A stretch of DNA of 64,000 bases from Hyaloraphidium curvatum SAG 235-1. Its lineage: Eukaryota; Fungi; Monoblepharomycota. The stretch's first letter is position 1. Every line of letters begins with the position of its first letter. Position numbers and translations under genes: made by a program. The notes below the pieces were generated by a model. That model was not told the origin of the DNA. It did not search any database and worked only from the letters and a program-made list of their open reading frames with translations. Of the stretch, positions 1-64,000 are shown piece by piece. The stretch is taken from positions 62,001 through 126,000 of the forward strand of contig JAIVFI010000031.1 of the NCBI GenBank assembly GCA_025558095.1. Reading direction: 5' to 3'.

Positions 1-803
1 CGAGCTGTTTGCCGACCTCGCTGGTTCCCTTGACACGCTGCGCTGGACGCTCCCCGGCGGCCGGCTGGCCAACTTGGTACCCGACCCCCAGGTGCTGACC
101 GCGGCCCTCGGCCATCCGCGCTCTCTGCACCTGCGCCGCGGGCGCCCCCTCGAATTCCCTTCCTCGTGGCTCGCCTCTATCCTCCCGGAAGGCAGCCGTT
201 TATTCCGACCTGCGCATGGAGCGGTTCGCCGCGGCCGACGCCACCGCCCCGCTCCAAGCGTCCTTCCTCGCTGCGCACGGGGAACGTCTGACCAGCCTGA
301 CCCTGTCGGGATGGACCGTGTCGTCCCTCTCGCTCGGGGGCAACGATCCGCCGTGGTACCTCGTCTGCGCCGCCGTCCGCGATCTCCCCTCCCTGCGCCG
401 CCTCCGGCTCATCGAATGCGGGCAGGGCGGCATGGCGACCGCCTGCATAATGCAGATGCTGGCGCTGGCGCCTGCGGATCTGGCGGAGCTGGAGCTGGCG
501 CAGGCGCAGGCGGGGTTGAGGCTCGGGCCGCCGTGGATGGTCCTCCTGCTGAGGCTGCGGCGCCTGAAGAGGCTGCGGCGCCTGAAGAGGCTGCGGCTCC
601 GGCTCAGGGCTGACCGATGGTCGGCCGATGAGGAGCGGGCGGCCAAGGCTGTGGGACAGATGCGGTCGCTCGAGGCGCTCGACGCCGGCGGCGCGTGGTG
701 GGCAGATCAGGCGCGGGAGGCGGCGGCGGCGTTGGTGCCACGGCGGACACTGCGGATGGCGTGGGATCCCGATACGGAGCCGGTCGGCCCACTGTCAAGT
801 TAA
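1..803 (+). CDS. Leucine-rich (RNI/F-box-LRR-like) protein, 3' part; 5' end lies outside the window; reading frame changes near 200-216
   Basis: LxxLxL patterns (LTSLTLSG, LPSLRRLRL, MRSLEALD). Frame 2 is open from base 2 and the 216..803 frame continues it. An 18-nt tandem repeat encodes LRRLKRLRRLKR. Confidence 0.45.
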
Positions 804-1110
804 GTCTTGAGAGCTGTGTATTTGCGGAGAAAGGGCGGGAGCGAGCCGACCGGCGGCGCGGATCAGCGTCGACCCTCACTAGTCCGGCACTGACCGTGCT
901 GCGATTTGGATAGAGCTGTTCCGACTTCGACGCAAAAAGGTGCGGAAAATGTAATGCCATCTCGCAGAATCCCCAAACATGATTGTTGTTGCCAGAATCG
1001 GCGAAAGCGAACCGCCCTCCCAAAACAGACCAAACTACATCGCGTTAGCACCTGCTGCGAGAGCCGGAGAAGCATTCTTCCAACCTGATCTCCCGGCACG
1101 GTGAATACGG

Positions 1111-1650
1111 TCAGTAGGCGCTGCCGAACCCGAATCCCCACCCCCCGTCCGAGCCGGACCCGTACTCGCCGTCCCCGCTGCCGCTCCCCCCGCTCCCGCT
1201 CCCGCCCTCCCCGTCGCTCTCGTCGTACTTGGCCTTCTTGGCCCCGTGCCCCTCCCCCTTCTTCCCGCCCTTGGGCACCCACTCCGCCAGCACCGCCACC
1301 TCTTCGGCCGTCACGACCCAGTCCTCGCTGCCGTCGCCCCCCGCGTGCCTCTTTCTGACCAGCCCCGTCGTCTTGTCGACCTTGTTCCGCGCCCTCATCT
1401 CCCCGGCGCCGAGGCCCCACGGGTTCCGCAGGAACACGTCCTCCGAGCACGCGTTGGCCAGCGCGACGGTGGCGAACGCGCCGATGACCTTGGTGTCGGG
1501 CGGCGAGTACGAGTGGAAGCCGTCGGGGGGGTAGCCGAAGGAGGTGCGGACGACGTAGATTTTGGGCGGGGCGGCGGCGGCCGGGGCGGGAGCGGGGGCG
1601 GGGGACGCCTTGCGCTTGGGCGCGGCGGCGGAGGTCTGCTTCGGGGGCAT
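1111..1650 (-). CDS. Hypothetical protein (about 179 aa) with Gly/Ser/Asp-rich tail
   Basis: ATG at 1650 (MPPKQTSAAAPKRKAS...), a globular-looking middle (KIYVVRTSFGYPPDG) and GC3-rich codons. Confidence 0.6.
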   Translation of the reverse strand: MPPKQTSAAAPKRKASPAPAPAPAAAAPPKIYVVRTSFGYPPDGFHSYSPPDTKVIGAFATVALANACSEDVFLRNPWGLGAGEMRARNKVDKTTGLVRKRHAGGDGSEDWVVTAEEVAVLAEWVPKGGKKGEGHGAKKAKYDESDGEGGSGSGGSGSGDGEYGSGSDGGWGFGFGSAY

Positions 1651-2273
1651 CGCGGGCTGCGCGAGGGGCGAGCCAGGAGGTTGCTGGGCGCGGAAAGGGG
1701 AGGAGGAGGGCTCGAAGGCGATGCGGCGGAGGGCGAAGTCGGCGGGACCGGCATACCAGAGCGCGTGGGAGGCGCAGCTCTGACCAGTCGAGATCTTCGA
1801 CGAAGCAAAAGGCCCTGAACCAGCATAGCCGCCCGGCTGGAACGGCACATCGCCGGCGAGTTCGTCCCCGGCTCCGTCTTCCGGCGGCGCAGAGGCCTCC
1901 ATCGTCGGTGCACGGGGGGAGGCGGAGTTAAACAAAGCCAGCGGTACGCCAGCTGGGACGGACCTGGCACGGAACGAATCAGCTGAACCTCCCCGGAGCT
2001 CGAGGAGGCAAAGGGACGTCTTTTCGATGTCCCCATCGAGGAATGATGTCACCGCGACGGATGGTGCTTCTTCCGAGCTGCGCTTGGCCGGCGCACGGAT
2101 GAACGGTGCCGGCAGCCCGAATGGGCGGGAGGGTAGCACAGGACGGATCGTTTCCCCTTTTTCCTCGATCCTTTGCCCGACTTGACCCATCGGCACAGGG
2201 TGGATTGCCTGCGGCGGCAGTCCGTCCCGCCCGCGATCCCTTTCCCCCGCCCACTCCCCCGCCGCGGTCCGGG

Positions 2274-3041
2274 ATGCCCGACCGCCCCGCGACCCCGCCG
2301 GCGGCCACCCTCCGCTCGCCTTTGGAGCTGCTTGCCTCGGTGTCGCTGCCGTCGCCCGGGGACGAGCGGAAGCGCCGCGCGGACGCCGAGGGGGCGAAGG
2401 AGGGCGGGAGGGAGAAGCGGTGCGCATCGCGCGGAATGCGGGACGGGAAGGCTGATTTCCATTTCGATGGTGGCAGGCAAAGGGGGGACTCGCCGCCGTC
2501 GGCGCCCACCCCGCCCTCGGCACCGCACGCTCCCCCGCCGCAGGCCCCCTTCCCGCAACCCGGGCTGACCCCCCTCCCCCCCGCAAAATCCGACTTCCTC
2601 CTCCCCTTCTCCGCGCTGTACGACCACCTTGCCGTGCGCACGGCGCTTTTGGACGAACAGATCCGCCGCTCGGCCGCGGTGCTCGAGACGCTGAGCGCCG
2701 CCGGGACCATGGTGGAGCAGCTCGCGCGGGCGCAGTGCAGGCTGGCGATGGCCGAGTTTGCGGGCAAGGTGGGGAGGGCGCTGGTGGATCTGGACGCGAG
2801 GGTGTCGAGGTTGGAGGGGGCGGGGGCGGGCACGGGGGACGAGGGCGGGTCGGGACGGGGGAAGGGGGCCAACGGGCTGGCGGACGGCAGGAAGGACCCA
2901 GTGGAGGCGGTGGTGGAGGAGGTGGCGCGGATGGCGGAGCGGGTGGCGGAGGTCGAGGCCGGGGCGGGCGGGGGGGGCCCCTCCGGGCGGGGAGGCGGGG
3001 CCGAGGACGGACTAAACACGGGGGGGCGGACTGAACACTGA
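2274..3041 (+). CDS. Hypothetical coiled-coil protein, probable in-frame intron at 2420-2476
   Basis: ATG at 2274. GTGCGC...CTGAT...CAG 57-nt intron. Helical heptad-like segments (ALVDLDARVSRLE). Confidence 0.55.
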   Translation: MPDRPATPPAATLRSPLELLASVSLPSPGDERKRRADAEGAKEGGREKRCASRGMRDGKADFHFDGGRQRGDSPPSAPTPPSAPHAPPPQAPFPQPGLTPLPPAKSDFLLPFSALYDHLAVRTALLDEQIRRSAAVLETLSAAGTMVEQLARAQCRLAMAEFAGKVGRALVDLDARVSRLEGAGAGTGDEGGSGRGKGANGLADGRKDPVEAVVEEVARMAERVAEVEAGAGGGGPSGRGGGAEDGLNTGGRTEH

Positions 3042-3615
3042 GGGGCTGTGTCGGGGGGGCGACACAGGCCGGCGGCTGCTACGTTATCTGGTTTCGTTGG
3101 GGTGCCTGTGTTGGATCTCTGATCTTGGTATTGGGCGGCAATGGGGGATCTCCTTGGGTGGGATCTCTTCGAGTCCGGGGAATCAATCCGGCCGCTGCAT
3201 CCAGTTTATCCCATCCGTGTCGTTTGCTGTCCGACTCCGCGCCCCTGTTTGCCTGCGGACGGGTGATCTGGGCCGCCGTCTGTGCGGTTTGTCGTTTTGC
3301 TTGCCCGCGCGTGATCACGCCCGCCCCCGCAACCGCAATCCCTCTGCCCGGCCCGGCAAGCCCTTGCCGGCCTCGAATCGGCTCGCCGCGCCGCCGCGGC
3401 ACTGCGTTTGTCCGGGCCGAGTGGCCGCCGAGTGCCGCGCGCCGCCGCCGGGCGCCGCTGTCGGGGGGTGCCGCCGCCCGCGCTTTGTTCGACGCACTTC
3501 CGCGGGCCGCCCAGCGCGCACCCGGACTCCGCGCCCCGCCGCACTCCGCGGCCGCGCTAGGTTAGCCGTAACCTAGCCGGGAGGGCCCGGCGCAGGCCGG
3601 GGAGCCGGGTCGGAG

Positions 3616-4662
3616 ATGCCGCCGCGCACCAAGCGGGCCGCCGCCGGGGAGGGCGAGGAGGCGCCCCGCCGCGGCCGCCGCGCCAAGCCCGAGGACGCCC
3701 TCGAACACCACGACCACGCCCACGAAGAGCACCTGCCGCAGGAGGGGGAGCACTTCGAGCACGCGCTGGAGCACCAGATCGACGAGCACGGCAACCCGCT
3801 GCCCGGCGCGGAGCACGCAGAGTACGCCGCGGAGTACGCGGAAGGCTACGCCGCCGACTACGCCGACGCCGCCCAGCCCTGCGAGCACGGCTACCTCCCG
3901 CACGAGTGCCCCACCTGCGCCGCCGCCGCCGCCGACAACCCGCTGTGCCCGCACGGCGCGGACCCCGAGCAGTGCGCCGGCTGCGCGCCCTTCTGCGCCC
4001 ACGGCAGGCAGCGCCACGCGTGCAAGGAGTGCGGCAACGCCGAGTGCGCGCACGGGAAAAAGTGGAAGAACTGCCGCGAGTGCGGCAGCATGCAGTTCTG
4101 CGAGCACGGCAAGCAGCGCAGCAGGTGCAAGGACTGCGGCGGCTCCGGCTTCTGCGAGCACGACCGGCTCCGCTACAGCTGCAAGGAGTGCCGCGGCGCC
4201 GGGGTCTGCCCGCATGGGAGGCTGCGCAGGCACTGCAAGCAGTGCGGCGGGCCCGGCATCTGCCAGCACGGCAAGGTGCGCTTCGCGTGCCGCGACTGCG
4301 GCGGCGCGTCCTTCTGCGAGCACGGGCGGCAGCGCACGCGGTGCAAGGACTGCGGCGGCGGGGCCATCTGCGAGCACCAGCGCCGGCGGTACGTGTGCAA
4401 GGACTGCGGGGGCGCGGGCATCTGCGAGCACGGCAGGCAGAGGTGGCAGTGCCGCGACTGCAAGCTGGCCAAGGCCGCGCAGACGGGGGAGATGCCGGCA
4501 CCCAGGAAGAGGGCGCCGAGGGCAAAGGGGAAGAAGGCCGCGGCCGCCGCCGGGGAGGAGCACGGGGACGGGGAGGAGGGCGCGGCGCCGCACCCGACCG
4601 GCGACGAGGAGGTGGTCGAGGCCGAGTACGGCTACGCCGGCGGGCCCGGGTACTACTCGTAG
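3616..4662 (+). CDS. Cys/His repeat zinc-binding protein (tandem 18-aa CxHG(R/K)xRxxCxxCGG repeats)
   Basis: 348-aa ORF with an acidic His-rich N-terminus, about 9-10 CEHGRQRxxCKDCGG units and a basic NLS-like segment (PRKRAPRAKGKK). Confidence 0.8.
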   Translation: MPPRTKRAAAGEGEEAPRRGRRAKPEDALEHHDHAHEEHLPQEGEHFEHALEHQIDEHGNPLPGAEHAEYAAEYAEGYAADYADAAQPCEHGYLPHECPTCAAAAADNPLCPHGADPEQCAGCAPFCAHGRQRHACKECGNAECAHGKKWKNCRECGSMQFCEHGKQRSRCKDCGGSGFCEHDRLRYSCKECRGAGVCPHGRLRRHCKQCGGPGICQHGKVRFACRDCGGASFCEHGRQRTRCKDCGGGAICEHQRRRYVCKDCGGAGICEHGRQRWQCRDCKLAKAAQTGEMPAPRKRAPRAKGKKAAAAAGEEHGDGEEGAAPHPTGDEEVVEAEYGYAGGPGYYS

Positions 4663-5298
4663 GCCCGCCGAAGGGGGACTGGATACGCGCAAGCCCGCTC
4701 TGGGCGCGACGAACGATCGGAGGAGGGGGTGGGCGAGCGCGGTCGCCCGCGTGAGGAACGGAGCGGGGGGATCAGCGGCCTCACGGCCATCGAGGGACTC
4801 TCTGCGGGATCGAGGGTGGACTGCATAGACGGCAAAGGCCGGCTCCTGTCTTCTTCTTTGTAGTAGCTAGCGGTGGATACATCTTTGGGATCGACGTCGG
4901 GCTTCGGCTGCGAAAGACCGCGGCCTTGTAAGAGGCCAACCCCCCGGCATGCCGGCGCCGAGACAGTCCCAAAGTACCGCCCTGGGGACGGGGAACCGAC
5001 GCGTCGGGGGTTGCCGTGGCAGGGCTGCACCGCCATCGCCCAAGGCCTGATTAGTAAGCGCGGCCGGGCCCGGCCTTGTGCCCGGGGCGCCCCCGGCAAT
5101 CACGGATTCCACCGGATTCCGAGCCCTTTGGAATCCGCCGCGAATGTCTCGCCTTCCCACGGAAGACCCGGCCGGTTTTTCGGGGAGCTTGGCGCCCGCC
5201 TGGTCTTTGTCAGCCCGCCCGGCCGCCGGCCGCTGGACCCGCCCTCGCCCCGCGCCATGGCTGACCGTACGGCAAACGAAACGTGCCGGGACCGCGCG

Positions 5299-8200
5299 AT
5301 GCGGGCGCTCCTCGCAGCCGCGTGCCTGCTCCTCCTCGCGGCGCTGCCGTGCCACGCGTCGTGGGCGGCGGGGCCGGCGTGCTGCGCGGGGTGCGCGTAC
5401 GACAATGCGCTGCGGTGCTGCTGGTGGGTGCCCCGCGCTCCCCGATCGAGCGGGACCGCTGATCGATCCCGGCAGCCCGCGGCGGCCGGCGCGGACGGTG
5501 TGGGTGCGGCGCACGGCGACGGCGCGGCGGACGGCGACGCGGGTGGTGAGCCGGACGGTGACGGTGACGGCGGGGGCGGCGCCGTTCCTCGCCGGACGCG
5601 GGTTCGCGTTCGGGTTCGATGAGCCGGCGGGGGAACCGGCGGGGGAAGCGGCGGAGGAACAGGCGGAGGAACAGGCTGGGGATGCGGCGGACGAAGCGGC
5701 GGACGAGCTTCCCGCCGGGACCGCCCTCCCCGCCCTCTTTGCGCGGCACGAATGCCCCGTCTGCCCCGTTTCCAAGCTGGCCCCCGGCAGCCCCGGCCGC
5801 CCGTGCTGCCCGCCGCGCCGCACCGTCACGCGCACCTCCGTCTCCACCCGCACGCGCACCGCGACGGTCGTGCGCACCTCGACGGTGCGCAGGACCGCGA
5901 CGGCAAAAGCACCCCCGGCGCCCGCCGTGGTCACCATCGACGGCCGGCTGTTCGCCGACGCCGACGGCGACGGCCTCTTCTCCCCCCCGCGGGAACGCCC
6001 CCGCCCCTTCGACCCCGTCCTCCTCCTGCTCCTGCCCTCCCTCCGCCGCCGCGCCGACCCGGCCGTGCTGAACGAGACCACCACTGACGCCCTCGGCCTG
6101 TTTTCCCTCTCGGCGGCGCTGCTCCCCGGGCAGGTCGCGGGGGTGGCGAGGGGGAGGGAGAGGGGGAGGGTGCTGTTCCGCGCCCAGGTCGGGGGGGACG
6201 GGAGGTTGGTGGGGGTGGGGGGGACAGTGGACGTGCCGGGACCCGCGGATCCGAGCACCTCTTCGTCGGCGGCGGCGACGACGTTGGAGACGGCGCCCAG
6301 CACCTCGTTCACGCCCTCGAGTTCGACGCTTTCCGGGACCTCGGAGACTCAGACTGCCACCTCGTTCACGGCATCTAGCTCTACGCTTTCGACCACCTCG
6401 GAGACTCAGACTACCACCTCGTTCACGGCGTCGAGCTCTACGCTTTCCAGCACGTCGGAGACGGCAGCGACCTCGGAATCGCAGAGCTTGACGGCCACGA
6501 CTAGCGAGTCGCAGAGCTTGACCGCGACCACGAGCGAGAGCCCGAGCTTGACCGCGACGACGAGCGAGAGCCAGAGCTTGACGGCGACCACGAGCGAGAG
6601 CCAGAGCTTGACGGCGACGACGAGCGAGAGCCAGAGCTTGACGGCGACGACGAGCGAGTCGCAGAGTCTGACGGCCACGACAAGCGAAAGCCAGAGCTTG
6701 ACGGGGACGACCAGCGAATCTGCTTCCGCAACGGCAACGACCACGGAATCGCAAAGCTTGACAGCAACGACTTCGGAATCGGCGAGCTTGACGGCGACGA
6801 CCAGCGAGAGCCAGAGCTTGACCGCAACAACCTCGGAGTCGCAGAGCTTGACTGCAACGACTTCGGAGTCGCAGAGCCTGACGGCGACGACCAGCGAATC
6901 TGCTTCCGCAACAGCAACGACCTCCGAGTCCCTCACCTCGTCGACCTCTGTCACCGTTTCGCTTACGACGGAAACGCAGGTTCGTACCGTCCTTCCTTGC
7001 CGTTTGGAGCAAGGGTGCTGAGCAGAGCGGATGCCCGCAGACCACCGAGACCGCCACTTCGAGCACGACCTCCGAGTCCTCCACGCCATCGACGGTACGT
7101 TGCTTTGCTTGGCTGGGGACCAGTGACGGCGCTAATGCTTGTGGGGCTCCAGACCACCGAGTCGGCAACACCGAGCTCGACGTCGGAGACGCCCACCACG
7201 GAAACGCCGAGCTCCACCTCGGAGACCCTCTCCACCACGTCAGAGACGATCTCCAGCACCTCTTTCACGCCGTCCACCTCGACGCTCTCCAGCAGTTCGC
7301 GGACACTGAGCAGCACGTCCTTCACGCCTTCGACTTCGAGCTTCACGGCATCCACCTCGAGCTTCACGCCTTCGACTTCGAGCCTCACGCCTTCGACTTC
7401 GAGCTTCAGCGCCACCAGCAGCACGACGAGCGTCAGCCTCACGAGTTCGACGACATCCGAGAGCCTCACGAGTTCGACAACATCAGAAAGCCGGACGAGC
7501 TCCACGACCTCGCAAACCTCGACGAGCCAGACGCGCACCTCGACGAGTCGGTCGGCGACAACGACGAACGTAAGTGCGCCCGCCGAGTCTCGCACCTTGC
7601 TCCGCCAACCCGACCCGTAATCTCGCAGACCGCAACGTCCACGGCGGCAACCACTTCGGAGACACCGAGCACAAGCAGTTTGACGGCGACGTCTTCGGAC
7701 ACGCAGACTTCCAGCTCCCCGACGACCTCGGAGACGCACACCACCACGACTTCGGCGAGCCGGACGGTGACGGGGACGGCGGTGGGTCTCCAGCTTGATG
7801 GTGGTCTTCTTTCCCGCTCAACCCCCGCCAGACCGCGTCCGAGACGGCCACGTCGACCACGATCTCGGAGACCGCCACCACGTCGCAGAGCAGCTCGACG
7901 AGCAGCTTCACGGCCCCCACGTCGTCCCTCACGCCTTCGACGAGCAGCAGGAGCTTCACCCCGTCCAGCACATCGGGGACGGCGACCGCCTCGCGGTCCT
8001 TCACGCCCTCGACGACCAGCGCCAGCGCCACGGCGACTTCCACGAGCGCGACGCCGAGCAGTACATCGGTGGGCGTGTGCGCTTGGGGTCTTCCGATCGG
8101 CTGCTGACGTGAGGTTCCCTTCCAGCTCACTCCCTCTAGTACCTCGCAGACCACGGCTACGCGGACCCCGAGCACGAGCTCCCTGACGCAGACGTACACG

Positions 8201-10339
8201 TCTTCGACCAGCAGCGAGACGGCAACGACCTCGAGGACCCACACACCGAGCTCGAGCTCGGTGACAGCCACGAGTTCTCGGACCGAAACGACCACCTCGC
8301 GGTCGTTCACGTCCTCGACAACCAGCGCGAGCCTCACGGCCACTTCCACGAGTGGGACAGCCACCAGCACTTCGGTGGGCTTGCCGGTGGAGAAATCCGG
8401 TGCGATCGGATGCTGATCTTGGCCGTTAGCTCACCTCGAGCTCCTCGGAAACGGCCACCACATCGGCGTCGTTCACCCCCTCCTCGACCAGCGAGACCCC
8501 GACGACGTCGAGCTCTTCCTTGACAGAGACCAGCAGCTCCGTTGCCCAAATCGAGACTAGCTCGACCGACTCGGCCACGCCCACCAGCTCCACCTTGCGG
8601 TCGAGCACGAGCCGCACGGAGACCACCTCCAGGACCACCCGGAGCCGGACGCGCACCTCCAGCACGCTGACAAGGACCCGCACCTCGAGCACGAGCCGGA
8701 CCCTGACGAGCTCCACAACCTCGCGGACGGTGACGAGCAGCTCCCTCACCAGGACCTCGACGAGCCGGACTTTCACCGCCACCACTTCGCGAAGTCTCAC
8801 GGTTGGTGTCCGACCCCCCGCTTGGGCGATCTCTGGTGACCCGTGCCTGACCCATTCGCAGACCTCGCGCACTCAGACGACGTCTACCCCCTTGCCTCCG
8901 TACCCGTTCGTTTACGGGGGTCCTTCATCCGACTACTTGGAGGCTCTCACCACGGCAGCGGACGGCTCCGTGTACGCGGTTGGCCACACCGCGTCCACCT
9001 CGTTCCAGTTCGGTCCCTTCGCCGCCGCGGGATTATTGGAGGCTACGGCCTACATTGGGAAGCTCTCTTCCGCGGGCGTGCCCACGTGGTTCCGGAGCTT
9101 CGGCAACGCCTTCAGATCGGGGCCGAAGTTCGTCGGGTCAGCCACGGACCCGTCGGGCGACGTCTTTGTCCTGGGAAGGTCGCCGCAGGATTCCCTTGGG
9201 GGCACGTCGTTGGGCACGTCGCTCAACGGCCTGGTAAAAGTGTTCGTGGCCAAGCTCTCGGGATCGGACGGCTCTCTGCTTTGGATCCGGGCGTGGGTGC
9301 ACCGGGACTTTCGCATCGCGGCGAGGGCAGCAGCTGACCGGGGTGCCGGATTCGCAGATGGGCCTCCCAGAACAGCGTGTCGCTGGGCGTGAACGATCAG
9401 TTCCCGACCGGGATGGACGTGGACGCGTCGGGCAACCCGGTGTTTTGCGGGTGGTTCCGCGGAGGGGAGCACACGCTGGGCATGGCAGTCACGACGGACC
9501 AAGCGTACTGCGCCAAGATCTCCGGCACTACTGGGGCGGTGCTTTGGGTCGTATCGATGGGGCCCAGTGCCATCGCGGCGGACCTGAAGCCGGCCGTGGA
9601 CTCCTCCGACGACGTCGTTGTTGCCTTGACCGCGTATTCGAGCGTATCCTTCAACAGTACGACGACCGTGGCAGGGGCATTGGCAGCAGGCACGAGCGAC
9701 TGGGCGGGCTTCATTGCAAAGTACAGCTCCTCGGGATCGCTGCTGTGGGCCAAGAAGGTCACGGACTCGGATAACCTCAGGCCCCTCGCGATCGACACCG
9801 ATTCCTCGGGTAACGTCTACGTCATCGGTGGGGTCACCGGTTCCTTCACCTTTGCCGGCTCGACCTTCTCCGGGCTCGACTTTCTCGGGTTCGAGGACTG
9901 CTTCTTGGTCAAGTACAGTAGCTTGGGAGCCGAACTGTGGGGACGGGCCTACTTCAACAGCTCCGGAACCGGAGTGCCGTGCAGGGGCCTTGCCGTGACG
10001 TCGACAGACGTCTACATTGGGGGGCACTTGGGCGACCTCTCGTCGTTTAACTTCGGCTCAACGAGGGTCAGGGGGCCGACGCTGTGGTTCGGCAGGGTCT
10101 CCTCGTCGGGAACGGCGTCGAAGGTGGTCCAGGTCGCGAACATTATGAGCAACCCTGTCGGCCAATCCGTCGATCATGCGACGCTCCGGGGCTCGAGCTT
10201 GTACTTCGGTGGCGGCATAGTAGGGGACCCGGCCGTTTCATCGCCCACTCTGTCGGGGGTCCCTGTGCCGGTGGACGCCATTTTCTCCGACGGCTTCATC
10301 TTCAAGTTTGACACCGGCCTAAATGTGCTGACTTCGTAA
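5299..10339 (+). CDS. Large secreted modular protein: signal peptide, Cys/Arg-Thr module, SdrD-B-like Ig domain, Ser/Thr stalk, C-terminal SBBP-like beta-propeller; about 9 introns
   Basis: MRALLAAACLLLLAAL signal. Intron 5424-5475 joins into the CPRRPART frame. LFADADGDG motif. S/T-rich exons in changing frames are separated by GT..AG introns. Repeats such as D-x-SG-N-VYV-x-G and FLVKYSSxGxxLW occur in 8880-10339. Confidence 0.75.
6470..6919 (+). repeat. Coding tandem repeat, 30 bp x 15 (TSESQSLTAT)
   Basis: Read directly from sequence and translation. Confidence 0.9.
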
Positions 10340-10508
10340 TCGGGGCGCGTCGGATTGATTTATGTGATTGGCGAAAGGGGAAGGAGCGGGCGCGGACGAC
10401 AGCAAGCTATCGATCCGGCTGATAAATGTAGTTGTGCGAAGTTAGCAAGTTACATTCGTGCATCTACGCGGGCGAGGTCCCGAACGAGCCGCCCGACGCC
10501 CCCAAGCC

Positions 10509-12215
10509 CTACTCCTTCTTGCCCGCCGCCTCGAAACACGTCAGCGCGGCTTCGAGCAGCCTCTCGGACCTGAAATCCCCCAAGAGAGCGACCTGCAGCC
10601 CAGACGGGCAGCTGCGCGACAAGTTAGCTCCACATCCTTCCGACCGGAAGCAAACTCACTAGGCGAACGCGATCCCCCGCCCCGCATCCCACTGCAGCAC
10701 GCTCCCCGCGTACCCGAACCACCCCGTCCACCTAGCCCCCTTGCCCCGGGCCACCGATTTCGCGCTGGGAGGCTGGTGCGGGTACCGCTGCCCCTCGCCG
10801 ACGGCCCAGCCGCCCTTTGTCCAGGGCTGCTGGACGCGGAGCACGCGGCATTCCTGCACGTCCGGGTCCTCCGACATGGCCTCGTCCACCGTCTTTTGGC
10901 TGATCACGCGCACGCCGTCCAGCTCCCCGCCGTAGCAGATCAGCGCGGCCAGCCGCGCCATCGACCTCGCGTTGGACAGCGTGCCGAACGCGGGGTGCTG
11001 CCCCCTCCTGAGCCCCCAGTGGTTGTTCATCCCCGCCGCCGTCTTGCGCGGCGGCTTCTCCGTCACCGGGCAGGGTTTGGTGACCTTGGGCACCGAGCCG
11101 GCGAGGGAGCGTTCGGCGACGGGGTTGGGGCCCGAGGAAATGGCGCGGCGGATGGCTTCGGGGAGGGGGTCGGGGTTGATGGCGAGCGGGAAGAGGGCGC
11201 GGAGGATGACGCGCCAGGTGGGGTAGCTTTTCCGGCGGGGGCGGAGTCAGCATTCGGACGGGAGGCCGAGCGGCGCGGGACGCACTCGGTCAGGTCCCAG
11301 ACCCGCCGCATGACCTCGGGGGTCTCAGGCACCGAGACGTAGACGGGGAAGCCGTGCGGGTCGTCCTTGCGCGCGACGAGGGGCATCAGCTCGAGGTCCA
11401 GGACGTCCTTGGCCGTGTACCGCTTGGGATGCGTCCGGCGGAGGACCTCTGCGGCAGCGTCCGCGGTCAGCCCGCGTCTCCGACGGCTCCGCGACGGAAT
11501 CACCGTTGAGGTACCACCCGTTGGTCGCCGCGTGGTAGCTGTGGACCTTCTCGCCCCCGTAGTTGTGCCCCTGCCGTGCCAGCTTGTCCACCACCCCGTC
11601 CAGGTCCCAGAACTCCTCGGCCTCGAACTTGTTCTCGTCGTCCAGCCAGCCCACCCCGCCGCGGTGCCGCAGCAGGTCGCCCACGGTGACGTCGTGCTTG
11701 TTCCCCTGCGCGAACTCCGGCCACACGTCGGCCACCTTCATGTCGTAGGAGAGGTACCCCCTGTCGACGCAAAAGGCCACGACGACGGCCATGATGGCCT
11801 TTCCCGACGAGAAGATCTGGTTCACGCTCCCCAGGTCGTACTTGCGCCCGTTGTCCTTGAGCCCGCCGGCGATGTCGACCACGGGCCGGCCGCCGGCGTA
11901 GAAGCAGAAGCCGGCGCCGGCCTCGTGCCCGCCGCACACGTTGGCGAGGAAGGCATCGAGCACGGGCAGGTAGTCCGGGTGCACGCGGCCCGTGGCCGAA
12001 TAGCGGGGCGAATCGAGGTCGAAGGCGAGCAGGCCGTCCGCGTCCGGTTCGCCTTTGGCCAAATCGGCGGCCTTTGGCGGGGTAGGAGGGCCGAAGAAGA
12101 CGGCTGACGCGGGGGAGAAGGCGCCGGCCGAGAGAACGCGGCGGGCGGCGAGGCCCGCGAGGAGCACGGCACCGCCGGCGGCGGCGGCAGCCTTGGCGAG
12201 CGGCGAGTCGAGCAT
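10509..12215 (-). CDS. Beta-lactamase-related serine hydrolase (family VIII esterase type), intron-containing
   Basis: SxxK motif FSSGK; VADVWPEFAQGNKHDVTVGDLLRHRGG; YHAxTxGW; C-terminal GWFGYAGS; N-terminal hydrophobic anchor. Confidence 0.85.
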
Positions 12216-12249
12216 CGTCGTGGAGGGGGACGGCGTGGGCGAGGGTCGT

Positions 12250-12585
12250 GTCGGGAAGGGTGCTTGCGTTTACCCGACGCACGTTCCAACTTCATCGCTG
12301 GGGTCGGCTGGAGCTCAGGTTTCGGATCGAGCTTAAACATCCATATGGTGCTTCGTTCGGGAAAGCAGATCGGTATTCCCGGGATTGTGCATGCCGAGCT
12401 TCTCCTTAAGCACGCGGCCGAGCTGCCCCGCGATTTCGGCCAATCTCGGCGGCCGACATTTGGAGCAGGGTGGGATGGGAAGTGCAGAACTGCAGTTCTG
12501 CGAATTCGTCTTGTTCAGGGAATAGATGCGAGAGGCCTTGAAAAGGGAAGCCCGACCGCACCGGCACGTCAGCGGTCACGCCGCG
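12250..12585. repeat. Non-coding segment upstream of the serine hydrolase, with a diverged copy at about 19985-20330
   Basis: Shared blocks such as GGGAAAGCAGATCGG, CATTTGGAGCAGGGTGGGA, CGTCTTGTTCAGGGAA and GATGCGAGAGGCCTT occur in the same order in both places. Confidence 0.8.
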
Positions 12586-12880
12586 ATCGGGCGGATAGAC
12601 CAGACCAGACCAGACCAGAAACAAAACAACAGCTCGTTGGCAGCGATGATCGCGTGTCGGCTCAGCACCTCAACCGTGTCGTGCCCATTGTCTCCTCGGA
12701 AGCCCGCGGAAAGGATTTGGCCGGGGCAGCGCGGCGGCGGCGGAGCCCCAGCAGGAGATGACCCTTCGATTCCCAGAATCCCACTGGGATCGGTAATCTA
12801 TATGCATTGAACAACAAGGACGCTTTGCAAACTCACTTGACCGGCAAACCAAATCCATACTGGCACACAATCTCCCGCTT

Positions 12881-14376
12881 TCACTGCCCAGGGGCCACGA
12901 TCCTCCTTTCGGGAACGGCCCCAGGTCCAGCGGACCCAATCGCCCCCGAGACCGCAACGAAATCGGCAGGGAACAAACCCTCCTCCCCCGTGCGCGCGTT
13001 GAATCCGCGCGCCCAACCGTCGGAGTAGGCCGCGTCGACGTAGATGCGATCTGAAGTATAGGGGCCGCGGGTCAGCCAGGTGGGGCGTTGCGTTTAGGTC
13101 CTGTTTATTCACCTCCTTGCACCATGGTGATCTCGTCGTCCTGCGCAGGGGTGTAGGCCGAGGAGGCGACGCCGAATGTCTTGACCGGGACGATGCTCGT
13201 GTCCGCCCTGTTGCCGTAGCTCGCAAACATGGACGGGAGGTAGGCAGGCGGAGGCGCGGCGACCGCGGGTTCCATTGACTTGTTGTACGCGGGCTTGACG
13301 ACGCCATCTTTGGCCGTTGCTTCTTCGCCTTGGGCACCAGCGGCGTTGCGGGACTTGCGCCGCTTCAGGTAGACGAGGAGGCCGACGACGGCTGCAGCCG
13401 CAACGCCGACGCCGACTACGATGCCGATGATGGCACCCATGGGGAGGCCAGAGCTGGAGGAGGCATCGCCGGCGGAAGTGATTGTAACGGGTTGGGCTTG
13501 AGCGTTGGCGTTGCACTCTGTTCCGCTCGACGATCGGGCGAAGCCCGGGTCGCAGTGGCAGAGGTCGGATTCACAGCGCCCGTGGCCGGAGCATCCAACG
13601 CCTTCGCAAGGGTCTCGGATCCGTTCGACGCACGAGGTGGATCCCGAGTTGACGTAGCCGGAGTCGCAGGTGCAGGATCCGCCGGAGCAGCGTCCGTGGC
13701 CGGAGCACGAAACACCGTCGCAGGGATTTCGGATCTGCTCGACGCACGACGTGGATCCCGAGTTGACGTAGCCGGAGTCGCAGGTGCAGGATCCGCCGGA
13801 GCAGCGTCCGTGGCCGGAGCACGAAACACCGTCGCACGGGTCCCGGGGCTTCTCGACGCACGAAGTGGAGCCCGAGCTGACGTAGCCGGAGTCGCACGTG
13901 CATGAGCCGCCGGAGCACCGGCCGTGACCGGAGCACGAGACGCCGGCACAGGGATCGGGGGCGGCGAGCACCTCGGTGTAGCCGTTGGTGACCCAGTACG
14001 CCGTGAATGACGATGATCCAGAGTTGGCGCGGCACGTGCCGTAGCAAACGTCCTTATTGACAAAGGAGTAGGACGATATCCGGTTGTCGTGGCAGAGGCA
14101 CCCTTTGGGAGGGTTGTCGCACTCGTCCTGGGGAAAGGTCGGGCATCAGCCAAGAACACCGCGGCGTGGAAGGGGACAACGTGCCCAATAGTAGGAGGTG
14201 CCGATAAGGGGATCATACCAATCTCCGCACCGGCCCGCGGTCTTGCACCAGGGAGTCCAGTGGAAGAGGGAGCCGCCGCAGGAGCTCGTGCAGAAGCAGC
14301 CGATGTTGCTGACCACTTCGCCGACGGCGCCGGAGACCGCGGCGGCGAGGAGAAGGGCGACAACGAAGCCCGGCAT
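12881..14376 (-). CDS. Type I membrane protein: signal peptide, Cys-rich domain, 4 EGF-like repeats, TM helix, cytoplasmic SH3 domain
   Basis: MPGFVVALLLAAAVSG signal. 4x CSGHGRCxxxxCxCDxG. TM AIIGIVVGVGVAAAAVVGLLVYL. Splicing after VQG gives AYTPAQDDEITMVQG-DRIYVDAAYSDGWARGFNARTGEEGLFPADFV, an SH3 signature. Confidence 0.85.
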
Positions 14377-15251
14377 TGACAAGGGCAGCCTGGCGGGCTT
14401 GATAAAGTGCCGGGGTGCCGTTCGAGGAGCCGGCGGGCCGCGCGTCGCGGGCGACAACATCGCGCGCTTAAGTGCCCAGCGCGGCAAACAGTGCCAGCGC
14501 TCGCGCTCACCATCGCGAGGAGGATTGCCGTGAAACTTGCGATTGAAGGTGTGGTTTGGTGAGGTTCTCTGATGACGTTCGAGCAGGGGAGAGCCAACGG
14601 CTTTTGTTCGGTTGATTGTAGGGTCTACTAGGACACAATTGAGTCTAGAGACACAGTTCTACACAGCCGCTGCTGGCCGCACGAGCCAAAATCTTGGACG
14701 AGCCCGAAAGACCCATGGGTCAACTTGCATCCGAGAGAGCGGTACACTTCTTCCACGTCGTCGGCATTGGCGCTTTGCCCTTAGCGGCGGCTCTCGTTGC
14801 ATTTTCGCGAAGCACTTCGACACAGCCAGTACTGCACTACTGGCCGCACGAGCCAAAATTGCGAGCGAAAATGCCTCTAGGAGAGCGACATGAGGCTTCC
14901 CAACCTGCCGGCATCGGTGCATCGGTGCTTACCGAAAGAAGGGGGGTGTCCCTCACCGCCTCCTTCCCCTGTCTCCATTCGGAAGATGGGATAGAGCGAG
15001 CATGCACGGTCTACGATAATGCCTTTAGCGTTAGACCGTGCTCCATCTATGGAGTTGCTGCCGATTCGGGCCGCATCGGAGGCGGAAAGCGTCCGTGCGC
15101 GATTCGGTACGCGGACGAGCGGCGACTGCAGGAACCCTCCGATCACTCTCCGGACACGCGAATCGTGCCTCACCGGCCTCCGGCAGCAGCAGATATCCAT
15201 AAATCGGCAATTGTCCACGACCGAGGGCGCATCGGACCTCCGCCGCCCGCG

Positions 15252-15401
15252 ATGTCCCCCCCCGCGACACCGATCCGAGTCGCCCTCGACTGGACGCCCA
15301 ACACGCTCCACTCCGGGTTCTTCGTCGCCCTCGACCGCGGGCTGTACGCCGCGGCGGCCCTCGACGTGTCGCTCGTTTCGCCGGCCGAGGACGCGTACAA
15401 G
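15252..15401 (+). pseudogene. 5' fragment (50 codons) of the NMT1/ThiY-like gene, duplicated from 23795-23944
   Basis: Near-identical to the start of the 23795 gene (MSPPATPIRVALDWTPNTLH...AEDAYK), then jumps into sequence lying upstream of thiL. Confidence 0.9.
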
Positions 15402-15451
15402 GTGCAGTTTAACACCGTGTCTCAAACACTGAGTCACCCAATATCCCCAAC

Positions 15452-16444
15452 ATGGCAGAGCCGCACGCCGCCGTCCCGGCAAAGCAGCCGCTCGGCGAGT
15501 TCGAGCTCATTTCCAAGTACTTCACGCGCCCCGCCCGCCGCGCGGTGCTCGGTGTCGGCGACGACTGCGCGCTGCTCGCCCCCCGCCCCGGGCGGCACCT
15601 CGCCGTGTCAACCGACATGCTGGTTTCCGGCCGGCACTTCTTCCCCGACGTCGACCCCGAACGGCTCGGGAAAAAGTGCCTCGCGGCGATTCTCAGCGAC
15701 CTCGCTGCGTGCGGCGCCGAACCCCTCGCGTTTACGCTGGCGATTTCCATCCCCGAACCCGACGAGGCCTTCCTCGCCGCCTTTGCGCGCGGGCTGGTGT
15801 CCGCCGCCGATTCGCACGACATCGAGCTCGTCGGCGGCGACACCACAAAAGGCCCGCTCGCGATCTGCATCACCGTGCTCGGCGACGTGCCGATCGGCGC
15901 CGCGCTCCTCCGCTCCGGTGCCGGGCCGGGGGACGACATCTGGGTCAGCGGGGTGCTGGGAGATGCCCGCCTCGCGCTCGACTCCATGCGCGGATTGCTC
16001 CCCTTGGGGGGGCGCGAGCTCGACGCCGTGGGGCCGGCGCTGGAGACGCCCGAGCCGCGGATCGCGCTGGGCGTCGCGCTCCGCGGCACCGCCACCTCCG
16101 CGATCGACCTCTCGGACGGGCTGCTCGGCGACCTCGCGCACATCCTCGAGCGATCGGGCGTCGGCGCTACCGTGGTTGCGGACCAGATCCCGCGGAGCGC
16201 CGTCCTCGCCGCGCAGCCCGCGAACGTGCAGAAGACCTGCGTGCTATCGGGCGGGGACGATTACGAACTGCTGTTCACGGCCAGCTCCCAATTCATCGAC
16301 GCCGTGCTGGAGGCGGGGCGGACGGCCGGGGTGGCGGTGACGAGGATCGGCAGGATCGAGGCCGAGGGCGGTCTCCGGGTCGTGGACGCAGACGGCGTGC
16401 CGATTGGCGACGTCGGAGGCTCGTACAACCACTTTCGCTCGTGA
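15452..16444 (+). CDS. thiL: Thiamine-monophosphate kinase (bacterial type), copy 1, intronless
   Basis: GEFELI..YF, LGVGDDCA, STDMLVSGRHF, LSDLAACGA, GGDTTKGPL, IDLSDGL, GGDDYELLFT and terminal YNHF motifs. Confidence 0.93.
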   Translation: MAEPHAAVPAKQPLGEFELISKYFTRPARRAVLGVGDDCALLAPRPGRHLAVSTDMLVSGRHFFPDVDPERLGKKCLAAILSDLAACGAEPLAFTLAISIPEPDEAFLAAFARGLVSAADSHDIELVGGDTTKGPLAICITVLGDVPIGAALLRSGAGPGDDIWVSGVLGDARLALDSMRGLLPLGGRELDAVGPALETPEPRIALGVALRGTATSAIDLSDGLLGDLAHILERSGVGATVVADQIPRSAVLAAQPANVQKTCVLSGGDDYELLFTASSQFIDAVLEAGRTAGVAVTRIGRIEAEGGLRVVDADGVPIGDVGGSYNHFRS

Positions 16445-16495
16445 TCAACATGTTCAGGACTTGATTTTGGTTGGGTGACGAACCGAGGAATCAGG

Positions 16496-16813
16496 CATCC
16501 TCGACAACCTCGGTGTCTACGCCGCCTCGAACGCCCGGATCGGCGCCGCCGCCGCCGTCCTGCTCGAGGGCGCCGACGCCGCCGCCCGCGCTGGCCTCCC
16601 CGACCCCGCCCTCGCCGCCGCACTGCGCGACCACGCCGCCCGGCTCGAGGCGTGCGCCGCCAGGTGGGCGCCCGCGAGGTTCCTCGGGTTCGAGGTGACC
16701 TACGGCGCGCTGCGGGCGCTAGTGGTGACGCTGCTGACGGTCGGGTTCGCGCTGTGGGGCATGCTGAGGGGACTGGGGGTCACCGTGGTGCTCGAGTCGT
16801 ACTGCTACGGATG
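16496..16813 (+). pseudogene. 3' fragment of the multi-TM (GRL-like) gene, duplicated from about 30215-30566
   Basis: ILDNLGVYAASNARIG...ARFLGFEVTYGALRALV...ESYCYG* with no 5' part. Confidence 0.85.
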
Positions 16814-17137
16814 AGGCGTCCTGCTCAGCACTGGCGGGCGGGGATTTGGGGTCGGGAGGCGAGGTTACGGAAGACCAAAGAGGCGCGATTCACGAGGGAG
16901 GAAAGCGGCGCGCGAGGGCTTGGAAATCGCAGATAAACGCTTTTCACCGATGGATCACGTTTCGCGAACTCGAAGACAGCAGCCGGAGCGGCACGCTCTC
17001 ACGGTCCCAAACCGCTATTCGACAGCCCAAACACCTCGTCCTCATCATTTCCAGCGGTCTCCCCTTGAAGTTGGCCTCCCCCTCGCCCCGTTCGGTCCAG
17101 GCATTCTGGGCCGGATGAAGGACTGATCGTCCGTCCC

Positions 17138-18105
17138 TCAGTCCTTTACGCACTTGCCCGTCCCGTCTCCCGCGTTACTGTCGCAATGGTTTCCGGTCCT
17201 GCAGGTGCTTCCCGCTGGCGGCGCGACGAAGCCGTCTGCGGGGAACCGGTGAGCGCTGGCGGTCGGCGGGCGCGGGGCCAGGGTTCTTACTGCAGCACGG
17301 AGTGGTGGCCACGCCGCAGATCACGCATGTCTGCCCGGGGCCGGGGCAGGTATACCCGGCGGCCGTGTTGCACGTGTTGCCCGCGCAGCAGAGCTGTGGC
17401 CCGTGCAGCGGCGGTTCGCGGCGGAAGTCCAGGATACCGTTCGGAAAGACGTCAGCCGAGACGGATGAAGCCCGAAAGAAAGCAATCGTCGGAGGTCAGA
17501 AAAGGAGATATCTGGGATCATCGGTACTCGCCTGGGAGAGGCCTCCGCAAGGGCACGTCTGGTCGCTGCGGACGCCAATCTCCGAGCCCGCGTCGCCCGG
17601 GGAGTACCCAATGCAAGTCGTGTAAAAGTCGCACGAGCCACTCGAGTCCCACGAGTAGATCAGGCACGACGTGCTGGCCGCGCACGCCGTGCGGCACTTG
17701 GCCAAGGTGTTGGCGCTTGGGTCGTTGGGGGGATCCGCCGGGTCGCCGCCGCTGCAGTACGTGTCGGTCTTGCAGGCCGAGTATGTGTAGCGACGATACA
17801 GGTGGCGCGCGGTGGGGTAGCTGACACAGGCAAGAGATCCCTCTGGAGCGCCGGGATAGGCCGCCTCGCAGTACTCCTCCGGTTTGCAACCGCCGCACGC
17901 CTCCACGAAGCGCACGTTCTCGACATCCGAATCGGCGGACTCGCTGATGGCGACCTCGAGGCCGGTGGGCACGCCGGCGGCGGACCTGTGGGGCCGGCCA
18001 GGGCGCCGCGTCAGCAGGGAAGCAAACGCCGCGCGAGCTGCGGGCCCACCGGGCGAGCGTGGCGAAGAGCGCGAGCCGCACGAGTGCTGTGAAGGTGACC
18101 TTCAT
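17138..18105 (-). CDS. Secreted Cys-rich protein (LYRR-module family, PAN/apple-like domain); introns include a probable GC-AG intron
   Basis: MKVTFTALVRLALFATLA signal; CGGCKPEEYC...ACVSY..LYRR; CRTACAASTSCLIYSW...CDFY; spliced Cys-rich tail ending CVKD*. Confidence 0.7.
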
Positions 18106-18788
18106 GGCGATGCCCAGGTTATGGCTATGCTCGTCGAGGGGACGGGTTGTCCCTGGAAAAGGGCACCAGTAGGGGGGTGCGACCCCCAGAAATGGGATAG
18201 GGACGAGGGAGATAACCTCGTTCGTAGGGCTGCTGCCACGCCCACAAAGAGCTCGGTCACCTCAGAGAGTAAACGGGCCTGAGGTGGTCACGCTGACGCA
18301 CTCGCGCCGCGCGGCGAGAAGACGGCAACGATTAAGGTCCGCAGCGGGCGGCTTCCTCGCCCATCGCGCGAAATCCGAATCAGCCTGCGGAGCGTCCCCC
18401 GATCTCCCATGCCCCCCTTTGCCCACGTGGGAGGATTGATCTTCGCGCGGCCGAGTCCCGGCGCGAATTTGGCTGCACGGATGCGCTCGCGCGAGAGGAG
18501 CGGGTCGAGGCGGAGGGCGGGATCCGCGTCAAGCGGCGTGCCGATCGGCGTAAGTCGGAGATTCGTTCAAAAGCACTTTCGATCGTGGTATCAAAACAAG
18601 TTCAGCATTTTGCTCGAATTACGCCGCCCATGAAACCGCGCCATGCCGGCCTCTCGGTCCATCCATCGATCAAGCTCGCTTCGGGGGCAATCTGCTTCGA
18701 GGGCCGAAGCCCCGACGGTCACGTGACTGAGCGTCGCCCAGACCTGGTGTCGTCGGAAACCGCGGTCCTGGGCATTCCATTCGATGCC

Positions 18789-19765
18789 ATGGAGGAGAAT
18801 GGGATGGTGGCGGAGGGCAAAGCGAACGGCGCCGCGGGTTCGGACGCCCCGCCGCCAGTGCCCCCCGCCGCGGACGCGTCTTCCGCTCATTTGGGGCCCC
18901 GTCAACGCGCCAAAGCGAAAACCCAACATCTCGATATTGTCGCCGAGGCGTATTCCGTCGCGTCAAAGTCGACGGCACACGGCGTGTGGCGCATCTTCGA
19001 CCGCCGCCGGCGCTGGGCCAACCGCATTTGCTGGGCGTTCCTGTGGCTGACGGCCTTCTCGCTGTTCGTCACCTACTTGGTGCTGCAGACCGAGTACCTG
19101 GCCAGTTTCCCCACATCGACCCTGATCACGCAGGTGTTTGTCTCGCCGACGCCGTTTCCGGCCGTCAGCGTGTGCATCTCCTCGCTGAACCGCACCACCG
19201 TCGCCGCATTCCTGCGGCCGCCGCGGGGCTCCACCGTGCTGGAGCAGGTCGCGGACATCTTCAACGGCTCGGGCGTCGCGTGCTTCTACGGGCTGCACAC
19301 CGCGCGGCAGCTGCTGCGCTACGAGATCCCCTCGGACGGCTCGGGCTGCTCGGCCCGCTCCACGGTCAGCTTCGTGGACTACCCCTTCGCCTGGTCCCCG
19401 ACGCTGTGCATCACCACGCCCGGCGACCTGGTGGCGGACCAGCCCGGCTACACGCTCACCATCGTCGGCCGCGTCCCGGGCCTGGGCGTCCTGGACCAGC
19501 TCACCTACGGAATCCGCCAGGCCGACGCCCAGTTCCAGCCGATGCTGGCCAACCTTCTCTCCACTGGCATCCACACCCGGGAACGGTTCCACATCGGCAC
19601 CACCCGCAACATCCGCAACTGCGACCCCCAGCCTGGCGGGCAGCCCAAATGTCTCGCCGACTTCCAGCAGCAGTGCGTCGAAAAGGCCTGCTCGTGCCGC
19701 TATCCCGCCGTTGCCGGCAATGTCTCGGGCTCCTCCCTCTCCGACCTGGTCGAGCAGCTCCCCGG
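18789..19765 (+). pseudogene. Truncated DEG/ENaC channel paralog lacking the distal ectodomain and TM2
   Basis: Highly similar to 30972-31940 up to LSDLVEQLPG, after which the ORF runs into unrelated sequence. Confidence 0.85.
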
Positions 19766-20514
19766 CTGGGGGACGGCGGGGGCGACGGTGTCCTTCCGCA
19801 TGGTCGAAATGAACCCGGACCCCACCCATTTTATTGAGTATTCTCATCTCGAAATCGATCGCTTCTCTAGGCATCGTCACCAGCCTTCCAGGCCTGCGCA
19901 AAGTCGGACTCCACCCCCTGTCCCACCGCCGCCAGCCGACCCGCCACCGTCAGCAGTGCTGCGTGGCGTCCGGGCGCCTGCACCGTCGGGTAAGGGCGTT
20001 TGGGTTTACCCGACTGCACAACGCTGGGGTGAGCCGGCAGATGGCTACACTACCGCAGCTGGAGCTCAGGTTTTGGATCAAACATCGGTGTGGTGCTTTG
20101 TTCAGGGAAAGCAGATCGGGATTTCCGGGATGTGCATGCTGGAGCTTCTCGTCAAGCACCGGCCGAGTGGACGCATGATTCCGGCCAATTTCGGCGGCCG
20201 GCATTTGGAGCAGGGTGGGAAGGGAAGCGCAGGCGTGCCGTTCTGCGGATCCGTCTTGTTCAGGGAAACGATGCGAGAGGCCTTTGGAAATGGAAACCCA
20301 GCACACCCTCACGTCAGCGGTCATGCCGCCCCTGATCGTAAGCTAACGTCGAACGGTCCGCCCATGCCATAGAGAGTTGACGTGATTTACACGTAGTTAG
20401 CTATGATCCGTGTGGTGCTCTTCTCCTCCTCTCTTTCCTCCTCCGTCTTCGCCCTCGAGCAGTTTCAAACTTGTCCATTACACGGCACCGGCCAATCACG
20501 TTTAGGAATTGTTG

Positions 20515-21440
20515 CTAGGTGCACCCCGGTGTTTTAACGGCCACGTTGGGGGCCCTGCAGCTGCCTGCGATGTCCCAAACCCACTGGGGATGACGGACAG
20601 GATGGCGGTAAAAGCATGCCCGGCGGCGCAGAAGGATACAACCCACCACGACGGGTCCGATCTTCTGGCAGGTTTTCGAAGAGAAGACGAGGTTGGAGTT
20701 GGAGTCGATAACGCAGGCGAAGTAGCTGCTGCACTTCTTCACGTCGCCAAAGTCGCCGACGCTCGGGCATGTGAAGTACTTGTTGTCGCACCTGGTGCCA
20801 TCGTAACCTGCATTGCACGTGCTGCAAAAGGCCACGGTTCCACTACCTCGTCCGGGAGCTCCCGCCCCGTACCGGCTCACCAGGAGTAGAACGGGGCCAC
20901 GTTCCGGACGGTGCAGACTCCGTTCGCACCGCAGATGTTCTGCGCGCAGTAATTGATCCTAGTACCGCAGTCTGCTCCGAGCCGGCGGGATGAGGGTCGG
21001 AACCCGGGCCGCTCCATCAGAACTCACTGTCCCCACCCCAGGGCGCCGAGCAGCTGCAGGTGTAGGCCGTGGGCGATGTCTTGGTGCAGGTGCCGTTGTT
21101 CTGGCACGGCGATGAGCTACACGGGTCGGGTTCGTCGGCCGTTGCCTGCGCGGCGGGTCGGTCACTTGGACCAGGCGGAGATTGGCGAGGGCCCCACTGC
21201 GTAGCGGCGGTACAGGTCGGGCAGCCCAGCGTATGCCACGCAGGAAACGTGGCCCTCGCGTGCGGTCCCGTATTCGCAGAACTCGGTGCCGGCGCACTCC
21301 GCGCAGCTGCGGCGGTAGCGGACCGAGTGGCCGTCGCCGTCGCCAGAAACGGGGCGCGCTGCCGGTGCCGCTCCGGCCGGGGTCGAGGCGATCGCGGCGG
21401 CGACAAGGACAAAGAACAGGACGGCCGAGAGCGGACGCAT
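20515..21440 (-). CDS. Secreted protein: LYRR module, 2 EGF domains, CBM14/peritrophin-A-like chitin-binding domain
   Basis: MRPLSAVLFFVLVAAAIA signal; CSSSPCQNNGTC...YTCSC; CAQNICGANGVC...YSCTCNAGYDGTRC; CPSVGDFGDVKKCSSYFAC...C...WD...C...C; four GT-AG introns. Confidence 0.7.
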
Positions 21441-21849
21441 CGGAAGGATGGGGGGGAAGAGAAGCAGATTTGGATCGGCGGCGCAATTCTCAGCTTGGTA
21501 GGGACCTGGGTGCCTTCCGCACGGCGCACAGGGGGAAAAGATCATTTACGCCGCCCCGCGAGCGGACGGCGCACGGTCGGAAGCGAGTCACTTGATCAAA
21601 CTGACGGCGTAAGTGGACAAATCCTCGGCATCGTGCGGCGGCCGGCTTGCGGGAGCAATTGTGTCTATCATGTCCGACATCCGCTGCGGCCGAGGCGCAG
21701 TCCCATGCCGGCAACGCCTCGACCTTGAACCATCTTGGGAGAAGCACCCAGCACTGTCGCAGGAGCCAGGGCTCGCCGGCATAGAGGATGTACGTCGTAC
21801 CTCGATCGGCTGCGTGCCGCACGATCCGCCCTGTACCCTGCATTGTCAG

Positions 21850-22231
21850 GAGAAGCCGTGGGAGGCGTGCCGCCAATGCAGTACGTGCCGGTCTTGCAGG
21901 CCGATTTGTTTAGCGACGGTACAGGTGGCGCGCTCTGGGGTAGCTGAAACGGGCAAGAGATTCCACGGTGCCGGGGTAGGCCGCTTCTACTCCTGCGGTT
22001 CGCAACCGCCGCACTCCTCTACGAAGCGCACGTTCTCGGCATCCTGGTCGGCGGGCTTGCCGATGGCGACCTCGATGCCGAGGCCGGTGGTGGGCACCCC
22101 GGCGGCGGGCCTGCGCGGCACCGATCGCGCGGCGTCAGCACGGGGACGCGGACGGCACGCTAGCCGCGGACCCACCGGGCGAGCACGGCGAAGAGCGCCA
22201 ACGGCACGAGTGTTATGAGGGTGACCTTCAT
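21850..22231 (-). pseudogene. Degenerate paralog of the 17138-18105 secreted protein
   Basis: MKVTLITLVPLALFAVLAR and ENVRFVEECGGCEPQE, then a premature TAG at 21987 and frameshifted homology. Confidence 0.8.
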
Positions 22232-22458
22232 TTTGCTGCCCAAGTTATGGACTGTGCTGGGTCCCCCGATTTGCTGGGGATGCACCCCAACGCCCACGTG
22301 GGAGGATTCGCCGTGCGCGGCAGTCCCCAAACGACATTCACGGCGCCGATCCGCCCGCGCCAGCGGATCGAAGGGGAGGCCAGGTACCGTGCCCGGACGC
22401 GGACGGCGTGCCGGTCGGCAACGTAAGAGGATCGTACAACAACCTTCACTCGTGATCA

Positions 22459-23328
22459 GATCTCTATCACAGGCGCTGAGCGCCCCCCAACCCCGATACA
22501 TCACGTCACGCCATATACATTGAATTCGGGGAAGAGGGGAGGGGTTAGATGTCCGCCGAGCTGCCGGGTACAGGCTTCCTTGAACCTGTTCATAAGCTGT
22601 TGGCAACCCAGTACGCGCCCCCGCTGAACAACGGCGCGCAGACGGCCGGTCTGGCGGGCCATGAGACCATCGACATCCCAGTCTTTGCCGTCGGATTTGG
22701 TGCGCGGGGGAGAGATCTCTCGAGACCAAACACGGAGCTGTTCGTCCGCCGCGTCGTGCAGGCGGCCGAAGGTCGAGACCGCAAACCAAACGAGGTTGTG
22801 CACGGGGGGATCGGGAACGTAGAACTGGTTGGCAAGGGCCGTCGCCTTCTTCTGAACAGCGCGGCGCAGGAGCGAGGTCTCGTTGCGGGAGTCCGTCGAG
22901 CGCGAGGCCGTGACGCTGGGGGTAACAACGGTGGCGTCGACGAGGTCAGAACGAGCGCCCACGCGGCGGATAACGATGGCGGTCGAGGTTTTCCCGATGT
23001 CCAGGGCTCGTGCAAGTGTGGTGTCTTTGGGCACGAACCCATTCTCGAGGTAACAACGATGACGACGGTAGACGACCACGCCACGGGAGGCGAGCTTGTC
23101 CTTGAGCTCATCCGCCAACGCAGATTCAAGCGCGTTGTGCCGCGCAACCTTGCCCATTATCGGGCACGTGAAGGCGTGCAGGAAGTCGGCTCCCCGCGGC
23201 GCAAGGATGCGTGTGACCTGCCTGCCACTGCCGTCGTCGACAGTGCACCCGAGCGGGCAGAGCATCTGCGATGGTAGGGCCGAGAGCCAAGGGGCAGGGA
23301 GACCGAGGTCGGTACAGATGTTCAGCTG
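22459..23328 (-). mobile_element. 5'-truncated non-LTR retrotransposon remnant, CRE/SLACS-like (Zn knuckle and restriction-like endonuclease)
   Basis: ORF 22501..23343 has C..GC...H..TC....RHN, D-A-T-V-V-x-P, A-x-x-KK, FAVSTFG and VVQRG. It is flanked by the 11-bp direct repeat ACTCGTGATCA at 22448-22458 and 23329-23339. Confidence 0.75.
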
Positions 23329-23794
23329 ACTCGTGATCAACAAGTTGTGGACTTCCCACTTGATTCGCCGAGCGGGACCGACTCACCGATCGGGCGGCAA
23401 GTTATTCGATCTCTTCGAGGCCCCGGCCAACGACAGCGCTTAGCTCATCCGCATCGCCGTTTCACGATCTATTCTCCACGGCAACTACGTCTGTACGTCC
23501 CGCCCCGCTCTTGGATTCCCGTTGTCGTTGGGCCTTTGAGCCGGCCCTGTCTGCCCTTTGGGTGCACTGTTTCACCGCACGCAGGCAGGAGTGACCGCAC
23601 GTCTGTTCGTGCTGCACCGTCTTACCGCTCGGGCCCATCGGAGGCGGAAAGCGTCCTTGCGCGAATCGGAAGACTCCGACCACACCTTCCTCCGGAGGCG
23701 CGAATCGTGCCACACCGGCCTCCGGCAGCTCGCAGATATCCATTAAGCGGCAATTGTCCACGACCGAGGGCGCATCGGACCTCCGCCGCCCGCG

Positions 23795-24820
23795 ATGTCC
23801 CCCCCCGCGACGCCGATCCGAGTCGCCCTCGACTGGACGCCCAACACGCTCCACTCCGGGTTCTTCGTCGCCCTCGACCGCGGGCTGTACGCCGCGGCCG
23901 CCCTTGACGTGTCGCTCGTTTCGCCGGCCGAGGACGCGTACAAGGTGTCCCCGGCCAGGAAGCTCGCCGCCGGGGATGCGGACTTTGCCGTCGCGCCGAG
24001 CGAGACGGCCATCGCCTACGCGCTGCTGCCCAAGGACAAGGGGCTGCCGCGGCTGACCGCCGTCGCCGCCCTGGCGCAAAAGGACACGAGCGCCGTCGTC
24101 GTCCGCTCCTCGTCGGGGATCGAGCGGCCGGCGCACCTGGACGGCAAGAGCTACGCGTCGTATAACGCACGGTTCGAGGGGCACATCGTCCGCGCCCTCG
24201 TGCGCGCCGATGGAGGAAAAGGGGACGTGCAGGAGGTGTTCCCGCCGCGGCTGGGGATCTGGGACACCGTCCTGAACGGGGAGGCCGATTCGACGTGGGT
24301 GTTTTTGCCGTGGGAGGGAGTGCAGGCGCGCCGGGCGGGGAAGGATCTGCGGGCGTTCGGGGTGGAGGGAGCGGGGGTGCCGTACGGGTACACGCCGATC
24401 TTGCTGGCGCGGCACGGGGATCTGGAGGGGGCAAAGGCGGAGGCATTGAAGAGGTTCATGGAGGCGACGGCGGAGGGGTACAGGATCGCGGCGGCGGATC
24501 CCGGGGCGGTCGCGGCCGCGCTGGCCAAGGTGCCGGAGCTGGCGGGGCAGGAGGAGTTCCTGGCCGAGAGCATGGCGGAGCTCGCGCCAGCGGTGCTCAA
24601 CGGTGCCGGCAAGTGGGGCGTAATGGAGGAAGCCCGCTGGGCGGCATTCCTCGGCTGGTTGGGGAAGGAGGGGCTGCTAACGGCCCCGGGGGCGCGTGGT
24701 GGTAAAGCGGTCGGGGTGCCCCTCGAGGGATCGAGCCATGGGGCCGAGGAGGTGGTGACGCTGTCGGTGCCGGTGCCGTTGCGGGCCGCCGACCTCTTCA
24801 CGAACAGTCTCCTGATTTGA
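23795..24820 (+). CDS. NMT1/THI5-family, ThiY-like periplasmic-binding-fold protein, intronless
   Basis: LDWTPNTLHSGFFVALDRGLY, PAHLDGKSYASY, ADSTWVFLPWEG and PYGYTPIL. No CCCxC motif of true THI5 and no signal peptide. Confidence 0.88.
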   Translation: MSPPATPIRVALDWTPNTLHSGFFVALDRGLYAAAALDVSLVSPAEDAYKVSPARKLAAGDADFAVAPSETAIAYALLPKDKGLPRLTAVAALAQKDTSAVVVRSSSGIERPAHLDGKSYASYNARFEGHIVRALVRADGGKGDVQEVFPPRLGIWDTVLNGEADSTWVFLPWEGVQARRAGKDLRAFGVEGAGVPYGYTPILLARHGDLEGAKAEALKRFMEATAEGYRIAAADPGAVAAALAKVPELAGQEEFLAESMAELAPAVLNGAGKWGVMEEARWAAFLGWLGKEGLLTAPGARGGKAVGVPLEGSSHGAEEVVTLSVPVPLRAADLFTNSLLI

Positions 24821-25175
24821 TCACGACCAGAGGGCGAGGAGCACTTGCGGGAGGCTCTTCGTGCCCGGTGTGCACTGCCCTGCGGCAGGCCCGTGACAGT
24901 GGCTGTGGCAGCCTGGCCCGGCTCCGGAGCCGAGCGGGCCAGCCGCGGATGGAGAGCAGACGACAGGACCGGACAGTGGGAGCAAGGCGCTGGATGAAGG
25001 AAATTCGGAACCGGTAGATTTGCCTCGCAGGGCGACAATTTGCATCGGCGGCAAGTGAGTCAAGGACGGAAAATCGGTGGACCCTCCCGAAAACACCGCC
25101 TCCGCCACACACTATTGTGACTCCACTCCTCCGAGCTCGCTGAATCAAACTCGCACAATCGCACCGCACACGAAA

Positions 25176-27884
25176 ATGACCTTTCCACCAGTTAAAGCGG
25201 TGGTTCTTTTATTGGCGCTCGCGCTCTGCGCGCCCCCGGCCACCCCGTTCCCCGCCGAACGCGCCGTCCAATTGGCCGCCGCGCCGGCGTGCTGCTTGGG
25301 CTGCGGCACCGGTCCCGCGCCGTGCTGGTGGGTGCATCTCTCCTTGCGTGTTCTCCAATGCATGGCTGACAGCGAGCGTCCACTCCAGCTGCCCGGCGCG
25401 CCCGCGCACTGTGACGAGGACGGCGTTCCGGACGAGGACCCTCACGCGGACGGTGACTCCGGCGGCGACGGGGCGACTCGCCGGGCGCCACAGTGCGCGC
25501 GGGCTGCTCGATGAACGGGACGTCGTGCCGGAACCTGCGGGCTTCGCCTCGCCCGACGAGCCGCCCGTTTCTGCCGACGGCGCCGAAGTCGGCTCCCACC
25601 AATCCCGCTTGGCCCAGGACGAAATCCCAAATGCCGACAGCTCCGACACCTTCCTCGGCCTTTTCCCCCGCAACCTGTGCCCGCCCTGCCCCGCCGGCAT
25701 CGCCCCCGCCGCCCCCGGCGCCCGCGCCAAGCGCTACTGCTGCCCCGCCCGGCGCACATCGACCCGCTTCCTCTCGCGCACGCGGACGCGCACCGTCACG
25801 CGGACCGTGCGGCCGACGTACACGTTGTCGCTGAGGTTGTTTGCGGACAGGGACGGAAACGGGCGGTACGACCCCGGGGTGGACGCGCCGGCTGCCGGCC
25901 TGCGGATCGTCGCTGGGCCGGTGCCCTCGGCTAGGCTTGCCCTGGGGGGATGCCCTGCCGAGGCGGTCTTTGACGTCACTACCGATGATCACGGTGTCGC
26001 GGTAGCGACCTGCCTGGGTATGCCGCCGCGCTCGCTATTGATCGCTTGGCGAGGGGGGTGCGCTGCGCTGGCTACGGTCGCTTGGCCGTTCCCGAGCTTT
26101 GGCTTTTCCCTGGACGTCGATGCGGTGGGTTCCATTGTCTGCCGTTGCTCGGTGGAAGGCTGATCCGATGCTCTTTCCAGTCGGGCGTGATGCCGCGGAC
26201 CTCGACCGCTCCGCCGGCGGCGACCACAGAGGCGATCAGCACGTCACGGACCGCGACACCTGTCCAAGTATTGAGCACCGGCACCGCCAGCGTATCTTCG
26301 ACGTCCGTCACGCAAACTGCGAGCATCACATTGCACTCTGCGACCCCGAGCAGCACCTCGTACACCCCCAGCACGTCGTCGGAAACGCAAACGTCCGAGA
26401 AGCAGACCCCCAGCAGCACCACGCACACTGCCAGCACTTCGTCGCCGGCGCAGACGACGGAGACTCAGACGCTCAGCAGCACCTCGGAGACGGTCACTTC
26501 TTCCACCTCGCGGACGCGCAGCACGACATCCGAGTCGCTCACCTCCTCCACCTCCACCTCCTCTTTCACGAGCACCACCTCCACCCTTTCCCAGACGACC
26601 GCCTCGTGCGTCCCCAAGTCATGCTTCGACCAAAGCTTCGAATGCGGCGCCGCGACCGACGGTTGCGGCTCCCCGATCGACTGCGGCGGCTGCCCATACT
26701 CTGCCGAGCAATGCGAGTCGAACCATTGCACGTACCCCCGCGCCTCGTGCGCCGCCGGCTCCGAGACCACGCTGCGGGGCGTCGTGCGCGCCCCCAACGG
26801 CGCCGACCCCGTCGCCGGGGCTTTCGTCTACGTGCCCCTGGCCACCTTGGATCCCTTCGGCGTCTCGGTGGGGTGCGACAGCTGCGACTACCCGCTCCCG
26901 GGGAATCACTTCGTGCGGACGACCTCGGCATGGGACGGCGCCTTCACCTTGAGCGACGTGCCCTACGGCGCATCCATCCCATTGGTCGTGCAGATCGGCA
27001 AGTGGAGGAGGGTGCTGACCTTTGACGTCCTGGACGGGGACAACTGCACGTCGATCTCCCTGAACCCGCGGCTGCCCCGGAACCAGAACGAGGGCGACAT
27101 CCCGCGCATCGCCGTCGTCTCCGCCGGTTCGGACTACGTCGAGTGCGCCTTCAGGCACATGGGCGTGGACGACTCCGAGTTCGTCTCCCCCTTCCCGGGC
27201 ACCGGGCGGATCCACATCTACACCGGCACCGGCGGCGTTCTGGCTCCCGGGATCTGGCCGGCGACCCCGGAGGTCCAGCTGTGGAGCCAGCTGCACGTCC
27301 TGAAGCAGTACGACATGGTCGTCGTGGGATGCTCGGGGACGGCGGACGAGACCTTCCCCGACGAGCACTCGGGCAAGGTCGCCGAATACCTGGATTCAGG
27401 CGGCCGGCTTTTCATTTCGCACCAGGGTTACCCGTGGCTGAACCGGCCGTCGACCATGATCGCCCCCATGGTGGAATGGGATCCGAACCGGGCCGATCCC
27501 CCCGACGGTTTCGCCACCGTGGACACCAACGCCGCCGGCGGCCCCCAGCTGGCATCCTGGCTCGTTGCCGCCGGCGCGGTCGCGAGCCCCGGCACCCGCG
27601 TCCCCCTCAACAGAATGAGCAACGAGGTGGCCCGCATCGATGCGCCGGCACGCACAGTGCTCCGCGCCAACCTCGGAGGCGGCGCCACGGCCGACGTCGA
27701 TTTCGTCTTCGAGTTCCCGGCGGGCGCGGGGATGCCGTGCGGGCGGGTGCGCTTCGTCCAGTTCCACGCGTACTATTTCGGGAACACGGCAACAAGGTTC
27801 CCCACTGAGTGCCCGACGGGAGCGAGCACGCCGGCGCAAAAGGTGGTGCAGCACATGCTGTACGACCTCGGACGGTGCATTTGA
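25176..27884 (+). CDS. Secreted modular protein: Cys/Arg-Thr module, SdrD-B-like domain, Ser/Thr stalk, myxobacterial-type Cys-rich/carboxypeptidase-regulatory-like head
   Basis: Signal VVLLLALALCAPP. Introns at about 25330-25388 and 26127-26180. LFADRDGNGRYD. Head has CGAATDGCG..IDCGGC, GVVRAPNG.DP, IPLVVQIGKWRR and LPRNQNEGDIPRIAV. Confidence 0.75.
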
Positions 27885-28004
27885 TGTGGCGGATGCGCGA
27901 TGGTGCCCCGCTTGTCGCTGCATCCTCGCACGCTTACTTGGAACAACTTGATCCGTGCAGTGTAACACCGTGTCTCAAACACTGAGTCACCCAATATCCC
28001 CAAC

Positions 28005-28997
28005 ATGGCAGAGCCGCACGCCGCCGTCCCGGCAAAGCAGCCGCTCGGCGAGTTCGAGCTCATTTCCAAGTACTTCACGCGCCCCGCCCGCCGCGCGGTG
28101 CTCGGTGTCGGCGACGACTGCGCGCTGCTCGCCCCCCGCCCCGGGCGGCACCTCGCCGTGTCAACCGACATGCTGGTTTCCGGCCGGCACTTCTTCCCCG
28201 ACGTCGACCCCGAACGGCTCGGGAAAAAGTGCCTCGCGGCGATTCTCAGCGACCTCGCTGCGTGCGGCGCCGAACCCCTCGCGTTTACGCTGGCGATTTC
28301 CATCCCCGAACCCGACGAGGCCTTCCTCGCCGCCTTTGCGCGCGGGCTGGTGTCCGCCGCCGATTCGCACGACATCGAGCTCGTCGGCGGCGACACCACA
28401 AAAGGCCCGCTCGCGATCTGCATCACCGTGCTCGGCGACGTGCCGATCGGCGCCGCGCTCCTCCGCTCCGGTGCCGGGCCGGGGGACGACATCTGGGTCA
28501 GCGGGGTGCTGGGAGATGCCCGCCTCGCGCTCGACTCCATGCGCGGATTGCTCCCCTTGGGGGGGCGCGAGCTCGACGCCGTGGGGCCGGCGCTGGAGAC
28601 GCTCGAGCCGCGGATCGCGCTGGGCGTCGCGCTCCGCGGCACCGCCACCTCCGCGATCGACCTCTCGGACGGGCTGTTCGGCGACCTCGCGCACATCCTC
28701 GAGCGATCGGCCGTCGGAGCGACCGTGGTTTTCGACTCGATTCCGCGGAGCGACGTGCTCGCCGCACAGCCCGCGAACGTGCAGAAGACCTGCGTGCTCT
28801 CGGGCGGGGATGACTACGAGCTGCTGTTCACGGCCAGCCCCGAATCCATCGACACCGTGCTGGAGGCAGGGCGGACGGCAAAAATGGCATTGACGAGGAT
28901 CGGGCGGATCGAGGCCGAGGGCGGCCTGCGGGTCGTGGACGCGGATGGCGTGCCGATCGGCGACGTCGGAGGCTCGTACAACCACTTTCGCCCGTGA
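28005..28997 (+). CDS. thiL: Thiamine-monophosphate kinase (bacterial type), copy 2, intronless
   Basis: Same ThiL motifs as 15452..16444. Confidence 0.93.
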   Translation: MAEPHAAVPAKQPLGEFELISKYFTRPARRAVLGVGDDCALLAPRPGRHLAVSTDMLVSGRHFFPDVDPERLGKKCLAAILSDLAACGAEPLAFTLAISIPEPDEAFLAAFARGLVSAADSHDIELVGGDTTKGPLAICITVLGDVPIGAALLRSGAGPGDDIWVSGVLGDARLALDSMRGLLPLGGRELDAVGPALETLEPRIALGVALRGTATSAIDLSDGLFGDLAHILERSAVGATVVFDSIPRSDVLAAQPANVQKTCVLSGGDDYELLFTASPESIDTVLEAGRTAKMALTRIGRIEAEGGLRVVDADGVPIGDVGGSYNHFRP

Positions 28998-29081
28998 TCA
29001 ACGTGTTCAGGACTTGATTTTGCTTGGGTGACGAACCGAGGGAATAAGGAATGTTCCGATTCCTCGCGCTGACCAGACACG

Positions 29082-30566
29082 ATGCCCGCCGCGCTCACCG
29101 ACGAGGAGCTCTCCGTGGCGCTGCCGTTCGTCGGCAAGCCGCCCGCGCCCCGTCCGTTTGACGGCGGCGGCCCGGACGCCGCGATGCGGGCGCTGCTCGC
29201 GTCGCTCTCCGCCGCGGAGCGCCCGACTGCCGCCGGCCTGCAAAGCGCGGCAGCCCGCTCGTCGCGCTTCCTCGGCTTCCTCGCTCGCTGCTCCCTGCCG
29301 TTTAACCAGCCCGGCACGGTCCGCTGGTTCATCGTGCTCTGCCCGCTTCTGTCCGCCGCGGTCCTGGGCCTCGTCGCCGCGTATCCCGCTCTCGCGGGGA
29401 CGGCGGCGCCTTTCGGCGCAAAGAACCTCGCGCTGGGCTCGGTGGCCTACGCCATCTTCGTGTTCGCGGTCTCGGTGCCCATGCTGGGCGTGTTCAGGAT
29501 GTGGGACGCGTCCACCGACCTTCGGCAGCAGCCGCTCACCCTGTTCTGGCGCTGGCGCCTGGCCGTGGACCGAACCCCGTCATTCAACAGCAAGGGGCAG
29601 CCGGACGAGGAGCTAGCAGCGCCGGCTTTGGGGCGGCTCGTGGCACACAAGGAGGGGGACCCGACCTGCCCCTGCCATCTCCCATCGTGCGCTGGGAACC
29701 TGGGCCACCAAGCCGGATTGTGGACCCTCGGGGATATCTTGGGCCGCTTCGGGCTGTTGTTTGCGATGAGCTTCACTCCGTTGTGGACGCCCATGGTTTC
29801 ATCAGCTTTTCTGTGGAAGACATGGTGGGGCACACTGATCGGCGTTATTGTGCTGGTCATGAATGTTTCCTGGTCCTTGTTTCTGTGTGTAACGGCTGCG
29901 CGGCGCTTCCGGGCGGCAATGACTCAGCTGTCGGGGAGGCTCATGTGCCGCTGCATCGCTGTCGAACTCGGCAACGTGCTGGACGAATATGAGCATGACC
30001 GATGGGGCCAAGCGGAGTCAAAACGCGACTGGGCCCCCGTCTACGCCATCCTCAATTACCTCACGCACGCCTGGGGTGCATGGCACAACATGCTCCTGGC
30101 CCGCACCTACACCGTCATCTCCTTCGCCGTCCTCCCTCCCGTCATCCTGAACCTGGCCGCGGGCGCCTGCATCCCGCTGTGGGAGCTCTGTGCGGGGGCG
30201 TGGTGGTTGTTCTACATCCTCGACAACCTCGGTGTCTATGCGGCCTCGAACGCCCGGATCGGCGCCGCCGCCGACGTCCTCCGCGAGGGTGCCGACGCCG
30301 CCCGTGCGATCGCCGCCGAATCTGCCGACGCCGCCGCGCGCGCTGGCCTTCCCGACCCCGCCCTCGCCGCTGCGCTGCGCGATCACGCCGCCAGGCTCGA
30401 GGCGTGCACGGCCAGGTGGGCCCCGGCGAGGTTCCTGGGGTTCGAGGTGACCTACGGCGCGCTGCGGGCGCTGGTGGCGACGCTACTGACGGTCGGATTC
30501 GCGCTGTGGGGCATGCTGCGCGGGCTGGGGGTCACCGTGGTGCTCGAGTCGTACTGCTACGGATGA
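29082..30566 (+). CDS. Multi-pass membrane protein, possible gustatory-receptor-like/7TM ion channel superfamily
   Basis: 494 aa with about 7 hydrophobic segments. A long helical stretch precedes the C-terminal RFLGFEVTYGALRALVATLLTVGFALW hairpin. Confidence 0.7.
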   Translation: MPAALTDEELSVALPFVGKPPAPRPFDGGGPDAAMRALLASLSAAERPTAAGLQSAAARSSRFLGFLARCSLPFNQPGTVRWFIVLCPLLSAAVLGLVAAYPALAGTAAPFGAKNLALGSVAYAIFVFAVSVPMLGVFRMWDASTDLRQQPLTLFWRWRLAVDRTPSFNSKGQPDEELAAPALGRLVAHKEGDPTCPCHLPSCAGNLGHQAGLWTLGDILGRFGLLFAMSFTPLWTPMVSSAFLWKTWWGTLIGVIVLVMNVSWSLFLCVTAARRFRAAMTQLSGRLMCRCIAVELGNVLDEYEHDRWGQAESKRDWAPVYAILNYLTHAWGAWHNMLLARTYTVISFAVLPPVILNLAAGACIPLWELCAGAWWLFYILDNLGVYAASNARIGAAADVLREGADAARAIAAESADAAARAGLPDPALAAALRDHAARLEACTARWAPARFLGFEVTYGALRALVATLLTVGFALWGMLRGLGVTVVLESYCYG

Positions 30567-30971
30567 GGGCGTCATGGTGCAGAGCGGGATCCGTGCCCGG
30601 TTCGACGGGCCGGGATTTGGGGGGGTATCGAAACCCTGTGTGACTCGAATGGCACATGTTCTATAGATTGCTTCTCGCTTGCGAGTAGATCATCCCCGGC
30701 TTCTCGAGCGGACCTCAACGTCACCAGCCGGAGGTCACCACGCACTCACGTTGGGCGCCACATAATGTTGCTTTACCCCTCCCGCAAGGTAGATCGGACA
30801 TGGGACCACTTCATGCAGGCCTTTCGTTCTATCCATTGATAACTAGACCGTCGCTCGGCAAGCTGCTACTCTCGCTATCCCGAGCGACGCGGGAAGCCCC
30901 GACGGTCACGTGACTTGGCGTCACCCGGACCCGCTGGCGTCGGAACCGCGTCGTGCACTCCATTCGATGCC

Positions 30972-32488
30972 ATGGAGGAGAACGGGACGGCGGAGGAGGG
31001 CAAAGCGAACGGCGGCGCGGGTTCGGACGCCCCGCCGCCCGTGCTCCCCGCCGCGGACGCGTCCTCGTCCCATTCGGGGCCCCGCCAACGCGCCAAAGCG
31101 AAAACAGAGCACGTCGACATTGTCGCCGAGGCGTACGCCGTGGCATCAAGGTCGACGGCGCACGGCGTGTGGCGCATTTTCGACCGCCGCCGGCGCTGGG
31201 CCAACCGCATCTGCTGGGCGTTCCTCTGGCTGACGGCCTTCTCGCTGTTCTTCGCCTATCTGGTACTGCAGACCGAGTACCTGGCCAGTTTTCCCACGTC
31301 GACCCTGATCACGCAGGTGTTCGTGTTGCCGACGCCGTTCCCGGCCGTCAGCGTGTGCATCTCCTCGCTGAACCGCACCACGGTCGCCGCGTTCCTGCGG
31401 CCGCCGCGGGGCTCCACAGTGCTGGAGCAGATTGCGGACATCTTCAACAGCTCGGGTGTCGCGTGCTTCTACGGGCTGCACACCGCGCACCAGCTGCTGC
31501 GCTACGAGATCCCCTCGAACGGCTCGGGCTGCTCGGCCCGCTCCACGGTCAGCTTCGTGGACTACCCTTTCGCCTGGTCCCCGACGCTGTGTATCACCAC
31601 GCCCGGCGACCTGGTGGCGGACCACCCCGGCTACACGCTCACCATCGTCGGACGCGTGCCCGGCCTGGGCGTGCTGGACCAGCTCACGTACGGCATCCGC
31701 CAGGCCGATGCCCAGTTCCAGCCGATGCTGGCCAACCTCCTCTCCACGGGCATCCACACCCGGGAACGGTTCCACATCGGCATCACCCGCAACATCCGCA
31801 ACTGCGACCCCCAGCCGGGCGGGCAGCCCAAATGCCTGGCCGACTTCCAGCAGCAGTGCGTCGAAAAGGCCTGCTCGTGCGGCTACCCCGCCGTCGCCGG
31901 CAACGTCTCCCTCTCCGACCTCGTCGAGCAGCTTCCCGGATCCTGCGCGGACAAGTACCTGAACGGCACCTGCGCCATGGCCCAGCACGGGTTCCCGTGC
32001 CCCTTGTGGATCCCCGGCACCAACTGCACCCTCTCGCAGCTCTGCGGCCCGGACGCCGCGCAGCGCGCCTGCCCGTACCCCTCCTGCGACGAGACCGCGT
32101 TCCCCTCTGCCAGCAGCTTCGCGCCCCTCGATGCTGGGGAGCTCGCGGCGCTTGGGGTCGACGCGGGGGCGGCCTCGGGCGCGTTCCTGCTCTCGGTGGT
32201 GCTCGAGTCGCAGATGGTCAGCAGGGTGGACGAGGAGCCGGCGTACACGCCGCTGAGCTACTTCGGTTCCGTCGGCGGCATGGTGGGTCCGACTCTGGGG
32301 TGCGGCGCGCGATCGGGTTGGCTCAACGGCGTTCCACGTGGTGGCAGATGAGCCTGCTGCTGGGGTTCTCTGTGCTCACGGTGTGCGAGTGGATCGAGGG
32401 GTGCTGCGTCATCGGGCGCAAGGTGGAGAGGGCGGCGACCGGGGGTTACGAGGACGTCATCGCACCAGAGGGGGCCGGAGCGGGGTGA
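30972..32488 (+). CDS. DEG/ENaC (amiloride-sensitive sodium channel family) subunit, about 483 aa, intron 32283-32347
   Basis: Pre-TM1 STAHG; TM1 RICWAFLWLTAFSLFFAYLV; FPAVSVC; Cys-rich thumb (CLADFQQQCVEKACSC...CPYPSC); EEPAY; TM2 YFGSVGGM|MSLLLGFSVLTVCEWIE. Confidence 0.9.
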
Positions 32489-33297
32489 GCATGGCAGCCC
32501 AGAGCTCAGACGCCTCTGGACGAGGGAGCGCTTCGGGGACGGGAGACCGTCCAACAAGGTCCCCGACCGACTCGATGTCGGATGCCTGCAAAGAGCTGGA
32601 AGCGAGTGCAGGCAGGTGTGCTGTGCACGGTTCTGGACCACGGTGGGTCGAGCTGCTTTGCATCCACTCGCGTCCTCTCAGCCTCTCTCCCGGTTGGCCA
32701 GCGCGGTTAGCTCAGGGGCGATGATCGCCCGGTGCGCCAAGGCGGCGAACGAAGTTGAGGCGCGCCGATCTGGCGCGAGCCTATGCCTACTGCTCCGACG
32801 TGCCGCACCCAGGTGCCCGCACGTCCCATCCCGCACGTTCCGTGCTCATCCACGTCTCTCCCGGCGCGAGTGGACCGAGCGAATCCTCGTCGGGCTCGGG
32901 TTAGCAGGTGGAGGGATCTTTCAGGACCTGATCCATGTTCCGGCAGCATCGCGAACGACGCCGCACCGGTCGCGGGCCGCTGCCAATGTCACCCCCGGGT
33001 TGAGCAGGGAGGCCAGCATTGGACGAGAAGAAGACATCTCCGTCGGTGGGAACGCCGGGCATCGCGTCCAGTATTTGGATGGCAGGCAGGTGCGGGCGGG
33101 AATCGAGGAAACCTCGTACGACGAACAAGTGGGTGACGGCGCTCTTCACAAATGATAGTTGATTGAAGGGCCCTGGACCCGTTGAAGCCCGCGGCGATGA
33201 CAAGAACTCTCTTCTACGCATACATGACGACGACACACTGATAGACGCCAATTCCGAATAAACACTCTTCTTTCGCTCCAATCCGCCGTCGTCCGCC

Positions 33298-35324
33298 TCA
33301 CGCCCTCAGCCCCACCGCCGCATCCGGCATCCCCCCCTCCCCCTCAAACACCCACCGCCCCTCCCCCCTCACCCCCGCGCGCCCGTACGCCGCCTCGGCC
33401 TCCTCCCTCGCCGCGGCCCCCGATTCGAGCAGGGCGTGCAGGAACCTCTCCTGCGCGACGACGTTGTTGTTTGGCCAGCGCCTCGCCATGGCGTTCATGC
33501 AGAGCAGGTTGGCGCCGATGTCGAGCTTGTTCTGGTCCATGGCGGCGTAGAGGGACGGGCTGGGGTACGCGAAGGCGACGTAGTTGTCGTGGAGGAAGTC
33601 ACGGATGGAGATGTTGCACAGCGTCTGCGGATGGGGAAAGGGAGGTCGGCATCCGGGAGAGCTTCGGAGGGAAAGCTGCGCATGCAACCCACCAGGCGGA
33701 AGACGAGCGGCGCCATGGTCGGCACGCACTTCTCCAGCAGCGGGTTGAGCTCGAACAGGTCCCTCACGAACTTCGTGGCCCCGTGCACGGTCCCCTCGAG
33801 CCCCACGGCCGCCAGCTCCTTCCCAACCTTGGCCCCGATCTGCCACATCGGCCCAGCCGCGCCGCGCTCGACGCCTTCCTCCATCATGCGCAGGCCGAGG
33901 CAGGTGCGCAGCTCGACGCGGAGGAGGGCGAGCAGGCCGAGGTAGAAGGCGCCCGCGGCGAAGGCGCCGTGGAAGCTGTGCGCGGTTTCGAGCGCGTTGA
34001 TGCATTCATGGGCGAGGTTGCGGGTGCAGGGGCGGGACGAGTCCCAGAGGGCGACCAGAGGCACGGGAAAGGCGCGGTAGATGTCGTCGAGGACCGAGGT
34101 GATGGCGGCGCGCTCGGTGCGAAGGGCGTGTAGCTCGAGCGGGGGAATGCGGAAATCGACGTCGTAGCTGTCGAGCTCCGCGGGGGATTTGAGGCCCGCG
34201 GCCAGGACCTGGCGCAGGAAGGCGTCCGTCTTCACGCGGGTGGCGTGGTACAGGAACTGCAGCCCGCCGCGCACACCGAGCACCCAGAGGGGAAGCTGGG
34301 AGACGGCGGCGATGCGCCGCGGGTCGTCGGGGGTAAGGTAGATCCAGCCGTTGATTTCCGAGGAGAGGGGAGTGTCGGAAGCGAAGCGGGCGTCCCAGAA
34401 GGGGTTGAGCGAGAGAAGCACCTCGTTACGGGCGGGAGGGGTGCGGCACGGGGTGATCCTCAGCTCCGGGGCGTTGTCACGCCCCGCCTCGCGCTTGAAG
34501 TCGCGCTTGACGCCGGCCAGGATGGCCAGCATCTCGCAGATCCTCGGCCCGGTGGCCCACTCGGCCCACTTATCGCGGAGCTCGGCTTTCTCGGCGGGGG
34601 ACAGGATGAGCTTCCGCGCCTCGCTCACCGACCTGACTTTGAGGTGATGGCAGAGCAGCTTGCTCCACGGCTGAGAGGCCTCGTGGGCCAGCCCAGTGCG
34701 CTGCACCCATTGGAGGGCAAGGAAAACGGCCTTGCCTCCAAACTCGAGCATTCCGTTGATGCCGGCCCACACGATGAGCAGCACAAGTCCGCCGATGTGG
34801 TCCTTCGTGGGCACTCGTCCGGAAGCGCCGAAGGCCAGCAGCTCGACCTCCAGCCGGGCATAGAGAGCCTTTTCGATCCTTGCCACCCGGCGCCGGTTAC
34901 TGAAGGCCGGGTCCCGCGAGTCGTGCGCCACACGCACCGCCGCGATGAGCGCCGGGTAGAAGGCGATGGGGTTCGCGGTCGCCCGGCGGTAGAAGTGGTT
35001 CCTGTCAAACACGGGGAAGACTATTTCCGAGTGCTCCATCAGCTCGGCGACCAGCCGCGCCCGGGGCCCGTCGCCGAAGCCGAGCTCGTCGAGCCGCACG
35101 CCGCCGTGGCGCGCCACGGGCAGCAGCAGCGGCGAGCCGGGGTCGCTCGCCGACGAGCCGCTCCAGCCCGACTCGGAGCCCGAGTCCAGCGAGTCGTCGG
35201 AGTCGCCGAGCGTGTCGTCCTCGTCGGAGAAGGGCGACCACAGGCCCGGCACGACGCCGGCGTCGTCGGCCGCCGCCCACGCGACCTCGCCGGCGAGCGT
35301 GCGCCGCACGATGCCCGCCACCAT
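33298..35324 (-). CDS. Helical protein resembling the fungal transcription-factor middle homology region; one intron near 33625-33695
   Basis: Long GC3-rich ORF with FPVFDRNHFY...ALIAAV and GLVLLIVWA...ALQWVQRTGL segments. No Zn2Cys6 cluster seen. Confidence 0.55.
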
Positions 35325-36620
35325 CGGGGCGGAGGCGTCGGAATGGAGTGCTGAAGGCCGCGGAACAAATTGCTTTTGGGTTAGCGGCCCCGGCACCGCC
35401 CCCCGGTCAGGCCGCATTCCGCAAGGACGGGGTGGGTCAAGGGACCCAACGAATGACGCCAACGCGTGTCCGCGAATCTCGCATCGGCGGCTTGGGGAAT
35501 AACTTGTGCAGACATGGCACACGCCCGCCGAGTTGCGGCTGGGAACCCGATGCGTCGGACATGCGCGGAAAGGGGCACGCGACCTCCGCACTCGCCGCCA
35601 CCTTCACGCTGAAAACCCCCGGCCAAAAGCGAAGCGCCCGGGGCATCCGCTATTCTTCGCAGCCTCCGACCGACGTAGTCTTACCGTCCGGTCACTTTCC
35701 GAACGCATTTTGTGGTCCGCGACCGGGATCCACGCCGGGACCGCGTGTTCGCCAAGAGCGGCCACGGTGGCTTCTCCCCCACCTTTCCGCCGGCGCCCGC
35801 CGCCGGCGGGAAGCCACAAAACCTAGCCGCTGACGGGCATCGGATTACCGTCAGCATCAGCTCGGGAGACAGCGTCGCTCTTTTCCTTCCCTTGTCAAAG
35901 CCGCGGGCTCCGGCCAGGACGCACCGCGCCGCCGCGACCGACGGCGGCACCGATGGCCGCTCGAACCCTGCGGCCGACCCAAGGCGGCAACCTCCCGCCA
36001 GCCCGGCGCAACGTCGCACCGCCATCCCGATGGCAAGCCGCCGGATGGGAGGATGGTGAGCTTCCCCCGGCCCGTGATATACCGCCCGAAGCTAGTCTGG
36101 CACGTGGCCGCACTCGCGCCTTTGCCGTCTTCCACCCGTCTCCCACCCGGCACAAACGCCGAATGGAGCCAATCCCGTCGTCCGCTGCCGAAACGCGCAC
36201 TGCATCCGTCCTTGTCGCAAAACCCGTTTGCCAGCAACGGCGGCGGCCGCCCCGGAGTTCCACGCGCGGCCGAAGGGGAAAAATGGTGTGCGGCACTTTC
36301 GCCGCTGAAAAGCCCGGGCGAAGGGGGACGGACCGCCATACGCGAACACGCAGTGAAGGCCGCGAAAGGACATTACTACGTGCCGCCGGCGCGGATTGTC
36401 GAGGTGTGGTACGCCCGGGGTTCTCGGCGCGGGGGCAGCGTGCCATCGTTGCGCCGCCCATCCTTCTGCGGTCTGATGCAGATGTTGGATTAGCATCGCT
36501 AACGGACGAATCGGCTTCGAAAGCAAAGAGAGATTCGCTCTTCGGTAGGCGGCCGGGGACTGGGGTGCTTGCCAGGAAACGGGAGGCGGATGTGCATGTA
36601 CTGCGGCACGCACGCCTCGC

Positions 36621-36965
36621 TCAGACCCCGCACACGGTCCCCAGCACCACCCCCACGCCGTTCCCCCTCGCGATGCTCCACGCGCCGAACACCACCGTGA
36701 GCGCGCCCGCCGCCGCCGCCCTGAGGGAACCGAACGACACGGGCCCGCCAAACACCCTCGCGCGCAGCCGTTCCGCGCGCGCGAAGCCGGCGGGAAGGTC
36801 CGCGGCGCCACGCAGCGCGTCCGCGTCGGGGCGCGGGGAGCGGGAGAGCAGCAGCCGGATGCGCTGCTCGGCGACGAGGTACAGCTCCGTCACCTTTTCG
36901 ATCTGCAGGTTGGCCGCGGCGTTGAGCGCGAGGTCGCACCCCGTCGCGGCGAGGCAGACGGCCAG
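36621..36965 (-). pseudogene. C-terminal remnant of another member of the 29082 multi-TM family
   Basis: AAANLQI...ARVFGGPVSFGSLRAAAAGALTVVFGAWSIARGNGVGVVLGTVC aligns by eye to AASNARI...ARFLGFEVTYGALRALVATLLTVGFALWGMLRGLGVTVVLESYC. Confidence 0.7.
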
Positions 36966-37297
36966 CTTGGAATCTCCCCTCAGCTCCGTCCGCGTACAGA
37001 AATCAATTCCCAAAATCCGATTCTACAGCAGCTTCACACGAGGAGAGCACAAGGGTTGCGGCGGCGGAGTGGGAGGGCCGACGCGTGACGGGCCGTGACG
37101 CGAAAGATAAACAACGCGTCGTTCACCTTACACGGCCACACTTGAGACCGCCGTCTCTCGCGGAAAGCTACCAGAAGACCGGATTTTATCGCTCCTCGAT
37201 CTTCCCGACGAGGTTAACGCCGTGTGCTCCCGGATTTAGGACCGCGTTAGAATCCCACCCCGGAGCTCGGCGTCCCGGTCTCGTTGCGCGGCCGCCG

Positions 37298-38805
37298 ATG
37301 GAGCCAATTTCGGAAGCATTCTTCCGCGCATGCCAGCAGGGCAACGCGGCACGCGTCGGCGAGCTGCTGCGGACGCCCGGCGTGGACGTCAACCGGAAGG
37401 ACCCCGATGGGCGGACGGGGTTCAGGATGGCGTGCCAATGCCGCCACGCAGATGTCGTCCGGCTCCTGCTGGCGGACGGGAGGGCGGACGTCAACATGGC
37501 GGACGAAGGCGGGGCGACGGCCTTCTACGTGGCATGCAGCCAAGGGGACGTTGACCTCGTCGCCATCCTCCTCCACGACCGGAGGGTCGATGTGAACGCG
37601 GCGGACAGGAACGGAGCCACCGGGTTCTACTTGGCGTGCCAAAACGGGGACCTCGCCCTCGTTCGGGTCCTCATCGCCGACCCCAGGGTCCAGGTCAACC
37701 TCAAGGACGGCAACGGTGCCACGGCCTTCTATGTCGCCTCCGCGGGCGGCAAGGCGGACGTGGTCCGCCTCCTCCTCGGCTGCAGCCGGGTGGACATCAG
37801 CATCGCGGACGGCAACGGTGCCACCGGGCTGGAGGTGGCCCGGGCTTTCGGGCGGGACGACGTCGTGCTCGCCATCGAGCGGGCGATGGACGCGTGGCAG
37901 GCCCGGGCAAAGGCCGCGCCGGCCATTTCGCGGCCGACGAGCTCCTTCTTGGCGGACGAAGCCGACGTGGACATCGACCTTGCCGCGCCCCTCGGGACGG
38001 GGTATTTCGGCACCGCGTACCGCGGAACGTGCTTCGGGATGGCCGTCGCGGTGAAGGTGATCAACGTGGATCGCTTCGGCCCCGAAAGGGCGAGGCAGGC
38101 GCTCGAAGACGAGGTCAAGGTGTGGCTCGGCCTGCCTCACCACGACAACAGTGGGTGGAGCCTTCGCAAAGCTCCGCGGTTACGGACTGACGGAGACCAT
38201 CCGCCCAGTTTGCCCGCTCACAGGCTACAGGTTCGATCCTACCTACCTCGTGACCAAGCTCTGCCAAGGCAAGAACATGACTGACTACCTAGAGGCAAAA
38301 TCCTGGGACCGTGACCTGGCCGTCCGGCTCCTCCGAGACACGGCGGCGGGCCTGGCCTTCCTCCACGCCAAAGGTGTCATCCACAAGGACCTCAAAGCCC
38401 AGAACGTCCTCGTCGATCTCCGCGGCGGCGAAGCTGTGGCCATGATCGCGGACTTTGGCCTGGCCAATGTCCGCAGATCCCTGCAGGCCACCCCGGACGG
38501 CGTCCCTTCGAGCTACGAAGGCCCCGGCGTCGTTCGGTATGCTGTGCTACCAGTGTTTCGCCCGCGAAGCTCCGTTCAATGACACGCGGCCCGAGGCGGT
38601 CGGCGTCAGGATATGCCGCGGAGAACGCCCGCAGCGGCCCTACGACGTCCCGGACGCGCTGTGGAGGATGATGCAGCTCTGCTGGGAACCCGACCCGGCG
38701 AGGCGGCCCGCCGCGACGCAGCTGCTGCAGGTGCTGCAGAAGCTGGCGCAGGGCGAGGACTCGGCCGCCTTGGCCCTCGCCAAATCCTTCGGTGGCGGCC
38801 GATGA
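37298..38805 (+). pseudogene. Ankyrin-repeat and TKL-type protein kinase gene, disrupted near 38525 (subdomain VIII-IX missing, frameshift)
   Basis: 5-6 ankyrin repeats, LGTGYFG, VAVK, HKDLKAQN and DFG. The intron starts at 38151. No APE motif. The C-lobe (SFGMLCY...CWEPDPARRP) is in another frame. Confidence 0.75.
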
Positions 38806-38873
38806 GTTGATGGCATGGGGAAGTAGAAGTGATTGACCGATCGCGTACTCCAGTATCTCGCCGACGATGCTCT

Positions 38874-40393
38874 TTAGCCACTCATTCCCGCAGCCGCCCT
38901 CCTGCCCATCGCCCTCGACCTGTCCGACATCGCGACGCAATCCTGCCTGTGCACCGGCCAATGCTGCACCTGACTGCGCCGGCAACGATGCTCAACTGAT
39001 TGAACAGATAAAGCCCAAAGCGTGTCGGACCCACCATTCCCTCGAGCAGTATCTCGCGCTCTTGCACCGCGAGCACCTGAGCATACCGAACCGAGCCACT
39101 CCGCACGATTTGCAGGCATCCGAAGGCGACACCGGTTGCACGTGCTCGCTGAGCCACCTCTTGATCCTCTCAACGGTGTTGCGAAGCAATTCGCGCGCCT
39201 CCGGCGGAAGGGTGTCGTTGAACTCGAGCTCGCTTTTGATCCCCATCGCTTCTTGGTAAGCCCGTTGGGCCTCGGGGTTTGATTCAATCTTCCCCGTATC
39301 GGAGTCGATCGTGAGACTGGCCATCAGCTGCGCCGTGACCTTGTTGACGAGATCCTGGATTGCATCCATTCGGTAGCCGCTCGTGTAGATCGGAAGCGGC
39401 CCGTGGCCGCCACTGGAAGCAGCGATCTTGATGATCTTCTTGAGTGAGGCGAGCTGCGCCTCGTGTACAGGCTGAATTCTTGCCCGCTGCAGAGGCCATC
39501 CCTCATCAGCAGTGGAATGCAAGGTTTCAAGGAATGCTCACCACGTTGGATGCGAGATTCGGATCCACTGTTCGCTTTGAGTCCTCGCTCAGTATCTCCA
39601 GGAAGGTATGGCCGTCAGCTGGAACTAGGCCATTTGGCAGCGAAGATCGGAATCGGCTTTCGAGCATCGTCTTCGCAAGCTTCCTCGAAGCGAGGCGGTC
39701 CTCTTCCACACCGGTCTGGATCCGGGTTGACAGAGTCCGGCCGCACAGGTCCGCTAGAGCGCTGCCGTGGGACTGGTAGCCGGTGAAGCGCGTCCGGACG
39801 AAGTCGAGTGCGGTGCCTGCCAGTGGGGCATCGCCGCTGTAGCAGGAGATCTCTCCCAAGTAGCCACCGTCCGTGGCGTAAACAGCCTCCCACACCGATT
39901 GGCACGCCGCAATGGCTCGCGCACCGACAGGATACCGAGAAGCTTCCAGGAGGACGCTGACTGCGAGCTCGCACTCGGCCTCGGTGTGCACGTCCTTAGG
40001 GCCTTCCTTGTCCCAAACCTGGCAGCTGTCGCCGTGCACGAGCACAATATCCGTCAGCTCCTTTTTGGCCAGCCACATGTCTTGGAACGAGAAGGTGAGA
40101 AAGCGGGGCACTATCTCCAGAAGCCCGGCGCCGAGCGCGTCCTGCGTCGTTTCCACCCCGGTGCGGAGCTTCTGCGCGAGTTCCCACATAATCTCCATTG
40201 GAAGTGCCGGAAGCCCGCCGTCCTTGTTTGGGGCCGCCAGGGACGGCTGTAGCGTGAGCGGAATGGCCTTGAGCAGCTTCTCGCCGTCCAAGAAGGGTGC
40301 TTTCCACTCCTGGCGGTACTTCCACCAGCGCCCGAGCTCCTTCACCATCGTCCCCGCGTCCACCTGGTCTTTTAGGCTGATGACGGCGGTCAT
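38874..40393 (-). CDS. MYND-type zinc finger protein, 2 introns
   Basis: Spliced CKSC...LRCSRCKSARYCSREC|QVQHWPVHRQDC. Confidence 0.8.
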
Positions 40394-40677
40394 TTTCGGG
40401 GCAGCGCGCCTCTTCTCACGACGCCTCTGAGATTGTTGATTTGTTCGATTCACCCAAGTGGCCAAGCGCAAGTCACTAGCTTCCAGGCCCCAGTTGCATC
40501 ACCAAGGTTGAAACCTGTGAAGGGGGACATTCATTAAGAAAATCTATAGAACCGCCGTGTCGATAGCTGACCATAACGGATCCTTCCGATCCGCGAAGCA
40601 GGCTCCTCAAGTACGCGCACCCATCCACTAGTCAGTACGTCAGCCCCAAAACTAGCCCAGCGATTGTTCCGGACTGC

Positions 40678-43600
40678 TCAGGCAGCAAAAGCGACCTCCC
40701 TGCGCACCGCTCGCGCCCCAGCCTCCCCCCCGGGCGACAGCACGAGCTCCGTCACAAACTCGGCACCCGACGGCAGCACGAACTCCGCGTCCACGCTCGG
40801 CGACCACGAGTCGTGCCCTCCGACACCCATCATCCGCGAGTCCACGTGCACAAACACCTTGTCGGGGTCGGTGACGAGCTCCCAGTCGTGCCTGGCCTTT
40901 TCCAGCACCGCCAAGGGGTACGGCAGCGCCGAGAAGCCATACCCGTCGCGCAGCGCCGCGTCCCGCGCGGCGCATGCGATCCCCAGCCTGCCCGCGGGCC
41001 CTGACAGCGCGGCCCAACGCATCCCGGCCCGCCATCCGCACTCGGAGGGGTAGATGTACGGTTCGTAGAGCCCCTCGGGGGTGCTCACCCATATACCCTT
41101 GCGAACCGCGGACACGCGGTCGGGGTAGGCCTCGTACGGCCCCAGACCGGCCCAGGTGACGGCCGTTGCGGCGGCCTTGGGCACCGCAAAGGCGACTCCG
41201 GCGCGCGGGAGCGGGGGCAGGTGCGCCGGGGGCGACACAATGGAGGAGACGCGAAGGTCGCCGTTGGCGAGGAACTGGTAGGTGACTGTGCATGGAATAG
41301 CCTCGCCCGCGAGCGCGACGCCCTCAGGGGCCACGAGATCAAACGCCACCTTGACGACCGCGCCGCCGTCGAATGCTTCGGCGGATGCGATCGCGCTGCT
41401 GTCCTTGCCGCGGCCCTTGCGGTCCATGTTGAAGATGCCCAGCGCCTTCCAGCGCGCGGCGTACGACAGCGGCCCGCCGCCGAGGTCGTTGTCGGTGGAC
41501 GCGCGCGCGATGCAGACGTCCAGGGGGCCGGCGAGGAGCTCGGTGCCGGCAGCCGTCTTCCACGAGAGGAGGCGGCCGCATGCCGTTCCGATTTCCGCCG
41601 AGCTCCCGTCCGCGAGGCGGACCTCGAGCTTGTCCTGCCCCCCCATCAGCTGCGCGTCCGCCTTGGGAGCCTGCTGCGCCTCGCCGTGTGCAATGTGGGC
41701 GGCGACGAAGGCCGCCACCGCCTCGTTCAGCTCCGCCACGTCGAGCGATACCCTGCAGATCTCGGTCCCCTGCGGCACAAAAACCGTGCCCTCCCTGGTC
41801 TCGGCGAGCACCTCAACCCATGCCTCGCCCAGCTTCCCTGCATCCTCCCCCGACATCCCCAGCAGGGCCGAAAGCGCCGCCGGGTCGCCTGCCACGGCTG
41901 AGCTCCACCTTGACCACAGCCTCCCGAGCGCAAACGTCTTCTCGCCCTGCGCCTCGATATCCCCGGCGCCCTGCAGCTCCGCCCACTCCCCACCCTGATC
42001 CTTTTCAGCATCGCACGCGCACCTGGCCCTGATCCGGAGGTCGGCCAGGGTCTCAAAGTCCCTCCAGCTCTTGATCACGATCGCACCGCCCTTGACGCTC
42101 GCCCCGACAGGGCTCTGGATGCCCCACGCCTCCCTTGCCGACGGGTGGGGCACCCTGTCGGGCCCGAGGATCCCGTTGACGCAGAACTGTCCCGAATTCG
42201 GCACGTCCCCAAAGTCCCCGCCGTACCCGTACGCCTTCCTCCCGTCCCGCGGGAACTTGTCCGGGAGGTTGGGCAAACCGGGCTCCATGAGCAGCGCCTG
42301 GTCCACCATGTCCCAGATGTACCCGCCCTGCATCCTGGTCCTTTCGCGCTGCCGGAACATGCGCCAGTAGGACTGCATGCAGCCGCCCGAGTTGCCCATA
42401 GCGTGCGCGTACTCGCACAGCACGAGCGGGCGGCCGCGCGGGTCGGTGTCGATGTGCGACTGGCACTGCGGAGGGCGGTTGTACATCGGGACGATGAGGT
42501 CGGTGGCGCTGTTGAGCACGCCTCCGGATTCGTACCTACGATGAATTGCGAAGGTCAGGATCACACGCGAGTTGAGCAGCGAAGAGGGCACGTACTGCAC
42601 CGGCCTCCTCCCCCCGTCCCTCGCCCTCAGCCAATCCGCCGCATCCTGCACGTTCCTCCCCATCCCGCTCTCGTTCCCCACGCTCCACCCGATCACGCAC
42701 GGATGGTTGCTCTCCCTCGCCCACATCCTCGCGCATCGCGCCAGGTAGCCGTTCCTCCACTCGGGGTTGTCCGAGAGCACCCCGGCGGGCTGGCTGACCG
42801 CCTGGAACCCGTGCGTCTCGATGTCCCCCTCGACGCAGAGGTATATCCCCGCCTGGTCGCACAGCTCCGCGAGGAGGGGGTGGGAGGGGTAGTGCGCGGT
42901 GCGGATGCCGTTGATGTTGAGCGCGCGGAGGGTGCGGACGTCGTCGAGCATGATCTGGAGGGAGAGGGCGCGGCCGAGGGTGGGGTGGATTTCGGGGCGG
43001 TTGACGCCACCGATGGTGATCGGTTTACCGTTGAGGGTGAGCATGCTTCGGGGGGGCGGCGTGATGAGGACGTCATTGAAGCCCACGCGCAGGGACTCGG
43101 CGTCCAGCGGCGAGGTGCCTGAGTCGGCGTCGGCGCGGGAGGAGTGTAGCGTGATGACGACAGTGTAGAGGTTGGGCGATTCGGCGGTCCAGGGCTTGGG
43201 GGAGGAGATGGCGATGGTGCCGCGGGCGCCCGAGGGCGATTCCAGATTGGAGGGCTCCGCTTCGCACGAGACGGGATCCCAGATGGCGCAGGCGGCGTCC
43301 CGGGCGGGGCTGGAGAGGTCGGTCTGCAGGTCGGCGACGGCCACAGCGAGCGGCGAAGAAGCGGAGGCGCCACCATCTGCTCCCTCGAACACCTCAACGC
43401 GCACGCAGTGCGTGCCCGGAGCAGCGCCCTCGCACAGGACCTCGAAGTCGATCTTGGCCCCGGCCAGCGTGGCGCGGGTGCGGTAGTCGGCGATGGCAGC
43501 CTTGGGCTTGTGCACCAGGTAGACCTCGCGGTAGATGCCCGAGAGCCACCACTTGTCCTGGTCCTCGAGGTACGACCCGTCGCACCATTTGAGCACCTCG

Positions 43601-44610
43601 ACGGCGAGCAGGTGCTCCTCCTTGGACCCGTCGAGAAGGTCCGTGACGTCGAACTCGGCGGCTAGCGCCGAGTCCTTGGAGAAGCCGGCGAAGTTGCCGT
43701 CGACCCAGGCTCGGAAACACGCGTCGACACCCTCGAAGACGAGCAGGATGCGGCCGTCGGCGGGGGACCAGCCCTCGGGCAGGGAAAAGGCGCGGCGGTA
43801 CAGGCCGGCCGGGCTGGGGCCGCGCTCGCGGGGGGCGCGGGCGACGAAGTCGTGGTCCATCCAGTCCTTGTGCTCCATGATTCCGCGGTCGTTGGGCTGA
43901 CAATTGGTGGCGGAACGATAGGAACGTAATCAGTCAGTCTCGGGGGAACTCAGACCCGCCCACTTCGGCCCCACCTGAGTGACAAACTTGCCCGTGCGCG
44001 CGGCGCGAGGCGGGTCCAAGTCAAAAGGATAAGAAGTGTTGGTGTAGATCGGGATATCGCGCTGCACGGCGGGCAGGCCCGACGAAGGGAGCTGCCAGTG
44101 CGACGGTACCAGTATCGGGGCGAAGCCTTCGGGCTGCAGGCCTTCGTAGACCACGGTGGCAGTCCTGGCATCGAAGCCGGGCTCGATCCAGCCCTGCGGC
44201 GCGTCGGCCGGGTCGCCGACCAGCAAGAAGTCCCAGCCGGGCGCGGGCTCGCCGGGCTCGCCGGTCAGGAGGAGCAGCTGCGGCGTGTGTTCACGCGGCA
44301 CCCGCGACGGGTCCTTCGAGAACGCCTCCCAGAACTTCCGAGCTTGCTCGGGGGTGCGAAAGGCGCGCAAAGGCGCGTGCGCCGGGCGGCGGCGCCTACC
44401 GGCAACTCTCGGATTTTCGGCATCGGGCGCGTCGGGCGCCGGCAGCGCGGGGAACGAATCGGCCAGCCGCCGCTCGAAGAACCGGAACGGCAGCCCCGGC
44501 GGCGCGAGCAGCCCGAGCAGGAGCCCCGCAAAGCGCTCGGCGAACGCCGTGCCGCGCGGCCCGTACAGGAACCGCAGCAGCACGGACGACAGCCAGTCGG
44601 TGAGGCCCAT
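40678..44610 (-). CDS. Glycoside hydrolase family 2 beta-galactosidase (LacZ-like), intron-containing
   Basis: PIYTN..YPF, FEGVD, YLEDQDKWWLSGIYREV, GVNR.E, RTAHYP, WSVGNESG (acid/base), LCEYAHAMGNS (nucleophile), GGYIWD and MGVGGHDSWS. Confidence 0.93.
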
Positions 44611-45219
44611 CGGTTCAACAACAGACGCGAGAATTCAGGGAACCGCTGTTTGGTCGGCACCCAGCGATGCGGGAAGATGGTTGACAGCGGATGCGCGGCG
44701 CGTCTCCCATGGTGCCGCCTGCCTCGTGCTCGATCGGCCCGTTCCACGCATCTGCAGCTTCATGACATGTCCAACGTTTAGTCCTGTCTCCGAGAACCTC
44801 GCACGCCGCGATGCGAGCGAGGAAGCGAGACGGAGAAACAGCGATCCCGGGTTCCAGCCAGCTGCCCACGGGGTCCACGGCACCTTCAGGCCCCGCAACC
44901 CACTCGGATCGACCGCAGAGATGGACGAGAAGGCGGCTCCGGAGACGACGGTTGCGATGCCTGGGCCTACCTCGCACCCGGCTCCTCTGTGCCGCAACCG
45001 CCGCCTTCAAGCCCTGCCACGGAACTGACGCCTCCCGCTCTTTTGCGCCCTAGAAAAGAAAGAACAACTGTGTATATGCCTTTGCTCCGAACGGCTGGTT
45101 GTCTGCTTGCTTTGGTTGGCAAGTCCCGTTGAATTGATTCACCGTTCAGTGTCACCGCCCCATCTTCCCCCAAACGCTTTCCCGGCCGGAACGCGACGCG
45201 CTCACGACGAGTCTACGAA

Positions 45220-46315
45220 ATGGCCAGCACTGTCGTATCGGCCACGTGCGCGCAGCCCGGTGCAGCGCAAGCGGACCTGCCGGCGGACGACACCGTTGAC
45301 GTGTCCTTCGTAAACGACCCCTCCCGCTTCCGCTACTTCCGGCACACCCTCCTCGCCAGCGTTCCGTCCTCTATCTTTGCGCTGCATTTCGGTCCGGGCG
45401 GGGTCAACTCCGGCAAGGCTTCGCTCCCGTCGGAATATCGCGTCGACAGAGACCCCGCTCTGTTCCGCAAGTTCGTTGACCCGACCCGTTCCTCCGCGCC
45501 CATCGCTGTCGATCGACGAAGTTGCCGCTCTGGAGCCGCGAACGGCCGCCATGCTGCGCGCCGATGCCGACTTCTACGGGCTCCCCGAAGACTTCCTGCC
45601 CGAGGTGCCCGAACGGCGGGTGCCTTCGATCCCCGGGGTGCGGATCGTGGACTTTCGCGAGGCGAAGGAGATCGTGGGAGCTCTCTTTTGGAGCTGGAAG
45701 CCTCTAATCGAGGAAGGCTCGACCGAGTGGACGCTCCAGCTCATGGAGAAGTTCCTGATTGCGGCCGAAAACACTTACCAGCTCGGCTACAATCTTCACT
45801 TTCACGATGCTTCCGACTCGGAAGAGGAAGAGGAATCATGCGGGTTCAAACCCCCGGCGGTCCTGCAGTCGGTCTCCAAGTTCGCGGAGCGTGAAGGCTT
45901 CCTTCGCCAGGACCCGGGCGAGGACGCTTTCTGGATCCACCTGCGGAAGTTTCTCCTCGACGCGAAAAAGGGAGGCTGCGAGCGGGTCGTTTTTCGTCAC
46001 CGGGCATTCATCCAAGGCAACGAAGTGCAGGGCAGGATGCTCTATGCTCTGCGGAACGGCCTCGCCGATCCCGATCTGCACATTGTGCCGTCGAGCTACC
46101 ACGAAATCGGAGAAAGAGGGAACTACAGCCACGTGGTAGTCGTCAAGGACCCTTTCCTTCACGTCGACGTGCTCGCCAACGCTTCCTCGCCCTCCAGCGG
46201 GAAAACGGCGCTCGTGATCGTTGACTACTTGGACGAGGCTACGGCGACGACACCGCGCGGGGTGTTTCCTCTATGGGGCAGGAATGAAGCGTGGCTCCGA
46301 GGGTTCGCTTCATGA
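45220..46315 (+). CDS. BTB/POZ (KCTD-T1-like) domain protein with an apparent frameshift near 45480
   Basis: TLLA...YRVDRDPALFR in one frame and LRADADFYGL in the next frame. Confidence 0.55.
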
Positions 46316-46409
46316 AGCACCGCTCCCGGCTGGGCTTTGCAACCATCTTCTGTGTCTTCTTTTGTACTGCTCTCGATCTTCGGTTTCCGAAATACATTCT
46401 CTAGCGACA

Positions 46410-48298
46410 TCATCCACACTCTTCGCAGATGCAAATCACGCTGCTGCATCCCTCGCAGAACGGCATGCTGTCGGCGCCGCAAGTCCGGAGCCGAGACCGC
46501 CATCCTTCGATCGCCATCTCCCGGACAATGTGCTCGATGACCTGGCACGAGTAGCTGTTGCCGAGCTGCTGGTGACGCGTCAGGTTCGAGTCCTGGTCCT
46601 CAGTTCCGATGAGCGTGTAGTTGTCCGGGAAGCCGAGGAGGCGCTCCTCCTCCACGGGGTGCAGGGGCCTGACGCACGGATCGGGATGCGGCGACTTCCT
46701 GTAGGGCTGCAAGACCATATCCGGATCGTAGACAAGCGAGCCATGGGTTGACCTGTCCAGAGCAGCCGACAGTGAGCTTTTGGGCCGGCGAGCAAAACGT
46801 GGGGAACGAACCGCACGATGCAAAGTGCCTTTTTTCGCCACGACTCCAAAGGCTTGCCGCTCATGAGCGCGTCCAACATCGTTGGATCCGGAACTGCGCG
46901 CTGGAGCGGCTTCACTGCAAAGCAAGTCCAATCTGGAACCGTTGTCAGAGAGACACGCAGGGCTCGTTCAGCTTCACTCACAAACTCGGTCCCTCCTGCA
47001 TCCCGAAACACGATCTGCTTGGTAGCGCACAGGATAGACACCCAGCTCTTAGGGAATTAGGAGCATGAGGACCACGCAGCGTTCGCTCGAGAGCGCGACG
47101 ACTCACCTTTGGAAATGATCTCTAGGTCGTTGGCGGGCATTCCGTACACGTTCTCAACAACATAGCCGACTTTTCCGTCGCCGTTTCGTGAATTGAGCTT
47201 CCTGACCAAGGTCAGGATTCGTGGCTATTTGGAAGGAACTGAATGTGAGAAATGAAGTCGCGATAGCGCAGCCACGACTAACGATGTGGAAAAAGAGGCC
47301 GCTTCGGGATCCTTTGAGGCCCAGGCGGTCCGGTCCTTTGGCCTTTGAAAGATCTTGGCAAGGAAAACCGGCAACCACAACGTCGATCGGGCCCAGCTTG
47401 GAAAGGAGCTCCTCGGTGACGTTCTCGACCCCGCCTTGAAACTGGTTTAAGAAAAAGCTGCCACGAACGTCCTAATGGAAAGCTTACCCAGGTGTATGAC
47501 GTTGTCGTGGTTTTTGTCGAGCACCTGCACGCACCCCTGATCGATCTCGCACGAAAACATGCGCCCGACCTTGATCCCCGCCCGTTCCAGCCCCACACGG
47601 TCCCCGCCGATGCCCGTAAACAGCGAAAGCAAGCTTATTCCTTCGAATGACTCGCTGGCGAAACCGTTGGGGATCTGCGGAGGCTCGATCGTGACCGACG
47701 GGGGAGAGAGCACAGCTGGAGGCGGAGCGGTCTTTAGGAAGGGCTCGAGCTTGTCCGCCACGACGTCGAAATGGTCCGATGCAATCGAGAGATCAATCGA
47801 CACGCGCATGTGGAACTTGGCGTTTGCCGCTATGACGACGCTGCCCTTGACGAAAGACACCACTCCGAGGTCCAAAAGAGGGCCGAGATGGTGGGCAAGC
47901 GGCCTCGGCACGAAGCCAAGCTGATTCCGCTCTGTTTCTGACTCCGTAGAAGCACCTCCAGCGAGTCCATGATCGACATCGAGAGCGCGCGCGATAGCGA
48001 TCGCGTTCGCGTCGTGGGGATTGTCCCTTTGCCGCCGAAAGACCACCGCCTCGCCAACGACCGCTGCTTTCGCGCGAGATGCGTGCGCAAATGCTCCGGC
48101 AACTTGAATGGAAGGGAGTACGAAGGCGGTGGTCGGACCACGGGCCGAATGCGCTGAGGCGCCTTCGTCAGCCCGGCTCTTCTTTTCCGGGCGATCAGGC
48201 GGGGCGGAGCGACTGACACGCGGTGCGAGGAGCGAGCGAGAGGAAACAAAGCCTCCGAGATTGGGCGTCGCCGGCTGTTCCTCGCGTCTGCGCTTCAT
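46410..48298 (-). CDS. HIRAN domain fused to a DNMT3-like C5-cytosine DNA methyltransferase, 5 introns, C-terminal Cys cluster
   Basis: HIRAN: VAG...GEAVVFRRQRDNPHDANAI...LGFVPRPLAHHLGPLLD. MTase: LSLFTGIGG (I), SCEID (II), GPIDVVVAGFPCQDLS (IV), SGLFF (V), VVENV (VI), RRDRVYW (VIII), EERLLGFPDNYT...RHQQLGNSYSCQVIEH (IX-X). Confidence 0.88.
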
Positions 48299-48388
48299 CG
48301 CGTTGTCAGCTGTTCGTTCGAATCATCACGCGCGCCAATCAGGTAGACCAACAGGCAGAGCTTCGAATCCTACGACTACGATCAAGCA

Positions 48389-49854
48389 CTACAACTTAAC
48401 CATCATCTTCCCCTTGTTCCGCCCTTCAAACACGTCCTTGAGCGCCCGCCCAGCATTCTCCAGCCCTTCTCGCTCGTCGTTCAAGATCACCAGCTTCCCC
48501 GCGCGCTTCATCTCGACCATCTTCTTCATCATCCACGGAAACTCGGAGGCGTATGTCCTGCGACCCTCGGTGAGGCCAAGAAAGCTCGTCCGTCGAAACT
48601 ACGACTCACGTGAAGACGTAGCCCTCCATGCGGAGGTTCTTCCCCACGATGTTGAGGTAGTTGGAGGGTCCTGCAGGCTTGGCATCGCCGTATATCGAGA
48701 TGCCGCCGCAGAGCACGATACGGCCGTTCAACTTGAGGAGATCGAGGGCGATCTCGAGCGTCTCGCCGCCAACATTGTCAAAGTATTCCACGATGCCGTC
48801 AGGGCAAGCCGCCTTAAGGTTCTTGCGGAAGTTGGGCGCCTTGTCTGGAGGAGATGTCAGGCAAACAATAGAAGAAACCGAAAGCGGGCAAGGATCACAT
48901 ACAGTCGACGCACTTGTCGAACTTGAAGACCTCTTCCGCCAACTTGCACTTTTCCGGGCCGCCGGCGGTGCCGATAACCCTGCAGCCCAGATCCCGGTAG
49001 ATCTATCGGCACATTACTCGAGTAGAGTTCTCCCAGCCGACGGCGAAAGCGTACCTGTCCAGCAAACGAGCCGGTCGAGCCTGCAGCTCCGGAGACAAGT
49101 ACCGTCGAACCGGGCTTGAGCTTGCCGTCCGCAGCAAGACCGACCTTGTAGATGCCGACCTGGTGCCCGTGTCAATCAGCTCCGACGACAGGATGAGTTC
49201 AAAATCTCACCATCGCAGTTAGCCCCGTTAGCTGGAGACTAATCTGGTCCGCAGGAGAGATACCCTCGGGCAGACTAAAGAGGCAACGAGATGTCAGAAC
49301 GTCTTCTACCTGCCCACGTCCAATAATCTCACTTCAGCCTCCCAATCTCCTTCTCGTTCACAAGGGCGTACTCTTGCCTGGATCGAATTTTGTCAAGACA
49401 TACAATGAGACGGACTCAACGACAACGAGTATATACCATCCCGACATTCCCCTAACGAGGTCCCCGGCCTTGAACTTCTCCGACTTGCTCTCCACCACGC
49501 GAGACACGGTGCCGCCCCTCATGACCGAGTTGAGGGGCACAGCCGGGACGTAGGTGTCGTAGGTCATCCTTTCCGGAGGAACGATGAAGGCCAGGGCCAT
49601 GAGCGAAGGCCAGGCGTGGGAATCGCCGGCGAGTAGAGACGATGAGCTAGGTCCCAGCTCCCGCATCGCTACGAATCTCGCGCCCACCATCCTCGCATGG
49701 TCGGATCCAACGAAAGGTAGAGGTTCCGCACGACGACATCCCCGGGTTTTGCTGCCTTGGGCACCTCGGTCTCCCGGAGCTGGAACAGCTTTTCAGGCTG
49801 CAGGGGCCCTGGTTCCGGCCGCGCGACCAGCATGATCTGCCGGTTCTTCGACAT
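48389..49854 (-). CDS. NADP-dependent MDR oxidoreductase (prostaglandin reductase/CurA-like), many introns
   Basis: RNLYLSLDPTMRGW, VMRGGTVSRVVES, VSGAAGSTG, YFDNVGG, GRIVLCGGIS.Y and GRNKGKMMVKL. Confidence 0.88.
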
Positions 49855-50319
49855 CGCGCACACTGTTGGCGAGACCACGGAGATTGGAGCAGGAGCAGAG
49901 ATGCAGGGAGACGTTCCGAGTCGGCAGAACGGAACTGCCGCCGACGTTGCGCCGACGCGATCGATCATGGTCCAAACAAGCACCCCTGAAGCCAGTCATA
50001 GGGTCAGAAAGCGATTCATTTGTCAATCAACATCATAAGAGCTATTCTTGCTGTAGGGCGATTCGCCCTCTGATGGAGCGCTTCTCCTCATTTGGAGATA
50101 GCTCCACTCACGTTTCCTTCACCACGGCCAGTTTCGCGGGATCGTAGAGCTTCGCATCGTCAACCTCCTGCAGCGTGCTTTGCAGCCTCCTGAGCGGGGA
50201 GCCGCATACCCTCGGAGGCCACGCGGTCGTTTCAGTGTTTCCGGAACGCGTCGCGAAGTCCCTCCTCCTCGATTGTGTCCTTCACTGCCCTCTCGTTCCG
50301 TACGTGGGCAGCTTTGAGA

Positions 50320-51645
50320 ATGTCTTCCAACGCGTCTGCGGAGCCCACGATGGCGGCGATCGCCCCGCGGGCCGAGGAGATCGTCACTCAGGCTGTCGTT
50401 GCCGGCGACGCGTGCGGCCGGCAGCTCCTCGCCGCGTGTCGTAGGATGTGGGAGACCGTCGGGGCGCCGCAGGAGGACAAGGACGCCGCGGCCGCGGGCA
50501 TGGAGGCGGCGCTGCTGGAGGCGGGCGAGGAGCTGCCGCGTTTCGCGCTCGCCTTTGCCCTCTGCCGCGAGCTCTCGGAGACCAACCGGCTGCCGCAAAG
50601 CGTGGAGAACCTTTCGAGCACGTTTCCGGACCTCGTGCTCCCGCCGACCTCCGAGGCCGGCGGGGCGGACCATTTCGCCCTCTTGCGGAGCATCTACACG
50701 ATCAATGCCTCGGCATTGAAGCGGATGCTCCTCGTGCCTTTGGATCCCTACGTGCAGGCCGGTTTCGGGCTCAAAGTTCCACTTGGGCTGGATCCCACGC
50801 GGCGGTGGCACCAATTGTGCTCTCCCGGCTTTGCCGCCCTTCCCATGGTCGAAGCCGCCGCCTTCCTGACCTCCGAAACTCGCGCCTTGTTCGGCCATTT
50901 CGTCCCGGCGATCATGATGATCCTCGCCAAGGCGCCCAAGGTGCGCCGCAAGATGGCGTCGGACACGGAGATCGCCGACGCCCTGACCGCGCTCGCGACG
51001 GACCTTTCCGAGCTCGTGATGGCGACAAAGGTCCGCAACCAGGCGCTCTGCGAGTACTACGACATGTACATCAGCGGGCACCTCAAGGCGATCTGGGTGT
51101 TTGCCCAGGAGGACCCGGAGGCGTACCGCGCGCACGTCTCGTCGGACGCGCGGACGGCGCGGCCGCTCCCGGACGGCACGCTGCTCGATCCGGCGAGGAA
51201 GCTCGCGGAGCAGCCCCGCGGGACGCTGTTCGGCTCCGTAGCCGCGCTCGAGGACGCGCTGAAGAAGCGCGGCGGGAGGCCCGGCGGGGACGCGGCGAGG
51301 GACGCGGCTGTGGCCCGCATGGCGCTGGCCCGGATCGCGTTCCCGGACAAGTTCGCGGCCGAGATGGGGAAGGAGGCCGCGACGTTCGTGTCCACGGTCG
51401 GCGTGGGCATGAGCAACTCGGGGCCGATGGGGAACGCGGCTTTGTGCGGAGAATGCGGGGCAAAGGCGACCAAGGACAAGAAATTGCAGCAGTGCTCGAG
51501 GTGCCACGCGACGTGGTATTGCTCCCGGGAGTGTCAGAAGGAGGCGTGGAAGCTGCACAAGGATCGATGCGGGAAGGAAGGGGACGAGGTGATCCAGCTC
51601 GGCGAGTCGCTCAACACTGCCCCGGCGGCCACAAGCAAATCTTGA
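50320..51645 (+). CDS. MYND-type zinc finger protein
   Basis: C-terminal CGEC...LQQCSRCHATWYCSRECQKEAWKLHKDRC. Confidence 0.85.
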   Translation: MSSNASAEPTMAAIAPRAEEIVTQAVVAGDACGRQLLAACRRMWETVGAPQEDKDAAAAGMEAALLEAGEELPRFALAFALCRELSETNRLPQSVENLSSTFPDLVLPPTSEAGGADHFALLRSIYTINASALKRMLLVPLDPYVQAGFGLKVPLGLDPTRRWHQLCSPGFAALPMVEAAAFLTSETRALFGHFVPAIMMILAKAPKVRRKMASDTEIADALTALATDLSELVMATKVRNQALCEYYDMYISGHLKAIWVFAQEDPEAYRAHVSSDARTARPLPDGTLLDPARKLAEQPRGTLFGSVAALEDALKKRGGRPGGDAARDAAVARMALARIAFPDKFAAEMGKEAATFVSTVGVGMSNSGPMGNAALCGECGAKATKDKKLQQCSRCHATWYCSRECQKEAWKLHKDRCGKEGDEVIQLGESLNTAPAATSKS

Positions 51646-51791
51646 TGAGCAGGATACCATTATCTCACATTTGTACAGTGCCACAGAATACGATACGGAT
51701 GAAGCCACATACTTGAGAGTCGAAGCATACAGTTACACGGCGTAGAGTGAGCAGTTCGAAAGTGTCCAGATCAACACCGGTCGGAGCAACG

Positions 51792-52770
51792 TCAGAGGAG
51801 CCAGTCGTCCGATTCCATCTCCATGTCCTCGCCCTGCCTTTTCTTCTCCTTCTCGACCTTGATCTTGGCGCCCGGCCGCACCCTCCCGGTCTCCTTGCCC
51901 CCGATCGCGGCAAAGTCAGCGATCGCGGCCACGAGCTCGTCTTCGTCGTCGTCCCGGCGCGGGTGCGGGGTCTTGACCCCCATCACCGACGGCACGAAGG
52001 GCTCGGGCTTGACGGCGGACTTGCCCTTGCGGCGGCGGAGGGTGAGCGAGTCGCGGGCCTTGGCGATCAAGCTGGTGGAGGCGGCGGCTTCGTCCTCGTC
52101 CGACGACGACCACGGCTTGCCGATCCCCGAGATGAACGAGTCCACGGTGACTTCGCCTTCGCCGAGGGACGATCCCGAATCGGAACCCGTGTCGTCGACG
52201 GCGAAGCTCGGCTCCCTCGATCCCGCGGCGAGCTTGGCGAAGCGAGCGAGGCCGGCGGCGAACGCAGAGTAGTTGATGCGATCGTCGTCCGCGTCCGACA
52301 ACGGGTGGGCGGCGGGATCGGAATCGACGACAGAGGCGGGCAGCGAGTAGGGGTCGATCGTGGCAGGCACGGGCTTGGAAGCTCTTGCGGGCTTGGCGGC
52401 GGCGTCGTCGTGGAACACCTCGAACGTGCGGCTCGCGGTCTTGCTCTGCATCTTCTTCGGCACGGCGGGCGCTGGCTTCTGCGGGTTCACGTCTTCGGGG
52501 CCCTCCTGTCAGCGCTGACCAAACTTCCACCCCGCGCGACTTACCGCGGTCGCGCAGCGCCTTGGATTTCTTCTCCTCTGCGCCGCGCTTGGCGTCGTCC
52601 GCACTTGCGCTGCGGCGGCGATCCTTCGCGCCCTTTTCGGCCTGCGCCGGCGGGGCCTTCGCACCGCGCGCGGCGGAGTGGTTCTCGTCCGCCGCGCGCT
52701 GCGCACGCCGGTGCTTGTACGTCGCGGTCTGCGCGGCGCGGAACGACGGCGGGAGCGGCGAGTCGGACAT
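51792..52770 (-). CDS. Hypothetical low-complexity protein, one intron near 52507-52545
   Basis: MSDSPLPPSF...KSKALRDR exon, GTAAGT donor, then an acidic/Ser-rich second exon ending DDWLL*. Confidence 0.55.
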
Positions 52771-52913
52771 GTCTGAGGCGCGGAGCGGGGAAGAGACGGA
52801 GGAGTGTTGGAGGTTGGTCGCGCCCCTTGATCGCTGACGAGGCGCGCCCTCTCTCGTCCCCCACGGATTGATCAACTGTTCGCAATTGTTCGAAGAGGCG
52901 CTACAGCCATCCT

Positions 52914-54108
52914 TTACAAAGTCGCTTCGGCGCCCTTAATGCCCTGGAAGAGTTCGTATCCGCTCACATAGTCCAGATCCACGACCTCCACCTGTCGAGG
53001 GCGGAAAATCAGCCAATGCCCTACATAGGAACGTTGCGCGAAATCACCTTTCCCTTGGTCCTCTTCGACACCTCCTTGCCGACAATGGACAGATCCAGCT
53101 TCTTTCCCGAAAAGCCCGGCAACCAGTTGTCGTGGTGCCCGACGATGACCCTCTTGAGGCGCGGGAGGAGGAGCTCCGCCTGATCGGCGCCAAATCCGGC
53201 CAACGATCCCTGCAGGGGCTCGCCATTCTTGTTCGGGCGTCCGGCCTGCAACGATCGGAAAGGGTCAGATGTCGCCTTCGAGGCAGCAATCAGATCTTAC
53301 CAAGGCAAAGATGGCGACGTCCGTAGGCGGCGCGTGGCGCTCCAAGATGCCCGTCCAATGACCGGAAGTGTCTTGGTACAGCAGGGTTCCGAGCGGCGTC
53401 TCGAAATGGTAGAGGAATGCCCCGCCGTCGCCTTTCGCCTTTTGGTCGGAGACCCGAAGGTGCTCCCTGGCCTCCTCTCCAATCGTGAGCATGTTCTTGA
53501 ACATCTCCCCCAGCATCCGCTGCCTCTCGTGCCACGGGATCCCGAGCTCCCCGATGCACACCTCGTCCGCGGGCCCGCCCATGCCGCCGCCCTTGACCCA
53601 AACGCACGAGTGCAGGCTGGGGAGCACGTTGACGAAGACGTCGCCGTAGAGCTGGATCCGCTCGCCGCCGGCGACGTGGATGAGCTGCTTGTCGGGGACG
53701 CCGCAGGTGCGCATGATGCGGCAGGATTCGTACGATCCGATTATGGTGGCGCCCGTGCGGAGGGCGATCCGCTCGGCTCCCCAGAGGTGGTCGAAGTGCG
53801 AGTGGCCGACGACAATGAAGTCGGCCTCGTCGATGTGCTCGGGGAGGATCAGGGGGTCTGGAGCGCACCGGTCGAGGAGCTTCAGCTGGGCCCGACGACG
53901 CCCGCTTCTGGAACCCACCAGGCTTGTCTGCGTTGTCGACGCGGTCCAGGTACGCATCCAGGAAGATGACGAGCGGCTTCGCCCTGCCGGCGGCCGGCAG
54001 CGTGAGCCGATACGTGGAGCATCCTGCGGGCGACAGGTCGTCAGCCCGGGACGGACGGGAAAGAGAACGCGAGGCATCCGCACCGAACCAGTCGAGCTTT
54101 GCGGCCAT
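52914..54108 (-). CDS. Metallo-beta-lactamase-fold hydrolase (UlaG-like), copy 1
   Basis: LDWFG, IFLDAYL, GHSHFDH, PSLHS, YQDTSG and GHHDNW across 4 introns. Confidence 0.88.
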
Positions 54109-54506
54109 CTTGACGGTGCGGTATGATGAAGAGAAGAAGAACGCGATGTATGATGTACTTCTCGGCTGCGGCTCTTTATTTTCGGCTGTCCGGCTGATGG
54201 GGGATCTTGGTTACTCCGCCCGCGCAGGGACCAGCGGCGGCCCGCTTCGCCGTTCTGCCGCCTCCTCTTTCAGCTTCCCCCGCACTCATGCTGCGGCGTG
54301 GGAACAAGAAAGGGCCTGTTTTTGCGCCGCATCCTCCGCTCGTCTACGGTGGCAACGAATCTTCCCTACGAAGTCAAAGACCCGTCGCGCCAAGGAAGTC
54401 ACGGCGCGGTGGCCCCCAGTCACCCAAGCCCGCCGAGACACAGCAGAGAGGGGTGGCGAAGGAAGGAGGAAGGAAGGAAGGAACATCTATCTTCAGCGCT
54501 GTGCTT

Positions 54507-55714
54507 TCACAAAGCAGCGGCGCTCTTGATGCCCTGGAACACCTCGTACCCATTCACGTACGGCAAGTCGAAGATCTCCACCTGGAAAAGCCCCGTGCTC
54601 GGATCAAGACGTGTGCAACGAATGACATGGCGAACCCACCTTTCCGCCCGTCCTTTTCGACACCTCCCTGGCCACCGGCGCCAGGTCCGTCCTCGGGGCG
54701 GAGAAGCCGGGGAGCCAGTTGTCATGGTGTCCTACGATAACCCTCTTGAGCCGGGGAAGGAGGAAAGCCGCCTGATCCGCGGCGAAGCCGGCCAGAGATC
54801 CCTGCAGGGGCTCGCCGTTCGAGTTTGGCCGGCCAGCCTGAAGCGGTCCGAAACAGTGAGCCTTCGGCCATCTCTGACAAGCAGCAATGATGTACTCCAC
54901 CAGAGCAAAGATCGCGACGTCAGTCGGCGGAACATTGCGCTCCAGGATGCCCGTCCAGTGGCCGGAAGTGTCCTGGTACAACAGGTTCCCGTGCGGCGTT
55001 TCGAAATGGTAAAGCATGGCCCCGCCGTCGCCATGGGCCTTCTGGTCACTAGCCCGAAGATGCGCAATGGCCTCGGCCGGCATCGTCATCATCTTCTTGA
55101 GCAGCTCGCCCAGCATGCGCTGCCGCTCATGCCAAGGCACGCCCAGCTCCCCGATGCACACCTCGTCCGCGTTCCCGACCATGCCGCCGTCCTTGACCCA
55201 CACGCAGGAATGCAGGCTCGGGAGCACGGAGACGAAGACGTCGTCGGCGAGCTGGATCCGCTCGCCGCCGCCGACGGGGATGAGCTGCTTGTCCGGGATG
55301 CCGCAGGTCCGCATGACGCGGCAGGATTCGTAGGATCCGATGATGGTGGCACCGGTGCGTTGGGCGATCCGCTCGGCGCCGTAGAGGTGGTCGAAGTGCG
55401 AGTGGCCGACGACAATGAAGTCGGCCTCGTCGATGTGCTCGGGGAGGATCAGGGGGTCTGGAGCGCACCGGTCGAGGAGCTTCAGCTGGGCCCGACGACG
55501 CCCGCTTCTGGAACCCACCAGGCTTGTCTGCGTTGTCGACGCGGTCCAGGTACGCGTCCAAGAAGATGACGAGCGGCTTCGCCCTGCCGGCAACCGGGAG
55601 GGTCAGCCTGAACGTGGCACATCCTGCGGGAGACAGACGACGGAGATTCGTGAGATAGGCTACAGGAAGACAACAGGACGCGTCCGTACCGAACCAGTCG
55701 AGCTTCGCGGCCAT
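54507..55714 (-). CDS. Metallo-beta-lactamase-fold hydrolase (UlaG-like), copy 2 (tandem paralog)
   Basis: Same motifs and intron positions as copy 1. Confidence 0.88.
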
Positions 55715-56007
55715 GGTAGCGTGTCGATGCAGGGAAAACGCAGATGCCGCCGCTCTGGGTCCGGGCTGCTCCGTCGGTTACTCCGGGAGGGACCAGGCAG
55801 CCCGTTCTGCCGCCTCCCAACTTCATCGACAAGCACGCCATCATTGCTTTCACTTCATCGACCTGTCAAGTCATTGATTCCGTTTGTACAATCCACATCC
55901 ACCTTCTATCACCCGCGACCATGAACGATGCACGCCCCCGCTCGCCGCCGCACCCTTCCCGACGCGCCCGGCCCGTCCCAACATGTCCAGCCAGTCCAAA
56001 TGCCAGG

Positions 56008-58953
56008 TCATGCCACGTAGGAGTACATGTCCTTCTGCGACTGTAGGGAGAGAGTGAGTATAGGATGGCAAGCGCGGCGGACGGACGACCAACCTCGGTC
56101 CGCTCGATGTACTCCTTCTCGAGGAGCATGTCGATGCACTTCTTGATGTCGGCCACCTTGGGCTTGAAGCGAGACTGCAGCTGCGCGATGACCTCGTTCA
56201 TGAGCGTCACGTGCTTGAGCGCCTTGCGCGTCTTCATGATCCGGACGATGGCGGCCTGCGGTACCCAATGAGCAACCTTCCCCGCAAACCAAGAGGCAAA
56301 ACAAACCTGGATCAGGAGCTTCCGGTCCTCCTCCACGTTCTTGTGCGTGTCCTCGCTCTCGGCCTTGACCTCCGACTTGACCGGCATGTTGAGGTTGATC
56401 CTCAGCTTCTTGCTCTTGAAGTCGTGGTTGAGCTCGTACTTGGATCCGGCCTCGCCGAGCTGCCCCTCGCCCGCGAGCAGGAGCACCTTGGCCTTGAGCA
56501 GGATGCCGAGCTGGCCCTGGAGCACCTCGGGGCTCAGCCCGGTGCTCTGGACGAGCTCGTCCCAGGTGTACGAGGTGTCCTTGTTGTACTGCAGGAGGAT
56601 GCCCATCTGGTAGGTGGACACGGTGAAGGTGGGCTGGACCTTCATGCCGCGGAGGTACGAGGTCTTGAGCTCGCCCTTGGAGAGCTGGAAGAGCCAGTTG
56701 AGCTTGCGGCCAGAGTGCTTCTGGCTGTAGAAGTTCTGGAAGCGCTCAAAGGTCTTGATCATCTGTGGATCGGCGACCAGAAGAACACAATTAGCACAGA
56801 CCGCCATCGTGTCCCCGTCCGACCCACGTCGTCGGGGATGTTGAACCCGCTGGACGGAGCCTGCAGCGGCCAGCTGGCGGTGCCGAGCACGAGGATGTTG
56901 AAGTCGAGCAGCTCGTCCTTGTCGTGATTCTGCTCCATCTGCGTCCTGTGGGCAATCAAGAGCAACAAATCAACGAAAGATTCCGCAGACTTGTAGCCGC
57001 ACACCCACCTGAACGAATCGTTCAGGTCCTTGCTGATGCTCATGTCCGTGAACATGCGCTGCAGCTTGCCCGTGTACTCGAACCCGCAGGCCTCCTTGAG
57101 CTTGGTGATCATGGAGGCCTCGGCGTCGTCCGAGGCCGAGGTGGCGTTGACGAGCCGCTTGGCGAGCATCTTGGAGTAGAACTTCTGGAAGACGTCCTTG
57201 TCCTCGACGTACTTGAACACCGTCATCTGTGGGTGACACGACACGCTTTGTAAGCCTCTTTCGATGCCTACCGGCCGCGGCCGAGCACCCACGATGTTGT
57301 TGAGCACGTCCTCCACGGCCGTCTCCTCGGCGACTTTGCTGCTCTTGCGCAGCAGCGTGTCGCAGAACTTGGCCAGCAGCTCCGGGCTCTTGCTCGAGTT
57401 GGACTTGCACACCTTGTTCCGGTTCACGAACTCGCGGCACGCCTTGTCCAGCGACGCCACGAACCCGGCCTCGTTCTTGAACGCCGTCTGCACGAGCTCC
57501 GAGTACTTGCGGTGCACGCCCAGCAGCGCGTCCACGTAGGCCGCCGGGTCCACGCCGCCGTCGGCCGCCGCCGCGCCCTCGCCCTCGCCCTCCTCGCCCT
57601 CGGCCTTCTTGCCCGCCGCCTTCTCCGCCGCCGCCGCGGCACCCGCGGACGCCTCCACCCGCTCCACGGCCGCGAGCCCCTGCCTCCGCACGTGCGCCTC
57701 GAACCGCGTCCGCAGCGGCTCCAGCCCCTCGGGCACGCGGTTCAGCAGCGCGTACATGCGCTGAAGGTCCTCGACCTTGTCCTGGTCCAGCAGGTTCTGG
57801 AACTCCTCCTGGATCGGGCCCGTGTGGTTCTTGATGAGCACCGTCTCGCACGTCGTCATGAGGGGCTTGTTGGTCGACGTGTGCAGGTACATCTGCACCC
57901 GGGACTCCTCCTCGGCCAGGCGCGCCTCGGCCTTCTTCATGTAGTCGGGGATGCTGTTCTCCGAGATGAACTTTTCCGACTCGGCCTTGTAGTAGGCCTC
58001 GGTGGCCTGGATGAAGGGCGTCTCGAAGTGCGTCTTGTACACGTCCAGGGTGGTCTTTTTCGAGTCGTTCTCGTCCAGACCGAGCGCGACTGTGGGAAAC
58101 ACAACCAAAAAATGATCAGCGTCATTACCGGGGACCAAAGCGTGGCGATGCCCACCGAAGCTGTCCACGACGCACTTGACCAGCGACGTGTCGATGGTCT
58201 CGCCGTTGCGCTGCCGCTCCACCAGCTTGAGCACCGCGTTCATCACGTTCCCCTGCACCGACATGAAGAGGTGGTCGCGCCACGAGACGAGCGAGAGCTG
58301 GAGGAGGGGGAAAACGCGTGCAGAAAAAGGCGGGACGCGTGAGTGATCTGGTCCGAAAACGCGTCGCGGGAAAGCCCACCGTGTAGACCTCGTAGATCGT
58401 CTTGTGCCCCTCATCGATCTCCCGCTTCACCCAATGCCGGTTCAGGTACCCGAACAGGTGGTGCACGACCATGGACGCGAGCGTGTACTTGTTCCAGCGC
58501 TGGGTGTAGAACGAGAGCAGGGCCTCGTCCGAGAAGCGCACCGACTCGTCCCGCAGCCCGAGCAGGTGCTTGCGCAGGTACTCCTTCAGGTTGTTGTACA
58601 GATCGGCGCCCATCAGGTTCGCGCCTGGACGGGGGGGGCGTCGCGTGAGAAAGGGGAACGCGGAACGCGAAACGCGGGAGGGAGCCCACCCCTGTGCGCC
58701 GACGCCTGCAGGGCCAGCGAGTGGCTCGCATCGTGGTTCATCCTGCTGCTCGTGCAGTAGTTGTAGATGTCGGTGTACAGCTCCATGTATCGCTTGTGCG
58801 GCAGGCCTTGCTCGAGCCGGGTCATGACCTGGTCGAGGCCGTCCTCGAGGGCGCGCCACGTGCTGCGGGGGCGGCGGCATCAGATCTGCGGCAGTGCGGA
58901 GGCGGCGGCGGGCGCCTTGTGGCGACGCACTTGGAGATGTTGGCCTGGGCCAT
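56008..58953 (-). CDS. CUL1: Cullin-1 (SCF scaffold), multiple introns
   Basis: YMELYTDIYNYCT, GANLMGADLYNNL, YLNRHWV, SPELLAKFCD, FKYVEDKDVFQKFYSKMLAKRL, HSGRKLNWL, AAIVRIMK (neddylation site) and LLEKEYIER. Confidence 0.96.
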
Positions 58954-59456
58954 CGCGGACAGCGGGCGGGGGGCACGCGGGGGCGGGGAGGGGGCTCCGC
59001 TCGCGGCCGCGGGGGCGCGGCGCGGGGAAGGGCGGCTCGCGCAGAGGCGGCGCCGATGAGCCGCGGCCGGTGAGACGCGGGCCGGGGCGGCGGAAGGGGG
59101 CGGATCTGCCGATTCAGGTGGTGGTGGCTCGGGGAATTCCTATCAACTCTGCCTAACCGCGAATTTCAGTGGGACTCGGGACCCAGAGTTCGCAGCTTTA
59201 GCGTTTCAAACCTCCGTCACGCTTTACCACCCGCCGAAGGAAACCGTGCCGCCGCCGCCCGCCGCTCGCCGCCACCCCGCCGCTCGCGCCGTAACCAGCG
59301 CCGCCGCTTCTGCATCTGCCACCGCGCGCCCCGCCGCGCCGCACAGCCCGAACCGCCGCCGACCCCTGCCGCACCCGGGAAACCCCCGTGCCGCCAGGGA
59401 ACCGCATCCGAAACCGCCGATCACCGACCAGCTCCAGAAAAAAAACGAACGAAATA

Positions 59457-59762
59457 ATGTGCTCCGCCGCCGCCACCAACGCCAAGTCCGCCGACGCCGC
59501 TGACCTCATCTCGAAGGGCGGCGGGAATCCGCCGTATCAGCCGGTGCCGTCGGCGCCGGCGGGGACGTTCGTGCGCCTCGAGGACGTGCTCGAGAGCCCC
59601 ACGTTCGGGCTCTCGCCGGCCTACGTCGCCACGCTGGTGGCGCGCATCGAGCAGCGCTTTGAACTTCATGGCCGCGCAGCGCCACCACCATCACGGCGCG
59701 TGCCACTACCACGGCCACCATCAGCAGCAGCAGCAGGCGCAGCCCTGTGGACAGAAATGTAG
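59457..59762 (+). CDS. Small ORF (101 aa) overlapping the deaminase ORF in a different frame
   Basis: ATG after an A-rich leader, and a protein-like segment FVRLEDVLESPTFGLSPAYVATLVARIEQRF. Confidence 0.35.
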   Translation: MCSAAATNAKSADAADLISKGGGNPPYQPVPSAPAGTFVRLEDVLESPTFGLSPAYVATLVARIEQRFELHGRAAPPPSRRVPLPRPPSAAAAGAALWTEM

Positions 59763-60525
59763 GGAAGCCGCGTGCTGCCCGGCCGGCGAGCCCGGGCCCT
59801 GCCCGCCGGTCCCTCCCCCTGTGGCGCCCAAGCGCCGCGCCCCCTCCCCTTCCTCCTCCGACAGCGACGCCCCTTCCCACTCCTACTCCTCCCTCTCCAG
59901 CAGCAGCGACGACGACGACCCGCACCCCCCCGGCCGGCGGCGCCGCCTCCCCTCCTCGTCCCCCCCTCCCCCTCCCCCCCCCGCCATCCCCCGCCGCTCC
60001 ACCCCCCGCTCGCACAGCTACATCCACGTCTGCGTCATCCTCTCCCGCAAGGACGGCTCCGTGCTGGCCGACGGCTTCAACAGCGAGGTCTCGGTGCGCG
60101 AGGCCACCCCCCGCCGCGGCTTCTCCATGCACGCCGAGGAGATGGCCCTGGACAAGCTCCTGCGGCTCCCCCGCTCGGAAACGGGCAAGCGCCTGCGGTG
60201 CGGCGTGGACGTGGTCTCGCTGCGCGTGAGCAGGGCCATGGTGGTCGGCATGTCGCGGCCGTGCCTGCGGTGCGCGGGCAGGCTGCAGAGCCAGGCGGCC
60301 ATGGTGCGCCGGGTGTTCTGGTGGGAGGCCGGGAAGGAGGATGCGGGCGGGGGGTCGGTGGTGCAGGCCAGGGTGGAGGAGCTGCAGGGGCACGCGGAGC
60401 ACTCGACGGGGGATTTCTTCGTCAAGAGGGGGAGGAGCAAGAACTACACCTGCCCGGCGGTGCAGCAGTACCGCCCGCCGCAGGCGCAGGGCAAGTTCGG
60501 GTACTACCGGGCGAGGTACGGGTAG
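59668..60525 (+). CDS. Zn-dependent cytidine/dCMP deaminase-like protein with low-complexity N-terminus
   Basis: HVCVIL...GFN...SMHAEEMAL...VVSLRV...MSRPCLRC (HAE and PCxxC). Confidence 0.75.
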   Translation: MAAQRHHHHGACHYHGHHQQQQQAQPCGQKCREAACCPAGEPGPCPPVPPPVAPKRRAPSPSSSDSDAPSHSYSSLSSSSDDDDPHPPGRRRRLPSSSPPPPPPPAIPRRSTPRSHSYIHVCVILSRKDGSVLADGFNSEVSVREATPRRGFSMHAEEMALDKLLRLPRSETGKRLRCGVDVVSLRVSRAMVVGMSRPCLRCAGRLQSQAAMVRRVFWWEAGKEDAGGGSVVQARVEELQGHAEHSTGDFFVKRGRSKNYTCPAVQQYRPPQAQGKFGYYRARYG

Positions 60526-60763
60526 TTTGCTGGGCGAGGGACGCCTTTGGTCGCTTTTGGGACACGGAAGGAATTGGCGGTCCGCGCGGACCGGTTTTGT
60601 ACTATGCTGGGATTAGAATTGATTTATGTTGCCGCCGAGCCAGTACATGGCCAGATTGCCAGATGGTTGCCAGAGATGGTGACGGAGGCAGAGGTACGTG
60701 CGGGGCCATACGGCCTGTTCAGGCACCGTTCCGCCTCCGCGAGAGCAGGTTCCAGTCCCCGTC

Positions 60764-61461
60764 TTACTCCAGCAGGACCTTGGCCCCGATGTCCTCCAGC
60801 GCCTTCTTGATCTTTTCCGCCTCGGCCTTGGGCACGTCCTCCCGGAGCACCTTCGGCACGCTCTCCGCAAACTTCTTCGCCTGCGCACCCCCAACCATTA
60901 AAGAGAGGCCACTCGCAGGCAACAAAAGGAGCACCCACGTCGACGAGGTTGATCCCGGGCACGATGTTCTTGATCTCCCTGATCACCTTGGCCTTGGCGT
61001 CCGCCGCGAAGCTCTCGAGCTTGAGCGTGAAGCTGGCCTTTTCCGGCGCCGCGGCCTCGGCCTTGGGCGCCTCGGCCGCCGCGGGTGCCGCCGCCGCCGC
61101 TGCCGGCGCCGCGGGCGCGGCGGCGACGGGCATCGCGATCTCGGTTATGTTGAGCTTCGTCTGCCGGCCCGGGCGTGAGCGCCTCCTCCCGTTTCCGCCC
61201 GCGGATGCCGACCTTCAGCGCCGAAATCAGCTCCGCGGTCTCGAGCAGCGTGAGCCCCGCGATGCCGTCGACGATGCCGGCCACTTTCGGGCTCGGCGCC
61301 GTCGAGTACCGCCGCCGGGAATCGCGCCCTGCCGGCCTCGCTCGCGCGGGAACGGCGGCCGCGCACGCGCGGGGGAGGCGGGCCGCGAGCCGCGGCGCGA
61401 GGCGGGCGGGGTGCTGCGCGGGTGAGAACGCGCGGAGAGGGGCCGGAAGGGCGCGTACCAT
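60764..61461 (-). CDS. MRPL12: Mitochondrial ribosomal protein bL12m (L7/L12), 2 introns
   Basis: Arg/Ala-rich presequence, IVDGIAGLTLLETAELISALK, KAKVIREIK...NLVD|AKKFAESVPK and GAKVLLE*. Confidence 0.93.
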
Positions 61462-62417
61462 CGCGATGCGATAGGGAGGGGAGGGGACGGTACGTTTGTT
61501 GCAGGCGGCAGCGGCGTCGCCGGTAAGTCAACGACTTCCAATCGTTGAGCTTGCCGCGAAGCCAGACCCGTCACGACGTTGGACGGGCCTTATGTGGTCT
61601 CCAAGATTAGCTTTGGCGTTGGAAGCAAGGTTGATTGATTGCTCGACGGCAGGCTGCAGGAAACTGGAGGGGTCGCGATCGCCGTCACCGTTTGCCATCT
61701 GCGGAGACACTTTTTCTAGATTGGATTGTTTCGTGGATGGCAGTAGCTGATTGTACAAGGAGGCATCCGACTTTCTGCTTCGCGTGCCTCGTCAAGTCAA
61801 GAAGCTGAAGGACGCCGCGTTCGCTGCTTGATTGTATCAAACACCAATTCCAAGACTAGCAAAGCCGTCCCCATATGACATGGTCGTTCGCATTTCCGCT
61901 GTGTTGCTGCTCGTTTTGCGGTCCGCTCTTGAGCTTCGGAGCGGGAACTGGAGCGAGCGGCGTCGGCCCTCTTGAATTCCGGTCCCCGAATGCATGGACC
62001 GTGCCAAAACCCAATGTTGACAGGACGTTCCATGCGCAGCAGGATGCTCCGACGGCTGGCTGACGTCAATTCGTGCGGAATGCGACGCAGCATGCGACGG
62101 TCCGGAGCGGCTGGGGATCACGAGCTCCGAAGACCTGCAAAGTCGAGGCGACGATACAGATGCCGTTCCAAGTACCCTTCAAGAGCACGGGGGAATTCAC
62201 AGTTGCAATTGCTGACGACTCACCGTGTCGATTTTCGGGCGGAGGTGTCCCTAGCTCGGGCCGGAATTTCGAGGATCCAGGGACGCAAAAACGTCGAAAC
62301 TCATGCCAAGTGTCCCTCATCACGTCCTCAGCCCCCCGCTGCGCCCCTGTCGAAGAAACCCCACCTCGCAACAGCAGCCGCCTGCCGATAGTCGCTGCAG
62401 GCACCCAACTCGTTAAC

Positions 62418-63856
62418 ATGGCGCCGACCTCGTTCCTCAGGCGGGCGCTGCTCGCCGCCGCCGCGTCCTTGGCCCTTGTCCCTGCTGCGGTAGGTCGCAC
62501 CCCACGGCCCCTCGGCGGGCCGGCCGCGGGCATGCCATGCTCACCTTGCTTCTGGCAGAGCGCCTTCGTGGAGGGCACCTTCACCGCCGCCTCGGGCCCC
62601 GCGGTCAACGCGACCACGGTGACCGTCGGCCTGTACGCCGCCAACGCCTACGAAATCCTCCCCAACTCCAACACCTTCTACTTCTCCGGCTACATGTGGC
62701 TGCGCTGGCCGGCCACGCTCGAGAACGAGCCCGCGGCCTCGTTCGAAATTATCAACTCGGTCGACTCTTGGGGTCTAACACTGACGCCCATCTCGGAGAA
62801 CGCCACGATCTTCTCCAACGGCGAGGCCGGCAAGCAGTTCAAAGTCCAAGGCCGCTTCTTCCAGCCGTTCCAGATGTCGTCTTACCCCCTGGACTCCCAA
62901 ACCCTCGACATCGTCATCGAGGATACGGACATGACGGCCGACAAGATCTACTACGTCGCTGATCGCGAGATGTCGGGCAAGGACGTGAGCTTCCAGCTGC
63001 CCGGCTGGAAGATCACGGGCATGACGTTCGCCGAGCAACTCCACGAGTGGGTTCATCCCCCATCGGCGGCTCCCGCATGCGCTGATCAGCCTGTGATCCG
63101 CTAGCTACAAGACCAACTTCGGCGACCCGGACAACGCCAACGCCAACCTGTTCTCCGCCGTCAAGATCTCCATCGCAATCGAGCGGCAGGCACAGCTCTT
63201 TGCCTTCAAGCTCCTCATCCCGTGCGTTGCCGACCGCATGCCCCGTGATCTCTGCCTAACTCTGTTGCCGCCTGCGTCGTGTTCCATCCTTGCTCCCCCT
63301 GCACCCCCGCCCCGTAACCCATGCTCGGCTCTCTCGCTTCGAAAGCCTGATCCTGGTCCTGATCACCGGCTGGCTCGCCCTCGTCCTCAACCCCCGCTAC
63401 ATCGAAGTCCGCACCGCCATGTGCGCGACCGCCCTCCTCACCACGGTCTTCCTGCAACAATCCGCCTCGGACCCCTCCCAGACCACCAGCCTGACCATGA
63501 TGGACACCATCTTCATCGTCATCTACTGCGTCATAGTGATCACCTTTGCCCAGGTGATCTGGGACAACAATCGCATGAACAAGGTCATGCACCCCGGCGC
63601 GCACCACGGGCCCATGGCACCCACCGGCCTTATGGAAATCAAGACTGTCGACCGGAAGGCAGACGGCGAGGTTGAGGCCATCAAGAAGGACGTGGAAGCC
63701 GCCGTGAACGGGGCGCCGGCCGTGTCGGCGGCCGACGACGACTACTCGGAGCACCCCACCGTCAAGTCGATCCGCAAGTGGGACCTGATCTCGCTGGTCG
63801 TCCAGGTGATCGTGACCATCATCGTGATCACTGTTTTGGTCGTCACCTTGTCGTGA
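62418..63856 (+). CDS. Pentameric ligand-gated ion channel, Cys-less Pro-loop (GLIC/ELIC-like), introns at about 62490-62558, 63047-63104 and 63222-63346
   Basis: Signal peptide; VTVGLY; TFYFSGYMWLRW; YPLDSQTL (Pro-loop, no flanking Cys); LPGWKI; YKTNFGDP; pre-M1 R; FKLLIP|LILV (M1 Pro); M2 RTAMCATALLTTV; LTMMD (M3); C-terminal M4. Confidence 0.88.
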
Positions 63857-64000
63857 GAGGAGTGATGGAGGCGTCCGAGCGCGGAAAGGACACTTCGCGA
63901 GTGAACCATGCTTTGCGAACACTTATGCGTTATAATTTACGGAGATTATATGGGAAGGATAGTGCCGGGAAAGAAGAACGACATTGTACGTAGATATTCG

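Follow-up and report, generated by a model that had tools for sequence, protein, structure and literature searches.

A transcribed DEG/ENaC-family channel gene with an intron inside TM2 in the fungus Hyaloraphidium curvatum

The genome of the fungus Hyaloraphidium curvatum contains a transcribed, two-exon nuclear gene that encodes a subunit of the DEG/ENaC superfamily of channels. We hold with considerable confidence the overall reading that this is a real, expressed fungal subunit gene, whose channel mechanism may be deduced from the family and whose long residence in the lineage is favoured. The gene lies in a 64,000-nt stretch of a single contig, which is called the window below and to which the coordinates refer unless a contig is named. 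The DEG/ENaC family, known outside this fungus almost exclusively from animals, has roles there in touch, the sensing of acid, signalling by peptides and the balance of salt, and its origin is unsettled. The fungal gene belongs to a new, divergent and lineage-restricted branch of this known family, in a kingdom that has no report of it in the searchable literature. We found no description of a fungal DEG/ENaC protein in the literature covered, which excluded subscription journals, and a broad published survey that ran BLAST against Fungi found none (PMC10507113). Automated annotation at NCBI has already labelled one of the H. curvatum paralogues an 'Amiloride-sensitive sodium channel-domain-containing protein'. 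The features of the gene and of its partial duplicate, with the evidence for each, are as follows.

30972..32282, + strand: exon 1 (437 aa), which runs from the cytosolic N-terminus through the HG motif, TM1 and the entire ectodomain into the first half of TM2 and ends in GSVGGM
31161..31166, + strand: pre-TM1 His-Gly (H64-G65 in S-T-A-H-G-V), invariant in the clade and aligned to S-T-L-H-G-I of chicken ASIC1
31197..31286, + strand: TM1 helix (aa 76-105) with W82 and W86, assigned as helix by DSSP at pLDDT 94-98
31287..32240, + strand: ectodomain (aa 106-423, about 320 aa) including the Cys-rich thumb, from conserved Cys columns and the fold
31338..31358, + strand: FPAVSVC (aa 123-129) at the start of palm beta-1, aligned to FPAVTFC of ASIC1
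32283..32347, + strand: spliceosomal intron within TM2 (65 nt, GT..AG), from an RNA contig and the alignment with the paralogue P0003
32348..32488, + strand: exon 2 (46 aa and the stop codon), comprising the second half of TM2 with G-F-S, the conserved Glu and, in the cytosol, a short tail
32363-32371, + strand: G-F-S filter (exon 2 residues 6-8), from the translation, the ASC profile and a table of TM2 columns
32489..32914, + strand: 3' UTR up to the limit of the RNA contig, from the contig joint table
32642-32700, + strand: second spliced intron (59 nt, GT..AG), in the 3' UTR, from the RNA contig
18789-19766, + strand: truncated tandem duplicate covering aa 1-323 only, without the distal thumb and TM2 (tblastn 92.6% identity, blastn 91%)

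The open frame begins with the ATG at 30972, ends with the stop codon at 32486-32488 of the + strand and totals 483 codons over both exons. A public run (X1) contains 71% of the sampled words of the channel locus, and its contigs match the window with zero mismatches. A single 940-nt contig of this run omits exactly 65 nt between 32282 and 32348, as well as 59 nt at 32642-32700. Our guess that X1 is an RNA run is argued from these two canonical GT..AG joints in a perfectly matching contig. The initial annotation had proposed that the 65-nt intron must be removed to complete TM2, and the contig does skip precisely 32283-32347. With this intron removed in the RNA, the GFS-bearing second half of TM2 is joined in frame, and the translation of exon 2 opens with M-S-L-L-L-G-F-S-V-L-T-V-C-E. 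Furthermore, the last residue of exon 1 aligns to M432 of P0003 and exon 2 aligns from M433 (60% identity to residues 433-479, E 6e-16), and hence the splice gives an uninterrupted TM2. In the database the gene is represented by P0001 (459 aa), an unspliced read-through without the filter. The RNA contigs cover the gene from position 31181 on, with the first 209 nt of the coding sequence outside this coverage. We therefore infer the start codon to be the ATG at 30972, which is the first in the frame and opens an M-E-E-N-G start that the duplicate shares.

Downstream, the contig leaves its match to the window at 32914 and continues into unmatched letters, and the bin at 32836-32922 has about ten times the depth of the others. 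The pattern at this 3' end suggests either a further splice or a second, highly expressed transcript that overlaps. A scan for bacterial-type promoters and terminators, whose bacterial models are uninformative for a eukaryotic locus, returned zero sites.

The Pfam and fold runs were performed on exon 1, exon 2 was handled separately, and the full-length paralogue P0003 served as a stand-in for the whole subunit. Exon 1 matches the ASC profile (PF00858) with 55.7 bits and E 5.9e-15, the gathering score being 23.6. Exon 2 alone gives a weak match to profile positions 438-454, as expected for 17 residues. When a clade profile built from the gene and four relatives was compared with the PDB, ASIC1 chains were matched with E 1.6e-14, in an alignment that covers the thumb and TM2 as well as the HG motif and FPAV-x-x-C. 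The corresponding values were E 2.7e-7 for FaNaC1 and E 4.6e-5 for alpha-ENaC. The Pfam and ASIC1 matches together exclude chance, and the gene is thus confirmed to encode a DEG/ENaC-superfamily subunit.

The predicted structure leads to the same family. The AlphaFold2 model of exon 1 has a mean pLDDT of 86.6 and a pTM of 0.77 and is confident across the ectodomain. In a Foldseek search of the PDB, its top matches were all DEG/ENaC entries (FaNaC and ASIC) with E 1e-16 to 1e-17. VIA-align superposed it on chicken ASIC1 (4ntw_A) with Z 19.9 and an rmsd of 2.8 Å over 288 of 410 residues; the other Z values were about 17.5 for ASIC5, 16.7 for ENaC, 16.6 for FaNaC and about 13 for PAC/TMEM206. The model of P0003 (pLDDT 86.1) contains the full two-TM fold and superposes on ASIC1 through TM2, the helix of which has a break at the G-F-S belt (residues 437-440). 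The initial annotation had claimed an intact DEG/ENaC-family gene, to be checked with the ASC profile and against the structure of ASIC1. Both comparisons, the latter made for a single subunit with the exon 1 model, upheld the claim, as did the PDB profile match and Foldseek. A search of a protein atlas returned only generic arthropod-rich ASC clusters.

The subunit consists of two TM helices flanking a single large loop, with TM1 at residues 76-105 and TM2 starting at residue 427 of the exon 1 model and continued by exon 2. The STAHG motif, the TM1 Trp, FPAVxxC and the Cys-rich thumb, all named as hallmarks in the initial annotation, were located at the positions listed above; the HG motif, FPAV and the thumb align residue by residue with ASIC1. 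In an alignment of 83 family sequences that includes animal members, F123, P124 and C129 are nearly invariant, and W82, the G-G before TM2, the filter Ser and the Glu after the filter (exon 2 residue 14) reach at least 90% conservation. Within the loop there are 16 Cys and six N-x-S/T sequons. A total of 12 Cys fall in columns of the same alignment conserved to at least 90% (C129, C165, C187, C207, C278, C288, C301, C303, C334, C352, C367 and C372). The GxS selectivity filter was likewise correctly recognised as the GFS of exon 2, and G-F-S is found in animal members too, for example in a Patella protein. In the alignment, a Ser takes the place of Asp433 of ASIC1. Another Ser, four residues ahead of the filter Gly, occupies the column of ASIC1 Gly439, where the H. 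curvatum paralogues carry Gly. This column is presumably that of Ser583 in the amiloride site of alpha-ENaC; with this mapping, the TM2 column table supports the earlier assignment of a Ser to that site. The description of the ectodomain as compact holds to a mild degree: at about 320 aa it is somewhat smaller than that of ASIC1 and clearly smaller than those of ENaC and FaNaC; 288-293 of its residues superpose on ASIC1.

Among known systems, ASIC1 (chicken and human; PDB 4ntw, 2qts and 9e4d) is the best match in both sequence and fold. Both proteins have two TM helices, a Cys-rich thumb, the HG motif, FPAV-x-x-C, the Glu after the filter and the G-x-S belt, where a break in TM2 is modelled in P0003. 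However, the identity in the structural alignment is merely 15-18%, the filter is G-F-S instead of G-A-S, Asp433 of ASIC1 is replaced with Ser, and the loop has 16 Cys against 14 in ASIC1. Unlike the ASIC1 hosts, H. curvatum is a walled, non-motile fungus. ENaC and FaNaC share the fold (Z 15-17), and the fungal channel has the Ser of the alpha-ENaC amiloride-site column, but the match to ENaC is far weaker than that to ASIC (E 4.6e-5 vs 1.6e-14; Z 16.7 vs 19.9). Both ENaC and FaNaC have far larger ectodomains, and the alignment lengths of the fungal channel show no counterpart of their extra finger insertions. With an ectodomain of this size and a closer affinity to ASIC, the protein does not fit the ENaC subfamily. 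PAC/TMEM206, which likewise forms trimers of two-TM subunits and whose beta-rich ectodomain is related, was considered as well and rejected. It scores well below every DEG/ENaC entry, is an anion channel, and has no thumb, no finger and no ASC match.

NCBI places H. curvatum, a freshwater organism, in Fungi; Monoblepharomycota; Hyaloraphidiomycetes. The gene is situated in a 573-kb contig of an assembly of 31.9 Mb in 55 contigs. A six-frame search of the genome found about five family loci on two contigs, four of them full-length and one being the truncated copy. The proteins P0002, P0003, P0004 and P0009 are located on these same contigs, P0009 together with the gene and P0003 and P0004 on contig 12, and all four bear the name of H. 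curvatum in NCBI. The initial annotation's proposal of a fungal host is thereby borne out. The intron content of the paralogues varies: P0004 has none, P0003 has four, the last of which lies about 10 residues upstream of the TM2 intron of the gene, and P0009 has one near there.

The truncated duplicate lies about 12 kb upstream of the gene. A tblastn search of the window did not find the rest of it beyond residue 323. Its frame is open and runs on into unrelated sequence, which the NCBI model P0002 (609 aa) includes. It belongs to a segmental duplication of patchy extent, in which 28000-29052 corresponds to 15447-16498 (96%), 30215-30576 to 16496-16823 (84%) and 30893-31939 to 18706-19765 (91%). 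An ORF of 494 aa at 29082-30566 (+), directly upstream of the gene and co-oriented with it, is partly co-duplicated and has no Pfam match at E ≤0.001. Other ORFs in the neighbourhood, at 23795-24817, 28005-28994 and 37085-38281, encode an NMT1/THI5-like protein (E 4e-37), an AIR-synthase-related protein with N and C domains (E 2e-29) and ankyrin repeats, respectively.

The gene has few close relatives elsewhere. An exhaustive HMMER scan of 1.84 billion cluster representatives gave 494 matches at E ≤0.001, only seven of which fell below 1e-30. All seven belong to the clade of the H. curvatum proteins, and the next match scores 86 bits. Outside H. curvatum, the clade members come from the Logan assemblies SRR23967301 and SRR26194948 and from metagenomes, one of which (IMG 3300059473) is a Lake Mendota co-assembly. 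The channel loci of SRR23967301 and SRR26194948 have neighbours in common. The Abhydrolase_3 and RWD neighbours of the SRR23967301 relative map, at 50-64% identity, 6-19 kb from P0004 in H. curvatum, which dates the locus to before these organisms diverged. All but one of the named sequences outside the clade are from animals, none is more than 24% identical in the 83-sequence alignment, and the next named relatives are from a limpet, jellyfish, sponge, leech, periwinkle, tunicate, priapulid and nemertean. Word-based searches found no other named fungus among the homologues.

In the stored versions of the metagenomic relatives P0007, P0008 and P0155, ORF-style calls read through short introns in or near TM2, and the pore helix is lost or garbled. 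Genes with such calls are easily overlooked, and it is likely that members of the clade are under-recognised for this reason. The best-scoring sequences outside the clade are tandem, apparently intron-less ASC genes on metagenome contigs with eukaryote-type neighbours (L016:2706-7635 and L018:3458-7479). A bacterial origin of the top metagenomic matches P0012 and P0015 was considered and rejected, as LSM, histone deacetylase, tandem ASC genes and sparse calls give their contigs a eukaryotic appearance.

Quick maximum likelihood trees (LG+C20 PMSF, 103 and 52 rows, SH-aLRT support) recovered the clade as monophyletic (SH-aLRT 99). It joins the backbone by a long stem, outside every sampled animal group, and is divided into three subclades, each with sequences from more than one source. 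In both quick trees its sister is P0017 (EukProt) from the ichthyosporean Chromosphaera perkinsii, with SH-aLRT support of 93 and 97. P0017 belongs to the same Pfam family and has a unicellular host, but it is just 21% identical to the fungal channel, and the pairing links two very long branches of 2.5-2.9 changes per site. A search of 5.8 billion proteins for homologues of P0017 found only P0017 itself. The pairing is compatible with an old opisthokont gene and is no proof of one. Other unicellular members of the Pfam family, none of them fungal, are the homologues in Tunicaraptor, Cafeteria and Symbiodinium (PMC10507113).

As the family is unexpected in fungi, the contig segment might stem from some animal or protist that contaminated the culture, but the chance of this is vanishingly small. 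The gene resides inside a 573-kb contig, its paralogues lie on two contigs and are named H. curvatum by NCBI, and flanking genes were duplicated along with it. Furthermore, the GC content is uniform across the window at 62-71%, the gene having about 68% like its surroundings, and the RNA contigs match with zero differences. For practical purposes, contamination is refuted by this evidence. The gene could also be a decaying or non-channel relic, transcribed without forming a conducting pore, or a surface protein resembling a receptor or adhesin. The tandem copy without the distal thumb and TM2 indicates that the family is being remodelled here, the middle residue of the filter is Phe, the Asp433 column holds Ser, and none of the non-animal members has a known function. 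We nevertheless consider a relic improbable. The frame is open over all 483 codons, the intron is spliced precisely, all the pore and gating motifs examined are retained, the model is confident throughout the ectodomain, and G-F-S itself occurs in animal members such as Patella. In addition, the comparison of the gene with its truncated duplicate gives dS 0.23 and dN 0.03, and the resulting dN/dS of 0.13 speaks against decay.

As to its origin, the family could have been acquired horizontally, with an animal or some other eukaryote as donor, such as a planktonic invertebrate or a protist of the same freshwater habitat, and have diversified afterwards, in which case the gene would not be an ancestral opisthokont one. 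The distribution is indeed very patchy: the seven representatives below 1e-30 in 1.84 billion are all from this clade, and both the word-based searches and the published BLAST of Fungi (PMC10507113) are negative for other fungi, so that vertical descent needs many losses. The clade is also nearer to ASIC-like channels than to ENaC or DEG in sequence and fold, and for the cases in heterokonts and in relatives of filastereans, lateral transfer has been weighed against massive loss with no choice made (PMC10507113). However, the clade has at most 24% identity to anything outside it, stands apart from all sampled animal groups and has already split into three multi-source subclades. It retains synteny with a relative whose neighbouring proteins are merely 50-64% identical, and the introns and GC content are native. 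Hence, any transfer would be old, with no donor visible, and we regard this origin as rather unlikely. We favour, although it is not proven, a long residence in the lineage, probably by early opisthokont descent with loss in other fungi, over a recent transfer from an animal. The presence of about five loci on two contigs, the differing number and position of introns among the paralogues and the dN/dS of 0.13 also point to such residence. In its full form, the favoured reading would be that DEG/ENaC channels predate the animal-fungus split, that one ancient branch survives in ichthyosporeans and, within fungi, solely in the Hyaloraphidium lineage with its uncultured relatives from freshwater, and that a small family of ASIC-like trimeric cation channels acts there, in a walled, non-motile cell of the plankton, as sensors of ionic or chemical cues; we propose this tentatively, as a plausible scenario that falls somewhat short of probable.

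By analogy with the animal channels, three subunits would assemble around a central pore. TM2 is predicted to line this pore and to break at the G-F-S belt, as the model of P0003 suggests and as is the case in ASIC1, and the re-entrant pre-TM1 His-Gly loop would line its lower part. The putatively glycosylated, disulfide-rich ectodomain would couple an extracellular stimulus to opening, with movements of the thumb, finger and palm opening the pore. Na+ or another small cation could then flow down the steep membrane potential of the fungus.

As to the stimulus, the initial annotation had suggested chemo-, pH- or mechanosensing in zoospores. H. curvatum has been described as 'an atypical non-flagellated fungus' (PMC8371127), which makes a zoospore role unlikely. 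The transcript, moreover, comes from ordinary culture material, and the zoospore sensor was rejected. An ASIC-type proton sensor did not stand up to the comparison either. The HMM alignment pairs P-H-V-T of chicken ASIC1, the His of which we take to be His73 of the rat protein, with P-T-S-T of the clade, and thus the proton-gating His is replaced with Thr. His73, which follows TM1, has been called, together with K211, quintessential for proton-sensitive ASICs (PMC10507113). Gating by acid in the manner of ASICs is therefore not expected. Our best guess is that the channel may let the walled vegetative cell sense some dissolved cue, chemical or ionic in nature.

With this clade, which is transcribed, multi-copy and equipped with introns in an early-diverging fungus, the range of DEG/ENaC channels grows by a kingdom. 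Together with its relatives from lake plankton and the possible ichthyosporean link, the clade supplies concrete sequences for rooting the family tree, and its small, compact subunits offer a handle on what the family sensed before nervous systems existed. If the ancient-opisthokont reading is true, these would be the first such channels in fungi and a simple non-animal system in which to study the ancestral gating stimulus.

Two further observations were made in the course of the analysis. In a six-frame search of the Thermotoga maritima control genome, PF00858 gave a match above its cut-off, a surprise for a family of animal-type channels; either a spurious frame or a true distant prokaryotic homologue may lie behind it. 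Contig 1 of the H. curvatum assembly carries at least five identical copies of the 18S rRNA between 34318 and 261949, spaced tens of kb apart instead of forming a tight array.

Follow-up and report, generated by a model that had tools for sequence, protein, structure and literature searches.

A DNMT3-like cytosine methyltransferase domain joined to a HIRAN domain in the fungus Hyaloraphidium curvatum

Background

Known DNMT3-type enzymes are targeted through histone readers or through RNA pathways. The animal enzymes DNMT3A and DNMT3B carry PWWP and ADD domains, and the plant enzyme DRM2, whose catalytic domain is DNMT3-related, has circularly permuted motifs and a UBA domain. Sarre et al. 2025 (PMC12344493) report in their survey that protist DNMT3s have no companion domains, and the reports on microalgae (Hoguin et al. 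2023, PMC9998398) and Amoebidium (PMC11244446) describe DNMT3s with no extra domains. The C5 cytosine methyltransferases of fungi include DNMT5 (an SNF2-methyltransferase), DIM-2, RID and DNMT1. According to two reviews fungi have no known canonical DNMT3 (PMC13297926, PMC9915587), and the table of the survey has DNMT3 in none of 26 fungi; the first-pass annotation of the DNA analysed here had also placed DNMT3 outside the standard fungal set.

In HLTF the HIRAN domain is attached to a SNF2 translocase and a RING domain. Work on this domain assigns the reading of the 3'-OH to D94 (PMC5773155) and the clamping or stacking of the last two bases to Y72 and Y93 (PMC4666394, PMC5773155), whereas the HIRAN domain of yeast Rad5 binds single-stranded DNA without a preference for a 3'-OH and also binds PCNA (PMC7804152). 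An earlier statement that the HIRAN domains of HLTF and Rad5 bind free 3'-OH ends therefore stands for HLTF and not for yeast Rad5.

Here we describe a gene of Hyaloraphidium curvatum, a fungus of the Monoblepharomycota, whose product combines a HIRAN domain with a DNMT3-like catalytic domain. No description of a fusion of HIRAN with a cytosine methyltransferase was found in the literature searched, although an earlier mention may exist. The word HIRAN is absent from the main text of PMC13297926, PMC9915587, PMC12344493, PMC9998398 and PMC11244446, the available part of PMC3417536 does not mention a HIRAN-DNMT3 fusion, and nothing relevant was found in the literature on Hyaloraphidium.

Results and discussion

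Gene structure and transcript

The gene was found in a stretch of 64,000 nucleotides (the window) belonging to a 573-kb contig, and it has six exons and five GT-AG introns (Table 1). The spliced exons encode 536 amino acids with no internal stop, and the product is identical to the NCBI protein KAI9009076.1, hereafter P0001. The first-pass annotation had spliced five GT-AG introns into one protein, and both the NCBI protein and a 1533-nt contig from sequencing run X1, which is presumed to be RNA, agree with it. This contig (depth 20) spans 48125-46358 with 0 mismatches, has all five introns precisely spliced out and joins HIRAN to the methyltransferase exons; a second contig from the same run, of 207 nt, includes the ATG of P0001. 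Transcript support comes from this single run of presumed RNA status, and since the NCBI model may use similar RNA data, the contig and the model are not fully independent. The fusion of HIRAN with the methyltransferase holds whatever splicing model is used, because HIRAN and methyltransferase motif I are both in one unspliced open reading frame, that of exon 1. These results confirm that this is a real spliced host gene joining HIRAN to a DNMT3-like catalytic domain.

Table 1. Positions in the window of the gene, its exons and introns and the features of its product
Feature	Position	Strand	Description
HIRAN-methyltransferase gene	46410..48298	-	6 exons, 5 GT-AG introns; spliced translation
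Exon 1	47488..48298	-	aa 1-270: basic disordered N-terminus, FxxA-like motif, HIRAN, Pro-rich linker, motifs I-II
Short motif F-x-x-[AS]-x-x-[LIV]	48230..48250	-	aa 17-23; common to two HIRAN-bearing relatives
HIRAN, HLTF/lp_0118-type fold	47741..48130	-	aa 57-186; Pfam core aa 76-171
Motif I, F227-x-G229-x-G231 (SAM binding)	47606..47620	-	alignment of relatives
Intron 1	47435..47487	-	GT-AG, 53 nt; spliced contig
Exon 2	47283..47434	-	aa 271-321: motif IV, catalytic P295-C296 at 47363-47358; G272 in motif III
Intron 2	47225..47282	-	GT-AG, 58 nt; spliced contig
Exon 3	47107..47224	-	aa 322-360: motif VI, E345-N346-V347
Intron 3	47048..47106	-	GT-AG, 59 nt; spliced contig
Exon 4	46982..47047	-	aa 361-382: motif VIII, R379-x-R381
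Intron 4	46933..46981	-	GT-AG, 49 nt; spliced contig
Exon 5	46812..46932	-	aa 383-422: short DNMT3-type target-recognition region begins
Intron 5	46753..46811	-	GT-AG, 59 nt; spliced contig
Exon 6	46410..46752	-	aa 423-536 and stop: motifs IX (E457, E459, P465) and X (G487-N488-S489), Cys cluster
Cluster C-x2-C-x4-C-x-C	46416..46457	-	aa 522-535; low pLDDT

Similarity of the catalytic domain to DNMT3

The credible Pfam matches in the 536 amino acids of P0001 are HIRAN and DNA_methylase only, and PWWP, ADD, UBA, SNF2, BAH and RFTS domains were not found. Both matches of the spliced protein are above their cut-offs: DNA_methylase (PF00145) has E 6e-25 and 88.8 bits against a cut-off of 22, and HIRAN (PF08797) has E 5e-11 and 42.6 bits against 24.7. 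The dcm model TIGR00675 scores 88.1, which is under its prokaryotic cut-off of 100.65.

When P0001 was searched against the sequences in the PDB, DNMT3A came first (2e-25), followed by DNMT3B, DRM2 (4e-18) and M.HhaI (1e-10), and none of the 50 matches at E<=0.01 was a DNMT1, DIM-2, RID or DNMT5 chain. A family-profile search of solved structures gave DNMT3A at 4e-60, DRM2 at 1e-43 and HhaI at 1e-21, and in both searches DNMT2 chains scored far lower than DNMT3. The similarity to DNMT3A reaches the linker upstream of motif I (aa 204-219). The AlphaFold model of P0001 has a mean pLDDT of 78.7, with 78-98 per 10-residue block in the methyltransferase domain, and all 34 matches listed by Foldseek for this model are DNMT3A, DNMT3B or DNMT3C, the catalytic-domain chains having target TM values of 0.81-0.87. 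The ESM Atlas returned only DNA_methylase clusters for the whole of P0001, with scores <0.9. The earlier assignment of the domain as DNMT3-like, and not DNMT1-, DIM-2-, RID- or DNMT5-like, is thus upheld by DNMT3A/B being the best solved match in sequence as well as in fold.

P0001 has in common with DNMT3A and DNMT3B the catalytic fold, the motif order I-X, a short target-recognition region and the similarity in the linker ahead of motif I. It differs from them in having HIRAN instead of PWWP and ADD, which were detected in the animal relatives, in an identity of about 29%, and in motif X, which is GNS where animal DNMT3 has GRS. Unlike DRM2, it has the motifs in the order I-X and no UBA domain, and unlike DNMT5, DIM-2, RID and DNMT1 it is without SNF2, BAH and RFTS domains and is only 536 amino acids long. 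By its sequence P0001 belongs to PF00145 and PF08797 and classes with neither animal-type DNMT3 nor DRM nor DNMT5.

In its layout P0001 resembles a DNMT3 in which a putative reader of DNA structure replaces the histone readers.

The HIRAN domain and the proposed mechanism

The isolated HIRAN model (pLDDT 71.7) matched Lactobacillus plantarum lp_0118 with Z 12.0, HLTF with Z 11.6-11.9 and K. lactis Rad5 with Z 8.6-8.7, as compared to Z 5.9 or less for unrelated folds; the rmsd to HLTF and lp_0118 is 2.1-2.9 over 96-109 residues, with E 3e-6 for HLTF. A HIRAN profile search found HLTF at 6e-11 and lp_0118 at 6e-8, and Rad5 was not among its seven matches at E<=1. The HIRAN domain that had been read from the letters is therefore present, with a Pfam match above cut-off and a barrel fold with Z about 12 to HLTF and lp_0118.

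We take R71, H110 and K113 of HLTF, in addition to the residues named above, to be pocket positions with functional roles. P0001 has N93 at HLTF N91, D96 at D94 and R132 at K113, and these three equivalents, like the fold, are common to P0001, HLTF and lp_0118. In contrast, A71 stands at Y72, H95 at Y93, F70 at R71, which is adjacent, and F129 at H110, and there is an insertion of 17 residues. Among the four aligned members the D94 position is D, H, D, D (the His is in P0058, and the paralogue also has Asp), the Y72 position is A, Y, N, Y, the Y93 position is H, H, H, Q, and the K113 position is Arg in all four. The HIRAN region has 13 Lys and Arg and 14 Asp and Glu, which gives no net positive charge. 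Judged by these residues, the pocket is HLTF-like but eroded. By analogy with the known HIRAN domains that of P0001 probably does bind DNA, and we hold this with some confidence. Because the pocket is HLTF-like but eroded, the chance that it would bind a 3' end through D96 is about even, if anything slightly below. End-specific targeting is plausible at most, since the equivalents of D94, N91 and K113 are kept and those of Y72 and Y93 are Ala and His. Speaking against the reading of 3' ends are Ala71 and His95 at the stacking positions, Phe at R71 and H110, and the His of P0058 at D94.

We propose, as a reading that has an even chance of being correct, that P0001 works as a DNMT3-type de novo methylase which HIRAN tethers to 3' ends or to junctions of single-stranded and double-stranded DNA. 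HIRAN is predicted to hold the protein there, and nearby DNA would then be methylated de novo; the disordered linker (aa 190-202) would allow the methyltransferase domain to act up to a few turns of the helix away from the end. The absence of BAH, RFTS and SNF2 domains suggests that the activity is de novo and not maintenance. The role would likely be to mark for silencing DNA that has just been broken or repaired, or that is invading. How foreign or newly inserted DNA is first recognized for methylation is a general open question, and a small methylase with a built-in sensor of DNA structure would make the idea of ends as the trigger testable using one recombinant protein.

It is possible, though we doubt it, that the enzyme is an active DNMT3-like methylase in which HIRAN is a general anchor on DNA or single-stranded DNA, or a protein adaptor, with no specificity for 3' ends; HIRAN would then raise affinity or couple the enzyme to replication, as with Rad5 and PCNA. 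The replacement of both HLTF pocket tyrosines and the variability of the pocket across members would fit this, as would the Rad5-type domain with its lack of 3'-OH specificity, and since the protist DNMT3s are reported to have no companion domains HIRAN may be a mere accessory anchor. However, both the fold and the profile place this HIRAN domain nearer to HLTF and lp_0118 than to Rad5, it has retained the residues equivalent to D94 and K113, and no PIP box was found in any of the six members examined.

The termini of the protein

FxxA is a motif by which proteins bind the RAD51 recombinase. The N-terminus of P0001 begins with the basic segment MKRRRE, a candidate nuclear localization signal as described earlier, and contains a short motif at aa 17-23 that presumably resembles FxxA, which we treat as a lead only. 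The pattern F-x-x-[AS]-x-x-hydrophobic has five matches in three of the four N-termini compared, against 0.34 expected on shuffled sequences, a statistic that is optimistic because the pattern was defined after the sequences had been seen; in 12 relatives that lack HIRAN the N-terminal extensions contain it once in total. The C-terminal Cys cluster noted in the first reading is indeed found, and it is predicted to be a zinc knuckle. It is common to P0001, P0057 and P0058, the last having Ser for the last Cys, and elsewhere among the collected proteins the pattern was matched only in P0077 and P0212, within their ADD-like region. The protist and algal DNMT3s are reported as bare, whereas P0001 adds HIRAN, the Cys cluster, the N-terminal motif and a fungal host.

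A broader proposal, which we consider unlikely to hold in full, is that these proteins would form a family of damage-coupled de novo methylases aimed by DNA structure and not by histone marks or small RNAs. HIRAN on 3' ends and the FxxA-like motif on RAD51 would together place 5-methylcytosine at breaks, at reversed forks and on foreign DNA that is entering or integrating, and P0001 would be the first DNMT3 in a fungus.

Other HIRAN-bearing members

H. curvatum has a paralogue, P0002 (KAI9025478.1), which is 51% identical to P0001 over aa 69-504 and has both the HIRAN and the methyltransferase domain. Its deposited model is fused to an SDR domain and lacks the 22 residues bearing motif VIII, which is exactly the length of exon 4. 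It is probable that the gap is an exon missed in the gene model and that the SDR domain is a fusion made in the same model. One short contig of run X1 (presumed RNA) fits at <90%, and its loose ends, read by eye, encode P0002 sequence.

A HMMER search gave 13,591 matches at E<=0.001, and among the best 150 of these, which were examined, four carry HIRAN counting P0001, the others being P0058, P0059 (with cluster member P0205) and P0097; the number of HIRAN-bearing members is therefore a lower bound. HIRAN is above the Pfam cut-off in P0002, P0059 and P0097 and below it in P0058 (21.6 bits). P0097 has only half a catalytic domain, and P0057, which is in the HIRAN clade of the trees described below, has 58 residues ahead of the methyltransferase domain and yet no HIRAN. 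From their positions in the trees and from intron-like truncations of their open reading frames we infer that P0058, P0059 and P0097 are eukaryotic.

In word-based homologue searches (1, 55 and 71 matches) HIRAN was seen only in the two H. curvatum proteins, and these searches are insensitive because they missed P0058, P0059 and P0097. Motif scans of DNA for further members gave 0 and 0 hits on viral contigs and 0 and 4 on metagenome contigs; three of these four metagenome loci encode DNMT3-like pieces and none has HIRAN. Blank scans of this kind are weak evidence because introns can break such patterns. The first-pass annotation had matched the architecture to no characterised protein. The lack of a description found agrees with this, but the architecture is not unique to P0001, since it recurs in the paralogue and in three further proteins. 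It is apparently a small, recurrent and undescribed family. A DNMT3-like gene in a fungus with a recurrent, apparently undescribed architecture is, from these comparisons, well supported.

Phylogeny and origin

Trees were made by FastTree with 219 rows, by IQ-TREE under LG+G4 with 59 rows (bootstrap not fully settled) and under LG+C20 PMSF with 42 rows. The 219 rows were reduced by hand to 59 and then to 42, P0097 and the long-branch P0199 being dropped from the 42-row mixture-model tree, and none of the trees included a DNMT1, DIM-2, RID, DNMT5 or DNMT6 sequence. The methyltransferase domains of P0001, P0002, P0205, P0058 and P0057 grouped together with support of 97 in FastTree, 84/85 under LG+G4 with P0199 inside, and 99/95 under PMSF; a clade at 99/95 would mean that HIRAN has been retained over a long divergence. 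P0097 fell outside this clade in the FastTree and LG+G4 trees, and its inclusion was not rejected (p=0.478).

The HIRAN clade grouped with the DNMT3s of animals, Balamuthia, a dinoflagellate and Klebsormidium in four trees with support of 80-94. The eukaryotic grouping had 94/85 including DRM under LG+G4, and under PMSF 86/70, which became 84/78 when DRM and two phage-like rows were counted in; it takes in one protein from a viral contig. AU tests rejected a clade made up solely of the two fungal proteins and animal DNMT3 (p=0.029). A HIRAN clade sister to animal DNMT3 plus P0077 (p=0.223), with the phage-like set (p=0.135) or with the outgroup (p=0.121) was not rejected, and because even the outgroup grouping survives, these tests are low in power. 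Taken together, the trees and AU tests place the fungal genes closest to other HIRAN-bearing proteins. P0001 is probably a DNMT3 in the broad sense, and for descent from the eukaryotic DNMT3 clade the trees give only moderate support. The two DNMT3-like paralogues of H. curvatum would then be an exception to the absence of DNMT3 from fungi, by retention or by transfer.

A somewhat unlikely origin is independent capture from phage or bacterial DNMT3-related methylases, followed by fusion of HIRAN and spread among microbial eukaryotes. Such an origin would be compatible with either mechanism of targeting, and fungi would then still be without a true DNMT3 orthologue. Most of the best 150 HMMER matches are short, single-domain and phage-like and score equal to animal DNMT3s, and phage and bacterial DNMT3-related C5 methylases are 33-46% identical to P0001 over the N-terminal half of the catalytic domain. 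The modest support for the eukaryotic grouping with its viral-contig protein, the two AU results for the phage-like set and for the exclusive animal grouping, and a Gonapodya prolifera without DNMT3 point the same way, and HIRAN itself has been proposed to come from the replication systems of caudate phages (PMC3417536). Against capture, the HIRAN clade is among eukaryotic DNMT3s in all four trees, the similarity to DNMT3A continues into the linker ahead of motif I, and the AU tests that would favour capture are low in power and did not reject the sister grouping with animal DNMT3 plus P0077. The phage and bacterial enzymes, moreover, are single-domain and intronless, and among 80 viral loci, those whose methylases are closest, none had a HIRAN open reading frame within 2 kb.

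Catalytic residues

The claim of intact C5-methyltransferase motifs (FxGxG, PC, ENV, RxR and IX-X) was substantiated in the alignment, in which motifs I, II, IV (PC), VI (ENV), VIII (RxR), IX and X of P0001 are intact and in the order I-X. G229, E251, C296, E345 and N346, which do not vary in any of the 87 relatives aligned, are all present in P0001, as are R379 and R381, which occur in 85 of the 87. R379, R381, W384, E457, E459, P465 and G487 are >=90% conserved among the 87 relatives and P0001 has all seven. The one departure is in motif III, where P0001 has G272 and 67 of the 87 relatives have Asp; this Gly may weaken SAM binding. The target-recognition loop aligns ambiguously to DNMT3A and for this reason no sequence preference is predictable. 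From these residues it is likely that P0001 methylates the C5 of cytosine in double-stranded DNA. By analogy with known enzymes of this kind, it would very probably do so by SAM-dependent base flipping, with C296 making the nucleophilic attack while E345, R379 and R381 contact the cytosine.

That the protein is instead catalytically weak or inactive, or acts on RNA or single-stranded DNA, and is mainly a DNA-binding scaffold, is very unlikely. The change of Asp to Gly in motif III would agree with it, as would the paralogue model without motif VIII. So would the CpG observed/expected ratio of the window, which at 1.13 is not depleted, so that the window bears no sign of widespread CpG methylation. 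However, P0001 has every catalytic residue, in a domain that is modelled with the pLDDT values given above, and DNMT2 chains are far below DNMT3 in score.

Genomic setting

GC at 46-50 kb is 0.58-0.59 as compared to 0.61-0.74 elsewhere in the window, and the GC3 of the gene, 0.705, is at the low end of the window range; together these are a weak hint at most. This composition could suggest an error of assembly or annotation, contamination, or a gene carried by a transposon or an endogenous virus, but such an explanation is hardly credible and already largely refuted, since the spliced contig agrees base for base, the gene and its paralogue are on contigs of 573 kb and 817 kb, respectively, the intron sizes are like those of a neighbouring gene, no transposon or viral family matched among 56 open reading frames of the window (picked mostly by codon bias from 138 of >=200 aa), and no long terminal or inverted repeats were found within 42-54 kb. 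The neighbours are ordinary host genes, encoding an oxidoreductase, a MYND-finger protein, a beta-galactosidase, an ankyrin protein and a cullin, and the adjoining oxidoreductase gene has seven introns, six of them of 51-59 nt, the same size as those in the gene for P0001.

The paralogue and other DNMT3-like methylases

The paralogue P0002 (KAI9025478.1) lies outside the window. Its gene model includes a fused SDR, and the 22 residues missing from it correspond exactly to exon 4, the exon that carries motif VIII. Both the SDR fusion and the missing residues probably reflect mis-annotation, with intron positions that are probably conserved.

Related DNMT3-like ORFs without HIRAN were found on two metagenome contigs (table), and the one on L082 is split between two reading frames. 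The 805-aa DNMT3 from Logan/ENA contigs (P0077 / P0212) has an ADD-like finger, which at 22 bits was under the cut-off, and in the tree it was placed outside of and adjoining the animal DNMT3s (support 92/75). This position, together with the finger, may inform the timing of ADD acquisition. Among the related proteins, P0056 (618 aa) carries a tandem pair of C5 methylase domains, both of them complete, and P0199 has a CW zinc finger on the C-terminal side of its methylase.

Neighboring genes and an apparent thiL duplication

The oxidoreductase gene upstream of the methylase gene is on the same strand with only about 90 nt between them, and its transcript contig reaches 48279, beyond the methylase ATG at 48298 (region 48279-48392). 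The convergent gene downstream was partially covered by contigs of sequencing run X1 and gave no match in Pfam and NCBIfam scans.

Elsewhere in the window there is an apparent segmental duplication with copies about 12.5 kb apart. In both copies the thiL ORF is bacterial-type and uninterrupted, with TIGR01379 above cut-off, and the putative sodium-channel ORFs match Pfam ASC (E 6e-11 and 6e-16). Both thiL and DEG/ENaC appear atypical of a fungus.

Features in the window and on metagenome contigs
Feature	Position	Strand	Remark
Convergent gene downstream of methylase	45220-46315	+	two overlapping ORFs
Possible cytidine/deoxycytidylate deaminase ORF	59458-60525	+	weak match, E 8e-5, under cut-off
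Duplicate copy 1	15413-20372	+	thiL ORF, then putative ENaC/DEG sodium-channel ORF
Duplicate copy 2	27966-32351	+	thiL ORF, then putative ENaC/DEG sodium-channel ORF
NMT1/THI5 gene	23747-24820		between the two copies
DNMT3-like ORF	L082:1045-2498	+	metagenome contig
DNMT3-like ORF	L083:1114-1962	-	metagenome contig

Follow-up and report, generated by a model that had tools for sequence, protein, structure and literature searches.

A likely bacterially derived family of Cys-less pentameric ligand-gated ion channels in the fungus Hyaloraphidium curvatum

Do fungi possess ligand-gated ion channels of the pentameric kind (pLGICs), and if so, where could such channels come from and what might open them? 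The question is raised by a gene at positions 62418-63856 (+) of a 64,000-nucleotide stretch of Hyaloraphidium curvatum DNA (hereafter, the window), which an initial annotation, made from the sequence, read as an intron-containing, Cys-less channel of the GLIC/ELIC type, while noting that the family is regarded as absent from typical fungi. The latter point agrees with the published record: in the available portions of both sources, Jaiteh 2016 detected no pLGIC in Fungi (PMC4795631) and a 2021 review repeats the absence (PMC8634148), while the accessible part of a 2024 diatom survey holds nothing on fungi (PMC11085791). No earlier fungal member was found in the literature that could be reached, subscription journals being mostly out of reach.

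Gene structure, transcription and genomic setting

The interval 62418-63856 (+) runs exactly from start codon to stop codon and comprises four exons and three GT..AG introns of 69, 58 and 124 nt. Joining exons 62418-62489, 62559-63046, 63105-63221 and 63346-63856 yields 1188 nt with a single open frame of 395 residues. The spliced protein agrees in every letter with a database record (P0001), 'hypothetical protein DFJ74DRAFT_772701 [Hyaloraphidium curvatum]' (KAI9009086.1), whose gene lies on a 572,809-nt contig. The organism of this record is a fungus (Fungi, Monoblepharomycota), so the non-fungal host that would have counted against the initial annotation did not turn up.

Exon 1 (62418-62489, +) contains the start codon and most of a predicted signal peptide (residues 1-24); the hydrophobic stretch spans residues 6-30, the corresponding helix of the structural model residues 4-19, and cleavage was placed, by eye, near residue 26. 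Intron 1 (62490-62558, +; 69 nt, GT..AG) is in phase 0, in frame and free of stop codons, and is the same in the gene model of P0001. The beta-sandwich extracellular domain (strands 1-9), with N-glycosylation sequons N41 and N105, is encoded by exon 2 (62559-63046, +), which by itself matches GLIC at E 1.4e-5. Intron 2 (63047-63104, +; 58 nt, GT..AG) is followed by exon 3 (63105-63221, +), which encodes loop C (Tyr188, Phe203), pre-M1 Arg214 and the first half of M1. Intron 3 (63222-63345, +; 124 nt, GT..AG) interrupts the Pro226 codon of M1, and exon 4 (63346-63856, +) supplies the remainder of M1, M2, the M2-M3 loop, M3, a long M3-M4 loop, M4 and the stop codon.

A 1318-nt contig of sequencing run X1 passes straight from 63046 to 63105 and from 63221 to 63346, skipping introns 2 and 3, and is otherwise without differences, while contigs of two DNA-type runs (X2 and X3) retain intron 3. 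X1 is a single run from a single study, and its label as RNA is a guess; in genes nearby, a further 15 introns are absent from it (15 spliced joints). The X1 contig begins at 62573, 3' of intron 1, and X1 cover is absent at 61566-62438. Intron 1 is accordingly a predicted intron, called from its GT..AG ends, signal-peptide logic and the database gene model. X3 and X4 contributed small shares; the latter, a freshwater metagenome, reaches 191 nt of exon 2 at a depth of 2.4 and differs there once, which is too little for use.

The gene is flanked by genes for a cullin and for ribosomal protein L12, which we take to be of the mitochondrial type and which is transcribed away from the channel gene. 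Third-position GC content (GC3) of exons 2-4 is 0.91-0.92, compared with 0.88-1.00 in eight exons of neighbouring genes, whose introns measure 45-82 nt. A bacterial contaminant is ruled out by the spliced GT..AG introns, the eukaryotic neighbours and the host-like GC3, and a pseudogene reading was likewise rejected. We conclude that this is a real, nuclear, spliced gene of a fungus: the domesticated nuclear gene of the initial annotation, with three introns whose removal leaves M1-M4 in frame.

Several other genes of the window were recorded. Two DEG/ENaC-like (amiloride-sensitive sodium channel) genes, at 18336-20369 (+) and 30843-32348 (+), match Pfam ASC at E 6e-11 and 6e-16, respectively, and share 91% identity across 1060 nt; the second gene aligns with ASIC1 at E 6e-6 in the first transmembrane region and weakly ahead of the second such region. 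They constitute a second animal-type channel family in Hyaloraphidium curvatum. Each lies, in a duplicated block, downstream of an uninterrupted copy of ThiL, a bacterial-type thiamine-monophosphate kinase (15413-16441 and 27966-28994, both +; 96% identical, PDB E 2e-91), and an NMT1/THI5-like gene at 23747-24817 is located between the blocks, a possible further transfer together with a thiamine cluster. At 40681-43929 (-), an uninterrupted frame of 1083 codons in an otherwise intron-rich genome contains all GH2 beta-galactosidase domains and is a candidate for recent bacterial transfer. C5 DNA methylase fragments lie beside a HIRAN domain at 46413-48322 (-), possibly in one split gene. Teneurin-like EGF repeats (13108-14145, -), a beta-lactamase-fold protein (10662-12269, -) and an ankyrin-repeat kinase (36926-38802, +) were also observed, as was a tandem pair at 53038-54108 and 54630-55714, with 82% identity across 1086 nt and a weak match to a metallo-beta-lactamase fold. 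Finally, a frame at 59458-60525 (+), between the cullin and L12 genes, is covered by RNA-type contigs and has a weak, below-cut-off match to a cytidine/deoxycytidylate deaminase zinc-binding region (E 8e-5).

Family membership and relatives

An AlphaFold model of the protein (mean pLDDT 88.1, pTM 0.75) contains a strand-rich domain at residues 43-214 and helices at 217-239, 245-266, 269-307 and 363-394, which correspond to M1-M4 in the normal order; a hydropathy scan (threshold 1.5) detected M1, M3 and M4 and missed M2. M4 (residues 368-395) is encoded at 63770-63853 (+). In a Foldseek search with the model (E 4e-18), every row listed was a pLGIC. Structural alignment with VIA-align gave Z 22.2 and 2.9 A over 284 residues for GluCl and Z 22.1 and 2.8 A over 279 residues for GLIC, with GABA-A and glycine receptors tied, and the top Atlas match (0.95) was a bacterial Neur_chan cluster. 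A single-sequence search of the PDB reached E 0.01 or better for 141 sequences; the best 60 of these 141 were all GLIC or GLIC chimeras, and GLIC (E 1e-7) was the best wild-type match. A profile built from 83 relatives matched ELIC at E 3e-23 and GLIC at E 1e-20, and reverse searches had pLGICs alone among the matches listed.

Pfam was less sensitive. The unspliced pieces matched 0 families (4 of 4 pieces), and the whole protein gave a PF02931 row at 12.1 bits against a cut-off of 26 and no PF02932 row. The Neur_chan profile check proposed earlier stayed below its threshold. All six bacterial relatives that were scanned likewise score below the cut-offs, which may be the cause of the group having been overlooked.

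The Pro-loop YPLD (residues 133-136; 62883-62894, +) is aligned with those of GLIC and ELIC, has no flanking cysteines, and its Pro occurs in all 274 other alignment rows. In the accessible text of Jaiteh 2016, [F/Y]PxD marks the tip of the beta6-beta7 loop, and its proline is the only absolutely conserved residue of the family (PMC4795631). The pair of cysteines that would make a Cys-loop, flanking the Pro-loop with a spacing of 13 residues, is missing: the only cysteines are Cys252, the first in the chain, and Cys287, both in the membrane domain, and an animal-type Cys-loop receptor is thus excluded by an extracellular domain without cysteine. Six of the seven residues in Table 1 of that survey, as far as the table is available, are plainly present (Tyr133, Pro134, Asp136, beta9 Trp174, pre-M1 Arg214 and M1 Pro226; PMC4795631), and the seventh, the M2-M3 proline, may be represented by a displaced Pro269, at 21' in a shortened loop. 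A YKTNFGDP segment is found at residues 188-195, and M2, which starts from Arg248 and contains the TALLT motif, carries the basic 0' residue and the Leu at 9' used to recognise the family (Arg248, Leu257). A DUF4436 identity was also considered and rejected: PF14494 gave no row for the protein at E up to 1, nor, with the limit set at E 0.5, for any of 16 members of the alignment, and the topology is M1-M4 in the normal order.

According to the available part of Jaiteh 2016, a candidate is validated by two of three lines: reverse search, topology, and alignment to GLIC and GluCl (PMC4795631); here, the reverse searches and the structural alignments to GLIC and GluCl both point to a pLGIC. We conclude that the protein is, with near certainty, a Cys-less pLGIC subunit, whose fold, signal peptide and surface location are predicted. 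The structural features named by the initial annotation, namely the signal peptide, the beta-sandwich ectodomain, the disulfide-free YPLD, the YxTNFGDP segment, the M1 Pro, the M2 R..TALLT pattern and four transmembrane helices in a pLGIC fold, were all recovered.

Of 7997 candidates scored in a database search with P0001, 83 proteins emerged as matches. Apart from P0001 itself, these 82 have an identity of 33-53% to it, and the sole organism-named one among them is from an Actinomycetota bacterium. When prokaryotic genomes were searched, relatives made up 213 of the 401 pattern matches, and 79 loci (L001-L079) were retained; the best of these loci belong to Actinomycetota bins, several of them from river or lake samples by title. 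Bacterial relatives such as P0009 are up to 53% identical over residues 30-305, as expected for the prokaryote-like channel described at the outset, whereas identity to animal receptors, from structural alignment, is 11-16%. Searched with a profile, 1.84 billion representatives yielded 8204 matches at E 0.001, of which the best 150 were taken further; organism names were checked for 30 proteins, 24 of them among the best 150 of the 8204, and by these names three further proteins belong to H. curvatum. Among 72 full-length close bacterial relatives, 36 have a lipobox-like cysteine within the first 50 residues (by a simple pattern, with no control), and these N-termini are possibly lipid-anchored.

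The gene is not alone. At least four pLGIC paralogues are present in H. curvatum, a minimum count drawn from protein databases; they lie on four different large contigs and are 28-40% identical where compared. Besides P0001, they are P0096 (KAI9012236.1, 397 aa), P0193 (KAI9024880.1, 475 aa) and P0126 (KAI9022094.1, 241 aa), the last apparently partial or incompletely annotated; tblastn of the window found no second pLGIC copy there. What had been presented as one gene is therefore one member of a family. Seven unnamed environmental proteins (P0070, P0071, P0083, P0130, P0147, P0209 and P0213) share the M2 and loop features of the paralogues. Five of the seven are N-terminally short despite contigs of 10-37 kb, as expected of gene calls split by introns, and we therefore read the seven as eukaryotic, though without proof. 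Among metagenomes, a scan for eukaryote-like relatives found none in 327 pattern matches, and a second scan gave one weak locus (L080), which on re-test had no pLGIC match.

Pore, ligand pocket and coupling loop

In the pore helix M2 (residues 245-266; 63401-63466, +), alignments and the model place Glu246 at -2', Arg248 at 0', Ala at 2', Thr at 6', Leu at 9', Phe at 13' and Gln at 16'; M2 also carries Asp at 20'. The helix aligns without gaps with that of GABA-A alpha1, from which prime numbers were assigned by the usual convention. Glu246 is aligned with the GLIC glutamate preceding M2, and the position is acidic in 252 of 274 other rows. From this position, we are reasonably confident that a Glu ring at -2' would select cations. 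The length of the M1-M2 linker resembles that of anion channels, and charge selectivity outside animals is, in the accessible text of Jaiteh 2016, described as generally unreadable from these positions (PMC4795631).

A candidate ligand pocket was delineated by comparison with ELIC. There, according to the accessible portion of the source, the amine contacts Glu77 and Glu131, and the response was lost when Ala replaced Glu77, Ile79, Glu131, Phe133, Tyr174 or Phe187 (PMC3119659). In the profile alignment, these six residues correspond to Glu87, Ile89, Glu145, Thr147, Tyr188 and Phe203, so that five of the six principal-side residues essential in ELIC are kept in kind, with Phe133 to Thr147 the exception. 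Glu87 (62745-62747, +) is Glu in 225 of 274 other rows and Glu145, in loop B (62919-62921, +), in 265 of 274; position 147 is mostly Ser or Thr in relatives. ELIC Phe19 and Tyr38 correspond to Tyr50 and Tyr69, in an N-terminal stretch that aligned as a weak second domain, and ELIC Val40 to Trp71, which is Trp in 273 of 274 other rows and could stand in for the lost loop B aromatic. Pocket residues are conserved across the alignment rows of the clade. On this analogy, we lean towards an amine (GABA, an alkylamine or a polyamine) binding at the subunit interface between Glu87 and Glu145, in a box formed by Tyr50, Tyr69, Trp71, Tyr188 and Phe203. The earlier GLIC/ELIC label holds insofar as the channel is Cys-less and prokaryote-like, and the pocket is more ELIC-like than GLIC-like. 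Bacterial gene neighbourhoods (20 loci, 94 ORFs) contained no conserved partner gene, and hence no ligand hint. At one of the 20 loci, in an Actinomycetota bin, a microbial rhodopsin gene lies directly downstream of the pLGIC gene (L014:1076-1873, +).

Given the acidic ring at -2' and the retained pocket residues, our best explanation, held at somewhat less than even confidence, is an amine-gated cation channel at the cell surface. Three features speak against it: Thr147 in the place of ELIC Phe133, the anion-like linker length and the absence of Pro at 23'. We consider it fairly unlikely that a channel of the same family and origin instead answers to a non-amine stimulus, whether the protons that gate GLIC, a metal ion or some different small molecule, or has an anion-selective pore. 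In the single-sequence PDB search no wild-type protein matched better than GLIC, but the profile puts ELIC above it (3e-23 versus 1e-20); the loop B aromatic is missing, but throughout the clade both amine-contacting glutamates and both aromatics of loop C are retained, and GLIC is gapped in loop C; and the linker has the length found in anion channels, but -2' is acidic, not Pro. As for prediction in general, the available text of Jaiteh 2016 holds that ligand and selectivity do not follow from such motifs (PMC4795631).

The paralogues bear on whether the amine-gated channel would be built from this subunit by itself. With residues of both the principal and the complementary side of the pocket, it has what a homopentamer would need, and its paralogues are spread over four contigs; an obligate subunit of a heteropentamer, with ligand sites between unlike subunits as in animal receptors, is for these reasons quite unlikely. 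Such an assembly would draw on the number of paralogues (at least four) and their divergence (28-40% identity where compared), on the remodelled M2-M3 loops that all of them have, and on P0193, where Tyr and Asp replace the equivalents of Glu87 and Tyr69, as could be the case in a structural subunit.

A departure from the family norm is seen in the coupling loop. The M2-M3 loop with the start of M3 (residues 267-279; 63467-63505, +) is one residue shorter than in bacteria, with Pro at 21' and not at 23'. Among 272 other rows, 268 have a span of 32 residues from Arg0' to a conserved Asp where M3 starts, and 250 have Pro at 23'; in the five full eukaryote-like rows, the span is 31 or 28. Neither these five nor six eukaryote-like fragments have Pro at 23', and the loop is shortened in all 11. 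P0096 and P0193 have no proline in the loop, which in P0096 is deleted by four residues. This proline is 88% conserved in the family, common but not universal, in the accessible text of Jaiteh 2016 (PMC4795631), and in the available part of Bertozzi 2016 its change to Gly still permits activation of both ELIC and GLIC (PMC4778918). The change in the loop therefore need not abolish gating. The deviating loop is not among the features listed by the initial annotation. The cytoplasmic M3-M4 stretch is also enlarged, to 74 residues between Trp298 and Asp372 by alignment (63560-63781, +), and has low to moderate pLDDT at 311-360; it measures 53-176 residues in the eukaryote-like group, whereas in 271 other rows its median is 20 and it never exceeds 47.

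A protein that has drifted from gating, to become a leak or a binding receptor or scaffold signalling through its enlarged cytoplasmic loop, would account for the shortened, 23'-Pro-less loops of all 11 eukaryote-like rows, their long end branches in trees and the M3-M4 stretch of 53-176 residues against a median of 20. It is, however, improbable: none of the five full rows shows a change at pore residues 0', 2', 6', 9', 13' and 16' or at the interface residues, and the tolerance of ELIC and GLIC for Gly at this place, as given in the accessible text (PMC4778918), speaks against it as well.

If the amine-gated channel is the correct reading, amine binding between Glu87 and Glu145 would be coupled through YPLD, the Asp136-Arg214 pair and the remodelled M2-M3 loop to a hydrophobic gate of Leu9' and Phe13'. 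The open pore would pass cations, selected by the Glu ring at -2', and the resulting signal, speculatively, would be depolarisation or calcium entry.

Origin and comparison with known systems

Phylogenetic trees were used to place the fungal proteins among bacterial Pro-loop receptors. Early trees left out 32 rows of less than 290 residues and 22 near-duplicate cluster members, and the labelled rows include no named protist Cys-less receptor. In a 279-row tree, P0001 and P0096 fall in a 75-row clade (support 98), where nine of nine labelled rows are Actinomycetota; a separate quick tree gave the P0001 clade a support of 93. Five full eukaryote-like proteins in a 43-row tree lie inside an Actinomycetota clade (94/99), not together, and a single eukaryote-like clade on this set is not rejected (p 0.358). 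With six fragments added (41 rows), all 11 eukaryote-like rows group at 98/90, in a joint clade at 100/99 where seven of seven labelled rows are Actinomycetota, subject to a long-branch warning. The fragments had been chosen for shared M2 traits, so the analysis was repeated without trait columns and the three longest rows; in the resulting 38-row tree, the eukaryote-like group has 89/69 and the joint clade 98/98. Moving the group to outer bacterial rows is rejected (p 0.021), as is joining it to Chloroflexota rows (p 0.0079), whereas a position sister to the actinobacterial clade is not (p 0.238), and both nested and sister placements fit. Other Actinomycetota rows fall outside the clade that holds the fungal group. 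In the 41-row tree, unnamed sequences interleave with the fungal paralogues, which suggests that the family is older than the species.

Since the fungal and unnamed sequences lie inside or beside a clade with Actinomycetota alone among its labelled rows, transfer from an actinobacterial lineage is likely, probably in a single event followed by duplication. Of the two origins entertained earlier, acquired or retained, the clade supports (98/98 to 100/99) and the rejected outer placement (p 0.021) favour acquisition from bacteria, and retention is not favoured. It is quite probable, in our judgement, that one transfer from a donor related to freshwater Actinomycetota came first, and that the gene then gained introns, adapted its codons, duplicated and lengthened its cytoplasmic loop; the fall of the eukaryote-like group to 89/69 without trait columns and the warning that long branches may be meeting weigh against a single origin. 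Vertical descent from Cys-less receptors of unicellular opisthokonts, which the available text reports in Monosiga and Capsaspora (PMC4795631), taxa that our trees do not contain, is very improbable, and a contaminant of the assembly is excluded: names are known for just 24 of the best 150 representatives, but the protein is about 50% identical to actinobacterial proteins and lies deep inside a clade of many bacterial phyla, and its spliced introns, neighbours and GC3 are those of the host.

What emerges is a family of four-helix pLGICs in a fungus, with a coupling-loop variant of its own and likely of bacterial derivation. A transcribed member with paralogues fills a gap in a receptor inventory that lists fungi as lacking the family, and transfer from actinobacteria offers a route for the patchy pLGIC distribution that the inventory leaves unexplained. 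A biological role is, in the accessible text of Jaiteh 2016, known for no pLGIC of a unicellular organism (PMC4795631); the specific ligand prediction makes such a role testable. In addition, it offers, as a group, a natural experiment in gating without the canonical M2-M3 proline and in the origin of a large cytoplasmic loop from a bacterial channel. A more far-reaching reading, which we regard as unlikely, is that an aquatic fungal lineage, independently of animals, turned a bacterial channel into a receptor family with introns, a glycosylated outer domain, a large cytoplasmic loop, a new, proline-free M2-M3 loop and diverged subunits assembling as amine-gated (GABA-like) heteropentamers. 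If true, the multi-subunit family would, together with the DEG/ENaC-like genes of the window, form a neuron-like set of fast ligand-gated channels.

With animal Cys-loop receptors (GABA-A, GlyR, GluCl, nAChR), the fungal protein shares the fold (Z about 22), an M2 gapless to GABA-A alpha1, a large M3-M4 loop and several paralogues; it differs in lacking the disulfide and in an identity of 11-16%, and its enlarged loop and its paralogues seem to have arisen separately from the animal ones. Protist Cys-less pLGICs are likewise eukaryotic and sparsely distributed; the accessible part of the survey places seven protist sequences among prokaryotic branches with weak support and reports none in Fungi (PMC4795631), whereas the bacterial neighbourhood of the fungal group is both specific and supported. 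Uncharacterised pLGICs of Actinomycetota, Chloroflexota, Chlorobiota and Cyanobacteriota, up to 53% identical, are alike in pocket and M2 residues, but in them the M3-M4 loop is short and 23' still has Pro, and half of those compared (36 of 72) have a lipobox-like cysteine, while the fungal N-terminus has none and the fungal protein bears its two sequons. Proton-gated GLIC of Gloeobacter (PDB 3eam and mutants) matches at E 1e-7 and Z 22 (2.8 A over 279 residues), with its pre-M2 glutamate aligned; it is 18-19% identical, has no loop B glutamate, and its loop C is shorter in the alignment. ELIC of Erwinia/Dickeya (PDB 2vl0, 2yks; profile E 3e-23) is, like the fungal protein, a Cys-less Pro-loop subunit, and Glu77, Ile79, Glu131, Tyr174, Phe187, Phe19 and Tyr38 are matched in kind, as is the acidic residue immediately before M2. 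The differences are Thr for Phe133, a nearly invariant Trp for Val40, an acidic ring one place earlier (-2'), an M1-M2 linker two residues longer, and the Phe13', Gln16', shortened M2-M3 loop, long cytoplasmic loop, introns, sequons and fungal host that ELIC does not share. By analogy, the fungal channel may work like ELIC, although with Thr147 in loop B we do not class it as an orthologue.
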